Positions 1 through 64,000 of a DNA stretch of 64,000 nt are shown here, piece after piece; within the stretch, counting starts at the first letter, position 1, and every line of letters starts with the position of its first letter. Under the pieces are notes generated by a model. It saw only the letters and a program-made list of their open reading frames with translations. It did no database searches and was not told the origin of the DNA. The position numbers and the translations under genes were made by a program. The stretch comes from a virus. Where the stretch lies: positions 1-64,000 of the IMG/VR virus record IMGVR_UViG_3300025138_000014; one strand, 5' to 3'.

Positions 1-49
1 TGCAAACAGTCTATTCTTATTCCTTGTTTAGGATTAGAGAAATGAGTAT

Positions 50-123
50 GTCGGTGAAGTGTTATGGTAGCACGTCAGTCTCCAAAACTGAAAGCCGGGG
101 TTCAACTCCCCGCACCGATGCCA
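50..123 (+). tRNA. trnW: tRNA-Trp (anticodon CCA) with encoded 3' CCA
   Basis: Full cloverleaf: acceptor GTCGGTG(50-56)/CACCGAT(113-119), D stem GTGT/GCAC, anticodon stem TCAGT/ACTGA with loop CTCCAAA, T stem CGGGG/CCCCG with loop TTCAACT, discriminator G + CCA (121-123). Confidence 0.93.
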
Positions 124-125
124 AA

Positions 126-257
126 ATGAATAAAGAAGAACTTGATACAATACGAACTGCATACATTAGATTATATGGAGATCGTTGGAGACAACAGTTT
201 GCAAAGTATTATTGGTGTGTTTATGATGGGGCCGATGCCAAAATTAAATTAAATTAA
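126..257 (+). CDS. small hypothetical protein (43 aa, MNKEELDTIRTAYIRLYGDRW...)
   Basis: 3' part of track ORF 24..257; ATG at 126 lies just after the tRNA; no recognisable motif. Confidence 0.35.
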   Translation: MNKEELDTIRTAYIRLYGDRWRQQFAKYYWCVYDGADAKIKLN

Positions 258-269
258 TTGAATAAAGGG

Positions 270-299
270 GTTTACACTACCGACACTATAGTATAGAAT
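270..299 (+). promoter_or_regulatory. T4-type early / sigma70 promoter
   Basis: GTTTACA (270-276), 17-bp spacer, TAGAAT (294-299), AT-rich upstream; precedes ORF at 333. Confidence 0.7.
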
Positions 300-332
300 G
301 TTTATATCAGATAGAGAAAAGAGAGAGTAAAC

Positions 333-683
333 ATGAAAAGAGATCGTAGAACAAATACTTATACCGGCTACACTCAAGAAGCAGTAGTTGCTAAGTTTCA
401 AGATGCATACTCAGTCGGACATGTAGTTCGCTGGTTTTCAAATGCTCAAGTTCCTAACCCAGACATGATTGCAGACTGGTATGAAAATGATCTTATCTCT
501 CAAGAAGAACAAGTTTATTCTCTGACTATCCGAGATGAAGAGTTGTCTGCTTTTCTTAATGAATACATGGAAGCACAAGCTAATCGTAGCCCTGAACAAA
601 TCGCAGAAGAGCAAATGATGGCTAGAGATGCTTTTGGACCAGATGTAGCAGTTGTAAATGTAGTAACAGGAGAAACATTCTAA
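333..683 (+). CDS. hypothetical protein (116 aa, acidic)
   Basis: ORF with purine-rich RBS; stop overlaps next start (TAATG). Confidence 0.75.
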   Translation: MKRDRRTNTYTGYTQEAVVAKFQDAYSVGHVVRWFSNAQVPNPDMIADWYENDLISQEEQVYSLTIRDEELSAFLNEYMEAQANRSPEQIAEEQMMARDAFGPDVAVVNVVTGETF

Positions 684-1780
684 TGGCTAAAAAAATTAAA
701 AAGACTTTCGCCCGTCAACGTAAAACTGGTATCGGAGCTGCTCCTACAGACAGCTTTCATAAGTTCAATGATTATATCCGTATGGAAGTAGATAAGAAAG
801 AAATCGCTCAAGTCGTAAAAGCCTGGATTAAAGAAACCCAGACTAAAGAGGATCAGAAAACTATCTTTAGTGGCCCAGCTTGGATGTTTGAGAATGCACC
901 ACATATTGTTACTAATATTGTATGGGCTAAACTCGGCTTTGATTATCCTTCTAATTGGAATTCAGAGAAAGCATATGCTCGGTATATTAGTGAAGCAAAG
1001 CGTTGGGGTCTTATTAAGATAGAAGAACGTGGTGCACAAGATGATGTACCAGTTGCCAGTAGAACCCCTTCGGAAATCGCAGCAGAGAAATGTTCTGATT
1101 TCATTGCGGGCATTGAGGCTGAAGTAGATAACTGGAAAAACAGTGAAGCGTGTATCTATAGTAATCTGCAGAGTGCGGGTTCCCCAGTATCTACAGCACA
1201 CAAGATAGTGGCTTACTATAAGCCCCAGTGTGCAGAAATAGAAGAACTGATCAACGATAAGCCCGAGGATCTAGTAGAAGCATATGCTCATATGAGTAGA
1301 CCCGAGCAGAAGAAGTATGGTAAATTTCTCCAGTCAATTATAGACGCAGCCGATCGGTATCTGTCTAGTAAGAAAGCCACTCGGAAACCGCGGACCCCTG
1401 TAGTTAAGAGTGCTTTAAAGCAGACTGGCAAAGTACAGTATGAAGTTGAGAATAAGGAATTTCAGCTTACTTCTATTAACCCTATGCTGATCCCTGGTTC
1501 TTCCCGACTGCTTGTTTTCAATACTAAATATAAATTCGTTGCAGAGTATGTCTCTCACAGACCAAATGGTTTTGAGATTAAGGGTACTACTTTGCAGGGT
1601 TATGATGTAGAGCAATCTAGGGCTACAGCTCTCAGAAAGCCAACTGAATTCCTCAAGTCTTGTCTCAAGAAAACTGTAAAGCAGATAGACAAAGACTGGA
1701 GTGATCTAACTACAAAGAGCAGTGTGCCTAACGGTAGACTAAATAAAAACACAATCTTATTAAGAGTTATGGATAAATAA
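683..1780 (+). CDS. hypothetical protein (365 aa, basic)
   Basis: Long ORF translationally coupled to neighbours; no motif recognised. Confidence 0.8.
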   Translation: MAKKIKKTFARQRKTGIGAAPTDSFHKFNDYIRMEVDKKEIAQVVKAWIKETQTKEDQKTIFSGPAWMFENAPHIVTNIVWAKLGFDYPSNWNSEKAYARYISEAKRWGLIKIEERGAQDDVPVASRTPSEIAAEKCSDFIAGIEAEVDNWKNSEACIYSNLQSAGSPVSTAHKIVAYYKPQCAEIEELINDKPEDLVEAYAHMSRPEQKKYGKFLQSIIDAADRYLSSKKATRKPRTPVVKSALKQTGKVQYEVENKEFQLTSINPMLIPGSSRLLVFNTKYKFVAEYVSHRPNGFEIKGTTLQGYDVEQSRATALRKPTEFLKSCLKKTVKQIDKDWSDLTTKSSVPNGRLNKNTILLRVMDK

Positions 1781-2010
1781 TGGTAGAAAAAGATTTTCTG
1801 TCAAAGGCCAAATTCTCTAAAATGGTAGAGAAGGAAGCCTTTGCAAAAAATATGAGTTACATGGATTCGATATTGTACAACTGTGAAAAGAATAATATTG
1901 AACCTGAGGACTCAAAGAAATTTCTCTCGAGTGTCATTCAAGAGAAACTTGAAGCAGAGGCGATGAATTTAAATTATATTCCTCGACAAAATACTTTGCC
2001 CTTTGACTGA
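1780..2010 (+). CDS. gp33: late transcription coactivator gp33
   Basis: 76 aa, 'FSKMVE...MSYMDSILYNCEKNNIEPE...IQEKLEAEAMNLNYI...LPF' matches T4-like gp33 pattern; next to gp32. Confidence 0.85.
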   Translation: MVEKDFLSKAKFSKMVEKEAFAKNMSYMDSILYNCEKNNIEPEDSKKFLSSVIQEKLEAEAMNLNYIPRQNTLPFD

Positions 2011-2017
2011 TTTACTC

Positions 2018-2046
2018 TTTACAAATCGGTCAAATTATATTATAAT
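2018..2046 (+). promoter_or_regulatory. sigma70-type/early promoter for gp32
   Basis: TTTACA (2018-2023), 17-bp spacer, TATAAT (2041-2046); RBS AAGGA before ATG 2097. Confidence 0.7.
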
Positions 2047-2096
2047 ATACTACAGCTTATACAAAAACATATTACAGCAAATAAGGAAACATATAA

Positions 2097-2993
2097 ATGT
2101 CTTTTGCAAAACTAAAAACTAACCGAGATCAAATCTCTAAACTTATTCAGGCAGCAGAATCTGCTGGTGGTTCTGGAGAGAAGAAATCATATGGCGATGA
2201 TCGTCTATGGAAACCGACAGTAGATAAAGCAGGTAACGGGTATGCCGTTCTACGCTTTCTTCCAGCTACAGAAGGTTCTGAACTTCCATGGGTACGGTAC
2301 TGGGACCACGGATTTAAAGGACCAACTGGTCAGTGGTACATCGAGAAATCATTAACATCCATCGGCGGACAAGACCCTGTTGGTGAACTTAACTCTAAAC
2401 TATGGAACTCTGGTAACGATAAAGACAAAGAGACTGCCCGTAACCAGAAGCGTCGACTACACTATGTAGTAAATGCTTATATCGTATCTGATCCGAGTAA
2501 CCCTTCTCACGAAGGTAAAGTAATGCTTTATCAGTTCGGTAAGAAAATCTTTGACAAGATTATGGATCAAATGCAACCACAGTTTGCAGATGAAGAAGCC
2601 GTAAACCCATTTGATATGTGGGAAGGTTCGGACTTTAAACTCAAGATCCGCCAAGTAGAAGGTTATCGTAACTATGATAAGTCAGAATTTGCGAGCCAGA
2701 AGCCTTTGTCAGAATCAGATGAAACCCTAGAGAAAATATATGATAAGATGTATGACTTGACAGAGTTTACTGATGCCAAGAACTATAAGACGTATGAGGA
2801 ACTACAGACTAAATTGAATAGTGTTCTTCTGCTCAATACACCAAGTACATCAACAGCTGCTTATGTAGCACTAGATGAACCAGCCGAACCAGCTTTGGCT
2901 ATGGCAGCTCCAGTAACTGCAGAACAAATCTCAGAGACTGAAGACCCCGATGACACTATGAGTTATTTTGCGAAGCTAGCCGCTGACGAATAA
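2097..2993 (+). CDS. gp32: single-stranded DNA-binding protein gp32
   Basis: 'DDRLWKP..DKAGNGYAVLRFLP', 'HGFKGPTGQWYIE', 'FGKKIFDKI', 'NYDKSEF', acidic C-terminal tail. Confidence 0.95.
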   Translation: MSFAKLKTNRDQISKLIQAAESAGGSGEKKSYGDDRLWKPTVDKAGNGYAVLRFLPATEGSELPWVRYWDHGFKGPTGQWYIEKSLTSIGGQDPVGELNSKLWNSGNDKDKETARNQKRRLHYVVNAYIVSDPSNPSHEGKVMLYQFGKKIFDKIMDQMQPQFADEEAVNPFDMWEGSDFKLKIRQVEGYRNYDKSEFASQKPLSESDETLEKIYDKMYDLTEFTDAKNYKTYEELQTKLNSVLLLNTPSTSTAAYVALDEPAEPALAMAAPVTAEQISETEDPDDTMSYFAKLAADE

Positions 2994-3005
2994 ACTTATA
3001 TAAAG

Positions 3006-3035
3006 AATGAGGGGCATTAATTAGCCCCTCATTTT
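3006..3035. terminator. bidirectional rho-independent terminator between convergent genes
   Basis: AATGAGGGGC (3006-3015) / GCCCCTCATT (3024-3033) perfect stem with T/A runs on either side. Confidence 0.8.
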
Positions 3036-5040
3036 ATCCACCAAGACCTCTAGCCATATCGCCAGGCCACTGTGTAATACCATTTTTAAATACTCCACCT
3101 TGACCAGGGTAACCTTGATAGCCTCTAAATGCAGTAGACATACGTGAATTATTTAACACACTATTGTCTACCTGACTTGAAGAGTTGTCGGTATTAACTA
3201 TGTTTATTACAGGCGCCTGGCCGTTCATATTACCACCCATTAAATCTTCAGAAAGAGCGGCGGTCCGCCTAGCAATCATCATATCATTATCAGCTTTTCT
3301 CATTGCAGACATACCACGCATGCCGTTTAGTGCAGGATTTAATTTTCTTGATATTGAACCATCCTGCATTGCTTTAATACCATCAATGATCATGCTCTTA
3401 TCTTTATTCAATTCAAACTTTCGGTTTGATTCAAGCATATGCTCTTCCAAAGAATCGCCTATTCCCTTAGGTTCACTATTATCTCCAACGCCTGCCTTTG
3501 CAGGATTAAAGAATGATATGTTATTCTTTACCCAGTCTGGTAATATTCCAGCAAGTTTACTTTGTATGGTTGAAGATAACCCTTCCCAAGATGGAATGAA
3601 ATCCATAAACCATCCATAGAAATCACTAACCCAATCAGTTAGCATTGTTCCTATAGAGAACTCTTTACCGTCTGGTGTAGTAGGAGTTAAACCAGCCCAT
3701 GTAAATATTCCTTTAATCGCTCTTATAGCCATGTTTATCGGCATTAAGAATATATCAATGATACCAGCTGCTTTACCTGCACCATCCGAACCAGTAAACG
3801 TAGCAATCTTTTCATTGAACCATGTAGTAATAGCCTTTTTAGGATCTTTAAAGAATGTTACAATTTTATCAACGGCACTTCCTACGAATAAGAATAAGCC
3901 TTTTGTGATACCAGCTATACTTTTGGCAAAGCTAAAGTTTCCTAATTTAGCAGCTACAGCATTAGCCCAGTTTCCACTTCCCTCTATATACTTACCGTCT
4001 TTATCATATTTTGCTCCTTCGGCACCAAATGCATTTTTAATAATCCAAGAAACACCTGCTTTAAGAAAGTCAAATGGTGCTCCAAAGAATGAGCCTAGAA
4101 AAGCACCAACGCCGTCACCTAGTTTACCCAGCTGAGTTTCTTCTTCACTACCCGACCATGCTTTCCAACCGTCAAAGATAGAGATTAAGAATCCGATTGG
4201 TTTAAGTATTGCACCAAACTTACCTAAAATCTTTAGTGCTCCACCTGCACCTGCACCACCTAGTGTTTTAAACCATGAGAATACATAGCCAAATGTTCCT
4301 TTAGTTAAGTCTGCAGCAGCGTCTGTAACTCTTATTAGAGGACTTAACAATGAAGTAATAGCAGCTTTAACATTAGTAACAACTAATGGCATTCCTTTAG
4401 CTGCTCTCATTACACCATCTGGACCTCTTACTGGTAATGCTTTTCCAGTTATAGGATCCAAACCTAGCATCTTATAGAAACCACCACTAAAACCTTTGAA
4501 CCATGTGTTCATTTTACTTGTTAGCTGTGCAGTAAGTGGAACAGCTAACCTTCTTTGACCAGGGGCTCCGCCTATACGTTCTCCAGCTGGTCCTAATCTT
4601 GGATCAAGTCCTAGCTTACGAAAAAACTGTGCTCTAATATTAATAAACTTTTGATTGAGTGCTTTAGACCAACCGCCGAATGAATCAAGACTTTTAAGTG
4701 CTTTCAGTTCCCATCCTCTAAGGCCCATTGTAGCCGCAGTGATAGCAGCGAGACCTGCTGTAATAGTTCCGAGTCCAGCTGCTAAACCACCGAAACCTGC
4801 CATAGTGGCGAGACCGCCCATGCCGCCCGAACCATTTCTTGAACTACTATAACTCTGACCAGCTGCTCGGTTTGTACGACTTGCTTCTCGCGCATTCTCA
4901 GCTGCGTCAAGACGCCCACGTTCTATACTCTTAATAAACTTATTAAGTGCATCAGTGGTTTTTCTTTGGTCCTGATTACCCTCTTCCAACTTCTTAACTA
5001 CATCATTAAGTGTTAGAACTGCTCTTGTTCTGGATGCCAT
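3034..5040 (-). CDS. probable tail tape-measure / baseplate hub protein (gp29-like)
   Basis: 668 aa, G/A-rich amphipathic helical character with periodic W/F, C-terminal 'APVINIVNTDNSS'; directly downstream of gp26/51 chaperone locus; RBS AAGGA. Confidence 0.6.
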   Translation of the reverse strand: MASRTRAVLTLNDVVKKLEEGNQDQRKTTDALNKFIKSIERGRLDAAENAREASRTNRAAGQSYSSSRNGSGGMGGLATMAGFGGLAAGLGTITAGLAAITAATMGLRGWELKALKSLDSFGGWSKALNQKFINIRAQFFRKLGLDPRLGPAGERIGGAPGQRRLAVPLTAQLTSKMNTWFKGFSGGFYKMLGLDPITGKALPVRGPDGVMRAAKGMPLVVTNVKAAITSLLSPLIRVTDAAADLTKGTFGYVFSWFKTLGGAGAGGALKILGKFGAILKPIGFLISIFDGWKAWSGSEEETQLGKLGDGVGAFLGSFFGAPFDFLKAGVSWIIKNAFGAEGAKYDKDGKYIEGSGNWANAVAAKLGNFSFAKSIAGITKGLFLFVGSAVDKIVTFFKDPKKAITTWFNEKIATFTGSDGAGKAAGIIDIFLMPINMAIRAIKGIFTWAGLTPTTPDGKEFSIGTMLTDWVSDFYGWFMDFIPSWEGLSSTIQSKLAGILPDWVKNNISFFNPAKAGVGDNSEPKGIGDSLEEHMLESNRKFELNKDKSMIIDGIKAMQDGSISRKLNPALNGMRGMSAMRKADNDMMIARRTAALSEDLMGGNMNGQAPVINIVNTDNSSSQVDNSVLNNSRMSTAFRGYQGYPGQGGVFKNGITQWPGDMARGLGG

Positions 5041-5057
5041 TTAGTTTCCTTATCAGT

Positions 5058-5252
5058 TTAACGGTTTCTAGCCGCCTGCTGCTCTTCTTGTAATTTCTTT
5101 TCCTTCAAGTGTTCAATTAAGAAAGTCATATATACTTCTTTCTCCCATGGTATAAGTCCGTCTATCTCAGTCAATGAATAATTATAATGATGTATTAAAG
5201 AAAAGTTTGTTTCATAATAATTTGATATATTGTTATGAGATAGACTTATTAG
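5058..5252 (-). CDS. gp51: gp51-like C-terminal frame of baseplate hub/tail assembly chaperone (not in ORF track; probably reached by -1 frameshift)
   Basis: Open -1 frame LISLSHNNISNYYETNFSLIHHYNYSLTEIDGLIPWEKEVYMTFLIEHLKEKKLQEEQQAARNR*; 'NYY.TNF.L..H..YSL.E...L.PWE' is the gp51-type motif; no ATG before the motif. Confidence 0.75.
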   Translation of the reverse strand, partial: LISLSHNNISNYYETNFSLIHHYNYSLTEIDGLIPWEKEVYMTFLIEHLKEKKLQEEQQAARNR

Positions 5253-5974
5253 AAAAAATTTTGCATACCCTCCAGTGTATGCTCATTCTTATGGCCACAA
5301 CTCTGGCACTCAAACTCTGCTTTATAAGTCATCTTTGGCATCTGTTCAACCCATTCTTGAATCTTTATAAACTGTGTGTTATTCATTGATTCAATAAATG
5401 CATTAATAGTTTCTACCGACTCGTGTTGAAATTCAATTCTTTCTTCATCAGTAATCAAAGTTTTTAATGAACTTCTAATAAGACCGAAAGCCTGTTCAGT
5501 AGAACTCTCCTCACCAACATCTTTCATAACTTGCATGACTTTAGTAAATGTAGGATATTCCATTTCAATAGAAATATTTTCATTTAATTTTATAGTCTTT
5601 TCATTATTATCCGTTTTTACATTATCAACCACAATAGTATCAAGAGGTATATTGTATTCAGTGGCATGCTTACAATCATTTGAGTTGCAAGATATATTTA
5701 CCTTTGCTGTTTCCCCTACTGACTTTGCTCTCAGTTGAGTAAAGAGATATTCAATATCAAAAGTTGCAAGTGACTGAACATTTAAATCATCTTGAACGCA
5801 CGCTTCGATAGTATCAATAACAGAGTTAAGAATTAATGCTGGGTCATTCGTTTCAATTGCCAACATCAATACCTTTTCTTCTTTAACTAGGAAAGGCCTA
5901 AACTTAATCGCTTTCCCTGTTGATGGTACTGTTAGTTCATATCTTGGTGAGTCATTTAGTTTTGGTAGTGCCAT
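5249..5974 (-). CDS. gp26: baseplate hub assembly protein gp26-like
   Basis: 'MALPKL..PRYELTVPSTGK.IKFRPFLVKEEK.L', 'FDIEYLF.QLRAKSVGE', CxxC near the end, ends 'EGMQNFF'. Confidence 0.85.
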   Translation of the reverse strand: MALPKLNDSPRYELTVPSTGKAIKFRPFLVKEEKVLMLAIETNDPALILNSVIDTIEACVQDDLNVQSLATFDIEYLFTQLRAKSVGETAKVNISCNSNDCKHATEYNIPLDTIVVDNVKTDNNEKTIKLNENISIEMEYPTFTKVMQVMKDVGEESSTEQAFGLIRSSLKTLITDEERIEFQHESVETINAFIESMNNTQFIKIQEWVEQMPKMTYKAEFECQSCGHKNEHTLEGMQNFF

Positions 5975-5992
5975 AATTTACTCCACTTAGTG

Positions 5993-6733
5993 TTAAAATA
6001 ATCTGCTAGCTATTCCACCGATGGCTGCAGATAATAATGTATCTTTAATAGAACTTGACCCATCATTAGGAAAAGAACTTGTCCAGTGATCATAAGAAAA
6101 CTGTATGTTTAATTGTTGCTGGCCTTCACCAGTATTACTTAGCTGTATTGGATTCATAGTTGTCGGGAATGCATTATGTAAAGTACATTCGTAAACAATT
6201 TTATCTTTAGCCATAAAATTTAAATCTAACTCGCCTTGAGCAAAGTCAAATGGTCCGATTTTTGGTAATCTATTCTGTATCTCTGATGGTAATTTAGGTA
6301 CAGGAAATGCCTTCTTATATACTGGGATGCCTATACCTTTTTTCAGTTGTCTTATCTTTACTTGTCTTGCGTATCCATCGTTTCCACTCGTACCCTTTTT
6401 AAACATAACCTCATGAGTTATATCATCTCTCACTGTTGCTCTCATCCAATTTTCAAAGTATTTTTTTATCTGATAGTTATTAAGATTTAAAAATGTCGCT
6501 GATACATCTTCTTGCATATAACCATAAGCAACCTTTTTTGTTCTTAAACCTTCTTGCCTAATCTGTGTTGTAATCTGTTGGCCAGGTAATTGTATATCGG
6601 TACAAAGCATATCTAATTCTCTACCTCTGGCTGATGAGCCAAATCCTTCAGGTAATGTTACCCAATATAAATTGCTTTGTGCAAGTCCGCCACCTTTTGA
6701 CACTTGCGCTTTAAAGTCATCTATGCTAAACAT
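5993..6733 (-). CDS. tail tube initiator / tube-like protein (gp54-like)
   Basis: Likely start ATG 6733 (MFSIDDFKAQ), coupled to gp2 stop; tube-fold-like motifs 'LCTDIQLPG', 'YFENWM', 'LHNAFPTTM.PIQLS', 'IQFSYDHW'. Confidence 0.65.
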   Translation of the reverse strand: MFSIDDFKAQVSKGGGLAQSNLYWVTLPEGFGSSARGRELDMLCTDIQLPGQQITTQIRQEGLRTKKVAYGYMQEDVSATFLNLNNYQIKKYFENWMRATVRDDITHEVMFKKGTSGNDGYARQVKIRQLKKGIGIPVYKKAFPVPKLPSEIQNRLPKIGPFDFAQGELDLNFMAKDKIVYECTLHNAFPTTMNPIQLSNTGEGQQQLNIQFSYDHWTSSFPNDGSSSIKDTLLSAAIGGIASRLF

Positions 6734-7317
6734 TAGATCATGCCTCTTGATTGTTTGTAAACGTAACCAGCTTTTTGTTTTTTCCACTGAGCAGTCGGAA
6801 GAAATGTAGCAATCTCCCAATCGTTGGCGGGTACTTTAGCAAAGCGTGACTTTACGTGTGGTGTTAAATAATGTTTGAAGCACGGAGCAAATAGTCTAAA
6901 CTTTGATGAACTCTTGATTAAGTCATAGCTCAATTTTAACCTAGTTGTATCGTTGTACTTATCGTTTGATTTTATTTCCAGAAGTTGATTTAAAAACTGT
7001 GCTCTCAGTATTGGTGGTAGGTAATGTAAGTTAAGACCATAGAATCCGCCTTTGGCCTTTTCAACCATAAAGATTAGAGGAAACGCATCATAGTACGGGA
7101 GTTTCTCTTTATGCTTTGGATCATAAAAGAACATATACATATGACCGACATAAGATCGGCCCTTTGTCTGTATATTATCCTCTTTCATTAATGCTGCCGG
7201 ATTAACTCTTGTCAACTTTTGCGCCTGCTTGCGAAACCACTCCCTGGACTCTGGTGTCCTAGGATTGATACCTGCTTTAAATGCAGCTGTGTTTATCTTT
7301 TTAAATATTTGGCTCAT
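6733..7317 (-). CDS. gp2: DNA end protector protein gp2
   Basis: 'MYMFFYDPKHKEKLPYYDAFPLIF', 'GLNLHYLPP..R', 'FKHYL..HVKS', 'WEIA.FLPT'. Confidence 0.9.
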   Translation of the reverse strand: MSQIFKKINTAAFKAGINPRTPESREWFRKQAQKLTRVNPAALMKEDNIQTKGRSYVGHMYMFFYDPKHKEKLPYYDAFPLIFMVEKAKGGFYGLNLHYLPPILRAQFLNQLLEIKSNDKYNDTTRLKLSYDLIKSSSKFRLFAPCFKHYLTPHVKSRFAKVPANDWEIATFLPTAQWKKQKAGYVYKQSRGMI

Positions 7318-7322
7318 AATTC

Positions 7323-7330
7323 TATTTATA
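7323..7330 (-). promoter_or_regulatory. T4 late promoter TATAAATA
   Basis: TATTTATA on + strand, just upstream of gp2 start (7317). Confidence 0.7.
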
Positions 7331-7813
7331 TCACTTGCTAGATTTTTTTCTGGAATAAGGCTTCAAAGGTTTTGTACTTTTTGGTTTTATACCCATATCA
7401 TGTAATGTGTGCTCTGTCCATATCTGAAAGTCCCAGTTTCTGTCTTTAGCAAACTTGTTAGCTGCTTCCCATTTGTTCATATTCTTCACATAAGTAAGAC
7501 CTTCTGATATATATTTTTTGGTTCTTTTTGCGCCTGTAGGTGGTCGAGTTTCTTTATCAGGTTTTATTTCAACTAGAATAGTCTTACCATCTTTAAATGT
7601 AATCTTTAGATCAATAAAATATCTATGGTATTTTTTATCCACTTCATAGAAATATGGAACAACTGTCTCTTCTGAAGACCAGCCTTTTATATCTTTGTTT
7701 AGATCACACCACTTGAAACAATGTCTTTCCCATAAAGAACGATATACAATCTTTGTATAATCACCTCTATATTTATTAACATTTTTAGGTTTAAATTTTC
7801 CAGAATAAGCCAT
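7331..7813 (-). CDS. gp4: head completion nuclease gp4
   Basis: 'MAYSGKFKPKN..KYRGD', 'YRSLWER', 'WSSEE', 'HRYFID', 'EIKP', 'N..KWEAA' (TnsA-like PD-(D/E)xK). Confidence 0.92.
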   Translation of the reverse strand: MAYSGKFKPKNVNKYRGDYTKIVYRSLWERHCFKWCDLNKDIKGWSSEETVVPYFYEVDKKYHRYFIDLKITFKDGKTILVEIKPDKETRPPTGAKRTKKYISEGLTYVKNMNKWEAANKFAKDRNWDFQIWTEHTLHDMGIKPKSTKPLKPYSRKKSSK

Positions 7814-7822
7814 TATATCTCT

Positions 7823-7830
7823 TATAAATA
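7823..7830 (+). promoter_or_regulatory. T4 late promoter TATAAATA
   Basis: Exact consensus in divergent intergenic gap upstream of 7865. Confidence 0.75.
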
Positions 7831-7864
7831 ATATTACTATTATATATTTAGAGGGATCATAAAC

Positions 7865-8956
7865 ATGAAACGAGGCGAAATTACTGAGGGCGTAGCTGTC
7901 TATTCCTTTCCTTCAGATATTGCACCTATGTGGGCTGAACCAGGTAGTAGAACAGAATATGATGATCCTAGTCAACGCTCGGTAACTGCACAACTTAGAA
8001 TCCGTCCTATTATGAATAAGTATCTTACTGCGGCAGATTTTGCTTCAGCTGGTGGGGCAATTAAAGGTAAGACTGATGGAAGTGCAAATGCTCGTGGAGT
8101 TTTTGATAATGCAGCAGCCATAGCCGATGATAAAGCAGATACAGAGGGCGGTGGTCAACAACACGGACCATCCATTGATTATGGGGTACAAACGGATTTA
8201 CAGACTATTAAAAGATCAAATGATAAAGCAGATGGTGATTGGCAAATAAACTTATATTTACCTCAAGGTATTCCTTTCAGAGGTGAAGTATCTTATCAAA
8301 GTATCGACCTTGGTGTACTTGGTGCTACTGCAGCAAATGCTATCGCAGCAGGTTCTAGTATAAAGGATACAGGTACTAAATTAATTAAAGAAGAAGGTGG
8401 TAGAATCATTGATTCTTTATTAGGTAGTTTAACAGGAGAAGCAGCTTCACTAGCAGCTTTAAGATTAGCAAATAAAGCTGGATCTGAAATCGGTGGAATT
8501 GTAGCATCAGCTACTGGTGTTCAAACTAATCCAAACTCAAGAACTCTTTTTCAATCTGTGCCAATAAGAGGTTTTACTTTTAACTTTAAAATGATTCCAG
8601 AAAGTGAAAGAGAGCATAAAACAATTGTAAAAATTATTCAACTGCTCAGAGAAGAAATGTATCCAGATGAAATCGGTATCGACGAACTAGCTGTTGGTTA
8701 TAGATTTCCTAATAGAGTTGAAGTTGAAATGTTACACGTCAATGATTCAAAGAGACCTGAAGCGGACGGACTTCTTGAAGACCCTCATGTAATTTATCAT
8801 AAACTATTACCATGTTATATCAGAGACTGTAGTGTTGTTTATAATAGTCAAGGAATGGGTTATCACCCAGGAGGCAAATTTACAGATGTGGATATGTCTA
8901 TAACCTTAATGGAGGAAAGACCTCTTAATAAATCAGATATTAAGGACAATTACTAA
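7865..8956 (+). CDS. gp48: baseplate tail-tube cap gp48-like
   Basis: 'INLYLP', 'NPN...LFQSV..RGFTFNFKMIPESE.E', 'YRFP', 'C.I.D.SV.Y', 'MSITLME'. Confidence 0.75.
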   Translation: MKRGEITEGVAVYSFPSDIAPMWAEPGSRTEYDDPSQRSVTAQLRIRPIMNKYLTAADFASAGGAIKGKTDGSANARGVFDNAAAIADDKADTEGGGQQHGPSIDYGVQTDLQTIKRSNDKADGDWQINLYLPQGIPFRGEVSYQSIDLGVLGATAANAIAAGSSIKDTGTKLIKEEGGRIIDSLLGSLTGEAASLAALRLANKAGSEIGGIVASATGVQTNPNSRTLFQSVPIRGFTFNFKMIPESEREHKTIVKIIQLLREEMYPDEIGIDELAVGYRFPNRVEVEMLHVNDSKRPEADGLLEDPHVIYHKLLPCYIRDCSVVYNSQGMGYHPGGKFTDVDMSITLMEERPLNKSDIKDNY

Positions 8957-9696
8957 TGTCATATTTTGCTTCCTTTCCACAAACATTCTATAAATTTGGT
9001 TCAAATGAACCTTCTGTTCTTTTTCAATCAATAAATTCATATGTATCCATACTTGAAGATGTAGCAGAAGATGTTAATTACTATACAAAACAACAAATCT
9101 TGCCAGGTGAAAGACCAGATCAACTTTCTTACAGAATATATGGAGATGATCAATTTTACTGGACTTTTTATGTAATGAATAAAAAGGTTAGAGAAAGTGG
9201 ATGGCCTTTACATCCGCAAACATTATATGATGAATCTTTGAAGCGGTATCCTCATAGAACAGTTGTAACTACAGAAAATATCTCTACGTCACATTTTGTT
9301 AGAGGTGCAATAGTCACAGGTAGTTCAAGTGGTACAATAGGAAAAATTATTGAGAGAAACTTAGAACTCGGTCAATTGGTTATTCAGCCTACTGTTAAGG
9401 ATGCTAAATTCTCAGCAGGTGAAGTTATTACAACTGTAAAAGATGGAGCAGTATTTGAATTTGTAGCATCAGCAGAAAGTGCTCAAATAGATTCAGTACA
9501 TCACTATGAGAATGCTGCAAAAGACTGGGTTGATATTAATCCTTATAATCCTTCTGTAAGTGGTCTGACTCCAGTAACAACCTTTAATAGATTTGAATTA
9601 AAAAATGATGATCTATCTTTTATTAAATGTTTGACTCCAAGTAATGTAGTTAATATTTCAAATCGGTTTAGAAAAGCAATGCGAGATGAAAGTTAA
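8956..9696 (+). CDS. gp53: baseplate wedge protein gp53
   Basis: 'MSYF..FP', LysM-like 'GERPDQLSYRIYGD.QFYW....N....WP', 'VHHYE'. Confidence 0.85.
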   Translation: MSYFASFPQTFYKFGSNEPSVLFQSINSYVSILEDVAEDVNYYTKQQILPGERPDQLSYRIYGDDQFYWTFYVMNKKVRESGWPLHPQTLYDESLKRYPHRTVVTTENISTSHFVRGAIVTGSSSGTIGKIIERNLELGQLVIQPTVKDAKFSAGEVITTVKDGAVFEFVASAESAQIDSVHHYENAAKDWVDINPYNPSVSGLTPVTTFNRFELKNDDLSFIKCLTPSNVVNISNRFRKAMRDES

Positions 9697-10919
9697 TGTC
9701 TGGTCTTGAGTCCCAATTTCAGCTTAACTCTGTTGTTATGTATAAGAATACTGGCAGAGAAACCTTAACTATTACTGCTACAGTATTAGAACTTGAGTTG
9801 CATGAATCATTAGATCAACCTTTTCTAACAGGATTAATTGCCGTATCTGATGCTGAAGGTAAGATTGCTAATTTTGGTTTAAGTGGAACAGAATTTTTAG
9901 AGTTTACATTAACGAACATTCAGTTTGAAGTTTCTATTACAAAAAGATTTGTTATATCATCTACTGAAATAAAAGTGTCCAGTAATGAAATGTCGGAATT
10001 TTATGTATTAAATTTAATGGAAGAGCATGCGGTAGTTAGCTCACTTTCTGTATTTTCAAAATCATACACCGGTACTCCAGATCAAATTATAAAAAGAATT
10101 GTGACAGGAAAACTTAACAAGCAGCTTCTGATAGGAAACCTTAAACCCATTCAAGATCCTATAACTGTAGTCACACCTTATATTACTGCACTAGATGCAA
10201 TTGCTTGGATTAATAATAGAGCAACTACACTAGATGGTCATCCATATTTTGTTTATAGTACAATAAAAGATGATTTCATTAGAATGAGATGTATAGATGA
10301 AATGGCTGCTGATGAATCATTTAATAAACAGCCTTTTACTTATGGTACTGCTGCATCAGTTGCTGGACAATTAGTAAAATCATTACATGCTATTAAAACG
10401 ATGGATATTGGTGGCAGTAATGACTTAATGACAAAAGCGGTTAACGGTGGTTTAGCAGTTAAATATGAAGCTATGGATATTGTCACTGGTAACAGAGCAA
10501 GAAGAAAAAATATAAAACCTACCAATATGGGAAAAGAATTAACATCGGCAATATTTAAGGATAGACGTGTCTTCGATTCTATGAATCAAATAATCTTTGA
10601 TTTCCAAAATCCTAGTTATGAAACTTCTTCCAGTTATGGCGGAGGCAATATTGATACTTTATCAACTAAAATGAAACGTGTTCAGACCGCTGCTAGATAT
10701 AATGAGAATAAAATAGGATTCACTATGAATGGAGCCGTATGGATGGCTAATGATAAAGCAAGAGTTGGAATGCCTATGGATATTCGTACAGTAGAATTGG
10801 ATGGTGCTTTACTATTAAAAGAGGATAAACAGAAGAGCGGTAAATTTGTTGTAACATATGTTTGCCATAGATTTAGTAATAATAAACACGAAGTTGATGT
10901 AATAGGAATTAGACCATGA
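9696..10919 (+). CDS. putative baseplate hub protein (gp27-like by position)
   Basis: 407 aa between gp53 and gp5; 'LHESL....LTG.I...D', 'SKSY.G', 'SGKFVVT.V.H.F' typical of hub proteins. Confidence 0.5.
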   Translation: MSGLESQFQLNSVVMYKNTGRETLTITATVLELELHESLDQPFLTGLIAVSDAEGKIANFGLSGTEFLEFTLTNIQFEVSITKRFVISSTEIKVSSNEMSEFYVLNLMEEHAVVSSLSVFSKSYTGTPDQIIKRIVTGKLNKQLLIGNLKPIQDPITVVTPYITALDAIAWINNRATTLDGHPYFVYSTIKDDFIRMRCIDEMAADESFNKQPFTYGTAASVAGQLVKSLHAIKTMDIGGSNDLMTKAVNGGLAVKYEAMDIVTGNRARRKNIKPTNMGKELTSAIFKDRRVFDSMNQIIFDFQNPSYETSSSYGGGNIDTLSTKMKRVQTAARYNENKIGFTMNGAVWMANDKARVGMPMDIRTVELDGALLLKEDKQKSGKFVVTYVCHRFSNNKHEVDVIGIRP

Positions 10920-11809
10920 GTTTTTACGGTGATTCAATGCGTTGGTGGGTAGGTAGAGTTATATCTGTTAAAGATCCTCTCAAAGTCGGCAGAGTGCGTG
11001 TTAGAATTTATGGTGTGCACAATGATGATATTGCAGAAGTACCTGAACGTGATCTCCCTTGGGCAAGTGTGTTACTACCTACTACCGAAGCTGGAGTATC
11101 TGGCATAGGAAGATCAACTGGTATTAAAGCCGGGGCCCAAGTTATGGGTTTCTTTATGGATGGCGGATTTAGTCAACAGCCCATAGTTTGGGGTTCTATT
11201 CCAAGAATGGAAAAAGTTGATAAACATGGACCTCATGCTACAAGTTCAAGTTCAAGTGGTAATGAAATAGATGATCCTACTATTCCTAAAAATGAAAGAC
11301 GATCTGCTGGCCGCACTCCAGAAGTCCGTATATCAGGAACATTACCAGATATGAGTGCAGCAGTTGGATCTAATAATACAGAAAAAGCATTTAACTTTTT
11401 AGTCGGAAATGGTTTTACACAAAAACAATCAGCTGCAATATGTGGTAACTTTATTCAGGAGTCAGGAATGAATCCAGACATTGAATCTTCCTTTCCAGGT
11501 GAAGAATCATTTGGAATAGCACAATGGAATCCTGCGGCAAAGCGACGGCAGCAATTAGAAAGTTATGCAGCGCAAAGAGAGTTATCATATAAAAGATTAG
11601 AAACACAACTAGAATTTTTTCTGTGGGATTTTTCAGAAAATAGTCCTAAGTTTTTTGCATATAATAGATTTAAACAAACAGTAACAATAAATGCAGCAAG
11701 TGATTTATTTTGTGATAAGTATGAAAGACCACATAAAGATTATGCTCATAAAGCTGCTAGAAGAAAAAATGCTCGTCAAGTATTTGAAGCATATGGAAGT
11801 GACACATGA
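10916..11809 (+). CDS. gp5: gp5 N-terminal OB-fold fused to phage tail lysozyme domain
   Basis: 'WWVGRV....DPLKVGRVRVRIYGVH....LPWA', 'GFFMDG...QQP...GS'; C-terminal 'AAICGNFIQESGMNP...GIAQW...R...YERP' (Phage_lysozyme2-type). Confidence 0.85.
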   Translation: MSFYGDSMRWWVGRVISVKDPLKVGRVRVRIYGVHNDDIAEVPERDLPWASVLLPTTEAGVSGIGRSTGIKAGAQVMGFFMDGGFSQQPIVWGSIPRMEKVDKHGPHATSSSSSGNEIDDPTIPKNERRSAGRTPEVRISGTLPDMSAAVGSNNTEKAFNFLVGNGFTQKQSAAICGNFIQESGMNPDIESSFPGEESFGIAQWNPAAKRRQQLESYAAQRELSYKRLETQLEFFLWDFSENSPKFFAYNRFKQTVTINAASDLFCDKYERPHKDYAHKAARRKNARQVFEAYGSDT

Positions 11810-13557
11810 CCACTATTAATACTTTAAAAGCAAAATTTAGTACAGCATTAAAAAATGCTAATCCAGGACAGATATCGGAAAAACTTAAAGCAGCTACATC
11901 ACAGGCCGAAGCAAAGTTTACTAGCGGAATGGTTGATGCTGGAAGTATTAAGTCTGGCATTAAAACTCTATCACAAGCAACCGATGATATTAATGATATA
12001 ACAGCCGACGCTGTAGATTCCATTGCTGAAATTACTGGAGACGTTCCCGGACTAGCAGAAGATTTAATACAAAACATTGATGAAAATTCTAGCACATTGG
12101 CTTCAGCAATTGGTGCAGGTGAAGAAGTATTAAATGGCAAACTTGATATGATTATCTCATCAGCCTCTCCAGAAGCAATTGCAAGATCACTTAAAGAAGT
12201 GACTGGAAAATCAGCTAGTGAAATACAAGGAGCATTAAAAGATATTGCTCCAGCTGGAGCACTTGAGGGGTTAGATAAAATTGATGATGCTATCGGAAAA
12301 GGTATTGCTGGAGCAAGTAAATTTACAGATGCTTTAAATGGCTTTAAAAAGAATTTTACAGATCTAGTACCTGACTTAACTGGAGGCATAATAACTGATG
12401 TTATTATGAATTTAAATGGTAGTATCAACTCAGCAATTAGAAATGTTATTCCAGATTTTTCCAAAGTACCTTTTGCTGAAAAAGAACTATTAGGATTTTT
12501 AGCATCAGGCAAGAAAATAGATGCTGCAAATTTAATAAGAGAAAGTTTTTCTGGTACAGAAGCAGAACTAGAAAAATTCATAAATGGAATTAAATTATCT
12601 CCACCTGATGCAATTGAAGTAGAAAGAAATCCAGCAGTTGGTACAAAAAGTACACAAGCATATATAATTGGTTCTAATAATAAACAATGGAAAGGCTCTG
12701 GTACAAATCATAAAGAGGATAAAACACAATTTACAACTATTGATTCTTCTGTAGAATTGGAGTTAGAGTTAAGAACGGCCAAAAGAGAAATTACTGAAGT
12801 TGTTGCACACTGGTCAGATACATTTACTAATCAAGATATAGGATCAGTTGAAATTCATAAATGGCACGAGGATGATGATGGTATACCTTATCACTTAATT
12901 ATTAGGCGTGATGGAACTTTACAAAGAGGACTTCCTCTGGATAGAGTTGGTTCACACGTAGCAAAAATGCAAAAACCAAATGAAATACCAAATTCTGATA
13001 AACAAACTTGGACTGATGCTGAAGAAAAAAATGTTGACGCATTTAGAGAATTTAATGAGTCAATCGGCGGTGGTCTTGCTCGTATGAAAATGACTGTTGG
13101 CGAAAGAGAATATGCACTATATAAAGGTTATATTAAGAGAGATGATAAAAATGTAGATGCTCAAAAAGCTGCGGCTAGTTTAACAAAAGATTCACCTGAA
13201 TCAATTAAAAACCAAGTTATATTAGAAACTCATAATAATCACTCAATAGGAATTTGTTTCATTGCAGGATATAATTGTCCAACAGGAACCCAAATGTCGC
13301 AACTAGCAAGAGGTTCAGATTCTATAACTCAAGCACAAATGAAAAAGTTTAGATCAGTTATGGAAGTATTCTATAATGTTGTTGGTGCTGGTCAAGCATT
13401 CGGTCACGCTGACTTAGATCACTCTATGATGGATCCTGGATTTGATGTACAGGAATATGTATTATCAGAATTTGACAAAACTAATATTAATAAAGATGGT
13501 ACGACAAAAGCACTATCTTACGAAGAAATAATTAATTACGATGGATGGTACGAATGA
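11806..13557 (+). CDS. virion protein with N-acetylmuramoyl-L-alanine amidase (Amidase_2, T7-lysozyme-like) domain
   Basis: 'VVAHWS', 'IHKWH', 'GIPYHLIIRRDGTLQRG', 'GSH', 'SIGICFIAG', 'FGHADL...DPGFDV'; N-terminal helical repeat region. Confidence 0.75.
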   Translation: MTTINTLKAKFSTALKNANPGQISEKLKAATSQAEAKFTSGMVDAGSIKSGIKTLSQATDDINDITADAVDSIAEITGDVPGLAEDLIQNIDENSSTLASAIGAGEEVLNGKLDMIISSASPEAIARSLKEVTGKSASEIQGALKDIAPAGALEGLDKIDDAIGKGIAGASKFTDALNGFKKNFTDLVPDLTGGIITDVIMNLNGSINSAIRNVIPDFSKVPFAEKELLGFLASGKKIDAANLIRESFSGTEAELEKFINGIKLSPPDAIEVERNPAVGTKSTQAYIIGSNNKQWKGSGTNHKEDKTQFTTIDSSVELELELRTAKREITEVVAHWSDTFTNQDIGSVEIHKWHEDDDGIPYHLIIRRDGTLQRGLPLDRVGSHVAKMQKPNEIPNSDKQTWTDAEEKNVDAFREFNESIGGGLARMKMTVGEREYALYKGYIKRDDKNVDAQKAAASLTKDSPESIKNQVILETHNNHSIGICFIAGYNCPTGTQMSQLARGSDSITQAQMKKFRSVMEVFYNVVGAGQAFGHADLDHSMMDPGFDVQEYVLSEFDKTNINKDGTTKALSYEEIINYDGWYE

Positions 13558-16070
13558 GCAATCAAGATTTATACGAAGAAAGAGTGAAGAAAGAAGGTAA
13601 AGGTAATGCCGATACGGTTGGTGTATCAGGTGATTCTTTTGAAGATCCTTCTGGAGAATACCCAAAGGATTCTTATAAAGATCAGTCTAGTGTTAATAAA
13701 AATAGAGTAACTGGTAAACAATTTGGTATTGTAACTGGATCTGGACTAGAGGAAGATAACTCGTCTGGTTCTTCCTATGAAGAAGCAGATATAAAAGAAA
13801 CTGGCTGCGGCCATGTTCTAGCATTTGATGATACAGGTGGATCTGAAAGAATTACAATTCTACACGGTACTACAAAGTCTGGTTTGGAATTTAGAGCCAA
13901 CGGCAATATGATTATTTTTACCAAAGAAAATAAAATTGAAGTCGTTAATGGTACATCAGAAATTATTGTTAGAGGCGATGCTAATATTAGTTATGAAGGT
14001 AATTGTACTCTCAATGTATCAGGTGATTATGAAGTCAATTGTAATAACTATATTGTAAATGCTAAAGGTGATAAAAGAGAAACGATTGACGGTTCTTCAA
14101 GAAGTAAAGTTTTTGGGAATGTCGGTTATACAGTTTCTGGTAGTTTCTCTCAGACTGTAGGCGGAAGTAGTGTATTCACAAACCTGGGTAACGTGACTAC
14201 CGCTACTAAAGGAGATGTTAATAACACTACTGAAGGCGATGTGCAAGTAACATCATCTGGAAAATTAACTCAGACAGCTCAGGTTGAGATGAATCTTACT
14301 TCTCCGAAAATGCATCAAGCAGCTGATAAAATATTTATTGCAGGTGGTTTGGGAAGTACAATTGGTGGTGAGAACGTCATGATGTACTGTAAAAATATTT
14401 ACGGCACTTCTGGTAATTTCTCAGACGGATTTACAGCGCCAACTTTCCATGGCGATCTAAAAGGATTAGCTGTTCAGTCCATGAGGTCTGATATCACAAA
14501 CTCTCAAGACTATCCCGATCCAGATACACACCCAGGTGGTCCAGGTAACCAGGGACAATTGCGAGAATATGCTATAGTAGATACCGCTGTCAATACAGAT
14601 GCTACAGTTGAAATGACTTCAGCACTTGTTACAGATTGGTTGAAATCAGATAGAGGCGTTAGAAAACCTAAGATTGATGTTGATAACTTCTTACAGGAGA
14701 CTATGAGAAAAAGAAAATATACAGTCAAAGATGTTAGATCAAAGATGCGTGATAAGGTAAACTCAGACAATCCCGAATGGACTACCGAGCAAGCAGGTAA
14801 GGGTGTTCTATCAGAGACTCATAGTGAAAAAACTCCACCAGCTGGAACAGCAAGAGTTAGGGATGCTGGACCAACTGATATTTCTGTTGAGTCATTTGAA
14901 GGTACAAGAAACAACGCAAAAAATAAAACTATCAAGCTTGAAAAAATACAAACTGATATTCAGATAATACCTAGTAAAGAAATCCTTATAGGACTTAAAA
15001 AACCTATTACATCCAAAACACTTGTAACAAATAAAATACCTTTAGCAAAATTCTTATATGCTAATGATTCAGGTAGATTTGATTCTCTTCCAGAAGATGT
15101 TAAGAAACAGTTGGTTAGAAACTATATTGCTCATGGGCAATTATATAAACAACTACTTTCGGTAGAAGGCAAGTGGGCTAAACATAGACTTGAAGTTGTA
15201 GAAGGTTTCCATGCTGTTGAGAAATATGGACAAACAGGTGATGGAACAGCAGAGACTTTAACAGCTGATAGCATTTTAGAAAAGAGAACTAAAGGTCAAG
15301 CAGTTGTATATGAATTAATTGGGCCAAATGGTAAAACAGACAGAGATGGATCTTTTGAATTAGTAGATCATTGGAAACAATTTGGTATGTTTGATAAAAT
15401 CACTTTGGACTATGATACTTATGATAAAGATGAAGAACTTAATGTTCAAATTGTAGTGGAAGTACCAGATATACCTGAATCATTTAAAGTGACATACAAA
15501 GGTGAAATAGGAACCAACTTTAATAATTCTGTACAATCAACAGGTTCTGTAGTTGAGATATTATCTCCAGCTGATGAACCAGAAGCAGTTGAACTTAAAG
15601 ATAAAAATGTTCCAACTACTAAAGCACTAGAAAAAAAGTTTACACCACCTGCTACAACTGGTAAAACTTTTGATCACCTGCCAGACTTATATCACGCTGT
15701 TGGTGCATATGATTATCCAGTTGGCACAGTATTAACTTTTTATGATAGTTGGCAACATCAGACAGCTATTGATAATCAGAAAATTGCAGGCTTGAAAGGC
15801 TTAATAAACCCAAAGGATTATGTACCAGTTAGAATGGTTGTATGGGGAGCACAGGGTCAAAGTGGAACAAAGAAAGATGGATCATATTATGCTCCAGCAT
15901 ATATAGATGATCCTAAAAATAACCCAGCATTCGGCAGACATGGTGAAGATACAAAATCTATTCATAATTTAAATCTAAAACAAAATGGATTTTCAGTAGA
16001 TTATAAACACCCATCTGGTTCAAAGAAAATATACAGTACTTATCAATGGATTGAAGATAGCTTCTTCTGA
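13545..16070 (+). CDS. gp5 C-terminal (beta-helix spike) protein with extra domains
   Basis: 'DPSGEYP', 'ETGCGHVLAFDDT.G.ERI.I.H', V-x-G repeats ('VRGDANISYEGNCTLNVSGD'). Confidence 0.75.
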   Translation: MVRMSNQDLYEERVKKEGKGNADTVGVSGDSFEDPSGEYPKDSYKDQSSVNKNRVTGKQFGIVTGSGLEEDNSSGSSYEEADIKETGCGHVLAFDDTGGSERITILHGTTKSGLEFRANGNMIIFTKENKIEVVNGTSEIIVRGDANISYEGNCTLNVSGDYEVNCNNYIVNAKGDKRETIDGSSRSKVFGNVGYTVSGSFSQTVGGSSVFTNLGNVTTATKGDVNNTTEGDVQVTSSGKLTQTAQVEMNLTSPKMHQAADKIFIAGGLGSTIGGENVMMYCKNIYGTSGNFSDGFTAPTFHGDLKGLAVQSMRSDITNSQDYPDPDTHPGGPGNQGQLREYAIVDTAVNTDATVEMTSALVTDWLKSDRGVRKPKIDVDNFLQETMRKRKYTVKDVRSKMRDKVNSDNPEWTTEQAGKGVLSETHSEKTPPAGTARVRDAGPTDISVESFEGTRNNAKNKTIKLEKIQTDIQIIPSKEILIGLKKPITSKTLVTNKIPLAKFLYANDSGRFDSLPEDVKKQLVRNYIAHGQLYKQLLSVEGKWAKHRLEVVEGFHAVEKYGQTGDGTAETLTADSILEKRTKGQAVVYELIGPNGKTDRDGSFELVDHWKQFGMFDKITLDYDTYDKDEELNVQIVVEVPDIPESFKVTYKGEIGTNFNNSVQSTGSVVEILSPADEPEAVELKDKNVPTTKALEKKFTPPATTGKTFDHLPDLYHAVGAYDYPVGTVLTFYDSWQHQTAIDNQKIAGLKGLINPKDYVPVRMVVWGAQGQSGTKKDGSYYAPAYIDDPKNNPAFGRHGEDTKSIHNLNLKQNGFSVDYKHPSGSKKIYSTYQWIEDSFF

Positions 16071-16074
16071 TAAG

Positions 16075-16082
16075 TATAAATA
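16075..16082 (+). promoter_or_regulatory. T4 late promoter TATAAATA
   Basis: Exact consensus upstream of gp25. Confidence 0.75.
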
Positions 16083-16103
16083 AATATAAATTAGGGTAAA
16101 TAA

Positions 16104-16544
16104 ATGGCAAGAATATTATCAACCGAAGATGGCAATACTAATGTAACATCTATAACTGTTGCTAGACAAAAAGTGTTTAGTGATATAGACTTGTCATTTG
16201 AAAATAAATCTGCTGGTGATATTTTTAAAAAGACCGATGCTGCATCGGTTAAACAAAGTGTACTAAATATAGTTAGTACAAATAAACTTGAAAAACCTTT
16301 TGAGTCCGATTATGGTGCTAATTTAAGAGCACTATTATTTGAGGGTGCTCATGGTACTTTAGGTTATGAGATTAAAAAAGAAATTCGCAGTGTAATTTAT
16401 GTGTATGAACCAAGAGCAGAAATTGATGATATACAAGTAAGATTAATGGCGGATAATAATTCACTCCACGTGACACTAACATTTCGGGTAGTTAATCAAC
16501 CAGAAATACAAACAGTAACCACATATGTTTCGAGGCTCAGATAA
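16104..16544 (+). CDS. gp25: baseplate wedge protein gp25
   Basis: 'FSDIDLSF', 'SVKQSV.NIV.T...EKPF...YG.NL..LLFE', 'YEPR'. Confidence 0.92.
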   Translation: MARILSTEDGNTNVTSITVARQKVFSDIDLSFENKSAGDIFKKTDAASVKQSVLNIVSTNKLEKPFESDYGANLRALLFEGAHGTLGYEIKKEIRSVIYVYEPRAEIDDIQVRLMADNNSLHVTLTFRVVNQPEIQTVTTYVSRLR

Positions 16545-18364
16545 TGGCAACAACAATATCATCCACCGCACTTGATTTTACAAGTATAAAAAATAATTTA
16601 AAAACTTTTCTTGCAGCAAAGAGTGAGTATGCAGATTATAATTTTGAGGGTTCTGGTCTAAGTAATATTCTTGATGTGTTAGCATATAATACACATTATA
16701 ACGGTCTTGTTACAAACTTTGCTCTAAACGAATCTTATCTCAGTACAGCTCAATTACGTTCCTCAGTTGTATCACTAGCTGAAGGTATTGGTTATGTACC
16801 AAGATCCAAACAGGGTGCTATTGCTCAGGTAAATCTTTCTGTCAATACAGGCGATCTTGTTGGAAGACCTGTTCAATTACAAATTTCAAAAGGTACCAAA
16901 TTTACATCAGATGTTGATGGAATAACTTATACATTTCAAACGAGAGCAGATGCTGTAGCAACTGATAATGGTTTTGGGTTATATTCTTTTAAAGTAAATG
17001 AAGTTGAAGATATTATTATACAAGAAGGTGAAAGTCAAACAAAAACTTTTTATATCGGAGCTGATAGTATTGATAATGTTTATATTATCCCTGATGTTGA
17101 AATGGATATAACTTCAGCAGAGGTTAGAGTTTATGAAACTGTTTCATCTGAAGTATTCTCAATTTATACAAATATTAAAGATGCTACAACTTTCAGTTCG
17201 GCATCGACATTATATATTCTTAAAGAATCACCCAATAAATTCTTTGAGTTAACATTTGGAGATAATGTTACACTTGGTAAATCTCCAGTTGCTGGTAATA
17301 AAGTTGAAGTAGTATATTTAAGAACTAAAGGTAGTGTTGCAAATGGAGCAACTGTTTTTAGTCCATCAAGTCAGGTAACAGTAGGTGTTGATAACTTTCC
17401 AATTACAGTAACCACTGTGATAAACTCTTATAACGGTTCTGAAAAAGAATCAACCGAGTCAATTAGAAAAAATGCTCCGTTTCAATATGCAACACAAAAT
17501 AGAATGGTAACTGCAGATGATTATTCTTCTTTAGTACAGAGAAATTTTGGTTCACTCATTACTGATATTAAAGCCTTTGGTGGTGAAGATGCACTCTTAC
17601 CTCAATACGGCTGTGTATTCCTATCTATTGTTTTTAATGATAATATTACAACTGCTCAAATAAATGCAACAAAGCAGTCTATAGTAGAGTTAGCAGATCA
17701 GCTATCTATAGTAGGTTTCGATTTAAAATTTGAAGATCCTATTCAGACGTTCGTTGAAACACAAGTGTATTTCCAATTTAATCCTAAACTTTCACCTAAA
17801 GCGCTTAACACAATTAGCGAAGAAGTGCAAACAGCTGTTACTGGTTACTTCACAGGTGCTGTTGGTAAATTTGGCCAATCATTTAGAAGATCAAATATGT
17901 TAGCACTTATTGACGATGTAGATCCAGCTGTTCTTTCGTCTCGTGCAGATATTTTGGTGCAGCATAGATTTACACCAACTCTAAATAAAGTTGAAGATCA
18001 TAAACTTAGGTATCCAGTATCTATTGATTCTCCAGATGATAAATTATTTAAAGTTACATCAACAGTATTTAACTATGCAGGCATAACAAGTAGAATTAAA
18101 AATAAACTTTCTTCTAATACTTTACAGGTTGTTGCACTTATAGATGAAACAGTACAAAATGATAACATTGGATCTTATGATCCAACCTCTGGCATTGTTG
18201 ATATTGTTGCACTAAAAGTTGATGGTTTAATATCAGGTGATGACTTTATTAAAATGTCTATTGTTCCAGCTAATCAGTCGGCTATCTCTCCAGTTAGAAA
18301 TGATATATTGAGCTATGATTTAGCTACATCATTCTCATCTGGTATCATTGTAACATCAACATAA
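16544..18364 (+). CDS. gp6: baseplate wedge protein gp6
   Basis: 'LDF..IKNNLK.FL', 'DYNFEGSGLS.ILDVLAYNTHY', 'A.LRSSVVSLA..IGY.P', 'QNRMVTADDY'. Confidence 0.93.
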   Translation: MATTISSTALDFTSIKNNLKTFLAAKSEYADYNFEGSGLSNILDVLAYNTHYNGLVTNFALNESYLSTAQLRSSVVSLAEGIGYVPRSKQGAIAQVNLSVNTGDLVGRPVQLQISKGTKFTSDVDGITYTFQTRADAVATDNGFGLYSFKVNEVEDIIIQEGESQTKTFYIGADSIDNVYIIPDVEMDITSAEVRVYETVSSEVFSIYTNIKDATTFSSASTLYILKESPNKFFELTFGDNVTLGKSPVAGNKVEVVYLRTKGSVANGATVFSPSSQVTVGVDNFPITVTTVINSYNGSEKESTESIRKNAPFQYATQNRMVTADDYSSLVQRNFGSLITDIKAFGGEDALLPQYGCVFLSIVFNDNITTAQINATKQSIVELADQLSIVGFDLKFEDPIQTFVETQVYFQFNPKLSPKALNTISEEVQTAVTGYFTGAVGKFGQSFRRSNMLALIDDVDPAVLSSRADILVQHRFTPTLNKVEDHKLRYPVSIDSPDDKLFKVTSTVFNYAGITSRIKNKLSSNTLQVVALIDETVQNDNIGSYDPTSGIVDIVALKVDGLISGDDFIKMSIVPANQSAISPVRNDILSYDLATSFSSGIIVTST

Positions 18365-18375
18365 GAAACTGAAAC

Positions 18376-19668
18376 ATGAGTAGTAAAGATAAAACATTAA
18401 CGGATAATAACCGAAGAGAAATAAATTTACAGGATTATCATCCAGTAAAAGAAATCTTGCCAAGTTATTTTCAAGATCAGTATCCTAAGTTTATTAAATT
18501 CCTAGAAAATTACTATGACTTTATGGATAGTGATCAGAGTCCTAGTAAACTGATAGATGATTTATTTTTATCCAGAGATATTACAGCTGTTGATTTAGAA
18601 CTCTTAAACTTTATTGAAGATGAACTTTTACTTGGTACTCAATACTTTGAAGGGTTTACTAATAAAAGAGCAGCAGCAAAATATTCAAATACTCTTTATA
18701 GATCAAAAGGTTCTCTTTATAGTATACAACAATTTTTTAGAACATTCTTTTCAATATCTCCTGATGTGGTATATACAAAGAAGAATATATTTGAAATTGG
18801 TGTATCTGAAATTGGACCTGAATCACTAAGATATATTACTGATAATAAACTTTATCAAAAATATGCAATCTTAATTAAAGCTGCTATTCCTATTAATGAG
18901 TGGCTAGATGCTTATAAACTATTTGTACATCCATCTGGTATGTATATCGGTGGTGAAGTTCAAATTTTATCTAATAATACTTCACCTAGTACAAGTATGC
19001 CAATTGCAGTTATTGATGAAACGGCGCAAGGTCTAGTCATTCAAGGCGAAGCAGCTGTCACCTTTATTACTGTCCCAGAAATTGTAGGCAATAGCTTAAA
19101 TGATTCTGGCAATAATATAGTGACTGATCTAAATAATATGATTCTACATTATCAGCACATGTCAATTGCAGAGTTACATAATAATTTTGATGATCTTTCA
19201 TCATTAGTTAAAATGAATTCAATGACTATGGATAATAATAGTAAACCTACAATGGATATGATAGGATATGAACCATTTAACTGGACCAACAGTTCAACCT
19301 CATTCGACTACCCGTCCCTCGAAGGCGATCTTTTAGCCCTCGCCAATGGCCTGTCGAGTCCTAGATTGGTACCCCTATATGATAGTATCATACCCGGTAC
19401 TAACCGAAAATACGGTGATATAAACGGGGATAGTGATATTTCTTCGGTGGATTATCAACTTCTGAGAAGCTATGGTCAACAGTATATAAATAATACATTA
19501 AGAGCACCTACTTATAAACCTACTTTTGTACCAGGTGACGATGAGTACCATATTGAGGAAGTATTACTACCCGCAATCGCTAAAGAACTGGGCATTGATC
19601 CAGAAAGAAAATCTTTTATCAATTTTGCTGATGATAAATTAGTTTTTAACTCCCCGGATTCAGCATAA
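18376..19668 (+). CDS. baseplate wedge protein gp7-like
   Basis: 'LPSYFQDQYPKF.KFL..YY', 'LYRSKGS..S...FFR', 'YQKYA', 'VHPSGM'; follows gp6. Confidence 0.7.
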   Translation: MSSKDKTLTDNNRREINLQDYHPVKEILPSYFQDQYPKFIKFLENYYDFMDSDQSPSKLIDDLFLSRDITAVDLELLNFIEDELLLGTQYFEGFTNKRAAAKYSNTLYRSKGSLYSIQQFFRTFFSISPDVVYTKKNIFEIGVSEIGPESLRYITDNKLYQKYAILIKAAIPINEWLDAYKLFVHPSGMYIGGEVQILSNNTSPSTSMPIAVIDETAQGLVIQGEAAVTFITVPEIVGNSLNDSGNNIVTDLNNMILHYQHMSIAELHNNFDDLSSLVKMNSMTMDNNSKPTMDMIGYEPFNWTNSSTSFDYPSLEGDLLALANGLSSPRLVPLYDSIIPGTNRKYGDINGDSDISSVDYQLLRSYGQQYINNTLRAPTYKPTFVPGDDEYHIEEVLLPAIAKELGIDPERKSFINFADDKLVFNSPDSA

Positions 19669-19674
19669 AAACTA

Positions 19675-19682
19675 TATAAATA
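19675..19682 (+). promoter_or_regulatory. T4 late promoter TATAAATA
   Basis: Exact consensus upstream of 19713. Confidence 0.7.
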
Positions 19683-19712
19683 TAATTAACTCTAACAACT
19701 GGAAACTATACA

Positions 19713-20696
19713 ATGGCTAGACAGAATGTAAATACTGGCACAAGTGCAAACGATGGTACTGGTGATACCCTTCGTAGTGCTGGTAATAAAATAAATTTTA
19801 ATTTTCAGGAGTTGTATTCAGCACTCGGTGGTGACTCATCTGAACTTTCAAGTGGTATTACTTTAACTGACGATGCTGTTGTTTTTGAAGGCAGCTCAGT
19901 AGATAATCACGAAACATTTTTAAAAGCTGGAAATCCAACTGGCGATGTAAATGTAGTTTTACCAAATACAGCAGATACATTAGTTGGAAAAGCAACTACA
20001 GATACTCTTACAAATAAAACTCTTACATCACCAGTTTTAACTACTCCACAAATTAATGATACAAGTTCAAACCACCAATATATTATTGCAGTTAGTGAGT
20101 TGGCAGCAGATAGGACTATTACTCTTCCGCTACTTGTTGCAGATGATCAGGTTACATTTAATGCTCACACACAAACATTAACAAACAAAACTTTAACAAC
20201 TCCAGTTTTAACTAACCCTCGTGTTACAGGTGGTTTTAATGATGCAAACGGTAATGAATTTGTTAAATTTGTACACAACACTTCAGCAGTAAATGAATTA
20301 CAGATTACAAATAACTCAACTGGTAATTCGCCAAACATTGCGGCAACTGGTACAGATGCTAATATATCATTAGAGATTTATGCTAAAGGAACAGGTGCTG
20401 TTTCAATTGCTAATAAACTTGTAAATAAAGCTGAAACTCTAACTTCAAATGGGGCTTGCTCTACAACTTTACCATTAACAATTTTTAATAGTGGATCAGC
20501 TTTAGCTATGACACTTGCAGCCGGTAGTATAATCGGTGAAACAAAATATTTTATTAACAGAAACTCAGGTACAGCGACTGTAACAGCAAATATGGCTGGT
20601 TCAGTTACAACAGTAGCCTTTACCGCAAGCCAAGCTGGATTCATGATATGGTCTGGCGCAGATTGGCACTTGCTCTCCAAGTCAGTCGCAACGTAG
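19713..20696 (+). CDS. baseplate/tail-fibre connector, gp9/gp10-like N-terminus
   Basis: 'MARQ.V.TG..ANDGTGDTLR.AG.KIN.NF.ELY' signature; 'TLTNKTLT' fibre repeats. Confidence 0.75.
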   Translation: MARQNVNTGTSANDGTGDTLRSAGNKINFNFQELYSALGGDSSELSSGITLTDDAVVFEGSSVDNHETFLKAGNPTGDVNVVLPNTADTLVGKATTDTLTNKTLTSPVLTTPQINDTSSNHQYIIAVSELAADRTITLPLLVADDQVTFNAHTQTLTNKTLTTPVLTNPRVTGGFNDANGNEFVKFVHNTSAVNELQITNNSTGNSPNIAATGTDANISLEIYAKGTGAVSIANKLVNKAETLTSNGACSTTLPLTIFNSGSALAMTLAAGSIIGETKYFINRNSGTATVTANMAGSVTTVAFTASQAGFMIWSGADWHLLSKSVAT

Positions 20697-20707
20697 GAAT
20701 TAATTAG

Positions 20708-22084
20708 ATGACAGCTATTATTACAGATTTATTAAGACAACAGATATTGAACTCTGTATTTACCGACATCGATAGTTCGGCAAATAATTATTATATAGGG
20801 CTAGGTAAGTCTGAAGTATGGGACTCAGCAGATACTGCTCCAAGTCCTCAGGCAAGCCTACGTGACGAAAGGCAAGCCAGAAATTCTCTACAATCAGTAA
20901 AACTTGTTACTAATAAAAGCCTTGTCATTCCAAGAAATAACTGGTCTATTGGTACAGTTTATAATGGCTATAATGATGATACACCTGGGCATCCAAATCC
21001 AGGTTACTTTGTTTATACTGATGCAAATAATGTTTATCTTTGTCTACAACAAGGACGCAACGTTGCTGGAGCTGCTGTAACTTCTACTGTTAAACCAGTT
21101 TCAACTGCAGATCAAGCTTTTAAACTTTCTGATGGATATGTATGGAAATATATGTATAATGTTGGTGCTTTATCTTCATCTAAATTTGTTGCTTCAAACT
21201 TCATACCTGTAACAAAGATTGATTCAGCTGATGCTAATAATAATACAACTTCTGAAGTTGATCAAAAGAGAATTCAAGATGCTGCCTCTCCAGGTGAGAT
21301 TGTTGGTTATAATATAATTGCTGGTGGATCAGGATATACAAGTACACCAACAGTTACAGTAACGGGTAATGGAACGGCTGCTAGAGCAACTGCTACTGCT
21401 TCAGGTGGGGCTATTTCTAAAATTGAAATGAAAGATTCAGGGGGCACTCTGGCTACTGGTTCTAATTATACATTTGCAGATGTGATAATTTCAGGCGGCG
21501 GTGGATCTGGAGCAATAGCAAGACCTATATTCGGTCCAGCAGCAGGCTTTGGAGCAGATCCAACAGTTGACTTGAGAGCAAAAGCGCTTATGTTTAATGT
21601 TAAGCCAAGTGGAGATGAGAATACAGACTTTATTATCGGAAACGATTTTAGACAAGTTGTAGTAATGAAGAATCCTAAGAAGAACCAAGCAGCTGATTCT
21701 GACTTTATAGCAGATACAGGAATCGTTCTTAATAGATTAAAATTTGCTTCAGTCGGGGTTGCATTTACTCCAGACAATGTTATTTTAGGAGCAAGTTCGG
21801 GAGCAAAAGCCGTTATTGACAAAAAAGATGCTGATGAAATTTGGTATCACCAAAACGAAGATACAGGATTTGGATTATTTACAGAAGGTGAAGCTGTTTC
21901 TGAAACAGGTGGCGGTAACGGAAGTGGCACACTAGATGCTTCAGGTGTTGATGGTGATTCACTAGCATATATTGCAGGTGAAGTTGATCAACATAGCGGC
22001 CAGATACTCTATATAGATAATAGAGCTGCAGTAACTAGGTCTGCTGAACAGACGGAAGATATTAAAATTGTTATTCAATTATAA
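20708..22084 (+). CDS. gp8: baseplate wedge protein gp8
   Basis: 'YYIGLG', 'IPR.NW..G..Y', 'VYLCL', 'DGYVWKYMY', 'NDFRQ', 'SGQILYIDNR..V.RS..QTEDIKIVIQL'. Confidence 0.88.
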   Translation: MTAIITDLLRQQILNSVFTDIDSSANNYYIGLGKSEVWDSADTAPSPQASLRDERQARNSLQSVKLVTNKSLVIPRNNWSIGTVYNGYNDDTPGHPNPGYFVYTDANNVYLCLQQGRNVAGAAVTSTVKPVSTADQAFKLSDGYVWKYMYNVGALSSSKFVASNFIPVTKIDSADANNNTTSEVDQKRIQDAASPGEIVGYNIIAGGSGYTSTPTVTVTGNGTAARATATASGGAISKIEMKDSGGTLATGSNYTFADVIISGGGGSGAIARPIFGPAAGFGADPTVDLRAKALMFNVKPSGDENTDFIIGNDFRQVVVMKNPKKNQAADSDFIADTGIVLNRLKFASVGVAFTPDNVILGASSGAKAVIDKKDADEIWYHQNEDTGFGLFTEGEAVSETGGGNGSGTLDASGVDGDSLAYIAGEVDQHSGQILYIDNRAAVTRSAEQTEDIKIVIQL

Positions 22085-22099
22085 AGACGGTAGGAATCT

Positions 22100-25000
22100 A
22101 TGACCACATCATTTACTAAAAATATATTTGCATCTACATATAAAGATGACTGGACTGATAGTGCGAATTATCATAAGATTCTTTTTAATAGTGGTAAAGC
22201 ACTCCAAGCACGTGAACTTACTCAACTTCAAACTATTACGCAAGCTGAGATTTCACGACTAGGTAGACACATTTTTAAACAAGGGGCTGCAGTTAATCCA
22301 GGTGGTGTAACTGTTAATAACGCTTATGAATTTATTAAATTGTCAGGGGCTTTACCTTCTGGAACAGTTGGTATAACATTTACAGCTTCGAGTGGAAATA
22401 TACAATTTGAAGTATTAGAAGCACTCGATGCTACTGATACTGATCCAGCTACAATATATGTAAAATATGTAAACACTTCGGCTAGTAATCAAGCAAGCAC
22501 TTCTCCAATTAGAGTAGAAGCCGGTGATACTGCATCAGGCGGAAGTATCTCATTAACTGTTCAAGCTACAAATGATACAACTAACCCAGCTACAGGTGTT
22601 GGTACCAAATGTTATATTCACGCTGGAGACTTCTTCGTAGCTGATAGATTTGTATTTGGTAAAGAACAGTCCGTAATTATATCAAAATACACAAACAATC
22701 CAAGTGCTATTATCGGATTCACAATGGCTCAGTCCATTGTTTCAGCTTCTGATGATTCTACTCTATATGATAATCAAGGTGCAACCCCGAACACATCTTC
22801 ACCTGGCGCAGACAGATATAAAATTTCTCTTACCATGGCTTCATTTGCAACTTCAGATTTAGCTGTTGCTTCAGACGATAGTTTTGTATATGTTGCAAAG
22901 GTTGTAAACGGTAAGATAGAAACACAAGTAACTGCAATTGATTCTTATGATAAAATTGAAGACAGACTAGCACTTAGAACTAGGGAAGAAAGCGGTAACT
23001 ATATTACTCGTAGGTTTAGGATCGGTTTTGATACTAATCCCACAGATGAGTCAAAAGTTGATTTAGATATTAGTCCTGGTGTTGCTTATGTAGATGGTTA
23101 TAGATCAGTTGTAGATGCACCAATTTCTCTTACAGTTAATAAACCAAGAACTACAATATCAAGAAACAATGATGTTATTGCAGCAGACTATGGAAACTAC
23201 TTTATTGTTGCTAATGGTAAAGGCATTCAGCCAACCGCAACAACGCTGGTAAATCTTTATGTCGGCAATGCGGGAAGCGGCACTGTACTTGGTAGTGCCA
23301 GAGTGGGACACATCAGACCAGATGGTATCAACTGGAGACTATATTTATTCGATATTAGAATTGCAGCTGGAAAGAATAAAAGAGATATTCAATCAGTAGG
23401 CACAGGCACAGCAGTATATAATCCACTTGTACTTGAAAATGGTAAAGCTATTCTTAAAGAAGAAAAAAATTCAGCATATCTTTTCCCTTTATCAAACATT
23501 AGACCTAAAGCACTAAGCGACATATCTCTTACTGTTCAGAGACGAGGACAAGTTTCTATATCTGGTGGTACAGGAACATTCAGTTTAACAGCATCTGGAG
23601 AAACATTTGCTAATACTGACGAATGGACTTCATCTCTTGCTAATACTGCAATAGATACTGCCGCAACATATTCAGGTGCGGGTACAACAACTGCTCAAAT
23701 AGCCAATGCTTCAAACGGAACTCAAGACATTGTTTATTATGTCAATATCGGTTCTGGAGCTGTTAGAACAAAAACTTTAACTGAATTTACCGAAGCAGCA
23801 GTCGATTCAGACTCACTTGGTAACCTAGTACTTGATAAACCTGATGTTTATGAAATAGTTGACTTGAAAGAAACAAACTCAGCAGGCGCTTCAATTAAGA
23901 ATGATTTTGAATTTGATGATGGACAAAGAGATTTTGGCTATGTACAAGCAAGAATGATTAAAAAGCCTGGTGTTACAATTCCATCTACAATTTATGCAAA
24001 ATACAAATACTTTGCTCACGGAGCAACAGGTAACTTCTTTGCAGCAAACTCTTATATCGGACAAGTAGATTACGGTAAGGTTCCTAATTATACAACAAGT
24101 AATGGTGTTAAGCATAGTCTTAATAATGTGTTAGACTTTAGATCAAGTGTAATAAACGGTGCCCTAGGTGCGGGTTCAACCCCGTCCTCAGTCGCTAATT
24201 ATAGTATTATTAATGCTTTACCAAAACCTACAGCTTTGATAACTTCTGATATTGAATACTACCTTGGTAGAAAAATTCGAGTTGTAATTAATAGAAATAA
24301 TGAAGTAAGTGCTATTGATGGTGATCCTGCTCTTGATCCAACAATGCCTATGGCTCCAAATAATTCTCTTGATCTTTTTCATATCAATCTAAACCCGTTT
24401 ATGATTAATGACTCTGATGTAGTTTCTAAAACTATCCGATCAAAAGCATATACTATGGCAGATATTGGTAAAATAGAAGAAAGAATTGATAAGTTAGAAG
24501 AAACAACTTCACTCTCACTTCTTGAGGTAGCGACAGAAAACTTTGCAGTTCTCGACTCAGCAGGCAATAATAGAACTAAATCTGGTTTCTTTGTTGATAA
24601 CTTTGTTGATCATACTAGATCATTTACTGACGGAACAGATTATAGAGCCTCACTTGATCCAGAACAGAAAATTATAAGACCATGGTTTTATGAAAATAAT
24701 GTAAGACTTATCTATGATTCAGCTTCATCTACAGGTGTGATTAAAAAGGGTGATACCGTTTATCTTAATCACGAAAATATTAACTATATCAATCAGCCTG
24801 AAGCTACAGAAACAATGAATATTAACCCATTTGCGGTTGTTATCAACGAAGGTTTTGTAGAGTTATCTCCATCATCTGATGAGTGGACCGAAGTTAATAT
24901 GGTTCCAGATCACGAAGTTAAAGGTCCAACAGTACTTGAAAATAGAGATGCTTTGCTTTGGAATAGATGGCGTTGGAATTGGGTCGGACGAGAAGATGAA

Positions 25001-27130
25001 CTTCAAGTAGGTCAAGTTCTTTCTGATACTGGAATGGTAGGTAATGTTCAACAGATTGACAGAGTTGTAGCATCGAGATCAGTTAGAGAATTTACAAATA
25101 ACAGGTTGTTAGATACTGCATTTATTCCGTTTATGAGATCACGTAAAATTAACTTTAGAGCATTTGGTTTAAAACCTAGTACACAAGTTTATGCATTCTT
25201 TAATAATAAACCAATTGCAGACTTTGTTAGATCACAAACATTTAGTAGATTTTCTGATAATATAGAACATTATGGAAATCAATATAGAGATGTAACCGAG
25301 CATCCCGACACTAAAAGCACATTAACTACAGATACTGAAGGTTATGTTGCAGGAAACTTCTTTATACCTAATGGTGGCCCTGGAGGAACTAGATTTAGTA
25401 CAGGTACAAAAGAATTTAAGTTACTTGATATTTCGGTAGCAGATGAATCAAATTCCACATCTATTGCTAAAACACCATTTACTTCAACAGGTATTCTGGA
25501 AACTAGACAAGACACATTTACAACTACACGTGTTCTTACTATCGGTGGTACAACTAATCGCCGCCGAGGTCGTGGCTTTGATCCACTAGCACAGACATTT
25601 AGAGTTGAAGAAGCTGAAGGTATTTATGTTACAAGAATTGGTGTTAAGTTTGCAACAAAATCTACAGATACTCCTGTAGTTTGTCAAATTAGACCTACAG
25701 TAAACGGTATACCTTCATCTGATGATATTGTGCCAAACGGAATTAAAGTATTATCTCCCGGGTCTATTACAACATCTAGTGACGCAACTACAATTACATA
25801 TTTTGAATTTGACGAACCAGTATTACTTAATGGTAACCTTGAGTATTGTTTGGTTCTACTTTCTGACACAATTGATTATACTGTATATGTATCAAAAGCA
25901 GGCGACCTAAAGTTTGGTTCAACTGAGAAAAGAGTTATGAAGCAACCTTCACTTGGTTCACTCTTTAAATCTCAGAACTCAACTACTTGGACTGCAGATC
26001 AAGATAGAGATTTAACTTTTGTACTTGATAGAGCAAATTTCACTAGCTTGAGCGGGACTGTAGTATTACACGCAGGTGCGCCAACAATAGAATTGCTAGA
26101 AGCAGATGCTCTTGGAACAACAAGCGGTTCGGCTACAATGGGCCTATTTTTAGTTGGTCACGGTCTTACTATAAGTGATACTGTTACAATTGCAGGTGCT
26201 ACTGATACAAACGGAATTGCAGCTGCTAATATTAACGGAACTAGAACAGTCACAAAAGTAGATGGTTTTGGATTCCAGTTTGTTGCGGGTTCAAGTGATA
26301 CTGCTTCATCTACTGGATCAGGAGGCGGAAGTGCCGTCACCATTACAAGAAATGCCCAGTTTGATACAGCCATACCTTACTTAGAAACTTTAAGTCCTCC
26401 ACAAACACTTATTAGTAATAAAGCTAAATTTACAACAGGTAAATCAATTGCTGGAACTGAAACAGCTTATGCTAAGGATACAACATACTCAACTGTAACA
26501 ATGAGAGCAAATAATTATTTTAATGCTCCTAGGTTAGTTAGTTCAGTTGAAAATAAATCTAAAGTTACACCATCTTTGAGTGGTAATGAAACAGCACTTA
26601 CACACAAAGTTGAAATATCTACAAATTCAGCTTTAGTTACACCAGTAGTTGATCTACAGCGTGCTTCATATACTCTTGTTAGTAATCTTATTGACCAACA
26701 GGATACAAGTACCCAACAAAATGCTCTATTGCAATATGCTTCTGAAACTAATTCAATCGGTGGTTCAACACTTGCTAAACATATCACACAACCAGTTGCC
26801 CTTGAAAATGACGCAGTTGGAATTAAAGTTTTAATCGCAGCTAATAGACCATCGGTAACAGACTTTGATGTTTATTATAGAACTAATACATCAGATACAA
26901 ATGCTGTCGGTAGTCTATTGAATACAAGTTGGGTATTAGTTAATCCAGAATCACCTATGCCAGCCGATGATAATCCTAATATCTTCAGAGATTATAGATA
27001 CCTTATTGGTGGCGATGGTGGCGATCTACCCGGCTTCAGTCAATTCCAGATTAAAGTTGTATTCAAGAGTTTAAATTCTACTTATGTACCAGTCCTTAAA
27101 GACCTTAGAGTGATTGCGCTAACAACATGA
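22100..27130 (+). CDS. large virion structural protein (VrlC/DUF4815-like)
   Basis: 1676 aa; 'ILFNSG.ALQARELTQLQT', 'PGADRYKI', 'RTREESGNY', 'YTMADIG.IE.RI..LE..TSLSLLE', 'SGFFVDNF', 'FDPLAQTF'. Confidence 0.8.
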   Translation: MTTSFTKNIFASTYKDDWTDSANYHKILFNSGKALQARELTQLQTITQAEISRLGRHIFKQGAAVNPGGVTVNNAYEFIKLSGALPSGTVGITFTASSGNIQFEVLEALDATDTDPATIYVKYVNTSASNQASTSPIRVEAGDTASGGSISLTVQATNDTTNPATGVGTKCYIHAGDFFVADRFVFGKEQSVIISKYTNNPSAIIGFTMAQSIVSASDDSTLYDNQGATPNTSSPGADRYKISLTMASFATSDLAVASDDSFVYVAKVVNGKIETQVTAIDSYDKIEDRLALRTREESGNYITRRFRIGFDTNPTDESKVDLDISPGVAYVDGYRSVVDAPISLTVNKPRTTISRNNDVIAADYGNYFIVANGKGIQPTATTLVNLYVGNAGSGTVLGSARVGHIRPDGINWRLYLFDIRIAAGKNKRDIQSVGTGTAVYNPLVLENGKAILKEEKNSAYLFPLSNIRPKALSDISLTVQRRGQVSISGGTGTFSLTASGETFANTDEWTSSLANTAIDTAATYSGAGTTTAQIANASNGTQDIVYYVNIGSGAVRTKTLTEFTEAAVDSDSLGNLVLDKPDVYEIVDLKETNSAGASIKNDFEFDDGQRDFGYVQARMIKKPGVTIPSTIYAKYKYFAHGATGNFFAANSYIGQVDYGKVPNYTTSNGVKHSLNNVLDFRSSVINGALGAGSTPSSVANYSIINALPKPTALITSDIEYYLGRKIRVVINRNNEVSAIDGDPALDPTMPMAPNNSLDLFHINLNPFMINDSDVVSKTIRSKAYTMADIGKIEERIDKLEETTSLSLLEVATENFAVLDSAGNNRTKSGFFVDNFVDHTRSFTDGTDYRASLDPEQKIIRPWFYENNVRLIYDSASSTGVIKKGDTVYLNHENINYINQPEATETMNINPFAVVINEGFVELSPSSDEWTEVNMVPDHEVKGPTVLENRDALLWNRWRWNWVGREDELQVGQVLSDTGMVGNVQQIDRVVASRSVREFTNNRLLDTAFIPFMRSRKINFRAFGLKPSTQVYAFFNNKPIADFVRSQTFSRFSDNIEHYGNQYRDVTEHPDTKSTLTTDTEGYVAGNFFIPNGGPGGTRFSTGTKEFKLLDISVADESNSTSIAKTPFTSTGILETRQDTFTTTRVLTIGGTTNRRRGRGFDPLAQTFRVEEAEGIYVTRIGVKFATKSTDTPVVCQIRPTVNGIPSSDDIVPNGIKVLSPGSITTSSDATTITYFEFDEPVLLNGNLEYCLVLLSDTIDYTVYVSKAGDLKFGSTEKRVMKQPSLGSLFKSQNSTTWTADQDRDLTFVLDRANFTSLSGTVVLHAGAPTIELLEADALGTTSGSATMGLFLVGHGLTISDTVTIAGATDTNGIAAANINGTRTVTKVDGFGFQFVAGSSDTASSTGSGGGSAVTITRNAQFDTAIPYLETLSPPQTLISNKAKFTTGKSIAGTETAYAKDTTYSTVTMRANNYFNAPRLVSSVENKSKVTPSLSGNETALTHKVEISTNSALVTPVVDLQRASYTLVSNLIDQQDTSTQQNALLQYASETNSIGGSTLAKHITQPVALENDAVGIKVLIAANRPSVTDFDVYYRTNTSDTNAVGSLLNTSWVLVNPESPMPADDNPNIFRDYRYLIGGDGGDLPGFSQFQIKVVFKSLNSTYVPVLKDLRVIALTT

Positions 27131-27354
27131 CACAGCGATTAAAAGTTGAAGGACACAGTGATTATGTTAGAGACCCTAATAGTCATGCAATCTTGAATAT
27201 AAATACTTCTGCTATAGAAAAAGCACGTATAGTAAAAGAGCGTCGGCAACAAACCAAAGATGAGTATCATCTTTTAAAAACTGATGTGTCTGAATTGAAA
27301 GATACAATGAAAGATATACAAATGATGCTGAAACAATTAACAAGAGATTCATAA
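27127..27354 (+). CDS. small hypothetical protein (75 aa, coiled-coil C-terminus)
   Basis: 'KVEGH...VRD..S.AILN' type small gene following the VrlC-like gene; coupled ATGA overlap. Confidence 0.75.
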   Translation: MTQRLKVEGHSDYVRDPNSHAILNINTSAIEKARIVKERRQQTKDEYHLLKTDVSELKDTMKDIQMMLKQLTRDS

Positions 27355-29097
27355 ATGGCCAAAACTGTAGTAAACTTAACTGACTCAATACTGTCTTTTA
27401 AAGATAAAGTAAATGCTGTATCGGATGATATAGGTGATATTTCTAACCTTAGTACAACAGGTGCTGATAGTGATTTAGTTCAGTCTATAAACACAAATGC
27501 AACTAATATTGCAACTAATCTTGCAAGCATTAATGGTAATAATACTGATATTACTGCTATTCAAAATAGAGCAAACGCAGATTCGGATAAATTATCAGTC
27601 CTTGATTCAGATGTAGGTCTAAGAGCATCTTTAACAGCATCTATCGGTCCAAATTATTCTATTGTTGGAGCAATTAACTCTTTAAAGACATCTGTTACAG
27701 CTGTTGAAATTATTGCCGCTACTCTTGATTCCGATAAAGCAAGAAGTATTTTTACTGCTGTAAATAGCGGAACAGGTTATGGTGGTTTAACATATGATAG
27801 TGATAACGGCGAATTTACTTTTGGAAAAGTTACAGATGCTAATATTAGAGGTAGAGTAAGTGTTACAGACGCTGGCGGTGATGGTTCTTTAGCTTACAAC
27901 ACCAGCACAGGTGTTATTACATACACAGGACCGAGTGCAACTGAAGTACGAGCACACATTACAGCAGGCGAAGGTATTGATATATTAAATGGTTCTATTA
28001 GTGGCGAAGATGCTACTAAGGATAATAAAGGTATTGCATCCTATGATTCAGATCAATTTCTAATTGTAAGCGGAAAAGTTTTTATTAAAGGAGATGCTGT
28101 TGGATCTGCCCAGATTGCAGCAGGTTCAATTGGAACTACCCAACTAGCAGATGATGCTGTTAACGGTGATAAGATTGCAGACAATGCAATCAACTCCGAG
28201 CACTATGTAGACGGATCTATTGATAATGAACACATTGCCGATGATGCTATTAATTCTGAGCACTATGCAGATGGATCTATTGACACGGCTCATATAGCAG
28301 CGTCTCAAGTTACAAATGCTAAATTAGCCAATATGGCTGCTAATACAGTAAAGGTTAGAAATGCCAACTCAGCAGGTGCTCCCTCAGATATTGCACTGGC
28401 TACTACAAAAATTCTAATTGGTAACGGTGCTGGCTTTACTGCAGCTTCGTTATCTGGTGATGCTACCATGACAAATACCGGAGCTGTAACAGTTACAGGC
28501 GGCGATGTTGATTTTGCAACTCTTTCAACTAATGCTAATAACATCAACGTTGATGAGGCAAACGGAAATACAAACTATCAAGTATTGTTTAGTGATAATA
28601 ATGCAGCAGGATATCAACGGCCATACATTGATACAGATAATTCTCACTTCATGTATAATCCTTCAACACATACACTTACTGCGGGTACTTTCTCGGGTAA
28701 TGCCACAACTGCAAACTTTGCCGACCTTGCGGAGAAATACACTACAAGTGAAGTGCATAAAACTGGAACAGTAATGATGGTATCATCAAATGAAACTGAA
28801 GAAACAGTAGCATGTACTGCAAATGGAATTCCTATGGGTGTGGTTTCAGCTGATCCTGCATATTTAATGAACGCAGATATAGATGGACAAGCACTTGCTC
28901 TTAAAGGACGTGTTCCAGTTAGAATAGTTGGAGCTGTTAATAAAGGTGATCCCGTATATGCCCACCATAATGGATGCGCAGGCAAAGAGTTTAATGGCTT
29001 TGCACCAGATGGTTCTCATGCTGAAATAATAGGCATTGCTTTAGAATCATCCAATGTAACAGAAGAAAAATTGATAGAATGTGTACTTAAATTCTAA
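27355..29097 (+). CDS. tail fibre protein with C-terminal intramolecular chaperone/autocleavage-like domain
   Basis: 580 aa G/A/T/S/N-rich, internal repeat IAD(N/D)AINSEHY.DGSID; C-terminal 'ADLAEKY...G.V...PAYLMN...LKGRVPV.....KGD...IGIALE'. Confidence 0.75.
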   Translation: MAKTVVNLTDSILSFKDKVNAVSDDIGDISNLSTTGADSDLVQSINTNATNIATNLASINGNNTDITAIQNRANADSDKLSVLDSDVGLRASLTASIGPNYSIVGAINSLKTSVTAVEIIAATLDSDKARSIFTAVNSGTGYGGLTYDSDNGEFTFGKVTDANIRGRVSVTDAGGDGSLAYNTSTGVITYTGPSATEVRAHITAGEGIDILNGSISGEDATKDNKGIASYDSDQFLIVSGKVFIKGDAVGSAQIAAGSIGTTQLADDAVNGDKIADNAINSEHYVDGSIDNEHIADDAINSEHYADGSIDTAHIAASQVTNAKLANMAANTVKVRNANSAGAPSDIALATTKILIGNGAGFTAASLSGDATMTNTGAVTVTGGDVDFATLSTNANNINVDEANGNTNYQVLFSDNNAAGYQRPYIDTDNSHFMYNPSTHTLTAGTFSGNATTANFADLAEKYTTSEVHKTGTVMMVSSNETEETVACTANGIPMGVVSADPAYLMNADIDGQALALKGRVPVRIVGAVNKGDPVYAHHNGCAGKEFNGFAPDGSHAEIIGIALESSNVTEEKLIECVLKF

Positions 29098-29115
29098 TTT
29101 TTCACAGGATATACT

Positions 29116-30135
29116 ATGAATTGGTTGATGTACTTAAAGACGACAGAAACCTGCCAACTAAATTGTAGCCATTGTTTCACGAGTGGTCGTAATGGGCAGA
29201 AAATATATTGGAACACTACTAAAATTGTAGATTGGCTTCAAAGGTTTCGTGAAGAAAAACCCTCAAAAAATGATACAGCTCATATGGAGTTTCATGGCGG
29301 CGAACCATTCTTGGTTCCTGTTGGCCAAATGAGAAAAGTTTATGATGCTTGTGATGGTTTATGGGATCACATGACTTGGGGAGCAACTACAAATCTTGTT
29401 TTTAAATTAAAAGACGAACATAAAGAATTTATTAAAGGTCCTCTTGGTAATAGACTAGGTACATCTTGGGATCGTAAAATAAGATTTGAAAATAAAGCGC
29501 AATACAATCTTTGGCATAAAAATATTAAAACACTTCTATCTGAAGGCGTGACAATACGTCTTTTTATTAGTCTAACAAAGGATACCATTAAAAAAGATCC
29601 AATCGTACTATTAAGATGGATAAAAAGACTTGGAGTGCAAGAGGTTTCACTAGAAAGACTAACAAATAACGGTTCTGCTCGGAAACAAAGCTCAATTTTT
29701 CCATCAAATAAAGAATTAGACGAATATTTCCTTAAAATGCACATGCAAAGTGAGAAATATGGGGCACGAGAATGGTTTGATAATGATTTTTTAGAGAATA
29801 TATACGCTAAATTTGAGAAAACTCAGACAAATTGCGGTACTTTTTGTAGAGATTGTGAAGAAAAACTATTTACAATCAATGGGAATGGTACTATAGCAGG
29901 TTGTCCGAATTCTGCTCCAGAACAAGCATTTGGACACTTAGACGAACCAATAGATGTTATGTTAAAAAGTCCTAAAAGGATTAGAGGTATTCTTGAAGAA
30001 AGAATCCGAAATCCTATTTGTTATACGTGTCCTGTTACAAAATGGTGTGGTGGTGATTGCCATCAATTGGGATGGGATGGAGATACCTGTGGCGCACCAA
30101 AAAGTCTGATGAAAGAACTCGCTGGATTTGTATAA
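29116..30135 (+). CDS. radical SAM/SPASM-domain enzyme
   Basis: CxxxCxxC 'CQLNCSHC', 'FHGGEP', C-terminal 'CRDC..GCP..CYTCPVTKWCGGDC..C'. Confidence 0.92.
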   Translation: MNWLMYLKTTETCQLNCSHCFTSGRNGQKIYWNTTKIVDWLQRFREEKPSKNDTAHMEFHGGEPFLVPVGQMRKVYDACDGLWDHMTWGATTNLVFKLKDEHKEFIKGPLGNRLGTSWDRKIRFENKAQYNLWHKNIKTLLSEGVTIRLFISLTKDTIKKDPIVLLRWIKRLGVQEVSLERLTNNGSARKQSSIFPSNKELDEYFLKMHMQSEKYGAREWFDNDFLENIYAKFEKTQTNCGTFCRDCEEKLFTINGNGTIAGCPNSAPEQAFGHLDEPIDVMLKSPKRIRGILEERIRNPICYTCPVTKWCGGDCHQLGWDGDTCGAPKSLMKELAGFV

Positions 30136-30138
30136 ATA
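30131..30138 (+). promoter_or_regulatory. T4 late promoter TATAAATA
   Basis: Exact consensus 34 bp upstream of the CHxS-tail gene at 30172. Confidence 0.7.
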
Positions 30139-30171
30139 GAGTAAAAGAACAAGGTATTTACGGAGAACAAC

Positions 30172-30759
30172 ATGGTATCACTAACCAATCCAATAACTGC
30201 TCAAAATATAGTAAATAGATATGCTGATTATGTAGTTGCAACTTCAAACTCAGGCATTGTTTGGGGTACTAATTCAGTTCCGTTTAGTGATTTTTCTACA
30301 TCATATTTTGGTGGAACGACTGCTGGTCGGAGCATTGGAATTACTGGAGCCGATATAGACAACAATGTTAATAAAATTGATGCTTCCGAAATTAATGATG
30401 CTTTGGCAACAGAGACGGCAGCTTATAGTAACATACGTAAACTTAGGGCAATATTAAATTATACCGGTGTTGGTGACGGAGCAGGTGGCGCAGGTAACAC
30501 TGGAACTTGGCTCGGGACTCCAGGTGTTAACTTTGATCAGACTCAAGTTGCTTATCTGAATAACCAATATTTACAAACAATAAGTGCAACCACCAATTTA
30601 GGTGCAGGAGATATAATTGATGATTCTGTATTAGAAACTAAATTTGGCGCATTATCAACAGTCTATACAGCTGCTAGAAATAATACTCAGACAATTCAAA
30701 TTGATGTTTGTCACTCATCTTGTCACAGTAGTTGCCACGGATCAAGAGGACGCAGATAA
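30172..30759 (+). CDS. CHxS-repeat-tailed protein A (195 aa), putative radical SAM substrate/precursor
   Basis: Ends CHSSCHSSCHGSRGRR*; RBS GGAG; body is G/T/S/N-rich like a virion protein. Confidence 0.8.
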   Translation: MVSLTNPITAQNIVNRYADYVVATSNSGIVWGTNSVPFSDFSTSYFGGTTAGRSIGITGADIDNNVNKIDASEINDALATETAAYSNIRKLRAILNYTGVGDGAGGAGNTGTWLGTPGVNFDQTQVAYLNNQYLQTISATTNLGAGDIIDDSVLETKFGALSTVYTAARNNTQTIQIDVCHSSCHSSCHGSRGRR

Positions 30760-30762
30760 ATT

Positions 30763-31437
30763 ATGAACAATGTTGTTGAGACTACAGCACCAATTGATAT
30801 TAATGAATTAAAAAAGTTTTTTGAAAACAAAGACACATTTTATTTGATCAATTATGAGGAATCAGGACTCCAAGGCGTGAATCTATTAACGTATATGAGT
30901 AATCTTGATCTACCAGCTGATGTAGGATTTCAAACTCAAAAGGGTTTTGATGATCTTACTACAGCTTACTTACATGAGGAAGTAATATTAACTGTTCCTA
31001 TTTTGGAAATGAGAGTTATCGAACTTTTACTCCAAATGAAAGGTATGGTAGAGCCGAGAGAAAAAGATTTTATTGATGCGAATGTGGATATTCTAAAACT
31101 TTGGGCTAAAAAGTTGGATTCTCTTACACTCTTTAATATGTATTCTATTGGTCAAGAATCCTTTCACGATTATGTTAAATCTTATCCAATTGATAAAACT
31201 ATTTCAAATAAAGGTATAAATTTTGTATCTTTATTGAAGCATGAAAGATTTTTTATGTTTTATGGTAATATATATGAAGAACATAAAATATACTATGAAT
31301 CATACTTTAACGATTATATGTTCAAAGGTAACAATCTATTTCACTATTGGGCAAACGAAAATAATCCAATGTTTCTGTTAACGCAAGGGATTGCTTCAGG
31401 ATCACTACAGGAGAATCCAAATGTTCCATCTATTTAA
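30763..31437 (+). CDS. hypothetical protein (224 aa), paralog of 51198..51962
   Basis: Shared 'Y(M/L)(S/A)N', 'G.N...LL', 'F.G.(N/D)L(F/Y)' patterns. Confidence 0.75.
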   Translation: MNNVVETTAPIDINELKKFFENKDTFYLINYEESGLQGVNLLTYMSNLDLPADVGFQTQKGFDDLTTAYLHEEVILTVPILEMRVIELLLQMKGMVEPREKDFIDANVDILKLWAKKLDSLTLFNMYSIGQESFHDYVKSYPIDKTISNKGINFVSLLKHERFFMFYGNIYEEHKIYYESYFNDYMFKGNNLFHYWANENNPMFLLTQGIASGSLQENPNVPSI

Positions 31438-32569
31438 AAGAGTATATGTTGCTAGTGATGATATAATTGACTTTTCTATTAATAGAGTTGTTATATCTGA
31501 TATAAACGGTTTTCATGATGCAGGTTCTTCCGTTAATCAAATAGCATTTGCAAAAGACTGTTCAGATTTAATAGGTAGTGGTAAAGATAAACAGTTTAAA
31601 AGTTGGATTGATTTTTTTAGAACTATGTCTGATTTTACAGATACATTTAATAACGATAAAAAAGTGGTTATTTACTGTGATGATGATAATTTTATTAAAG
31701 TCATGTGTGCTTGGTATAAAATTATTTTTAAAGATCCTAGTGAAAAAACTTGTTTAAATTTATTAGAATCCAATGTGTTTAGATATAGAGTATTTGGTCA
31801 AGGCAGATGGGCTAAATCTTTTGCGGGAGATGCTAATAAATCATTCGACTTAAAGAACTTTAAAACTCATTGGGCAGCTAATAAAAAGCCGACCATTGCA
31901 TTGAGAAATAAATTTATTGAAGACTTCAAAGGCAGTCTTAATGTAGAACTATTGCTAGCAACATATCTTGCCAATGGAGAGATGAAAGTTGAACTGAAAA
32001 AAGCAGTAAAAACTATGCTATCTCTTGATTTGGAAAAATACCTATATGAACTAAAAGAATTATTCTTTACGCATATTATGACCAAAAAATATCACGCACG
32101 TTTACCAAAACCACTCAAAATGCAATTTGTATATCATTTCGGTAACTATGATACATCGCTTAATGATGACTCACCTATTGCAGAACTATTCTTATCTGAA
32201 CGTATATGGAACTCCAAGACCATGCGCAAACCCACTGCTGGTAAGAATATAAAATTCAATAATATCACTAGTGCTGATATCAAATTATTTAAACACTTTG
32301 ATAGTACATTCTTTAATACAGATACAGATAATCCAAAAATGATGAAGTCGGAATCATATAAACTAAACTGGATAGATGCTGTTAATGAAAATGAATTTTC
32401 AGACAAGCTGTTAAATAAGATTATTGAAAACGAATCATCATTTAATAATCTTCTAACCCCTGTGTTTTCCATGGAACAATCTACAGTAAATAATTATTTG
32501 GTAACAGCTTTATTTGAAGCACGAAATGATAATGATAAAGGTTTCTTAAAGAATTTTGCGATCATGTAA
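31421..32569 (+). CDS. hypothetical protein (about 382 aa)
   Basis: Likely start ATG 31421 (MFHLFKRVYV) after AGGAG RBS. Confidence 0.75.
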   Translation: MFHLFKRVYVASDDIIDFSINRVVISDINGFHDAGSSVNQIAFAKDCSDLIGSGKDKQFKSWIDFFRTMSDFTDTFNNDKKVVIYCDDDNFIKVMCAWYKIIFKDPSEKTCLNLLESNVFRYRVFGQGRWAKSFAGDANKSFDLKNFKTHWAANKKPTIALRNKFIEDFKGSLNVELLLATYLANGEMKVELKKAVKTMLSLDLEKYLYELKELFFTHIMTKKYHARLPKPLKMQFVYHFGNYDTSLNDDSPIAELFLSERIWNSKTMRKPTAGKNIKFNNITSADIKLFKHFDSTFFNTDTDNPKMMKSESYKLNWIDAVNENEFSDKLLNKIIENESSFNNLLTPVFSMEQSTVNNYLVTALFEARNDNDKGFLKNFAIM

Positions 32570-33589
32570 ATGTCTATATATGATCTATTAGAAAACAAAA
32601 TAACAACTTATGGTGAGATTGTTTGCTGCTTATTTGAGCACTGCAATCTAAAATGTGTTTTCTGCCCTCAAGATCATAATGATATACAAGGTGCTGACCG
32701 TGATGCTATTATGGCTAAAGTGCCACAGATTGTAGATTGGATTAATAATAATAGAAGAACTCAGGCTTATAAATTACATTTAATGGGCGGAGAACTCTTT
32801 CAAGATGAATGGATAGATAAAGGTTTCCTAGAAATATATCAGGACTTTATTGATTCTATTATAGCACAAACGGAAGCTGATGTCTACATAAATTTTATAA
32901 CTAATTTATGTTTTACTAAGTCAGATGTTGTAATGGAATTTTTAGAAGCAAATGATTTAACTATCTCTGTAAGTTATGATCCAGCTGGTAGATTTACTCC
33001 TAAAGCACATGAGATTTTTGTTTCTAATATTGAAACATATAAAGATAAGATTGAAATGATCTCGCTAGTTGCCACAAAACAGAATATAGCAAAAATTCAA
33101 CGTGGTGATAATTTATTTACATATCTTTACAATACATATCCTTGTGACTTTGACTCATTCTTACCTTCTGTAGATAACTCAAGAAAACTAATGCCTAGTG
33201 AAAGAACTCTTTTTGAGTTTAACAAATTGCTTGTATCTAAATATCCGAAATGTTTAAATGTTGATCATTTCGTTAATCAAAAAACACAGAATAAAATGAT
33301 TTGTACAAGAGGCAATTCTCTTACTGTAATGCCAGACGGATCTATTCCAACTGGTTGTTCTGGAGCAGTATTCTTAAAAGAAGCATCAACACCTGACCTG
33401 GCTGGTCCGGTGATCGTTGAAAAGTTTATGGCTAAATATAATTGCTTCGAGTGTAAATACTTTGCCCGATGCCCATTTAGCTGTTTCATTAAACAAGATT
33501 ATAAACACATTGAGCAAGATATGGACGAATGTGTATTTAAGGCGACATTCAAATATGCAGATAGCATTCATCAACCCACCGCATGCTGA
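32570..33589 (+). CDS. radical SAM/SPASM-like enzyme
   Basis: 'FEHCNLKCVFC', 'LMGGELFQD', C-terminal 'C..GC..CFECKYFARCPFSC..C'. Confidence 0.9.
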   Translation: MSIYDLLENKITTYGEIVCCLFEHCNLKCVFCPQDHNDIQGADRDAIMAKVPQIVDWINNNRRTQAYKLHLMGGELFQDEWIDKGFLEIYQDFIDSIIAQTEADVYINFITNLCFTKSDVVMEFLEANDLTISVSYDPAGRFTPKAHEIFVSNIETYKDKIEMISLVATKQNIAKIQRGDNLFTYLYNTYPCDFDSFLPSVDNSRKLMPSERTLFEFNKLLVSKYPKCLNVDHFVNQKTQNKMICTRGNSLTVMPDGSIPTGCSGAVFLKEASTPDLAGPVIVEKFMAKYNCFECKYFARCPFSCFIKQDYKHIEQDMDECVFKATFKYADSIHQPTAC

Positions 33590-35252
33590 TTGGTCATTAG
33601 CTAATAACTTCACATTTCTACTCATGCAAAGTTATTATAATCGCTTTGGTAAATATGCTGGGCAGATAGAATGGCTTGAATCTCCATATAAATGGAATAC
33701 CTATGAATCCTATGACGAAGTAACATCAGAGGTTATTAGTGCTGATGTAATTATGTTTTCATCTTATACATGGAACTATGTTATCTGTGATGAAATTTCG
33801 GCTAAAATTAAAAAAGAATATCCAAACAAAATATTAGTTTTAGGCGGTCCTCATATAGGTACAAATGAACCAGAACTATTAGCATCACGTCCGCAGTATG
33901 ATTTAATTTGTAGACCTACCAAACCAGGTGAGCCTTTTATGGCCGAGTTGATTGACCAGTTTATTGAAAAGAGAATTGATCCAACATATATCCCATGGGA
34001 GTTAAGGTCTGATATAGAAGTCATACACGATATAAGCAAAGAGGATTATTCAGTTTATGAAGATCACTTAGAATATATTACAAAGCTATTAGATTATTCA
34101 AGAGAACATAAGATGGAGCCTTTCATTGTTTTAGAGACAACAAGAGGTTGTCCTTACAAGTGTGTATTCTGTGAATGGGGTGGCGGTATCAATACAAAGA
34201 TTTATAAAAAGTCTGTAGATATTGTAAAGCGTGATATTAATGCTATGATAAAAGCTGGATATAGAGATGCTTATTTAACTGATGCAAATTTCGGAGCATT
34301 TCTAAAACGTGACTTTGAAATATTTGAATATGCTTGGGATAACAGTTTTAATTTAACAGATATATCCACTATGAAGTCAAAAGATTTACCAAGAAGAAAA
34401 GAGCTGATTGATAAGTGGTTTGAAATAGTAGATAAGCACGTTAAGGCGCCAGGTTCTACCGATGGTGAGGATATGTGGACTGAAACAGCTTTTGTTTCAT
34501 TAGTCCCAACTGTATCCATTCAAAGCAGTTCTGATACAGCCATGAAGTTAGCCGATCGTGTTGATTTAAATACTTATGATAAATTAAAATTAAGTGAATA
34601 TATTAATGAAAGATGTACTGAACACGGATATCCAATTCCAGCATTAGAGTTAATTCTTGCTATGCCCGGTTCTACAATAGATGACTTTTATTTTGAAATG
34701 GAATATATTTGGAACTTTAAAGCATTCGGTTCTTATCGGCACGACTATATGTTTTTGCCTGACTCAAGACTGAACTCTCCAGAATATAAGAAAAAACATA
34801 ATATTGAAACAGTAGAAGTATATTCAGATATTGTAGATGAACACGGCTCTGATAATTGGAACAGTTTATATAAAGACAAGAAATCATATTTTAGAACTAT
34901 CCTATCTTGTTTCTCTTTTACAAAAGAGGAGATGTATGAGATGTGGTTTATGAATAATGCGTGCAACTATATTCTACAGAAATTTTATCCACCTTTTGAG
35001 AAAAAAATGTCACCATCGGTATTTACAAAAGCAGTATATAATATTATAATAGAGTTAGACGAATGGATAGATATATATAATGAGATTAAAGATATTTACG
35101 ACCCAAATACTGCGCCTAAAAGTATTAGACAATTAGGTGGAAAATTTAGAACAGATTTTATAAATGATGTTCTGGAAAAAAATAGAATTATTATTATGTC
35201 GGAGGTTCATGGGGCATGTCAGGGAAGCAACTCACATTACAACTCACATTAA
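33555..35252 (+). CDS. cobalamin(B12)-binding radical SAM enzyme
   Basis: Likely start ATG 33555 (MQIAFINPP); B12-binding-like 'FSSYTWN...KIKKEYP...VLGGPH'; 'ETTRGCPYKCVFCEWG', 'DANFG', 'ELILAMPG'. Confidence 0.88.
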   Translation: MQIAFINPPHADWSLANNFTFLLMQSYYNRFGKYAGQIEWLESPYKWNTYESYDEVTSEVISADVIMFSSYTWNYVICDEISAKIKKEYPNKILVLGGPHIGTNEPELLASRPQYDLICRPTKPGEPFMAELIDQFIEKRIDPTYIPWELRSDIEVIHDISKEDYSVYEDHLEYITKLLDYSREHKMEPFIVLETTRGCPYKCVFCEWGGGINTKIYKKSVDIVKRDINAMIKAGYRDAYLTDANFGAFLKRDFEIFEYAWDNSFNLTDISTMKSKDLPRRKELIDKWFEIVDKHVKAPGSTDGEDMWTETAFVSLVPTVSIQSSSDTAMKLADRVDLNTYDKLKLSEYINERCTEHGYPIPALELILAMPGSTIDDFYFEMEYIWNFKAFGSYRHDYMFLPDSRLNSPEYKKKHNIETVEVYSDIVDEHGSDNWNSLYKDKKSYFRTILSCFSFTKEEMYEMWFMNNACNYILQKFYPPFEKKMSPSVFTKAVYNIIIELDEWIDIYNEIKDIYDPNTAPKSIRQLGGKFRTDFINDVLEKNRIIIMSEVHGACQGSNSHYNSH

Positions 35253-35764
35253 AAAAATGTTTAGATCAATTCGGATTTGCACAGCTATCTGAACCTGAAG
35301 GTCTTGGCGTGATAGATATTGATCAGTTTCAGTTAAGAAATACTGAAGAGCGAGCAAGAGATAATGGAGTTAATGATATACCACCATTTTTACAACTTCG
35401 CTTACACACATTCGGACACTTTTTATATGAAAAATATATTTTAAAAGATTGGCCGGATGCAGTTTTTAATAAGTATCTAATTTGGGACGGAGTGGATAAA
35501 GATAATCAAGGATGGCACACTGATATGTTTGAATCATATGACGTGTTTCTTTTATATTACTTAGATGACACATTTCCAGAAACTGGAGGCAGTATAAACT
35601 TTAAATGGAAAAATGAAGAAGGTATATCTGAAGAATTGTCTTTTCAACCAACAGCTGGAGACTTGTTTATGATTTCTAATAAAAGAGGTTTCTGGCACAA
35701 AGCTGGTCAGTCATCAATACAACGGAGGGTTTGTTCTTTTGACTTTAATACAAACGATAGTTGA
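35216..35764 (+). CDS. 2OG-Fe(II) oxygenase
   Basis: HxD 'WHTD', 'YYL.D....GG', distal 'WHKA', 'RRVCSF'. Confidence 0.78.
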   Translation: MSGKQLTLQLTLKKCLDQFGFAQLSEPEGLGVIDIDQFQLRNTEERARDNGVNDIPPFLQLRLHTFGHFLYEKYILKDWPDAVFNKYLIWDGVDKDNQGWHTDMFESYDVFLLYYLDDTFPETGGSINFKWKNEEGISEELSFQPTAGDLFMISNKRGFWHKAGQSSIQRRVCSFDFNTNDS

Positions 35765-36056
35765 CGAAAAAAATATTCTTTGTAAGGAAAGAGACTTGAC
35801 TGCAGAATTATATAATCTTTGGATTACTAAACTGCATGACTTTGAAGATATTCCAGAAAAATACGAACAGTATATGAAAATGATTGATAATCTTGAACCT
35901 TATGCAAATATGCTTAAAGAAGCCATAAGAGAAAAGAATAGTGAAATATGTAAACACTATGGAGTTAATTCTATTTCAGATACACCTCATTCAGTAGAAT
36001 GTATAAACAAATATGGTTATGATAGACCTAATGGAGCCGTACTGGAAAGAGGATGA
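35739..36056 (+). CDS. hypothetical protein (105 aa)
   Basis: Fills gap in tightly overlapping operon. Confidence 0.6.
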   Translation: MTLIQTIVDEKNILCKERDLTAELYNLWITKLHDFEDIPEKYEQYMKMIDNLEPYANMLKEAIREKNSEICKHYGVNSISDTPHSVECINKYGYDRPNGAVLERG

Positions 36057-36526
36057 TTGCTTTTGACACAGATCTGCTTGTAAATGGATATAAAGTTTTT
36101 GAGGATAAAAAAATACTCTTTACTTTAGGTAAAATACCTGATATAAAAGAATGGGAAGGAGATCAAGTAAAGTCTCCAAAAGGCTTTGATCTCCGACTAG
36201 CTCAAAATTATATTAACAATAAGTATGTTGCGCCAGTATTTGGTGGAGCAGTATTTGGTTATAGTAATATATGGAGTGGAACAGATAGCAATAGTAAAGA
36301 ATGGCACAATGATTTAATTGAAGGTTTTAATCTATTTTTTATGTATTACCTAAGTGATATAACAGAAGGCGGAGAGTTATGTTTCAGAGTTAATGGTAAA
36401 GAAACTGGTTCAATTCAGCCTAAGAAAGATATGCTGGTAATGGGATCTCAAGAAAGATACGTTGAGCATAAAGTGAACGACTGCAATCAGGAAAGAATAG
36501 TGTGTAACTTTGGATACAATATATAA
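36053..36526 (+). CDS. 2OG-Fe(II) oxygenase
   Basis: 'WHND', 'YYLSD..EGGEL', 'EHKV', 'RIVCNF'; paralogous to 35216. Confidence 0.78.
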   Translation: MIAFDTDLLVNGYKVFEDKKILFTLGKIPDIKEWEGDQVKSPKGFDLRLAQNYINNKYVAPVFGGAVFGYSNIWSGTDSNSKEWHNDLIEGFNLFFMYYLSDITEGGELCFRVNGKETGSIQPKKDMLVMGSQERYVEHKVNDCNQERIVCNFGYNI

Positions 36527-37190
36527 AATAGAAGAATATCTGCCTAAAATAGGTCCCTTTAGCATATACGCTCTATCTCATTTAATAACTCAAAGTGAAA
36601 AGTTTAATAATCACTTAGCTATGACTCAGCCAGATAATAAGTTTGAGTTAATGTATGCCAACTGGATAGCCACTGGTAATGAAAGTTTCATAGATTATTA
36701 TAAAGATATAGTTGCTCAAGCGTGCTTTGCTGAATTTCTTGAATGGTATGAGTACATAGCAAAGAACATACTACGAGATGATGTTCAAAGTGAACTTGGT
36801 ATTAAGTTTGACTATGATGCAATTAATTGGGAAAATGAAGTAAAAAAGTCCGAACTATTTGGATGGGCTTGGAGAACAACAGACTACAAACACTTTATGA
36901 ATAATTTGGATAAAGTCAGCAAAATCGGTGCTATGATGAACAACTTTTTTAATGATAGAAAACCGTTAAGCACTTTAGATGCAGATTACTTTGAATCAGA
37001 TCATGCTCAACTTGTACTCGACTCAATAGATAAAATTTTAATAAATAATGATAGACAAGAAATAATAGATCATTTAAATACAGAGAAAATTCTGTGTATG
37101 ATAGAAGTGTACGGTTGGGACAATCGGTTTAATAATATTCTATTGAAATGGATTTCAGACAATAGGAATAAAGTAAAACACTGGGCATGA
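36510..37190 (+). CDS. hypothetical protein (226 aa)
   Basis: ORF in operon; ATGA coupling with next gene. Confidence 0.7.
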   Translation: MDTIYKIEEYLPKIGPFSIYALSHLITQSEKFNNHLAMTQPDNKFELMYANWIATGNESFIDYYKDIVAQACFAEFLEWYEYIAKNILRDDVQSELGIKFDYDAINWENEVKKSELFGWAWRTTDYKHFMNNLDKVSKIGAMMNNFFNDRKPLSTLDADYFESDHAQLVLDSIDKILINNDRQEIIDHLNTEKILCMIEVYGWDNRFNNILLKWISDNRNKVKHWA

Positions 37191-38089
37191 TAATATCAAT
37201 AAACCCAACCTACTTTTGTAACTTTAGATGTGATTTCTGCTATCTATCTCCTAAACAATTGGGTGACCAGAAACAGATTTACCTTGAAAAACTAGATGAA
37301 TTATTAGCCCAAGTCCCAGATATAGAACACATTGACTTGTACGGCGGCGAAGTCGGCGCAATGAAAAAGTCCTATTTTTATGGCCTTAAAGAAGTCATTA
37401 GAAAATATTACTCTGGTACAATTAATATAAACACAAATTATTCTATGATGCATCCAGGCTTCTTTGACCCAGATGTTTATCTTTCTGTATCGTATGATTT
37501 TGAAGCAAGAGAAAAGTCTGAACTTGTCTTTAATAATATGATGATGGCTACAGCTCCAATGGCTGTTCTAGTCTTGGCTTCACCAACAGTATTAAAAAAA
37601 GATGTACTGGAGATGATAAGTTTACTAAATATGTGTAGTTCAGTCAGGTCTGTTGAAATTAAACCATATTCTACCAATCAAGCAAATGCTCATCCAGTAA
37701 CACATAAAGATTTTGAAGATCACGTTATTAAGTGGTTAGAGTATGAAGATGAAATGAAGTTCCAGTTTGTAAATGCAGATAGAATCATAGACTCATTGGA
37801 AGGCAACTATAATGCATTCTCTGACGATCATATTTATATTACACCAAATGGAAAATTCGGAGTATTAGAATTTGACAAAGAGGATAAAGAATACTTCCTA
37901 GAACTGGACAGTTGGGACGACTATATACTATGGACTCAAAAAGAAAAAACTGAAATGTCTCCTATCTGTACTTCTTGTAAGTATTTTGGTAAGTGCTTAA
38001 CAGAACATTATAGATATGTGAAAGACCTTACAAATAGTTGTAATGGATATAAAGGATTACTAGATTGGGCTGATTTAAATCTAAATTAG
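37187..38089 (+). CDS. radical SAM enzyme with reduced SPASM-like tail
   Basis: 'PTYFCNFRCDFCY', 'LYGGE', C-terminal 'CTSCKYFGKC...C'. Confidence 0.9.
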   Translation: MIISINPTYFCNFRCDFCYLSPKQLGDQKQIYLEKLDELLAQVPDIEHIDLYGGEVGAMKKSYFYGLKEVIRKYYSGTININTNYSMMHPGFFDPDVYLSVSYDFEAREKSELVFNNMMMATAPMAVLVLASPTVLKKDVLEMISLLNMCSSVRSVEIKPYSTNQANAHPVTHKDFEDHVIKWLEYEDEMKFQFVNADRIIDSLEGNYNAFSDDHIYITPNGKFGVLEFDKEDKEYFLELDSWDDYILWTQKEKTEMSPICTSCKYFGKCLTEHYRYVKDLTNSCNGYKGLLDWADLNLN

Positions 38090-38112
38090 TGTTATCTGAA
38101 GATTAGAACCAT

Positions 38113-38120
38113 TATAAATA
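38113..38120 (+). promoter_or_regulatory. T4 late promoter TATAAATA
   Basis: Exact consensus upstream of 38153 fibre operon. Confidence 0.75.
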
Positions 38121-38152
38121 AACTAAACCACTATAACATTGGATTTAGTTGA

Positions 38153-38506
38153 ATGGCACAATTCGAGCAATTAGAAATTGATCAGGGCACAGATGTCGCT
38201 GTTGAAATGCACCTGACAGATAAGGACGGTTCGGCAAAGAACCTTACTAATCATACAATAACAGCTAAACTTAAAAAGAATTACAGTTCTGATAGCGCAG
38301 ATACGACAAACTTTAATTGTATTGTTGTTTCTCCTGCTACATCAGGTATTGCTACAATCTCTTTAACAAACTCACAAACAAGTGCGCTTAGATCAGGCAA
38401 ATACGTGTATGACGTAGAAATGGCCTTTGTAGATAGCGACTCTAATACAATTATTGAAAGAGTGTTAGAAGGTCAAGCTATTGTAACACCGAGTGTGACA
38501 AGATGA
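38153..38506 (+). CDS. small Ig-like virion/fibre adaptor protein
   Basis: 'IDQG.D', 'NLT..T..AK.KK.Y', 'ISLT..QT..L..GKYVYDVE', 'RVLEG...VTP.VT'. Confidence 0.65.
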   Translation: MAQFEQLEIDQGTDVAVEMHLTDKDGSAKNLTNHTITAKLKKNYSSDSADTTNFNCIVVSPATSGIATISLTNSQTSALRSGKYVYDVEMAFVDSDSNTIIERVLEGQAIVTPSVTR

Positions 38507-38736
38507 GTTTTTCAATAAAACTTAGTGGCGGAACAACGCAAGTAAAAAAAGTTGTTGTCGGAACTCCAGTCAGAAAAGTAACATCAGGTTCTTTTTCTGT
38601 TAACAATATTGCTGGGATTAATCTCTCAGTAGGAGAGAAAATTGAAGGTTCTCTATTAGTATTTGATTCAGCGAGTGGGAATTTTATTCCTGCACAGACC
38701 CTCACAAACACTAATATAACAGGAGAGTCCTACTAA
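38503..38736 (+). CDS. small structural hypothetical protein (77 aa)
   Basis: Coupled ORF; 'GSLLVFD...G.F' fibre-like motif. Confidence 0.65.
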   Translation: MSFSIKLSGGTTQVKKVVVGTPVRKVTSGSFSVNNIAGINLSVGEKIEGSLLVFDSASGNFIPAQTLTNTNITGESY

Positions 38737-40781
38737 TGGCTTCGATAGTACGAATAAAAAGATCAGCAACGGGAGGCGATCCGGCCAGTCTTGCTACAGG
38801 CGAATTAGCATACTCAAATTTACAGTCAAATGTATCTGGCTCTAATGGTGGTGATAAACTCTATATCGGACACGGTGCCGAAAATGCTGGGAATGCAGCA
38901 GTTCATGAAGTCATCGGTGGTAAGTATTTTACCAGTAAGTTAGACCATGCGATTGGTGTTCTTACAGGATCATCTGCTATTCTTGTTGACTCTGATAAGA
39001 AAATTGACGTGTTAAATGTTGATAATTTAACCTTAAATTTAAACACTATATCATCAACAAATACTAATGGTAATATTAATCTTATTCCAAATGGCTCTGG
39101 AGAAGTAGTTGCTGCAAATCTTAAAGTTAGTGACCTAACAGATAACAGAATTGTTATATCGGGTGCTGCTGGTAATATTGAAGATGACGCAACCTTTACT
39201 TTTGATGGCCAAACTTTAACAGTCGGTTCTACTACTATTGAAAAAGGTAGTACAGGAATTAATACTACAGGTCTTGAAGCTGACTCGGCTACTATAGGCA
39301 ACTTCACTCTTACATCTGGTACTTTTGGTACTGCTAAAGTTACTGATCTAACAAATAATAGAATTGTTATTGCTGGTGCATCAGGAGAACTTGAAGATGA
39401 TGCAAATCTAACATTTGACGGTAGTACATTTACAGTTAATACTACTACAATAAATCAAACAGGTTCTACAATAAATCAAACAGGTTCTGTTAATATTACT
39501 GGAGACTTGGACGTTGATAATCTTAATATCAACGGAAATAAAATTATTTCTACAAACACTAATGGAAATATTGAACTTGAACCTAACGGTTTAGGCTCTA
39601 TTGAAGTATTTGGTGCAGAAATTAAACAGGTTGGTAATGCTACTGATTCCGCCGATGCAGTTAATCTAAACACTTTAAATCAATATAATAACGCACAGAC
39701 ATTTAATTTTAGAGATGACGCAAACGATTCTGATGCTCTTATTATTAATAGTGAGATGTTTAATTTTATTGGTGGTACTGGTCTTACAACCTCTAAGGGT
39801 AATAATACAATTACCCACACACTCGACAATACTGCAGTATCAGCTGGCTCATATGGTAATGCTACAAACATTCCATCTTTTACTGTTGACGCACAAGGTA
39901 GATTAACAGCTGCTTCACAGACTTCAGTTGCTACAACATTAAATCTTACAGCTGATTCTGCCAGTACCGGTGCAGTTTCTATTCTTACCCAAGGACTAAA
40001 AATTATAGGTGGAGAAGGGCTAGATGTTAATGTAGCCAATCAACAATTTGTAATATCAGGTGAAAATGCAGCTTATGCTAATAAAGGTATTGCATCATTT
40101 GATAATACTGACTTTACAGTAACCAATGGTGCGGTTGCAGTAAATGCTACTACTCTCGGTTCTACAGCAATTAATCCGGGTCAAACAACTACAGCTATTG
40201 CAGGAATGACCCAACTAGATGTTGATAATGTAAGATTAGACGGAAATATAATCTCTACAACTGACTCAGCAGCATCTGTCATGTTCCTAGACCCAGGTAA
40301 TAATAATGCGGTTGCAGGTAAAGTTGTTATCAGAGGTGACTTGCAGATTGACGGTGTGACTACAACTGTTAATTCTACAACACTAGCTGTAGCCGATAAG
40401 AATATTGTACTAGCAGATGGCGCTGCTGATTCAGCCGCTTCTGATGGGGCAGGACTTACAGTTGAAGGTTCGGGTGCTAGCATTATATATAATTCTGGTA
40501 CTAATGCATGGGATATGAATCGCCATGTAAATATTACATCAGGTCACGATTTCAAGATCGGTGGAGTTGGGTTTGATGAGCGTGTAGATGATCGACTAAA
40601 TAGTTTACTGCTAGCAGGTGAAGCTATAGACTTGGTATATAATGATGGATCAAACTCTTTAACTATTTCATCAGAAACGGCGACAGCTTCAAATCTTGGT
40701 GTTTCTAAATTCAATACAGCAAACTTTGCAATTGCTTCTGGAGATGTTACAGTGACTGAGATTAATGGCGGAACATACTAA
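38736..40781 (+). CDS. tail fibre protein (681 aa)
   Basis: 'IKRS....P..L..GELAY', 'AGSYG....IP..TVDAQGR.T', duplicated 'DLT.NRIVI.GA.G..EDDA..TFDG', ends 'INGGTY'. Confidence 0.8.
   Translation: MASIVRIKRSATGGDPASLATGELAYSNLQSNVSGSNGGDKLYIGHGAENAGNAAVHEVIGGKYFTSKLDHAIGVLTGSSAILVDSDKKIDVLNVDNLTLNLNTISSTNTNGNINLIPNGSGEVVAANLKVSDLTDNRIVISGAAGNIEDDATFTFDGQTLTVGSTTIEKGSTGINTTGLEADSATIGNFTLTSGTFGTAKVTDLTNNRIVIAGASGELEDDANLTFDGSTFTVNTTTINQTGSTINQTGSVNITGDLDVDNLNINGNKIISTNTNGNIELEPNGLGSIEVFGAEIKQVGNATDSADAVNLNTLNQYNNAQTFNFRDDANDSDALIINSEMFNFIGGTGLTTSKGNNTITHTLDNTAVSAGSYGNATNIPSFTVDAQGRLTAASQTSVATTLNLTADSASTGAVSILTQGLKIIGGEGLDVNVANQQFVISGENAAYANKGIASFDNTDFTVTNGAVAVNATTLGSTAINPGQTTTAIAGMTQLDVDNVRLDGNIISTTDSAASVMFLDPGNNNAVAGKVVIRGDLQIDGVTTTVNSTTLAVADKNIVLADGAADSAASDGAGLTVEGSGASIIYNSGTNAWDMNRHVNITSGHDFKIGGVGFDERVDDRLNSLLLAGEAIDLVYNDGSNSLTISSETATASNLGVSKFNTANFAIASGDVTVTEINGGTY
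39445..39488 (+). repeat. perfect 21-bp tandem duplication (TINQTGS x2) in fibre gene
   Basis: CTACAATAAATCAAACAGGTT repeated twice. Confidence 0.9.
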
Positions 40782-40824
40782 ACTAGATTTATTAATCTGG
40801 TTAATACTTTTTTAAGGACGAATT

Positions 40825-43062
40825 ATGGCAACTAACATTATCCATAAGAAAAGTTCGGTTGCAGGAAAACAACCGAACGATAGTAGCGACCTAGTTTATG
40901 GCGAACTAGCTATTAACTATCAGGATGGTTACTTATACTATAAAGATACCTCTAATACAATTAGGAAATTTATGGATTCTGCTAAAACGCAGGGTCTTAT
41001 TGATAATGAATTAAATTCATTTGTAACTCCTACAGCCAGAGCGGCTATCTCTGTAGTATCTAATGGAACTGACGGATCCCTAGCTTATAACAATTCTACT
41101 GGTGTAATTACTTACACTGGAATTATTGACTCAGATGTTCGTTCAAGATTAAGTGCCACCGGAGATATTGCATACAATCAATCGACTGGTGTTTTCTCGG
41201 CCACAACTTACAAAACTGCTAATCATGATTCTGACTTTAATATAAGCCTTGCCACCAAAACAACAGCAAATCTAGCTGAAAACACAAATCTTTATTTTAC
41301 TAATACAAGAGCAGATGCCAGAGTACAAGCAGTACACCCAAATACTGGTAGTTTATCAGAAGGTTCAAATTTATATTATACTGATGCTAGAGCAGATGCC
41401 AGAGTACAAACAAGACTTGGTTCAAATCTAAAACTTGGTGATTCTGCTGGAAACTTTAATTATGTTTACCCTCAAACATTCGAAGGTTTATCGTGGAATC
41501 AAAATGCGCAACATGGGGATTCTAATCATACAGTTTATCATTTTGGTGGAGATTCATCTAGGGATACTATAGTATCTGTTGGTAAAAATGATCAATTTAA
41601 TCACGCAATCGGCGTTAAGGGAACAGCCGCAGCCAATGATTTTATTATCGGCTTTGATGGGCACGCAACTAATTTTAGAATCCAGAAAACAGTAGGATCA
41701 ACATATGATCTATCAGCTGGAACCGATGTTTTCTCAATCGACTCAGAAGGTCGTGCTAATATTCCATCAGCTCAAGCAGCTACTAATAAAACTACAGGTG
41801 CGCTAGTAATTGCAGGTGGTCTCGGTGTAAGCGGAGATATTAAAGCATCAGATATTGAAACTTCTGGGAATGTTCAAGCACAAGGTAGTTTTATTGGTAA
41901 CGTAACCGGCCAAATTTCTACTTTATCAAATCATAATACAGGCGCTTTAGCTGAAGGAACTAATCTTTATTATCTAAAGTCAAGAGCAGACTCAGATATT
42001 GATTCCGCTTTTGATAGTAGAAATACTGGAGGTCTATCTGAAGGATCCAATCTTTATTATACAACAGCACGAGCCGACTCAGATGCTAAAAACGCAATAT
42101 CTGTAGTAGATGGTGGTGGCGATGGAGCACTAAGTTATAATGCAGCAACTGGGGTTATATCTTACACAGGTCCAACCCCTGCGCAAACTAGAGCACATTT
42201 ATCTGGTGGAACAGGTGTAAGTCTTGCTAGCAATGGTGCTATTAGTATCGGACAAGCAGTTGGAGTTACTGACTCAGCTACACTAGGTGGTTTAGGTGTG
42301 AACGGCGATGTTCAAATCTTTGGCGACTTATTTGTTAGCGGATCCCAAGTTCAAACAGCTTCATCTACTTTATCCATTAACAGTTCAATGATTAGACTAG
42401 CTGATTCCAATACAGCAGATACTGTTGATATTGGTATTATCGGTAGATATTCAGAGGACGGCGGAACAACTATTAAAAGAACTGGTTTTATTCGTGATGC
42501 ATCAAACGGTGAATTTTATGTATTTGATGGATTAGTTCAAGACGGTATTGATAGTGGTGCAGAGTTTGACCAAACTGTTAATGTTGGTGGTACAGGTTGG
42601 AATTTACCAATTTGGAACTTTGGTGGACTTAGAGGGCAATACTTAGGATTTGATTCAGACTTTAGAGTATTTCAATCTGACTATAAAGTAAAAACTGCAA
42701 ATTATACAGCAGTAGCTGGAGACAGATTAGCAATCAATACATCAGGGGGAGCATTTACCGTAACTCTTCCAGCTAGCCCTGTAACAGGAAACACAGTTCG
42801 CTTTATAGATATAGGCAACTGGAATAATACAAATTATTTAGACGTTGCTAGAAATGGTAATACTATTGAAGGAGCGGCAGATAATTTTAGACTCGACATC
42901 GGACAGAATACAGTCGATTTTATCTTTATAAATAGTACATGGAACGTGTATGCGGCAATAGGACAAGTTGGACCAACAGGGCCACAAGGTGCAGCAGGCA
43001 TAAACGCAGACAGCGATACACTTAACCAAAATGCAATAGCATATGCAATAGCCTTAGGATAG
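40825..43062 (+). CDS. tail fibre protein (745 aa)
   Basis: 'GELAINY.DG.LYYK', four 'L(A/S)E.(S/T)NLY(Y/F)...RAD' repeats, short collagen GQVGPTGPQGAAGIN, ends 'AIAYAIALG'. Confidence 0.8.
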   Translation: MATNIIHKKSSVAGKQPNDSSDLVYGELAINYQDGYLYYKDTSNTIRKFMDSAKTQGLIDNELNSFVTPTARAAISVVSNGTDGSLAYNNSTGVITYTGIIDSDVRSRLSATGDIAYNQSTGVFSATTYKTANHDSDFNISLATKTTANLAENTNLYFTNTRADARVQAVHPNTGSLSEGSNLYYTDARADARVQTRLGSNLKLGDSAGNFNYVYPQTFEGLSWNQNAQHGDSNHTVYHFGGDSSRDTIVSVGKNDQFNHAIGVKGTAAANDFIIGFDGHATNFRIQKTVGSTYDLSAGTDVFSIDSEGRANIPSAQAATNKTTGALVIAGGLGVSGDIKASDIETSGNVQAQGSFIGNVTGQISTLSNHNTGALAEGTNLYYLKSRADSDIDSAFDSRNTGGLSEGSNLYYTTARADSDAKNAISVVDGGGDGALSYNAATGVISYTGPTPAQTRAHLSGGTGVSLASNGAISIGQAVGVTDSATLGGLGVNGDVQIFGDLFVSGSQVQTASSTLSINSSMIRLADSNTADTVDIGIIGRYSEDGGTTIKRTGFIRDASNGEFYVFDGLVQDGIDSGAEFDQTVNVGGTGWNLPIWNFGGLRGQYLGFDSDFRVFQSDYKVKTANYTAVAGDRLAINTSGGAFTVTLPASPVTGNTVRFIDIGNWNNTNYLDVARNGNTIEGAADNFRLDIGQNTVDFIFINSTWNVYAAIGQVGPTGPQGAAGINADSDTLNQNAIAYAIALG

Positions 43063-43065
43063 AAA

Positions 43066-46014
43066 ATGGGAAAAAAACTAATACGTGATTATGTGTACGC
43101 ACCAGGTAATGCGGGAGCAGGAACAGTTCAGATACCTGGAACTTACAGTATGGACCAGATACTAATCATTACCAACGTAACAGATAATGTTGTAATCTAC
43201 AATTTTGCTTCAACTGAACATGCAGGTACAACTGTTACAGTAACAAATGCAAATACAGCCGCAGATGGGCATTGGGCCCATATAATGGAAATAGCAAATG
43301 GTTTTACTACTATCACTCTTGCTAAAAGTACAGCAGGGCAATCCGCTTCTGATGCTCTTCAAATATTTGTAGAGGACTCAGAAGGTGATATGGTTGTCAG
43401 ACCGTATAACTTTGGTACAGATGCTATTGAACGAATGCGTGTATCTCTTCCAGAGTCAATGATTGACGCAGACTTTGAGTACGGATTGCAGCCTACTAAA
43501 TGGGCTGGTTATGGTACTATTAAAGGTTACCCTTCTGTTTATTCTACCGAAGGCGTTGATCTTGATACTACAGCAGTTACAACTGATTATAATACAGGAT
43601 CATCCACAAACTCATTAATCACAGTTACATTTGGATCAGCTCATGGTTTATCTGTTAATGATGTTGTTAATGTAACTGGCTTAGATTCTGGGGTCCCAGG
43701 TTTCTCAAGAGCAGATGGTTCATTTCTAGTCGAGACAGTTGTTAGCAGTACAGTAATTAAATACTTTGCACGTGGTATTGTTGGCAGCAGTAATAATCAA
43801 TCATTATATACAGAAGAAACTTTAACAAAACTCGGAGGCATTTATGCAGGCGCATCTATCCCAGTTCAAAGTGCATCTTCAAACGGTGCTAACCCTAGTG
43901 TAATTACACTAACTTTTGCTAATCCACACGGACTTATCCCTGGTACAAATATTCATACATCAGTTGCGTCTGGTACTAACAAAGAGGAAGCCTCAGGGCC
44001 TTTCTTTATTAAATCGGTACCAACAGAGACAACATTTACATATACTGCACGAGGGGGTGCAGTAGTCGGCAGTCCAGCAACTGTTACACTCTTTGCTCTT
44101 TCTAATGCTACAATTCTTCACAGACCTGCTGATGGCGGAGTTATTCTACAAACAAAAACACCAACATATGCAGCTTCGGTTGTTCGTGTTAGTAAACGAT
44201 ATTTCAGGTATCAGTCTGGTAAGGGATTCCTATTCTCAACTGGTACATTAATGAAACCTAACTATGATATTAGAAGCATTTCAGCTGCTGGTACAGGCGT
44301 AGGACAATTAATTACTATCGGTACAGATGAGATTGATCACGGTCTACAACCCGGTGCTAAAGTTAGATTAGAAGGAATTGAAACTTCTGGATATGAAAAT
44401 ACTTATACGGTAAATTCTATTATAGATGATTACACATATACAGTTGCTGCTCTTGGAACTTTAGGATCTACAAACCCGGTACTCAAAAGAGTATGTACAA
44501 TGTATGTTACTGAGTGGCGTGGAGCAGCTGTTCGTGCAGGTATGTTTGATGATGTTAACGGAATTTTCTATGAGTTTGACGGAAAACAATTCTATGTTTG
44601 TAAAAGAAATTCAACTCAACAGATTTCTGGTACATTAGGAGTTACTGCTAACGGAAGTGCAGTTACAGGAGCCAATACTAGACTTACTGAACAATGTAAA
44701 GCTGGAGATAGAATTTCAATTCGTGGTATGATTCACTTCATTACTAAAGTTGCTTCAGATACTTCAATGTTTGTTACACCAGATTATCGTGGTATCACAG
44801 CCAGCGGTATCAAGGGAAGTATTGTTATTGACCACAAAGTTCCTCAATCACGCTGGAACATTGATAGAATGGATGGAACAGGTATTCACAATCCATCATT
44901 GCACACCCTTGATCTTAATAAAATGCAAATGGTTGGATTCCAATATTCATGGTATGGTGCTGGTTTCATTGACTTTATGATCCGTGGTCACGATGGCAAT
45001 TGGTGTTACATTCATAGAATGAAAAATAACAACATTAATAATGAAGCATTTATGAGGTCTGGTAACCTTCCAGTGAGATACTCTATTGAGAATGACTCAC
45101 CTGTTTCAAACCTAACTGCTTCGATTAACTCATCAGTCACGACTATTCCAATTGCAGAAATTAATGAGTTTGATGATACTGGTATTATTATGGTAGACAA
45201 CGAGATTATCTCATACACTGGAAGATCTGCTACAACTGGTCCAGCTAACTTTACAGGTTGTACAAGATCAGCTACTCTGACTCAATATCAACAAGGTAGT
45301 ACAAATAATCTTACTGCCGGAGCTGCAGCAAGTCACACAAATAAAACAGGTGTTATTGAGATTTCAAATACTTGTTCTCCAACACTATCACACTGGGGAT
45401 CTGCCCTAGTTATTGATGGAGACTTTGACTTTGATCGTGGTTATATCTTTAATTACTCAAACTCACATAACACTAATTCAGACCAGATTGTTACAACTCC
45501 AATTACATCGTTTGTAATTAGACTTGCGCCTTCGGTATCTAACTCATCAGTGGGTAGACTTGGAGCCAAGGACCTTCTCAATAGATCGCAGTTACTTCTT
45601 AAAGAATGTGCTGTTGTGTGTGGGCGTGGTTCATCATCATCCGGTGAGGTTCATATTCAAGGTATTATTAATCCTAAGAACTTCTCAGATGCTACATGGA
45701 AAGGTCTATCAGGATCTGCAGAAGGTGGTCAACCTAGTTTTGCTGAAGTTGCTAATAAAAATGATATTACATGGAGTAGTGGTTCATATGCGCAACCAGG
45801 AGAAAGAGTTTTCTCATTCGTTGCTGGTACAAGTAGACAAGACTCAGTTGTTACTACTGCTGATATTGATCAGCTTAAAGAATTATCAGGTGCTCCTCTA
45901 GGAGGAGATTATCAGTTCCCAGATGGGCCAGATGTTCTAGCAGTTAATGCATTCTGTTTATCAGGTGATGTTAAAGCGTCTATCCAGCTTCGCTGGTCTG
46001 AAGCACAAGCATAA
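43066..46014 (+). CDS. large virion structural protein (982 aa)
   Basis: 'RMRVS.PESMIDADFEYGLQPTKW', repeated 'IT.T....HGL..G' beta units, 'RYFRYQSGKG', 'YSWYGAG'. Confidence 0.75.
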   Translation: MGKKLIRDYVYAPGNAGAGTVQIPGTYSMDQILIITNVTDNVVIYNFASTEHAGTTVTVTNANTAADGHWAHIMEIANGFTTITLAKSTAGQSASDALQIFVEDSEGDMVVRPYNFGTDAIERMRVSLPESMIDADFEYGLQPTKWAGYGTIKGYPSVYSTEGVDLDTTAVTTDYNTGSSTNSLITVTFGSAHGLSVNDVVNVTGLDSGVPGFSRADGSFLVETVVSSTVIKYFARGIVGSSNNQSLYTEETLTKLGGIYAGASIPVQSASSNGANPSVITLTFANPHGLIPGTNIHTSVASGTNKEEASGPFFIKSVPTETTFTYTARGGAVVGSPATVTLFALSNATILHRPADGGVILQTKTPTYAASVVRVSKRYFRYQSGKGFLFSTGTLMKPNYDIRSISAAGTGVGQLITIGTDEIDHGLQPGAKVRLEGIETSGYENTYTVNSIIDDYTYTVAALGTLGSTNPVLKRVCTMYVTEWRGAAVRAGMFDDVNGIFYEFDGKQFYVCKRNSTQQISGTLGVTANGSAVTGANTRLTEQCKAGDRISIRGMIHFITKVASDTSMFVTPDYRGITASGIKGSIVIDHKVPQSRWNIDRMDGTGIHNPSLHTLDLNKMQMVGFQYSWYGAGFIDFMIRGHDGNWCYIHRMKNNNINNEAFMRSGNLPVRYSIENDSPVSNLTASINSSVTTIPIAEINEFDDTGIIMVDNEIISYTGRSATTGPANFTGCTRSATLTQYQQGSTNNLTAGAAASHTNKTGVIEISNTCSPTLSHWGSALVIDGDFDFDRGYIFNYSNSHNTNSDQIVTTPITSFVIRLAPSVSNSSVGRLGAKDLLNRSQLLLKECAVVCGRGSSSSGEVHIQGIINPKNFSDATWKGLSGSAEGGQPSFAEVANKNDITWSSGSYAQPGERVFSFVAGTSRQDSVVTTADIDQLKELSGAPLGGDYQFPDGPDVLAVNAFCLSGDVKASIQLRWSEAQA

Positions 46015-46026
46015 GAAAGAAAAGAA

Positions 46027-48123
46027 ATGGTAACTAAACTCAGTACACATCTAAATACAAGCCTAGGTAATGTTGTACAAGGTGTAGACTCAGAAGATGT
46101 AATTACACTAATCGGCACCACAAAAGTAGCTGTTGACTCAGGTACTATTGGTAACTTTATTGCAACCATTTCACCAACTTCACCAAACCCTGGCATTGTT
46201 ATTACAGGATCTGGTTCAAACAGTGCAGCGGCTTTTCTAAGGTTAGATTCAGCCGTTGCAGTAACGAAAACTGGTACACAAACATTAACAAATAAAACAA
46301 TTAACCTTACTGCTAATACTTTGACTGGAACTGCAGCTCAATTTAATGCAGCTATGAGTAATGGTTCATTTGCTACTATCGGTGGAACAGAAACTTTAAC
46401 AGATAAAACTTTAACAAGTCCAGTAATTAACTCTGCAACAATTAATAATGGTACAGCAAATAATCTAGCAACACTTAGTTTAAGAGATGCTACAACTAAT
46501 ACTAAAAAACTTATAGTAACATCCAATGCCGCAAGCCCAGTTTTATCGGCTGATAGAACACTAACACTTGATGTTAACAATGCAGATAGAACATTATCAC
46601 TAATGGGTAATGTTACATTAGGCGGAGCATTAACTACATCAGGCGCTCACGCAACAACATTTACTACAGGCGGAACAACCGCACTTACTTTGCCAACATC
46701 TGGTACAGTTGTTACAAAAGATTCAGCTGGTGGAACAATCTCAGCTAACTATTTTATTGGTAATGGTGCACAGTTAACAGGTGTTGCTTCAGGCGATATC
46801 GTAGCTGATACTACTCCACAATTAGGAGGAGATTTAGATGCAAACGGAAACAATATTCTATTAGACAATGCTACAAAAATTAGTTTTGGTTCAGACACAC
46901 TTCAAGTAAAAACTGATGGAAGTAGTAATAGTATTATTCAAGGTTCCAGTACAACATACCTCAGAGGCAGTAGTGTTAATATCGGATCAAATGGCGGCAG
47001 TGGAGGATATCCAAATACAATACTTGTAACTGGAAACACAAGTACAAGTCACGTTGAAATGCTTTATGGCACAAGTAAAAAGTTTGAAACAACCAGTACA
47101 GGTGTTACAGTAACAGGTAATATAACTGTATCTGGTACAGTTGATGGTGTAGATGTTCTAACAATTGGTAATAAAGTAAATGGTATTGAAGCATCAGCTG
47201 ATGTTACAGATGCTACTAATGTTGGAACATCTCTTACAGCATTTAGCACATCAACAGATGATGCGCCAGGAGATTTAATTCCAGTCTATGATGTTTCAGC
47301 TAGTGCTTGGAAAAAGATGACTATTGCTAATGCGGCTCTTGGTGGAGCCCAAGGTAACAAAGGTCAAAAAGGTGAAGTAGGTGGAGACGGTGGAGCGGGT
47401 AGTAAAGGACAAAAAGGTGAAGTCGGCGGAGACGGTGGAGCGGGTAGTAAAGGCCAAAAAGGCGAAGTAGGTGGCACAGGTGGAGCAGGTGGAGCGGGTA
47501 GTAAAGGACAAAAAGGTGAAGTAGGAACATTTGGTGGCGGAAACATCACAATAACCAACCAAGCAATTTTATCTAATGCGTCATCTAACTGGACAGGTGA
47601 TCCAGGCACCCAAGGTAAAATTCAGTACCACTCAAATAGATGGTATATTGTTTCAGACCAATCTTCAGACAGAATTGTTCAGTTTAGAAGAAATGGAACA
47701 GATGTGTCATATGTAGATAACTCAGGTGTGTATCAGGGTACAGCAACGTCAGCAAATTGGTCTGACTTAGCGGAGAAATATAAAGCAGATGCAGTTTATG
47801 AAGCAGGTGATTTAGTAGGTATCGGCGGAGCTGAAGAGATTACTAAATACACTAAAGATATGCCATTTGCTGGAGTTATATCGGAAAAACCTGGCGTGAG
47901 AATGAATTGCAATGAAGAAAATATGGATGATCCACTATGGCCATATGTTTGTTTAAAAGGTCGTGTTCCAGTTAAGATTAATGGAACAGCAATTAAAGGC
48001 GATTATATTATTACAGACGATAATGGAAAAGCAAAGTCTAGCAAAGTTAAGCCAGATGATTTAAGTCTGCTTATCGGCATTGCTCTTGAAGATGGGACAG
48101 ACGAGGTAGAGGTTAAAATTTAA
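46027..48123 (+). CDS. tail fibre with collagen-like tract and C-terminal chaperone/autocleavage-like domain
   Basis: 'TLTNKT' repeats, 'DTTPQLGGDLD', Gly-X-Y tract, C-terminal 'WSDLAEKY...CLKGRVPV.....KGD...IGIALE'. Confidence 0.82.
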   Translation: MVTKLSTHLNTSLGNVVQGVDSEDVITLIGTTKVAVDSGTIGNFIATISPTSPNPGIVITGSGSNSAAAFLRLDSAVAVTKTGTQTLTNKTINLTANTLTGTAAQFNAAMSNGSFATIGGTETLTDKTLTSPVINSATINNGTANNLATLSLRDATTNTKKLIVTSNAASPVLSADRTLTLDVNNADRTLSLMGNVTLGGALTTSGAHATTFTTGGTTALTLPTSGTVVTKDSAGGTISANYFIGNGAQLTGVASGDIVADTTPQLGGDLDANGNNILLDNATKISFGSDTLQVKTDGSSNSIIQGSSTTYLRGSSVNIGSNGGSGGYPNTILVTGNTSTSHVEMLYGTSKKFETTSTGVTVTGNITVSGTVDGVDVLTIGNKVNGIEASADVTDATNVGTSLTAFSTSTDDAPGDLIPVYDVSASAWKKMTIANAALGGAQGNKGQKGEVGGDGGAGSKGQKGEVGGDGGAGSKGQKGEVGGTGGAGGAGSKGQKGEVGTFGGGNITITNQAILSNASSNWTGDPGTQGKIQYHSNRWYIVSDQSSDRIVQFRRNGTDVSYVDNSGVYQGTATSANWSDLAEKYKADAVYEAGDLVGIGGAEEITKYTKDMPFAGVISEKPGVRMNCNEENMDDPLWPYVCLKGRVPVKINGTAIKGDYIITDDNGKAKSSKVKPDDLSLLIGIALEDGTDEVEVKI
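47344..47541 (+). repeat. collagen-like Gly-X-Y tract, about 22 triplets, built from imperfect 45-bp tandem units
   Basis: GAQ GNK GQK GEV GGD GGA GSK GQK GEV GGD GGA GSK GQK GEV GGT GGA GGA GSK GQK GEV GTF GGG. Confidence 0.92.
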
Positions 48124-48510
48124 ATGCCCGATTATAATACACTAGATGCTTCACTACAAGCAAAAGCGGGTGGGGCACTGAGAACTTTTGATAAAACTAT
48201 GACTTTTACTGTAACTGCATATGTATTACAATCAGTTACTACTACTCAAGCAGGCCCTACAAGCACACTTGGCGTTACTCAAAGATTTGAATTTACAGGT
48301 GCTGCCGATTCACTTTACGACGATTATCTTGACTCTGGTATTTACACTGGGGCACGTATATATTCTCAAGATGTTATTGACTCAATTTCTAATACAATAC
48401 AAAGAACTGTAGATCAGATAGAAAGTCGAATCACTGATAGATCAATCTCAGCTTTAATTTGCCACAATAGTTGTCATACTAGCTGCCATACTTCAAGAGG
48501 GCGCAGATAA
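48124..48510 (+). CDS. CHxS-repeat-tailed protein B1 (128 aa), putative radical SAM substrate/precursor
   Basis: Ends CHNSCHTSCHTSRGRR*; starts immediately after fibre stop (TAAATG). Confidence 0.85.
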   Translation: MPDYNTLDASLQAKAGGALRTFDKTMTFTVTAYVLQSVTTTQAGPTSTLGVTQRFEFTGAADSLYDDYLDSGIYTGARIYSQDVIDSISNTIQRTVDQIESRITDRSISALICHNSCHTSCHTSRGRR

Positions 48511-48896
48511 TGGGAAATATGACGAGAGACAGTGTCGACTCTTATATCCAAACTTATTCTGGAGCGAAGTTAAGAACATTTGACAAAACTATTACTATAA
48601 CAACTACAGCATATCAGAATAACAATCCCACTGCTATGGGTGGAACAGGTACTAATACTACGACACATAGGTTTGAATATACAGGTGCTGCCGATTCACT
48701 ATTCGATAACTATATTGATGGAGGTATCGCAGTGGGCCAAAGAGTTTATGCGCAAGATATTGTAGACACTTTAGAGGATGCAGTACAAAGAACAGTTGAT
48801 TTGATTGAAAGTCGAATTGATAACAGATCTATCAGCGCAGCGTTATGTCACAGTAGTTGTCATACAAGCTGTCACACATCGAGAGGAAGACGCTAA
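48510..48896 (+). CDS. CHxS-repeat-tailed protein B2 (128 aa), tandem paralog of B1
   Basis: Ends CHSSCHTSCHTSRGRR*; shares 'LRTFDKT', 'RFE.TGAADSL.D.Y.D.GI', 'QRTVD.IESRI..RSISA' with B1. Confidence 0.85.
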   Translation: MGNMTRDSVDSYIQTYSGAKLRTFDKTITITTTAYQNNNPTAMGGTGTNTTTHRFEYTGAADSLFDNYIDGGIAVGQRVYAQDIVDTLEDAVQRTVDLIESRIDNRSISAALCHSSCHTSCHTSRGRR

Positions 48897-50080
48897 TGGC
48901 GATGCAAGAATCATATTGTAAGCAAATGAGATATTCTGGACCAGAAAGTCTAGCACCATCAGATGCTACAAAGTTTGATGTTTTAATTCAAATGGAAGTA
49001 TTAGCTGGATGTGAGCAAGGATGTTTAGGTTGTTTTGTAGATAAGGCTATTGATCCAAAAAGTAATCAGCAAATTATTGATCGTGCTAAAGAACTGGCAG
49101 ATGGTGTAAAAAGAACTGGTCTTAATTTAAGAGAATTTGTTATAGGACCAACGGATCTGTTTTCTGCTAAAAACACTAAAGAAGTATTGGAGAATAAAGT
49201 TGTCCAAGAAATTATGCGAGAACATACAGGCGCTAGAATTGCATCCCCTGCAAAATTTGATAAAGCGCCTATGGAAAAAGTTAGAGAAATATTTGATATC
49301 CTAGATGATGAGAATAAATTCCGTCGTGATATGATTATTGAGTTTATTATGCCTATTGGCCGTATTAACGAGATGTTAGATGACGAGGACTATTATAAGT
49401 CTGTTATGGAAAAAGTTGACTTTTTTAAGAACGATACTCCTAAGATGATGGATTGGTCTTGGACTTTACAGGCTTCAAATGTAGTCGGTAAACAAATAGA
49501 CAAAGAAAAATACAACAGACTTATTAAAAGATCAGTTGAAGATTTTGGTACTATCATGGAAATGAACCCAGCGTTCTCCCGTGCACCAAATCAGATAATT
49601 CAAAGAAAAAATCTATTCGGTTGGAATAAATTCCTTAGTTCTGTTATTGATGAAGATAATGCTAAAGAGACAGTAATGTCCATGGCTAATTTATATTGTA
49701 ATTCAATAAACTTTATTGGTATTACTATTGTACCCGGAGAAAATGGACCGACTACACATCTTAATGTTATGCTTCACGAGCAAGCATTTTTCTTATCAAA
49801 TAAAAATCTTGATGTTACTGGACTTACATTTGAAGAAATTCTACAACGTAAACACGAGTTGGTTACAAAAGGTATAAATAAATCAAGTAAGGTAAAAGAT
49901 TGTCAAGACTGCCAGTTCGCTATGGCTTGTGCAAATAGATTAGTATTTGAGGCTCAAGAGTCAATGAATATTAATGGTTGTGTTTTACCAAAAGAAACAT
50001 TAGAGCATTATAATCCATTCGACTTTACATGGAATGACGATGCAGAAAAATATAATATGAAAAACGGAGCAAGAGCATGA
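48896..50080 (+). CDS. divergent radical SAM enzyme (IGPTD type)
   Basis: Likely start ATG 48896 (TAATG coupling); 'GCEQGCLGCFV', 'IGPTD', C-terminal 'CQDCQFAMAC...GC'. Confidence 0.85.
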   Translation: MAMQESYCKQMRYSGPESLAPSDATKFDVLIQMEVLAGCEQGCLGCFVDKAIDPKSNQQIIDRAKELADGVKRTGLNLREFVIGPTDLFSAKNTKEVLENKVVQEIMREHTGARIASPAKFDKAPMEKVREIFDILDDENKFRRDMIIEFIMPIGRINEMLDDEDYYKSVMEKVDFFKNDTPKMMDWSWTLQASNVVGKQIDKEKYNRLIKRSVEDFGTIMEMNPAFSRAPNQIIQRKNLFGWNKFLSSVIDEDNAKETVMSMANLYCNSINFIGITIVPGENGPTTHLNVMLHEQAFFLSNKNLDVTGLTFEEILQRKHELVTKGINKSSKVKDCQDCQFAMACANRLVFEAQESMNINGCVLPKETLEHYNPFDFTWNDDAEKYNMKNGARA

Positions 50081-51183
50081 TTGGTCAAAATCTATACTAT
50101 CTTAACAGTTCAAAATATGTGAGTAATACGAGCAATCTTGGAACAGTAATCGGTGAATTAAACTCATACTACCACACCAAAACTCCTAGAAATATAGTTA
50201 TTGTTCATATGCAAAATGGTGCACAACATATAGCCGGAGCGCATGAACACATTGCCAATGAAATTAGAGCAGGTGCTGCAGATTTAATTAGCTATAAGAC
50301 TTGGGACGAAGTTGACAATATTGATTATATTCAGAATAGTGAAAAAGCAATTATTCTGTTTGCTACAGTTGAAGATATGATAACAGTCTTGGTAAGATAT
50401 ACAGCTGGGCTTATAAAAGCGTCAGGTTTCTATCCAGCAGATTCAGACTTCCAAGCCATAACCAGTGCATTTGTAAATAAGATATTTGATGTTGACTTAA
50501 TGTTTACATATATTAATAATCACGAAATTGTTGCTGATATTCCTGGTCACTTAACTTCTTTTTGGGCAGGCGATACTAGACCAGCAGGTAGAAACACTCC
50601 TTATGAAGTAATTTTCCAGAATGGTAAAAACTTCAGCTATGATCTTTTGTTTTTCTTAAATGATTATTATAGATGTAGCGGAGTCCAAGGTTTAATTAAA
50701 GAGAAATTTACAGTTCATCAATCTACTATGGCACAAGATGTTATGGAACACTTTACATCACGTCGGCACTATATGGCTTATATTTTATCAGTCATTGATT
50801 GGATGAATGCAAATGTGTCACGTAACTCTCAATATGCTACAGATAAGAAACCATGGATTGTTGATGCTTATATCACTAAAGCCAATTCTGGCAACTATAC
50901 AGCTGCTTTTTATAAGCTGGAAGAGTTATGGAACCTAGTCAAAGATGATACGGCATTTATTGCAGCACACCAAGACAAAGCTGATTCGGATGCTACTGGT
51001 TGGGAATATATGGATTTATATACAGAATTTAAAAATGTATTTCCCATTGTCAGAAAAGTTTTACAGAATGATTTTGATATGAATAATCTTACTATGGAAT
51101 TAAGGCTTATTAATACAGACGTTCAGTTTTTCTCAAAAAGACAAAACAGGATCCCATACTTAATTCACAAATACCCTTTATAG
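50077..51183 (+). CDS. hypothetical protein (368 aa)
   Basis: Coupled ORF (ATGA); possibly distant paralog of 31421..32569. Confidence 0.75.
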   Translation: MIGQNLYYLNSSKYVSNTSNLGTVIGELNSYYHTKTPRNIVIVHMQNGAQHIAGAHEHIANEIRAGAADLISYKTWDEVDNIDYIQNSEKAIILFATVEDMITVLVRYTAGLIKASGFYPADSDFQAITSAFVNKIFDVDLMFTYINNHEIVADIPGHLTSFWAGDTRPAGRNTPYEVIFQNGKNFSYDLLFFLNDYYRCSGVQGLIKEKFTVHQSTMAQDVMEHFTSRRHYMAYILSVIDWMNANVSRNSQYATDKKPWIVDAYITKANSGNYTAAFYKLEELWNLVKDDTAFIAAHQDKADSDATGWEYMDLYTEFKNVFPIVRKVLQNDFDMNNLTMELRLINTDVQFFSKRQNRIPYLIHKYPL

Positions 51184-51197
51184 GATTATAATATATC

Positions 51198-51962
51198 ATG
51201 AATGAAAAAACAGACATTGAAGCTAAGTGCTATGTGCTACCATTAGCACCTCAAGACTTAGTGGGAATTTACAAGCATAAAGAAACTGTTGAAGATTTTA
51301 CTTTATGGGTAGATTATTTAATATCTAAAGAAAAGCTATCAGCAAAACACATAATTATATATTTGGCTAATACTAATTTTAGAGCATCATTTGCGCAAAT
51401 TGATGATGATCTTATTCGTGAGTATATTAAATCAGATTTCATGGTAGATTGCCCTTTACTTGCAAGGATAGTTGTTCTAATAGTTAAACATTATTATAGA
51501 CATGAACCAAATGAACAAGAGCGTGAATTGTATAGTATATTCTCACCTTCAAATATTAATATTTTTATCAGAGATAATAACGATCTAGTCAAAGAGTTAG
51601 TTCGTACTATAGCAAGTGCTATACCATTTGTATTAAATAAATTTTATGATGGTCTTGACGAAGAGGGTAAAGAAAAAGAAATTAATATAAGAGAATTTGT
51701 AAACGATATTACTATAGCAGATAAACCATCTAATTGCGGTCCGAATATTGCTAGATTGCTCACAGTAGGTTTTGATGCATTCTTACTTATTATTCAAAAA
51801 GAAGGCTTGTCTATGGAATACAATAAGCAAGTTTATAACGATGCTCCTAAATTTCTGGGAAAAGATTTATATTTTATTTTCTGTAACACTAAAATTACAG
51901 ATCATATTATGGATTTCTTTCCTGACGACTGGATAAAATCATATGATAGTACATCTGAATGA
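51198..51962 (+). CDS. hypothetical protein (254 aa), paralog of 30763..31437
   Basis: Shared motifs as noted for 30763. Confidence 0.75.
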   Translation: MNEKTDIEAKCYVLPLAPQDLVGIYKHKETVEDFTLWVDYLISKEKLSAKHIIIYLANTNFRASFAQIDDDLIREYIKSDFMVDCPLLARIVVLIVKHYYRHEPNEQERELYSIFSPSNINIFIRDNNDLVKELVRTIASAIPFVLNKFYDGLDEEGKEKEINIREFVNDITIADKPSNCGPNIARLLTVGFDAFLLIIQKEGLSMEYNKQVYNDAPKFLGKDLYFIFCNTKITDHIMDFFPDDWIKSYDSTSE

Positions 51963-52965
51963 TACATATGCTGGATACTGGAATTTCAAAAAAGATAAAT
52001 CTCCAGTAAATCAGGCATTTTTAAGAACAGAGATCAACCTTGACATTCTTCACGGCTGTAGCCAGATGTGTCCAGGCTGTTTTATTCCCAGAAAAAACTT
52101 AACTGATCCAAATGGAATGATAGAACTTCATAAGTTGCTTATCAATGGGCAATTTTATCCAGATGAAATCACTATTGGTCCAACTGATATATTTGATGCA
52201 GAAAATTTTGATGAAGTTATGAGACATCCTGGGCTCAAACTTCTTTATGAAATATCAGGTGTCGGATATACAACTACTTTACTACAACATGAAGAAGTTG
52301 TAAAGAGAAAACTTGCTATGATCTGGGATATTTATCAGCACATACATAGAATGCCAGATATGGATTTCAAAATTGTATTTGATATTGACAAATATCTTGA
52401 TGGAGAACTAGATGATTGGTATAAAAAATTAGAGTTATTCAATCTAGGTTCCGTTCAATTTAGGGTAAACTACCATAAAGGTGTGTTTGATAGAATTGGA
52501 TATAATGAGTTATGTAAAAGAGTTAAAGAGGATTTTAATACTCCGATTATTATTACTCCAAGTTTCTTAACTGATAGAAATGTAAGAGGAAAGGTTGATC
52601 AACATCTTGCTTCATTTAGACAAGAGTTATTAGATCAGAAAATAGATAGAGAATGGCTTCAGTATTATACATTCTTTGACGCCGAGTTTAATGGACTTGG
52701 TTGCCAGAACTATTCTTTTTATAATGGAAAGCTATATACAAATCCATTTTTATATGATAATATAATCCAGAGAACACCTAAGTTTGAAACAACTATGGAT
52801 GAAAATACCCTGTTTGATAATATAGATTATGCTCAACAGGTAGATGACTGTAATGGGTGTGAATATATGATGAGTTGTGCAGAGCGCAATATTCACTTAT
52901 ATATGGAGTCACGTAATTTGGAATCATGCGTTGCTCTTAAAGAGTATATGTATGCCCCTCATTAA
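51943..52965 (+). CDS. divergent radical SAM enzyme (IGPTD type)
   Basis: 'GCSQMCPGCFI', 'IGPTD', 'CNGCEYMMSC...C'. Confidence 0.85.
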   Translation: MIVHLNDTYAGYWNFKKDKSPVNQAFLRTEINLDILHGCSQMCPGCFIPRKNLTDPNGMIELHKLLINGQFYPDEITIGPTDIFDAENFDEVMRHPGLKLLYEISGVGYTTTLLQHEEVVKRKLAMIWDIYQHIHRMPDMDFKIVFDIDKYLDGELDDWYKKLELFNLGSVQFRVNYHKGVFDRIGYNELCKRVKEDFNTPIIITPSFLTDRNVRGKVDQHLASFRQELLDQKIDREWLQYYTFFDAEFNGLGCQNYSFYNGKLYTNPFLYDNIIQRTPKFETTMDENTLFDNIDYAQQVDDCNGCEYMMSCAERNIHLYMESRNLESCVALKEYMYAPH

Positions 52966-54115
52966 AAATAATCTATTCTATGAATTAACTACAGAGACAC
53001 AAACCAAACCAGTATCAGCCGTAAAACTTCAGCTTGATGTATTAGACGGATGCCATCATAAGTGTCCGGGTTGTTTTGTTCACAGACGTGGTAATTCTAG
53101 TAATAAACATCAGTTAAGTGATGCTAAAAAATTCATAAGAAGTATAACAGACCAGGGTATTCTAGTTGATGAAATGCTTATTGGTCCTACAGATTTTCTT
53201 GCTTCAGAAAATTTCTATGAAGTTATGCCAGATCTGTTAGATATAATTAATGAAAATTCTCCTATTCTTGCATTTGTTTCAACTCTTATTGATGGAGACT
53301 TGAAGCGATGGACTCAATATATTACAGATAATATTAATATCAATACTGAAATAGAAATTGGTATTGCTACAAATCCTGCAAAGTTTTATGAAGAAGGCTA
53401 TAGACAACTGATTCAAGATAAGTTAGATTATATAGATAAGAATTTGGAACACGAGGTAACTTATACTTTTGTTGTAAATATTAGAGATTATGGTATTGAC
53501 TATGAAAAATTACATAACCATTCTGTCGTTTGTTTTAAAACGGTTTTAGACTTTGTTCCGTCTGTTAGTAGGTCACATAAGAATTACCTCATATTAAAGA
53601 TTTTAGATAAATTTAACGTGTTTTTTAATGAGCTAAGTGCTTATAAAGAAAGCAAAATAAATAACATTATGGTAGACCATTCACACGGTGGTCTGAATTA
53701 TACTGTTTTAAACTACAAGACAGGCAAGTGGTATTTAAGTCCTTTTATGTATGAGAACATGGCTATCTATGATGATATGTTTCATATAGATAATTTCAAT
53801 GATGTTACTGCTATTGTGGAGAAACAGATACAAAGAGCAAAAGGAACTGAGTGCGAAGATTGCCCTCTATTCTTTAGTTGCTATAATAGAAAAATTATAT
53901 TACTCAGAGATTATCTTGGCGTTGATAGATGTATTGCACCTAAAGAAAACATGATGGCACATATACATAACTACAACGGTCCTGCTCAGACTATGTATGA
54001 CTGGGATGGTTATTCAGTTGAGAACGATAAAAACGGATATAGAAAAAAGTTTTTAGTGACTCAAGAGAATGACCCAGAATTAGAACGACTCAGAGAAATA
54101 TCCTATGTTAAATAA
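52952..54115 (+). CDS. divergent radical SAM enzyme (IGPTD type)
   Basis: Likely start ATG 52952 (MPLIKNN); 'GCHHKCPGCFV', 'IGPTD', 'CEDCPLFFSC...C'. Confidence 0.85.
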   Translation: MPLIKNNLFYELTTETQTKPVSAVKLQLDVLDGCHHKCPGCFVHRRGNSSNKHQLSDAKKFIRSITDQGILVDEMLIGPTDFLASENFYEVMPDLLDIINENSPILAFVSTLIDGDLKRWTQYITDNININTEIEIGIATNPAKFYEEGYRQLIQDKLDYIDKNLEHEVTYTFVVNIRDYGIDYEKLHNHSVVCFKTVLDFVPSVSRSHKNYLILKILDKFNVFFNELSAYKESKINNIMVDHSHGGLNYTVLNYKTGKWYLSPFMYENMAIYDDMFHIDNFNDVTAIVEKQIQRAKGTECEDCPLFFSCYNRKIILLRDYLGVDRCIAPKENMMAHIHNYNGPAQTMYDWDGYSVENDKNGYRKKFLVTQENDPELERLREISYVK

Positions 54116-55241
54116 CGATTGGGCAGACATTGTAAATAACGGCAAAATGTTAGAAGAATATTCTGCAATTAGCCAAATGAAACAATACAAGATTCAAGTA
54201 ACTCTTGAGCTGCTTGAAGGCTGTTCTTATCTTTGCCCGGGTTGTTTTGTAAAACGTAGGGGTAATTGGCATCCAAAATCAATAGCATTATTTCATAGTT
54301 TAGCATATGAACTTAAAGATAGAACTGATATTGTTCTTGATGATATTGTTATCGGACCTACAGATTTCTATGGCGCAGAAAACTTAGAAGAAATACTTGA
54401 TGATCCTAGATTGGCTGATGCTATTCTTATGATGCCTGAGGATAATAGAAACATACAACATAACTGTTCTATTTTAGGTTCTCTATCTGAAAAAGATATT
54501 GAGAGTAAAATTAAGAAAGTTGAAAATTCTAGGCTGGGAGCTGTAGTTAAATGTTGGGATGTGCAAATTGCACTAGATTTAAATAGGTTACTTAACGATG
54601 ATGATTATAGACAAGCACTTGAAAATAGAGTAAAGATGTTTGAAGATAGTTCACTAGAATTTGAAATATCAATGGCAACTAACATTGTAAATAATATTGA
54701 AAGTATATTATTTGAAGCCATAAATTACACTAGAGAAAAATATTCTACAGTTATAGAAATACTTCCATCTGTAGTTAGGTCATTAAGTGCTAATAGCAAA
54801 CATGCCGTGAAACTATTTAAGTGGAACTCCATGCTTGATACTTTTGCCAAAGAGCCGGATTTTAAAAATAAGTTTCATTTCCTACAAGGAGATATATCTC
54901 ATAAGACTTTTCAATATGCAGTTGTTAATATACATTTTGGAAAGTTTTATGCTTCACCATTTATTTATGAAAATGCTCAGATTTATAAAGAATCATTTGA
55001 AATTAAAATTAATGATTCTATCCATGAATCTATACTAGCACATAAAGATGCAATTGTAAACAAACAAATAGAAAGTAGTGCAAATAAAGAGTGTGGTTCT
55101 TGTAAATATTTAACCATATGTTCTCATAGAATGATTCCACAAGTAATGGACACATTTTTTAAAGACCGATATGAGTGCATATTAAATAAAGATGTAATAA
55201 GTATCTGGGATTATGAGGTGTATCGTGGGAATAGTTATTAA
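54105..55241 (+). CDS. divergent radical SAM enzyme (IGPTD type)
   Basis: 'GCSYLCPGCFV', 'IGPTD', 'CGSCKYLTIC...C'. Confidence 0.85.
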   Translation: MLNNDWADIVNNGKMLEEYSAISQMKQYKIQVTLELLEGCSYLCPGCFVKRRGNWHPKSIALFHSLAYELKDRTDIVLDDIVIGPTDFYGAENLEEILDDPRLADAILMMPEDNRNIQHNCSILGSLSEKDIESKIKKVENSRLGAVVKCWDVQIALDLNRLLNDDDYRQALENRVKMFEDSSLEFEISMATNIVNNIESILFEAINYTREKYSTVIEILPSVVRSLSANSKHAVKLFKWNSMLDTFAKEPDFKNKFHFLQGDISHKTFQYAVVNIHFGKFYASPFIYENAQIYKESFEIKINDSIHESILAHKDAIVNKQIESSANKECGSCKYLTICSHRMIPQVMDTFFKDRYECILNKDVISIWDYEVYRGNSY

Positions 55242-56241
55242 CAATAAAAGAGCTGCCCAAGCAGATGCAGACTTTGATGTAAGTTTAGGTCAAGGACATG
55301 AAATAAAAGTCCAGTTCAATTGTGAGATATTATCTGGCTGTGAGTTTAAATGTAAAGGATGTTTTGTTAATAAATTAGGCAACAATGTTGGGTCATTTGA
55401 TAGGTTAAACAATGCCATTGATCTGTTTAGCGCAAATGGATATAGAGTATCAACAATTAATATCGGACCCACAGATTTATTCGGTAATAATAATGTTATT
55501 GAGTTATTGAAAGATGAAACCTTTCGTGAATGTTTAAGCAAAGTTTCTACTATACAATTCGTCACGACCCTAATAAACATTTCGTCAGAAGTAATTGATT
55601 TACTTAACAGCATACCTAAAATAGATGGGTTTATGTATGATGCAAACATAGCTTTACAACCACCAGTAAATTGGGATATGATAGAGGAACGGCTAAAACT
55701 ACTCAACGGTTTTACCGATGATCTAAATTATTATATGGTTTATAATATGGGTAATGATGACGAGTACAATAATAAAGTATTAGAAATGTCTGATATTGTA
55801 GATGATAGATTTGATTCTATTCTTACATTAAATCCATCATTCTTTAGAGCGCCAAAAAGTAAAGTACAAACACATCTAATTGAGAAGTGGAAAAATTATG
55901 ACTTTTCACCTGACTTATATCCAAAGACAATTATTGATAAATCGCAAGGTGGAAGTCTTGAACTAAATTACACATACTGTAATGGTAGGTTTTTCTGGAC
56001 TCCATTTGTATATGATATTGCTATGATCGGAACTAAGGAGTTTGAAGTCAAAGATGAGAACGATATTGAATCTTGGACTGAAGCTAAATCATTTCAATTT
56101 ATGAAACAATTAACGTATTCTAGTGAAACGGAAAACTGTGGTTCTTGCGGTAACATGATGACTTGTATAGACAAAGGGGTTCTAAGTTATATGGAACATC
56201 ATTCAATTAAATCTTGTGTCTTTCCTGGAGTCTTTTCATAA
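55213..56241 (+). CDS. divergent radical SAM enzyme (IGPTD type)
   Basis: 'GCEFKCKGCFV', 'IGPTD', 'CGSCGNMMTC...C'. Confidence 0.85.
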   Translation: MRCIVGIVINNKRAAQADADFDVSLGQGHEIKVQFNCEILSGCEFKCKGCFVNKLGNNVGSFDRLNNAIDLFSANGYRVSTINIGPTDLFGNNNVIELLKDETFRECLSKVSTIQFVTTLINISSEVIDLLNSIPKIDGFMYDANIALQPPVNWDMIEERLKLLNGFTDDLNYYMVYNMGNDDEYNNKVLEMSDIVDDRFDSILTLNPSFFRAPKSKVQTHLIEKWKNYDFSPDLYPKTIIDKSQGGSLELNYTYCNGRFFWTPFVYDIAMIGTKEFEVKDENDIESWTEAKSFQFMKQLTYSSETENCGSCGNMMTCIDKGVLSYMEHHSIKSCVFPGVFS

Positions 56242-57323
56242 TCAAATCCTGTTATAAGATTTTGACCAGTTTTATCCATGTAATTAAACCACATTCTCAT
56301 AATACAATCTGGTAAATCTCTCTCACGATTTTTCCAGTCCCATTGTGTATAGCATCTAAATCCACACTTGTTGTACCACTTACATGATAAGCAACCATTT
56401 TCATCCATATAAGCCTGCATCATGCCAGTATTATCTTTACGCTCAAACTTTGTATTAAAGTCCCTTTGATCGTATCTATCCCATCTACAATTAGATGTAG
56501 AATTATCTGGAAATATGGTAACTTTATTCAGAGCCAAACAGTGCATGTGATTAGACTCATTATAGATTAGATCCTTAATAGGGTTAATATCAGGATAGTT
56601 GTGATATACAAACTTTAGAAACTCCAGATATTTACTATCGGACGGAATCATATAATCATATCCACGGTCTGGAATATAATCGTCAAAATAGAAGTTGTCA
56701 AATTTATCATACAGATAATGAAAATACTCATCATCATCTGCCATGAACTTTTCTATACTGAGAGTAGTTGCTACCATATTAATTGAAGTAATATAATCAG
56801 CAAAATATTCAATGTTCTTTGCGTAGGGACCTTTTGTTGGTCTCCCGTCAAAGTCATAAGAGCAAATAATAAAGCTAGGTATATCAATAGCATTTAAATC
56901 ATCTAATAACTTTTTTAGTCTTTCTCTTTTACTAAATTGAAAAGAAGTAACCCACACAATTTTTATTGTTTGATCATGCTCGTCATAAATCTTTTTAACA
57001 GCTACTAGGAAATCATAATAATATGGATAAAACTCTTCCGATATTCTATCTTGAAATAATTCTCCTCCAAGCATATTGATCTGAATAATATCAGCACGAC
57101 CTTTCATCTTTATAACGTGTTCTTCAACCAATTCAAGCTTTGAAAATATACCCTCACGAGATAGTCCAACTTCAGACTTTTTATCATGGTGGCAGAACGA
57201 GCAGTTGAGATGACAATTCTCAAATAGAGTCATCTCAATCTCTGCTATATCAGGCCGTTTAGCCTCAAGCAAAGTTCTTGTAAAATCATATTCTGGGTTC
57301 GACTGAACCTTAGAGTTGATCAA
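56199..57323 (-). CDS. radical SAM/SPASM-like enzyme, paralog of 32570
   Basis: 'LFENCHLNCSFC', 'MLGGELFQD', 'CLSCKWYNKCGFRC...C'. Confidence 0.9.
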   Translation of the reverse strand: MINSKVQSNPEYDFTRTLLEAKRPDIAEIEMTLFENCHLNCSFCHHDKKSEVGLSREGIFSKLELVEEHVIKMKGRADIIQINMLGGELFQDRISEEFYPYYYDFLVAVKKIYDEHDQTIKIVWVTSFQFSKRERLKKLLDDLNAIDIPSFIICSYDFDGRPTKGPYAKNIEYFADYITSINMVATTLSIEKFMADDDEYFHYLYDKFDNFYFDDYIPDRGYDYMIPSDSKYLEFLKFVYHNYPDINPIKDLIYNESNHMHCLALNKVTIFPDNSTSNCRWDRYDQRDFNTKFERKDNTGMMQAYMDENGCLSCKWYNKCGFRCYTQWDWKNRERDLPDCIMRMWFNYMDKTGQNLITGFDYEKTPGKTQDLIE

Positions 57324-57717
57324 ACATCATTTCCTCTTCATAGTATTTCCTTATATCTGGAACCATTCCTCTGCTTTCATCCCAATCTTCAAGTACAATA
57401 TCTAGGATAGCATGATAAACATCTGGATCGGTAGTATATCTTTTAAAGTATGGATCGTTATTAAAAAGTAAATCTACATCATCTAGTGCGGCAAAGAAGT
57501 CTTCGTTAAAATCTTCGGAGATCCATTTAGCATAACAGATAGCCACGGCATATGATTTTGCTGGATAAAGCCAAATATCCACTTTCTCATAAAAGTGCAT
57601 GATTGCATTATTAATAATTTCTTCATCAATAACAATATCAACTTTGTTTAGATCATCTTCATGTTCTGTTACCATATGGTGAAATGCTTTTTGTCTTACT
57701 TTCCATTCCTGCATCAC
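57310..57717 (-). CDS. hypothetical protein (135 aa, acidic)
   Basis: Coupled ORF between two radical SAM genes. Confidence 0.75.
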   Translation of the reverse strand: MMQEWKVRQKAFHHMVTEHEDDLNKVDIVIDEEIINNAIMHFYEKVDIWLYPAKSYAVAICYAKWISEDFNEDFFAALDDVDLLFNNDPYFKRYTTDPDVYHAILDIVLEDWDESRGMVPDIRKYYEEEMMFDQL

Positions 57718-58769
57718 GCAACTCCTTCTAAATACATTTGCGATTCATCAACATAAGGTGTAATAGCATTTTCACTCATACCATTCATCTTTAATATTTG
57801 AGGTGCTAGTCCTTTCATCTGTTTACAATGTGCTTCAACAGTCTTTTCTCTTTTCATGTCACGTACTGTCTTTTTACAACCATTACATATTTCAAACATA
57901 GGACAACTAAAGCAAGACATTTTCATAGACTGAATATTTGGATCATGCTGTAACGGAGTTTGCATTTTTCCATTCATCTCTTCCTCAAAGTTGATTGGAT
58001 AATCCATATCATCTGCAAAAGAGCCACATGAATAATAATCTCCACCTGGATTAAATGCTCTAATTCCTTCATCACATTTTCTATTTTGCGGACAAGTTGT
58101 AGCACTTCCACCCAGCCGTCTTACCAACTGCTTTGTATTATATTCCCATTCGGTAAGACCTTGGTTATACACGTCAACGTAAATGGCATACATCTTACTT
58201 AATCTGTAAGTACTGCCTTGAACTCCAGAAGCCATAGCATAATTTAATTTACATTCGACATTCATTTCTTTAGCCAGCTTCACATTATCAATAGCACGAT
58301 AATCACTCATATCAGTCATAACGGAAATAAAGTCTGCTCTTTCACCGCAATACTTCAACATAGCATCTTGGCATCTCCAAAAGTCCTCTACAGTAAATTC
58401 GGTAAAATCACCTTTTAATCTACCACCACCAAATTGGAAAGATGTAGCAATACCCATTCGTTCGTGATTAAATAGATCAACCCACTTTTGTGGCTTCATT
58501 AAGAATGGCCATAAGTTTGTAGTGAAACTGATACTGGCTTTATAGTCATGTTCATCTAAGTGATCAATTAGATCCCAATAATATTTGGGCTTGACCATAA
58601 GTGGATCGCCACCATTAATAATTAAAGTATTGGTTTCTGGGTATCTTTTAAGGAATCTGTAGATATAATCTAAATCTAGTAACCCGGCTTTATCTGGGTC
58701 AATAGCGGTAGATGAACAGAATGAGCATTTAAAGTTACACGCTTCTGTAGGTTTAATAATTAGATCCAT
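57714..58769 (-). CDS. radical SAM/SPASM-domain enzyme
   Basis: 'KPTEACNFKCSFC', 'NGGDPL', 'CP....C...YSC...CFSCPMFEICNGC...C'. Confidence 0.92.
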   Translation of the reverse strand: MDLIIKPTEACNFKCSFCSSTAIDPDKAGLLDLDYIYRFLKRYPETNTLIINGGDPLMVKPKYYWDLIDHLDEHDYKASISFTTNLWPFLMKPQKWVDLFNHERMGIATSFQFGGGRLKGDFTEFTVEDFWRCQDAMLKYCGERADFISVMTDMSDYRAIDNVKLAKEMNVECKLNYAMASGVQGSTYRLSKMYAIYVDVYNQGLTEWEYNTKQLVRRLGGSATTCPQNRKCDEGIRAFNPGGDYYSCGSFADDMDYPINFEEEMNGKMQTPLQHDPNIQSMKMSCFSCPMFEICNGCKKTVRDMKREKTVEAHCKQMKGLAPQILKMNGMSENAITPYVDESQMYLEGVA

Positions 58770-59791
58770 TGCTTTTCTTCCGCTAGAGTCATCATCAAGG
58801 TTTTAGGTGCAGGACAGACATCATCCATCCAATAGAGTTGGTGACAATCAGATTTACAATATAAGAAAACTGGGCACTTATAACATCTCTCATCTCTATC
58901 GTTTATTTCTTCACTTATTGTGCACATTCGTGCAGGATTTAATTTTACTACCTCTGCTGGAGTATTTATAGTATCGTAATGTTTTGTTGGTGCAGTATTT
59001 GGACAACCCGCTACTGTTCCATCAGCATTAATAGTAAAAATTTTCTGCTCACAGTCACGACAAAAAGTACCAATACTAAATTGCCCATGTGAAAATTTCT
59101 TATAAACTGAGTCTAAAAATCCATTAAAGACATTATGATCTTTAGTTGTTTTGTGCATCTTCATCCACCAAGCATCTAATTCTCTATTATGTGGAAAAAT
59201 ATCAGTATTAATTTTAGCATTACCATCGTGGGTTAATCTCTCATAACTAATTTCATCAATGCCTATTGATTCCATATAGTCCGCTATCCATAGAGGTTCT
59301 AGTTTTAGAATGTCCTTAGATACCGAAATAAAACATTTCATTCTGTGACCACGAGAAGCTAAAAACTTTACATTGTTTTCCCATAGTTCTCTTTGTTTTT
59401 CATTAGAAAATCTAATATTTGGATCCCAGCTGGTTCCAATACTTCCGCCATCAATACATTCTTCAAGGAATGATAATCTTGCTTCATTTAATTTAAAAAC
59501 TAGATTGCTAGTTATTCCATGGGTACAACGGTCTCCCCATTGATCTTTAGTTATCCGATGAAATTCACGTAAATGATCCATTGGTGCAAGAAGAGGTTCT
59601 CCACCGTGATATTCTAAATGAATTTGATTTGTTCCGTTATCTAATTGATTGACCCAGTTAGCAGTCTTTATATGGTCAAAATAAATCTTTCTACCATTCT
59701 TACCGCTAGTGAAGCAATGGAAACAATTAAGATTGCAGGTTTCCGTTGTCTTCACATACACGCAAGTAAATTTTTGTGTCACTAATGCCAT
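58760..59791 (-). CDS. radical SAM/SPASM-domain enzyme, paralog of 29116
   Basis: 'KTTETCNLNCFHCFTSG', 'YHGGEP', 'GTSWD', 'CRDC..GCPN..CYKCPVFLYCKSDC..C'. Confidence 0.92.
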   Translation of the reverse strand: MALVTQKFTCVYVKTTETCNLNCFHCFTSGKNGRKIYFDHIKTANWVNQLDNGTNQIHLEYHGGEPLLAPMDHLREFHRITKDQWGDRCTHGITSNLVFKLNEARLSFLEECIDGGSIGTSWDPNIRFSNEKQRELWENNVKFLASRGHRMKCFISVSKDILKLEPLWIADYMESIGIDEISYERLTHDGNAKINTDIFPHNRELDAWWMKMHKTTKDHNVFNGFLDSVYKKFSHGQFSIGTFCRDCEQKIFTINADGTVAGCPNTAPTKHYDTINTPAEVVKLNPARMCTISEEINDRDERCYKCPVFLYCKSDCHQLYWMDDVCPAPKTLMMTLAEEKQWI

Positions 59792-60206
59792 AACTGAATA
59801 TCAATGCTTCCTGAGTGTTTAATGCACGATGTTTTGTGCCTTTTGGTATTTCTACTTGTTCACCTGGATTTAGTAACTTTGTAGAACCTTCAATTTCTAA
59901 TATTTTATTACCATCGCAGCAATATATTACTACATCTACTGGATCTGTATGTTCTTCAAAAGATGGACCATCAATAGGATTATAAAATATATGCATCGTG
60001 CCTTCATTATAATCAACAATCTTTTCATACATCTCAATTTTTAATGTATTCTTTTCTGCGATTAAAGCCGAAATTTTACCATAATATACCCAATAGTTAT
60101 CTTGTTCAACATACTGTATTCTGTGTTCACTATCTATAACCGAAACATTACAAACATTGAAGCACTGTTCGGAGAGAATAAACTCAAAGAACTGTTCAAA
60201 ATTCAT
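59727..60206 (-). CDS. cupin/JmjC-like protein
   Basis: 'SFEEHTDPVDV', 'G.K', 'L.PGE...IPKGTKHRA'. Confidence 0.75.
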   Translation of the reverse strand: MNFEQFFEFILSEQCFNVCNVSVIDSEHRIQYVEQDNYWVYYGKISALIAEKNTLKIEMYEKIVDYNEGTMHIFYNPIDGPSFEEHTDPVDVVIYCCDGNKILEIEGSTKLLNPGEQVEIPKGTKHRALNTQEALIFSYGISDTKIYLRVCEDNGNLQS

Positions 60207-60237
60207 TTTTAAATCCCTACTAAATAATCATATATTA

Positions 60238-60245
60238 TATTTATA
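60238..60245 (-). promoter_or_regulatory. T4 late promoter TATAAATA driving the minus-strand cupin/radical SAM operon
   Basis: TATTTATA on + strand, 32 bp upstream of 60206 start. Confidence 0.65.
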
Positions 60246-60262
60246 ACTGCAGTGAGGACTTC

Positions 60263-60847
60263 ATGATAAAGCAAGCATTTGCAACACCCATATCCATAGA
60301 AAAAATTACTGTGGATGATATTGTCGAAACCATCTTTTTAGAATATGATTTATCTAAGCCCCCTGATGATAAGTATAACATATTCGAAGGTGATTGTAAA
60401 CCCGCCGTTAAAGAATTAGAAAAAATAGCCTATGATAGATTTCGTAATTATGTTGACAAAGCATTTGATATTGATATAGACAAATATGAGTCGGCGATGA
60501 AAGCATGGATAACAGGTCATGGGGAACAATATTCTATGGCTATACATAATCATTCTGGTTCTTGGTTCTCTGCTGTATACTATGCACTTGCAGAAGAACA
60601 AGGTCGTGGAGGAGCAATTTCTTTTCATGATCCAAGAACTAATGCAAATCGTGGATATGATGCTAATTTTGCACCACATTTTGCAGCAGAAAAGTTACAA
60701 CCAGAAACTGGAGACCTTGTGATATTTCCATCATTTTTATATCATCATGTAGATCCATATTTCTCAAAATTTAGAATAGCAATTCCAATTGATTTGTATC
60801 TGGCAGATTGGCCAGATGGAAAAGATAATGAAAGAATTTTTGAATGA
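60263..60847 (+). CDS. putative 2OG-Fe(II) oxygenase (phage TIGR02466-like)
   Basis: 'F.TPI', 'W', 'HNHSGSWFSAVYY', 'F.DPR', 'G.LVIFPSFL.H.V.P', 'RIAI'. Confidence 0.8.
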   Translation: MIKQAFATPISIEKITVDDIVETIFLEYDLSKPPDDKYNIFEGDCKPAVKELEKIAYDRFRNYVDKAFDIDIDKYESAMKAWITGHGEQYSMAIHNHSGSWFSAVYYALAEEQGRGGAISFHDPRTNANRGYDANFAPHFAAEKLQPETGDLVIFPSFLYHHVDPYFSKFRIAIPIDLYLADWPDGKDNERIFE

Positions 60848-62781
60848 AAAAATTTATTATACACTTAGATGAAGATATTGACCGTAAAAATATATGGGAA
60901 TTTAATAATAGTTGGTTAGAGGATGCTCAATTCGTTAAAGCTATCAATGGTAAAGATATTGACCATCAGTTAATGGAAATAAAAAAGTTTGGAATTAACC
61001 ATACTTGGAGAGATCCATTTAAAAATAGAAGAATTACACGTGGTGAAGTAGGTTGCTTTATATCTCACTATGAAACGTGGAAGCACGTTATTCAAGAAAA
61101 TAAGCCTTGTCTTATTCTTGAAGATGATGCTGTTCTGGATAAAGATTTATGGGATGAAGAAACTTGGCTCTTTCATATGCAAGAACACAAGCTTGATATA
61201 TTATATCTAGGATACAATGAAAATGAACCAAAAGAAGTTGAAGACCTTGGAGATGTTGTTAAAGTAGGTTATCCATATAATGCTCACGCATATATCCTTA
61301 GTCCAGAAATGGCTAATGAATTAGTGTATTCTGGTTATCATCGCAAAATTATTCCAGTAGATGAAATTCTTTCTCAAAAAACTTTAACACATAACCTTGG
61401 CGCATTAAAAGTAGAAGTCGCTGGACAAACTCCAAGAAGTATCTCACCATCTAAAATAGAACCGATGGATGATGACGATTGGTTTTTAAACTTTAAAACC
61501 CATGCTATTACTGTTGGTACCGATAGATCATTGTGCTCTGCTCTTAATGATACTGCAACAGAACAAGGATTTGTTAGTAAGAATTTAGGTTCTAATGTAA
61601 CATGGCGTGGAACGGATATGAGTGGACCGGGTGGTGGCCACAAAATTAACCTAGTCAGAGATCATTTAGATACATTAAATCCGAATGATGTAGTATTATT
61701 CACTGATGCATATGACGTATTCTTTATTAGGTCATTAGAAGAAATTACAAAGCGATATTTATCTATGAGTACTGAAATTGTATTTAGTGCAGAAAGCACA
61801 TGTTGGCCAGATGAAAGTATGACTACTTTACATCCTAAAGCATTATATGATAGTAAATATAAATTTTTAAATGCTGGCGCATATATTGGAAGAGTTGCTA
61901 GTTTAAAAGAATTTTTTGCAGAAAGAGTAGATGACGAAGACGATGATCAGTTGTATATGCAAAGAGTTTGGACGAATAACTTAAAAAGCAAAAAACCACT
62001 TTCTATTACATTAGATTATGAGCAATATATTTTTCAGACTCACGAGCCAGAATGCGTTACTATAGAAAAAGATATTCTAAATCCTATTACAAACACACAC
62101 CCTTGCTTATATCACGGAAACGGCGGACCAGAAGCAAAAGCTAAATTTGCCGAAATGTATAAAGCTATTACTACTCCGAATCGCTTCAAAGCAACAAAGA
62201 GTTTAAAAAGTGAAACAAATAGTGGCGGTCCTATGTTTATTAAACACAGAGGAGCGATAGAAATAATTAGTGATGATATGATGATTATGGACTTTATGAA
62301 TCAGTCTCAGTGTGAAAGAATGATAGAGATTGCAGATAAGAAAAATACTTGGGCACCAATGCCAGAAGATAAGTTTCCAGCATATGAAATTAGATTAACT
62401 GAACTAGGTTTATGGGATGAAATTAGTAGGCATTGGCAAGAGCATGTATTTCCTATTGTAGAAAGATATTGGGCTCCCATGCAGATGTACGGAATGAGAG
62501 ACGGTTTCGTAATGAGGTATTCAGCCGAAACTCAAAAGAGTTTATCAATGCACTGTGATGCATCTATGGTTACTGGTTCAGTTAAATTAAATGAAGAATA
62601 TCAAGGAGCATCATTAAGATTTCCTAGACAAAGAGTGAATAACGATGATGTACCAGTTGGTAAAATGATTCTATTCCCTGGACAAGTTACCCACGGTCAT
62701 GAATGTACCGAACTCACTTCTGGAGTGAAGTATAGCTTGACGATGTGGACTAGCAGGTATCCAGGTGATGTAAATGTATAA
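60844..62781 (+). CDS. trifunctional GT25 glycosyltransferase + PLOD-type glycosyltransferase + lysyl-hydroxylase-like 2OG-Fe(II) domain
   Basis: GT25: 'GEVGCFISH...W...LILEDDA'; PLOD-GT: 'VLFTDAYDV', 'FSAE..CWPD', 'FLNAG.YIG', 'DDDQL', 'HGNG'; LH: 'FVMRYS...Q.SL..HCDAS', 'FPG..THGHE', 'G.KY'. Confidence 0.85.
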   Translation: MKKFIIHLDEDIDRKNIWEFNNSWLEDAQFVKAINGKDIDHQLMEIKKFGINHTWRDPFKNRRITRGEVGCFISHYETWKHVIQENKPCLILEDDAVLDKDLWDEETWLFHMQEHKLDILYLGYNENEPKEVEDLGDVVKVGYPYNAHAYILSPEMANELVYSGYHRKIIPVDEILSQKTLTHNLGALKVEVAGQTPRSISPSKIEPMDDDDWFLNFKTHAITVGTDRSLCSALNDTATEQGFVSKNLGSNVTWRGTDMSGPGGGHKINLVRDHLDTLNPNDVVLFTDAYDVFFIRSLEEITKRYLSMSTEIVFSAESTCWPDESMTTLHPKALYDSKYKFLNAGAYIGRVASLKEFFAERVDDEDDDQLYMQRVWTNNLKSKKPLSITLDYEQYIFQTHEPECVTIEKDILNPITNTHPCLYHGNGGPEAKAKFAEMYKAITTPNRFKATKSLKSETNSGGPMFIKHRGAIEIISDDMMIMDFMNQSQCERMIEIADKKNTWAPMPEDKFPAYEIRLTELGLWDEISRHWQEHVFPIVERYWAPMQMYGMRDGFVMRYSAETQKSLSMHCDASMVTGSVKLNEEYQGASLRFPRQRVNNDDVPVGKMILFPGQVTHGHECTELTSGVKYSLTMWTSRYPGDVNV

Positions 62782-62784
62782 ATA
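62777..62784 (+). promoter_or_regulatory. T4 late promoter TATAAATA
   Basis: Exact consensus upstream of gp13. Confidence 0.75.
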
Positions 62785-62817
62785 GAAGAAACAAAAACTT
62801 TAGTTTAGGATTAAGCA

Positions 62818-63570
62818 ATGGCGATTAACTCAAAGCAAACTCTAATTGATTATTGTAAACGGCGTCTGGGTGATCCCGTAATTGAGATTAATGTTGATGA
62901 AGATCAAGTAGATGATAGAATAGACGAAGCACTAGATTTATTTAAAGAGTTTCATTCCGATGGTGTTTTAAAAATGTATTTGAAACATCAAATTACAGCG
63001 GATGATGTCACGAATGGATATATTAGTGTTGCTTCTGACGTTGCTCATGTAACTAGAATGATGGCGGGTAGTTCAAGTAACTCTACAATGGGTGGAAGCT
63101 GGAGTGTTAAATATCAGCTAATGCTTAATGACGTTATGAACTATTCTACTTGGATGGCAGACCTTGCATACTATACTATGATTCAAACTAACCTAGCTAT
63201 GCTTGATATGCAACTTAATGGTTTACCGATTGTAAATTTCAGTCAACACGCAAATAAAGTTTATATTCACGGCGAGTTTGAAACTAAGTCCATTAAAGCG
63301 GGCGACTATGTAGTTTTTGAAATATATCAGGTTCTTGACCCAGATACACATACATCAATATATAATGATAAATTCATTAAGGCTATGTCTACAGCTCTTA
63401 TCAAACAGCAGTGGGGAACTAATCTTTCCAAGTTTGAGGGGATGCAACTTCCAGGTGGTGTTACGATGAATGGTGCAACTATTTACGAACAAGCTACAGC
63501 TGAAGTTGAAAAGCTGAAAGAAGATTTAAGAATGGAACACGAATTACCAGCAGACTTTTTTGTAGGATAA
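62818..63570 (+). CDS. gp13: neck protein gp13
   Basis: 'LIDYC.RRLG.PVIEINVD..QV.DRIDEAL..F.E.H.DG', 'ALIK.QWG.NL.KF.G.QLPGGVT.NG'. Confidence 0.93.
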   Translation: MAINSKQTLIDYCKRRLGDPVIEINVDEDQVDDRIDEALDLFKEFHSDGVLKMYLKHQITADDVTNGYISVASDVAHVTRMMAGSSSNSTMGGSWSVKYQLMLNDVMNYSTWMADLAYYTMIQTNLAMLDMQLNGLPIVNFSQHANKVYIHGEFETKSIKAGDYVVFEIYQVLDPDTHTSIYNDKFIKAMSTALIKQQWGTNLSKFEGMQLPGGVTMNGATIYEQATAEVEKLKEDLRMEHELPADFFVG

Positions 63571-63576
63571 TATTAA

Positions 63577-64000
63577 ATGGCACGTAACTTATATTTTTCG
63601 GCTGGACATAAACAAGAGCAAAATCTATATGAAGATTTAATCATTGAATCTTTAAAGATTTATGGTCAAGACCTATATTACTTGCCAAGAGATTTAGTGA
63701 AAATAGATGATGTATTCAGAGAGGATCCAGCATCTAAATTTAACTCATCTTATATGATGGAAATGTATGTTGATAATCAAGAAGGATATGACGGAGAAGG
63801 AGATTTATTCTCAAAGTTCGGAATAGAAATCAGAGATGCTATTAATATCACTTTATCACGTAAAAGATGGGAAAATGCAGTAAAGAGATATGATAATGAA
63901 ATAAAAGGCGCTAGACCATTTGAGGGTGATTTAATCTTTGTTCCATTTTCTAAAAAGATATTTCAGATTATGCACGTTGAACATGAGCAACCTTTTTATC
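63577..64000 (+). CDS. gp14: neck protein gp14 (runs off window end)
   Basis: ATG 63577: MARNLYF...EQNLYEDLIIESLKIYGQDLYYLPR...GYDGEGDLFSKFGIEIRD...RPFEGDLIFVP...FQIMHVEHEQPFY. Confidence 0.92.
   Translation, partial: MARNLYFSAGHKQEQNLYEDLIIESLKIYGQDLYYLPRDLVKIDDVFREDPASKFNSSYMMEMYVDNQEGYDGEGDLFSKFGIEIRDAINITLSRKRWENAVKRYDNEIKGARPFEGDLIFVPFSKKIFQIMHVEHEQPFY

Follow-up and report, generated by a model that had tools for sequence, protein, structure and literature searches.

Five open reading frames in a marine T4-like phage, encoded directly downstream of two small proteins with Cys-His-rich C-terminal tails, carry a radical SAM-like cluster loop with unusual substitutions, which raises the question of whether their products are working enzymes and, if so, what they act on. 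The window analyzed here is the 64,000-nucleotide stretch at positions 1 to 64,000 of the IMG/VR record IMGVR_UViG_3300025138_000014. In the reading favored here, with a probability of roughly 60%, the five proteins are working radical SAM enzymes of a single uncharacterized family, ancient and specialized accessory maturases of the Cys-His tail.

The array is located on the + strand (48896-56241), as are the two tailed-protein genes ahead of it. Tailed protein 1 (48124-48510, 128 residues, C-terminus CHNSCHTSCHTSRGRR) matches phrog_35144, of unknown function. Tailed protein 2 (48510-48896, C-terminus CHSSCHTSCHTSRGRR) is its 128-residue paralog, with a dN/dS of about 0.11 relative to the ortholog in locus L012. 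Both are candidate substrates. Large fiber proteins are encoded at 43066-48123, with the collagen-like fiber genes directly ahead of the tailed-protein and paralog genes. The five paralogs contain 340-394 residues and are located at 48896-50080 (paralog 1), 51943-52965 (paralog 2), 52952-54115 (paralog 3), 54105-55241 (paralog 4) and 55213-56241 (paralog 5). The start of paralog 1 overlaps the stop of the second tailed-protein gene, and the genes of the array overlap by 4-29 nt. Two other proteins are encoded inside the array on the same strand. The first (50077-51183, 368 residues) is not assigned to a family, having no Pfam or PHROG match, and has an ortholog at the same position in the related locus L050. 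The second (51198-51962, 254 residues) belongs to a partner family that is conserved in the cassette and is not of the radical SAM type. By BLASTP it matches L050_b (E 2e-40) and L060_b (E 3e-11), and L060_b links onward to 30763-31437 in the window, RSF1 ORF073 and DT01 gp64. Ralstonia phage RSF1 and Pseudomonas phage pPa_SNUABM_DT01 (DT01) are cultured relatives, as is Ralstonia phage RSL2, with one or two genes of the radical SAM family.

A convergent block on the - strand (56199-59791) contains three canonical radical SAM genes, one at 56199-57323 and two of the SPASM type at 57714-58769 and 58760-59791, together with a 135-residue open reading frame (57310-57717, - strand), and its orthologs are similarly arranged in the related loci L063 and L050. 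These canonical enzymes are the core enzymes of the cassette to which the paralogs belong. A phmmer search of the Protein Data Bank with one of them (57714-58769) reaches only the N-terminus of MoaA, and gives no residue map onto the anaerobic sulfatase-maturating enzyme (anSME). The cupin gene (59727-60206, - strand, Pfam Cupin_2) and the 2OG-Fe(II) oxygenase gene (60263-60847, + strand, Pfam 2OG-FeII_Oxy_5) are tailoring genes of the cassette, and in RSF1 and DT01 the module is likewise flanked by these genes.

Radical SAM enzymes are recognized largely by two motifs, CX3CXφC, the usual cluster-binding loop after β1, in which the third Cys is preceded by an aromatic residue, and GGE, at the end of β2, which holds the amino group of SAM in the canonical enzymes. 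The first-pass annotation had described five reading frames with Gly in place of this aromatic residue and IGPTD in place of GGE. They are present as described and are homologous to each other (pairwise identity 21-29%), and both substitutions are borne out, as the aromatic residue and GG(E/D) are found in each of the window's six other radical SAM proteins. All five contain IGPTD, together with GCEQGCLGCF and CQDCQFAMAC...C in paralog 1, GCSQMCPGCF and CNGCEYMMSC...C in paralog 2, GCHHKCPGCF and CEDCPLFFSC...C in paralog 3, GCSYLCPGCF and CGSCKYLTIC...C in paralog 4, and GCEFKCKGCF and CGSCGNMMTC...C in paralog 5. The invariant columns of the five-way alignment are L36, G38, C39, C43, G45, C46 and F47 (LxGCxxxCxGCF), I83, G84, P85, T86 and D87 (IGPTD), and C336, C339, C345 and C362 (Cx2Cx5C...C). 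The short cysteine tail, also taken as a mark of the group, is in all five but is not unique to them, being shared by the canonical enzyme at 37187-38089, whose tail is likewise limited to Cx2Cx5C...C. When the complete 151-kb record is searched with paralog 5, exactly these five loci are recovered (E 1e-13 to 1e-20, 25-29% identity), with no further members of the family. All five paralogs match PHROG 31457, of unknown function (E 3.5e-5 to 2.2e-10).

The distribution survey suggested in the first-pass annotation finds a discrete family, with 212 clusters at E ≤ 1e-3 and 182 at E ≤ 1e-10 among 1.84 billion representatives. It is a family without a Pfam or NCBIfam model, and no Pfam domain is found on any of 97 homologs. 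The best score against PF04055 is 18.8 bits (threshold 29.5), for paralog 3, and the other four paralogs have no match. The SPASM model TIGR04085 is matched by paralog 4 only, at 17.2 bits (cut-off 27). None of the five matches the HxsB and HxsC models (TIGR03978 and TIGR03977) at E ≤ 1, and their canonical neighbors match these models weakly. Among PDB sequences, the family profile matches only the GDGT-MAS cluster loop, and that marginally (E 0.012). No literature on this family or cassette was found; one paper gives no more than a count of 12 radical SAM genes for the genome of a T4-like marine virus (PMC5332604).

Across 136 family sequences, C43, C47 and C50 (family-alignment numbering) are invariant, and G49, P86, T87, D88, N94, R212, C309, C312, C318 and C335 are conserved at 90% or more. 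The Gly before the third Cys is found in 127 of 137 sequences, with the aromatic residue located after this Cys instead. In SkfB, the residue after the third Cys also contacts the adenine (PMC6231123). The position of GGE is taken by (I/L/V)GPTD. The program hhalign places G85-P86-T87-D88 on the G-G-(D/E)-P of the canonical paralogs, with a probability of 87% for IGPTD on NGGDP, and only P-T-D of the loop is retained in a sister clade from Bdellovibrionota. A distinct radical SAM subfamily with a conserved replacement of GGE is therefore supported. The proposal of a new subfamily stands in this respect, but the Gly is not new, as T4 NrdG, the activase of class III ribonucleotide reductase (TIGR02491), has GCLHKCEGCY. 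This enzyme is characterized, and a working radical SAM enzyme thus tolerates the substitution.

The AlphaFold model of paralog 5 (pLDDT 92.1, pTM 0.91) contains a radical SAM partial barrel of six β-α units, followed by a SPASM-like C-terminal end. An earlier model, with only the five paralogs as the alignment, had a pLDDT of 49 and was unusable. The absence of a TIM-barrel-type fold, raised in the first-pass annotation as a reason to abandon the assignment, is not seen. The top 19 fold matches of the model are all radical SAM enzymes. The best is anSME (Z 14.0, 283 residues aligned, rmsd 4.3), followed by ChlB (13.5), TigE (12.8), CteB (12.2), and SuiB and SkfB (both 11.9); PFL activase has a Z score of 7.6. 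Foldseek gives a probability of 1.0 and E of about 1e-6 for SuiB and CteB.

The ranking of the folds bears on the idea that the paralogs are NrdG-like activases, which would generate a stable glycyl-type radical in a partner, one candidate site being the Gly in the RGRR terminus, next to a Cys/His metal site. The family shares its cluster loop, GCxxxCxGC(F/Y/H), with NrdG, and its only sequence-family matches are weak ones to NrdG models, over this loop and the region just after it. These scores (10-20 bits) are far under the cut-offs of 126-199, however, with 9.5-19.5 bits for TIGR02491 (cut-off 126), and the NrdG matches of paralog 3 are likewise below threshold. In addition, SPASM-type maturases (Z 12-14) fit the fold better than PFL activase, the paralogs are twice the size of NrdG and have an extra cluster domain, and an oxygen-sensitive protein radical is improbable in a surface-ocean phage. 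We consider this possibility very unlikely.

By alignment, the tail cysteines of the family are positioned on Cx2Cx5C...C of the SPASM paralogs. The seven-Cys SPASM motif, CX9-15GX4C-gap-CX2CX5CX3C-gap-C, is not found, only Cx2Cx5C...C being conserved, and an Arg is located near the Cx3C position of the motif. Both the spacing and the alignment fit the Aux II ligands, C317, C320, C326 and C348 in anSME (PMC5715301), so that from sequence comparison the four tail cysteines are the predicted equivalent of this ligand set, a single auxiliary Cys4 set, and the Aux I cysteines are absent. Aux II of anSME is about 27 Å from the radical SAM cluster (PMC5715301). A lone cluster at this putative position would be too far away to be the usual electron sink, and the mechanism of anSME or the sactisynthases is therefore not simply transferable. 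We infer that the five paralogs bind a [4Fe-4S] cluster and SAM, but the predicted cleavage of SAM is not assured, because GGE is absent and no Pfam or NCBIfam radical SAM model is matched above its cut-off. It is a tentative suggestion that the family represents a new mechanistic branch, in which the P-T-D loop alters how SAM is held, the only auxiliary cluster is a distant one of the Aux II type, and five paralogs (one to six in relatives) rebuild, in several steps, the invariant (Cys-His-x-Ser)3-RGRR end of a protein co-produced with the fiber genes.

The replacement of the canonical GGE and aromatic residue could also mean that the five proteins are cluster-binding subunits with little or no catalytic activity, serving as scaffolds or substrate presenters in hetero-oligomers that they form among themselves or together with the canonical enzymes. 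The paralogs have no recognition domain of their own, canonical radical SAM enzymes are always found near the family in the related loci examined, and the translational coupling of the genes suits stoichiometric complexes. A precedent for such complexes is HxsC, the radical SAM enzyme of the HXS system, which acts together with a partner protein (PMC13128918). The conservation of the family argues the other way. The three radical SAM cysteines are invariant, P-T-D, N94 and R212 are nearly so, as for an active site that has been kept, and NrdG is functional although its loop is also CxGC. The cluster and motif residues are retained in every one of the five paralogs, and the partly non-catalytic role put forward in the first-pass annotation is therefore unsupported. 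A hetero-oligomer of paralogs is also not required in systems with a single copy, such as RSF1. Overall, this explanation appears improbable.

The paralogs have been separate for a long time. Each forms a separate orthogroup, represented in many marine phage contigs, with SH-aLRT values of 99 for paralog 5 and 100 for the other four. They are under purifying selection, with dN/dS of 0.09-0.18 (0.18 for paralog 2, 0.13 for paralog 3 and 0.09-0.16 for paralog 4), and 15 columns are conserved within the orthogroups but differ between them, several being on strands β4 and β5. The expansion is therefore old, and the copies are kept separately. Such orthogroups fit different jobs, as in the earlier suggestion that each paralog acts on a different residue or repeat. 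In relatives, the number of paralogs does not track the number of tailed proteins.

Genome contigs were also searched with a DNA pattern of the tail. The 16-residue tail is invariant in 38 relatives. The (CHxx)3-RGRR protein is encoded in all 53 viral loci that have enough upstream DNA, and it is linked to the family in RSF1, DT01 and Bdellovibrionota as well, the family being present in both jumbo phages and Bdellovibrionota. A megablast search with the region and a tblastn search with the tailed protein find no match in cultured phages, and no virion proteomics for the tailed protein was found in the literature. The association is not reciprocal. Among 34 tail-bearing bacterial loci (8 kb each), 13 have no family member, and neither does the tail-bearing module at 29116-38089 of the window. 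The family is hence not essential for maturation of the tail, and could act elsewhere. The restriction of the family to the module with two tailed proteins is correct for this genome but is no rule in relatives, where there are one to six copies, a number that tracks neither the tails nor the repeats.

These observations leave some room for catalytic paralogs with a different substrate, either another protein of the fiber module (43066-48123 or 50077-51962) or a small molecule. Besides being dispensable in many tail-bearing loci and having an independent copy number, the family is directly behind the collagen-like fiber genes in this phage, and nine enzymes for 16 residues would lack precedent. 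On the other hand, the tailed protein is the one gene always found with the family, also in the jumbo phages and Bdellovibrionota, where the neighboring fiber genes differ, and every one of the closest folds belongs to a maturase of peptides or proteins. A different substrate is therefore an unlikely explanation, though the least unlikely of the alternatives. The T4 late-promoter word TATAAATA, with 14 occurrences against 10.7 expected, shows no enrichment in the window, and no such site is located directly upstream of 48124, the nearest upstream one on the + strand being at 42927. Late co-transcription with the fiber genes can thus only be suggested.

As accessory maturases, the paralogs probably modify the adjoining Cys-His-x-Ser-tailed proteins chemically. 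Each would consist of a partial (β/α)6 barrel with a CxxxCxGC [4Fe-4S] site and the P-T-D loop for GGE, and a cut-down SPASM domain with only four Aux II-type cysteines, with no N-terminal peptide-recognition domain, as in anSME. They would function in a widespread cassette of canonical radical SAM enzymes, cupin, 2OG oxygenases, a partner of about 220 residues and the (Cys-His-x-x)3-Arg-Gly-Arg-Arg protein, and appear to be co-produced with the tail-fiber genes. Most likely, hydrogen-atom abstraction by each paralog would be directed at a separate position within the invariant tail, or within the tailed proteins, and would install a distinct modification, for example a cross-link or an oxidation. 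We infer both the division of labor and the identity of the substrate, the one link to which is the gene neighborhood.

If the tentatively suggested mechanistic branch is real, marine T4-like phages, jumbo phages and the predatory Bdellovibrionota would share a protein-level, RiPP-like maturation. As predatory bacteria carry the cassette too, it may have a part in the attack on Gram-negative cells. Five long-separate paralogs beside one invariant 16-residue tail point to unusually elaborate phage protein chemistry. The family keeps the fold and the predicted cluster site, has another loop at the GGE position and escapes every curated model, which widens the definition of radical SAM enzymes, and it marks abundant marine phage genes that are now annotated as hypothetical.

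A comparison will be made here with four known systems. The closest in fold is anSME (PDB 4K36-4K39; TIGR03942), in which a Cys-rich C-terminal domain likewise follows the barrel and an N-terminal peptide-recognition domain is also lacking. Its target is a Cys or Ser within a folded protein, in keeping with the Cys/Ser-rich tail here. However, the identity is 11%, with no sequence-level match to the family. In addition, anSME has GGE, the aromatic loop residue and two auxiliary clusters, compared to only four Aux II-equivalent cysteines in the family, and its target motif differs from the candidate tail.

The SPASM/twitch RiPP maturases (SuiB, CteB, ChlB, TigE, SkfB, PqqE and EpeE) cross-link or epimerize residues in adjacently encoded ribosomal peptides, and share the overall fold (Z 10-13.5). 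The family lacks their RRE domain and the seven-Cys SPASM motif. Aux I is the cluster retained in a twitch domain (PMC6231123), whereas the cysteines of the family are arranged as for Aux II. RiPP maturases act on leader-core peptides, while the candidate substrates here are proteins of 128-360 residues with the predicted modification at the extreme C-terminus. T4 NrdG shares the Gly of the cluster loop and the aromatic residue after the third Cys, but keeps GGDP where the family has GPTD, has about 150 residues and lacks a C-terminal cluster domain.

In the HXS antiphage system, the His-x-Ser repeats of HxsA are matured by the radical SAM enzymes HxsB and HxsC together with HxsD, and a site-specific +8 Da modification maps to an S-H-R-S-S unit (PMC13128918). 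HXS is a bacterial defense with a periplasmic effector, whose repeats have no Cys and no RGRR end. It also lacks the expanded family, the cupin and the 2OG oxygenases, and its HxsB and HxsC models are the ones that the five paralogs do not match. Nevertheless, the two systems are alike in having a protein, rather than a short peptide, with tandem His-x-Ser units, and in having several radical SAM enzymes with a small partner.

The five atypical radical SAM genes (paralogs 1-5) are located on the plus strand of the window, which spans positions 1 to 64,000 of a 151-kb IMG/VR entry for an uncultured phage and carries T4-type structural genes, such as the T4 neck protein at 63577. Two genes for 128-residue tailed proteins (48124-48510 and 48510-48896), both ending in CH(N/S)SCHTSCHTSRGRR, are followed without a gap by paralog 1 (48896-50080). 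Paralogs 2 (51943-52965), 3 (52952-54115), 4 (54105-55241) and 5 (55213-56241) come next, after two intervening unknown plus-strand ORFs, 50077-51183 and 51198-51962. Adjoining genes of the array overlap by 4-29 nt, and the whole array lies behind the fibre genes in the same direction. No T4 late-promoter word belonging to the paralog block itself was found, and the block may plausibly be co-expressed late with the fibre genes. The minus strand carries a convergent block of three canonical radical SAM genes, a 135-residue ORF and a cupin gene, after which comes a 2OG-Fe(II) oxygenase gene on the plus strand.

The first-pass annotation had described five genes with common motifs that set them apart from the other radical SAM enzymes, and this description holds. 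A search of the entire 151-kb record with paralog 5 recovers exactly these five genes (E values of 1e-13 to 1e-20, 25-29% identity). LxGCxxxCxGCF, IGPTD and C..C.....C...C are invariant in their alignment, while in the window's other six radical SAM proteins the residue before the third Cys is Phe or His and GG(E/D) is present. The four-Cys tail is indeed present in all five paralogs, but it is not special to them, as the canonical enzyme at 37187-38089 is likewise limited to Cx2Cx5C...C.

The paralogs belong to a genuine, clearly delimited radical SAM family that is uncharacterised; it has a half-SPASM end and a SAM-binding loop of variant but conserved sequence, and is represented here by five ancient paralogs. 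No Pfam model is matched above threshold by any of the five (Fer4_12 and Radical_SAM are sub-threshold), and the NCBIfam matches, to NrdG or SPASM models, are all weak. All five are assigned to phrog_31457, a PHROGs family without known function. A profile of the five sequences finds only 212 clusters at E ≤ 1e-3 among 1.84 billion representatives. As 182 of these are already at E ≤ 1e-10, the family does not merge gradually with other parts of the superfamily. Precomputed Pfam domains and informative names are lacking in all 97 homologs from a set of 5.8 billion proteins. The residue before the third Cys is Gly in 127 of 137 family sequences, and [ILV]GPTD is dominant. In an alignment of 136 sequences, the three cluster cysteines are invariant, and G49, P86, T87, D88, N94, R212 and the four tail cysteines are conserved at 90% or more.

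Structures of radical SAM enzymes show the amino and carboxyl groups of SAM oriented by GGE, and the adenine in contact with two residues, phi and the one that follows the third Cys (PMC6231123). Alignment of the family with the six canonical window enzymes (hhalign, probability 87%) places I-G-P-T-D on N-G-G-D-P. The Gly of the family thus corresponds to the first Gly of GGE, with Thr in place of Glu/Asp and the acidic residue shifted by one. Only P-T-D is constant in the wider family. A sister clade in Bdellovibrionota combines LLPTD or IHPTD with CxxxCxNC. Members of this clade are encoded directly upstream of a tailed-protein gene in eight MAG contigs (L075, L079-L082, L084, L093 and L099); they have Asn or Ser for Gly before the third Cys and LPTD or HPTD for GPTD, and the Arg corresponding to R212 is missing. 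Gly in front of the third Cys is less unusual than first claimed, although it is a feature of the family. The loop of phage T4 NrdG, GCLHKCEGCYN, has the same CxGC-aromatic arrangement as GCxxxCxGCF of the paralogs, and NrdG is a characterised precedent for this Gly. That the paralogs are themselves NrdG-like, radical-installing activases is extremely improbable.

The tail cysteines of the family align with Cx2Cx5C(x3C)...C of SPASM paralogs. In anSME, Cx2Cx5C...C (C317, C320, C326 and C348) provides the ligands of Aux II, and Aux I is bound by other cysteines (PMC5715301). No cysteines are conserved at the anSME Aux I positions in the 136-sequence alignment. As the twitch domain retains Aux I (PMC6231123), the C-terminal end of the family, judged by cysteine spacing and alignment, looks like a half-SPASM domain that keeps the opposite half from twitch. 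Aux II is about 27 Å from the radical SAM cluster in anSME (PMC5715301), and a lone auxiliary cluster at this position would leave the usual electron-sink role of Aux I missing.

The AlphaFold2 model of paralog 5, with the 136-sequence alignment as input (pLDDT 92.1, pTM 0.91), has six β-α units, a β-hairpin and C-terminal helices, with no N-terminal RRE domain. The closest folds, ranked by VIA-align Z score, are anSME (14.0, 283 residues aligned), ChlB (13.5), TigE (12.8), CteB (12.2), SuiB (11.9), SkfB (11.9), MoaA (11.0) and PqqE (10.9), and Foldseek is in agreement. The five paralogs are therefore predicted to adopt a SPASM/twitch-type radical SAM fold, and the prospect that they lack the TIM barrel falls away.

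For the tree, family ORFs were collected from the window, from two cultured jumbo phages, from 61 IMG/VR loci and from bacterial loci; the 258 sequences were reduced to 80 at 80% identity. Each window paralog is in a separate clade that includes positional orthologs from many marine contigs; SH-aLRT support is 99-100, and the stems measure 0.4-1.1 substitutions per site. The deeper branches are weak, with Bdellovibrionota sequences interleaved among them. Between the paralogs and their orthologs, dN is 0.09-0.28 and dS is saturated; dN/dS is 0.09-0.18 where estimable. Eighteen columns, including all motif residues, are conserved and identical across the five orthogroups. Another 15 are conserved inside orthogroups and differ between them, several being on β4 and β5. 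The earlier suggestion that some paralogs are scaffolds or non-catalytic subunits fits poorly with the absence of decay in any of the five, and we consider it quite improbable. The same observation argues for separate, non-redundant roles.

Wherever a viral locus extends far enough upstream (53 loci), it encodes one to three proteins that end in (CHxx)3RGRR; the 11 loci that have none all start some 2 kb or less from the family array. Complete arrays have five copies in 29 loci and 1, 2, 3, 4 or 6 in the remainder, independent of tail number (two tails with two copies, and one tail with three or five, are all seen). The same module is present in the cultured Ralstonia phages RSL2 and RSF1, Burkholderia FLC-type phages and Pseudomonas phage pPa_SNUABM_DT01, where it contains a cupin, a radical SAM enzyme, the tailed protein, unknowns, a family member, more radical SAM genes and 2OG oxygenases. 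RSF1 has one family copy and the tail CHSSCHSSCHGSRGRR, and DT01 has two copies and the tail CHTSCHTSCHSARGRR. The tail DNA pattern occurs at 34 loci in prokaryote genomes, mainly Bdellovibrionota and some on Mb-sized contigs, with a family member at most 8 kb away in 21. This survey of viral, cultured-phage and prokaryote loci establishes the family as a frequent but optional component of a wider cassette. It is unlikely that the paralogs act on another substrate.

Repeat number varies, as some Bacteriovoracia proteins have at least four CHxS units before RGRR (L091, 864-1433; L097, 156-764). In distant relatives, the cassette follows a putative virion/fibre protein (L001, 2464-3585; L002, 57-1487; L058, 1464-2867; L060, 3753-4862) with a conserved C-terminal ending, ...NGW..VFPAQW or ...VWPPQWQ, and is thus again tied to a structural gene. 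The 254-residue ORF at 51198-51962, inside the array, belongs to a conserved partner family of about 220 residues that is present in all these systems. Other members of this non-radical-SAM family are at 30763-31437 in the window, 7935-9008 in L001 and 3629-4504 in L002. It has no Pfam or PHROG match and is found in every cassette version examined. By analogy with HxsD of the HXS defence system, it could be substrate-presenting.

A second cassette of the same kind, at 29116-38089, has no member of the atypical family. It contains a 195-residue protein (30172-30759, with TATAAATA at 30131) whose tail, CHSSCHSSCHGSRGRR, is identical to that of RSF1 ORF071, three canonical radical SAM genes, a 611-residue putative radical SAM protein with CxxxCxxC mid-protein (33417-35252), and two ORFs read in the first-pass annotation as putative 2OG oxygenases (35216-35764 and 36053-36526). 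A 645-residue fusion protein at 60844-62781 combines GT25 glycosyltransferase, PLOD-type GT and 2OG oxygenase domains (Pfam GT_PLOD, E 1.5e-44) and resembles animal collagen-modifying enzymes; it is near a fibre protein (46027-48123) with collagen-like KGQKGEVGG repeats.

Most likely, each of the five proteins would bind a [4Fe-4S] cluster and SAM, and the paralogs would have an accessory part in maturing the tailed proteins or their Cys-His tail, each possibly at a separate position or step. Twelve radical SAM genes have been noted, without analysis, in one T4-like marine viral genome (PMC5332604). The family is abundant in marine phages, was missed by every model, and can be addressed by simple co-expression experiments. 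The nearest described analogue of the whole cassette is the HXS defence system. None of the five paralogs matches the HxsB or HxsC models. In HXS, a protein containing His-x-Ser repeats is matured by HxsD and the radical SAM enzymes HxsB and HxsC, and a change of +8 Da has been mapped to an SHRSS unit (PMC13128918).
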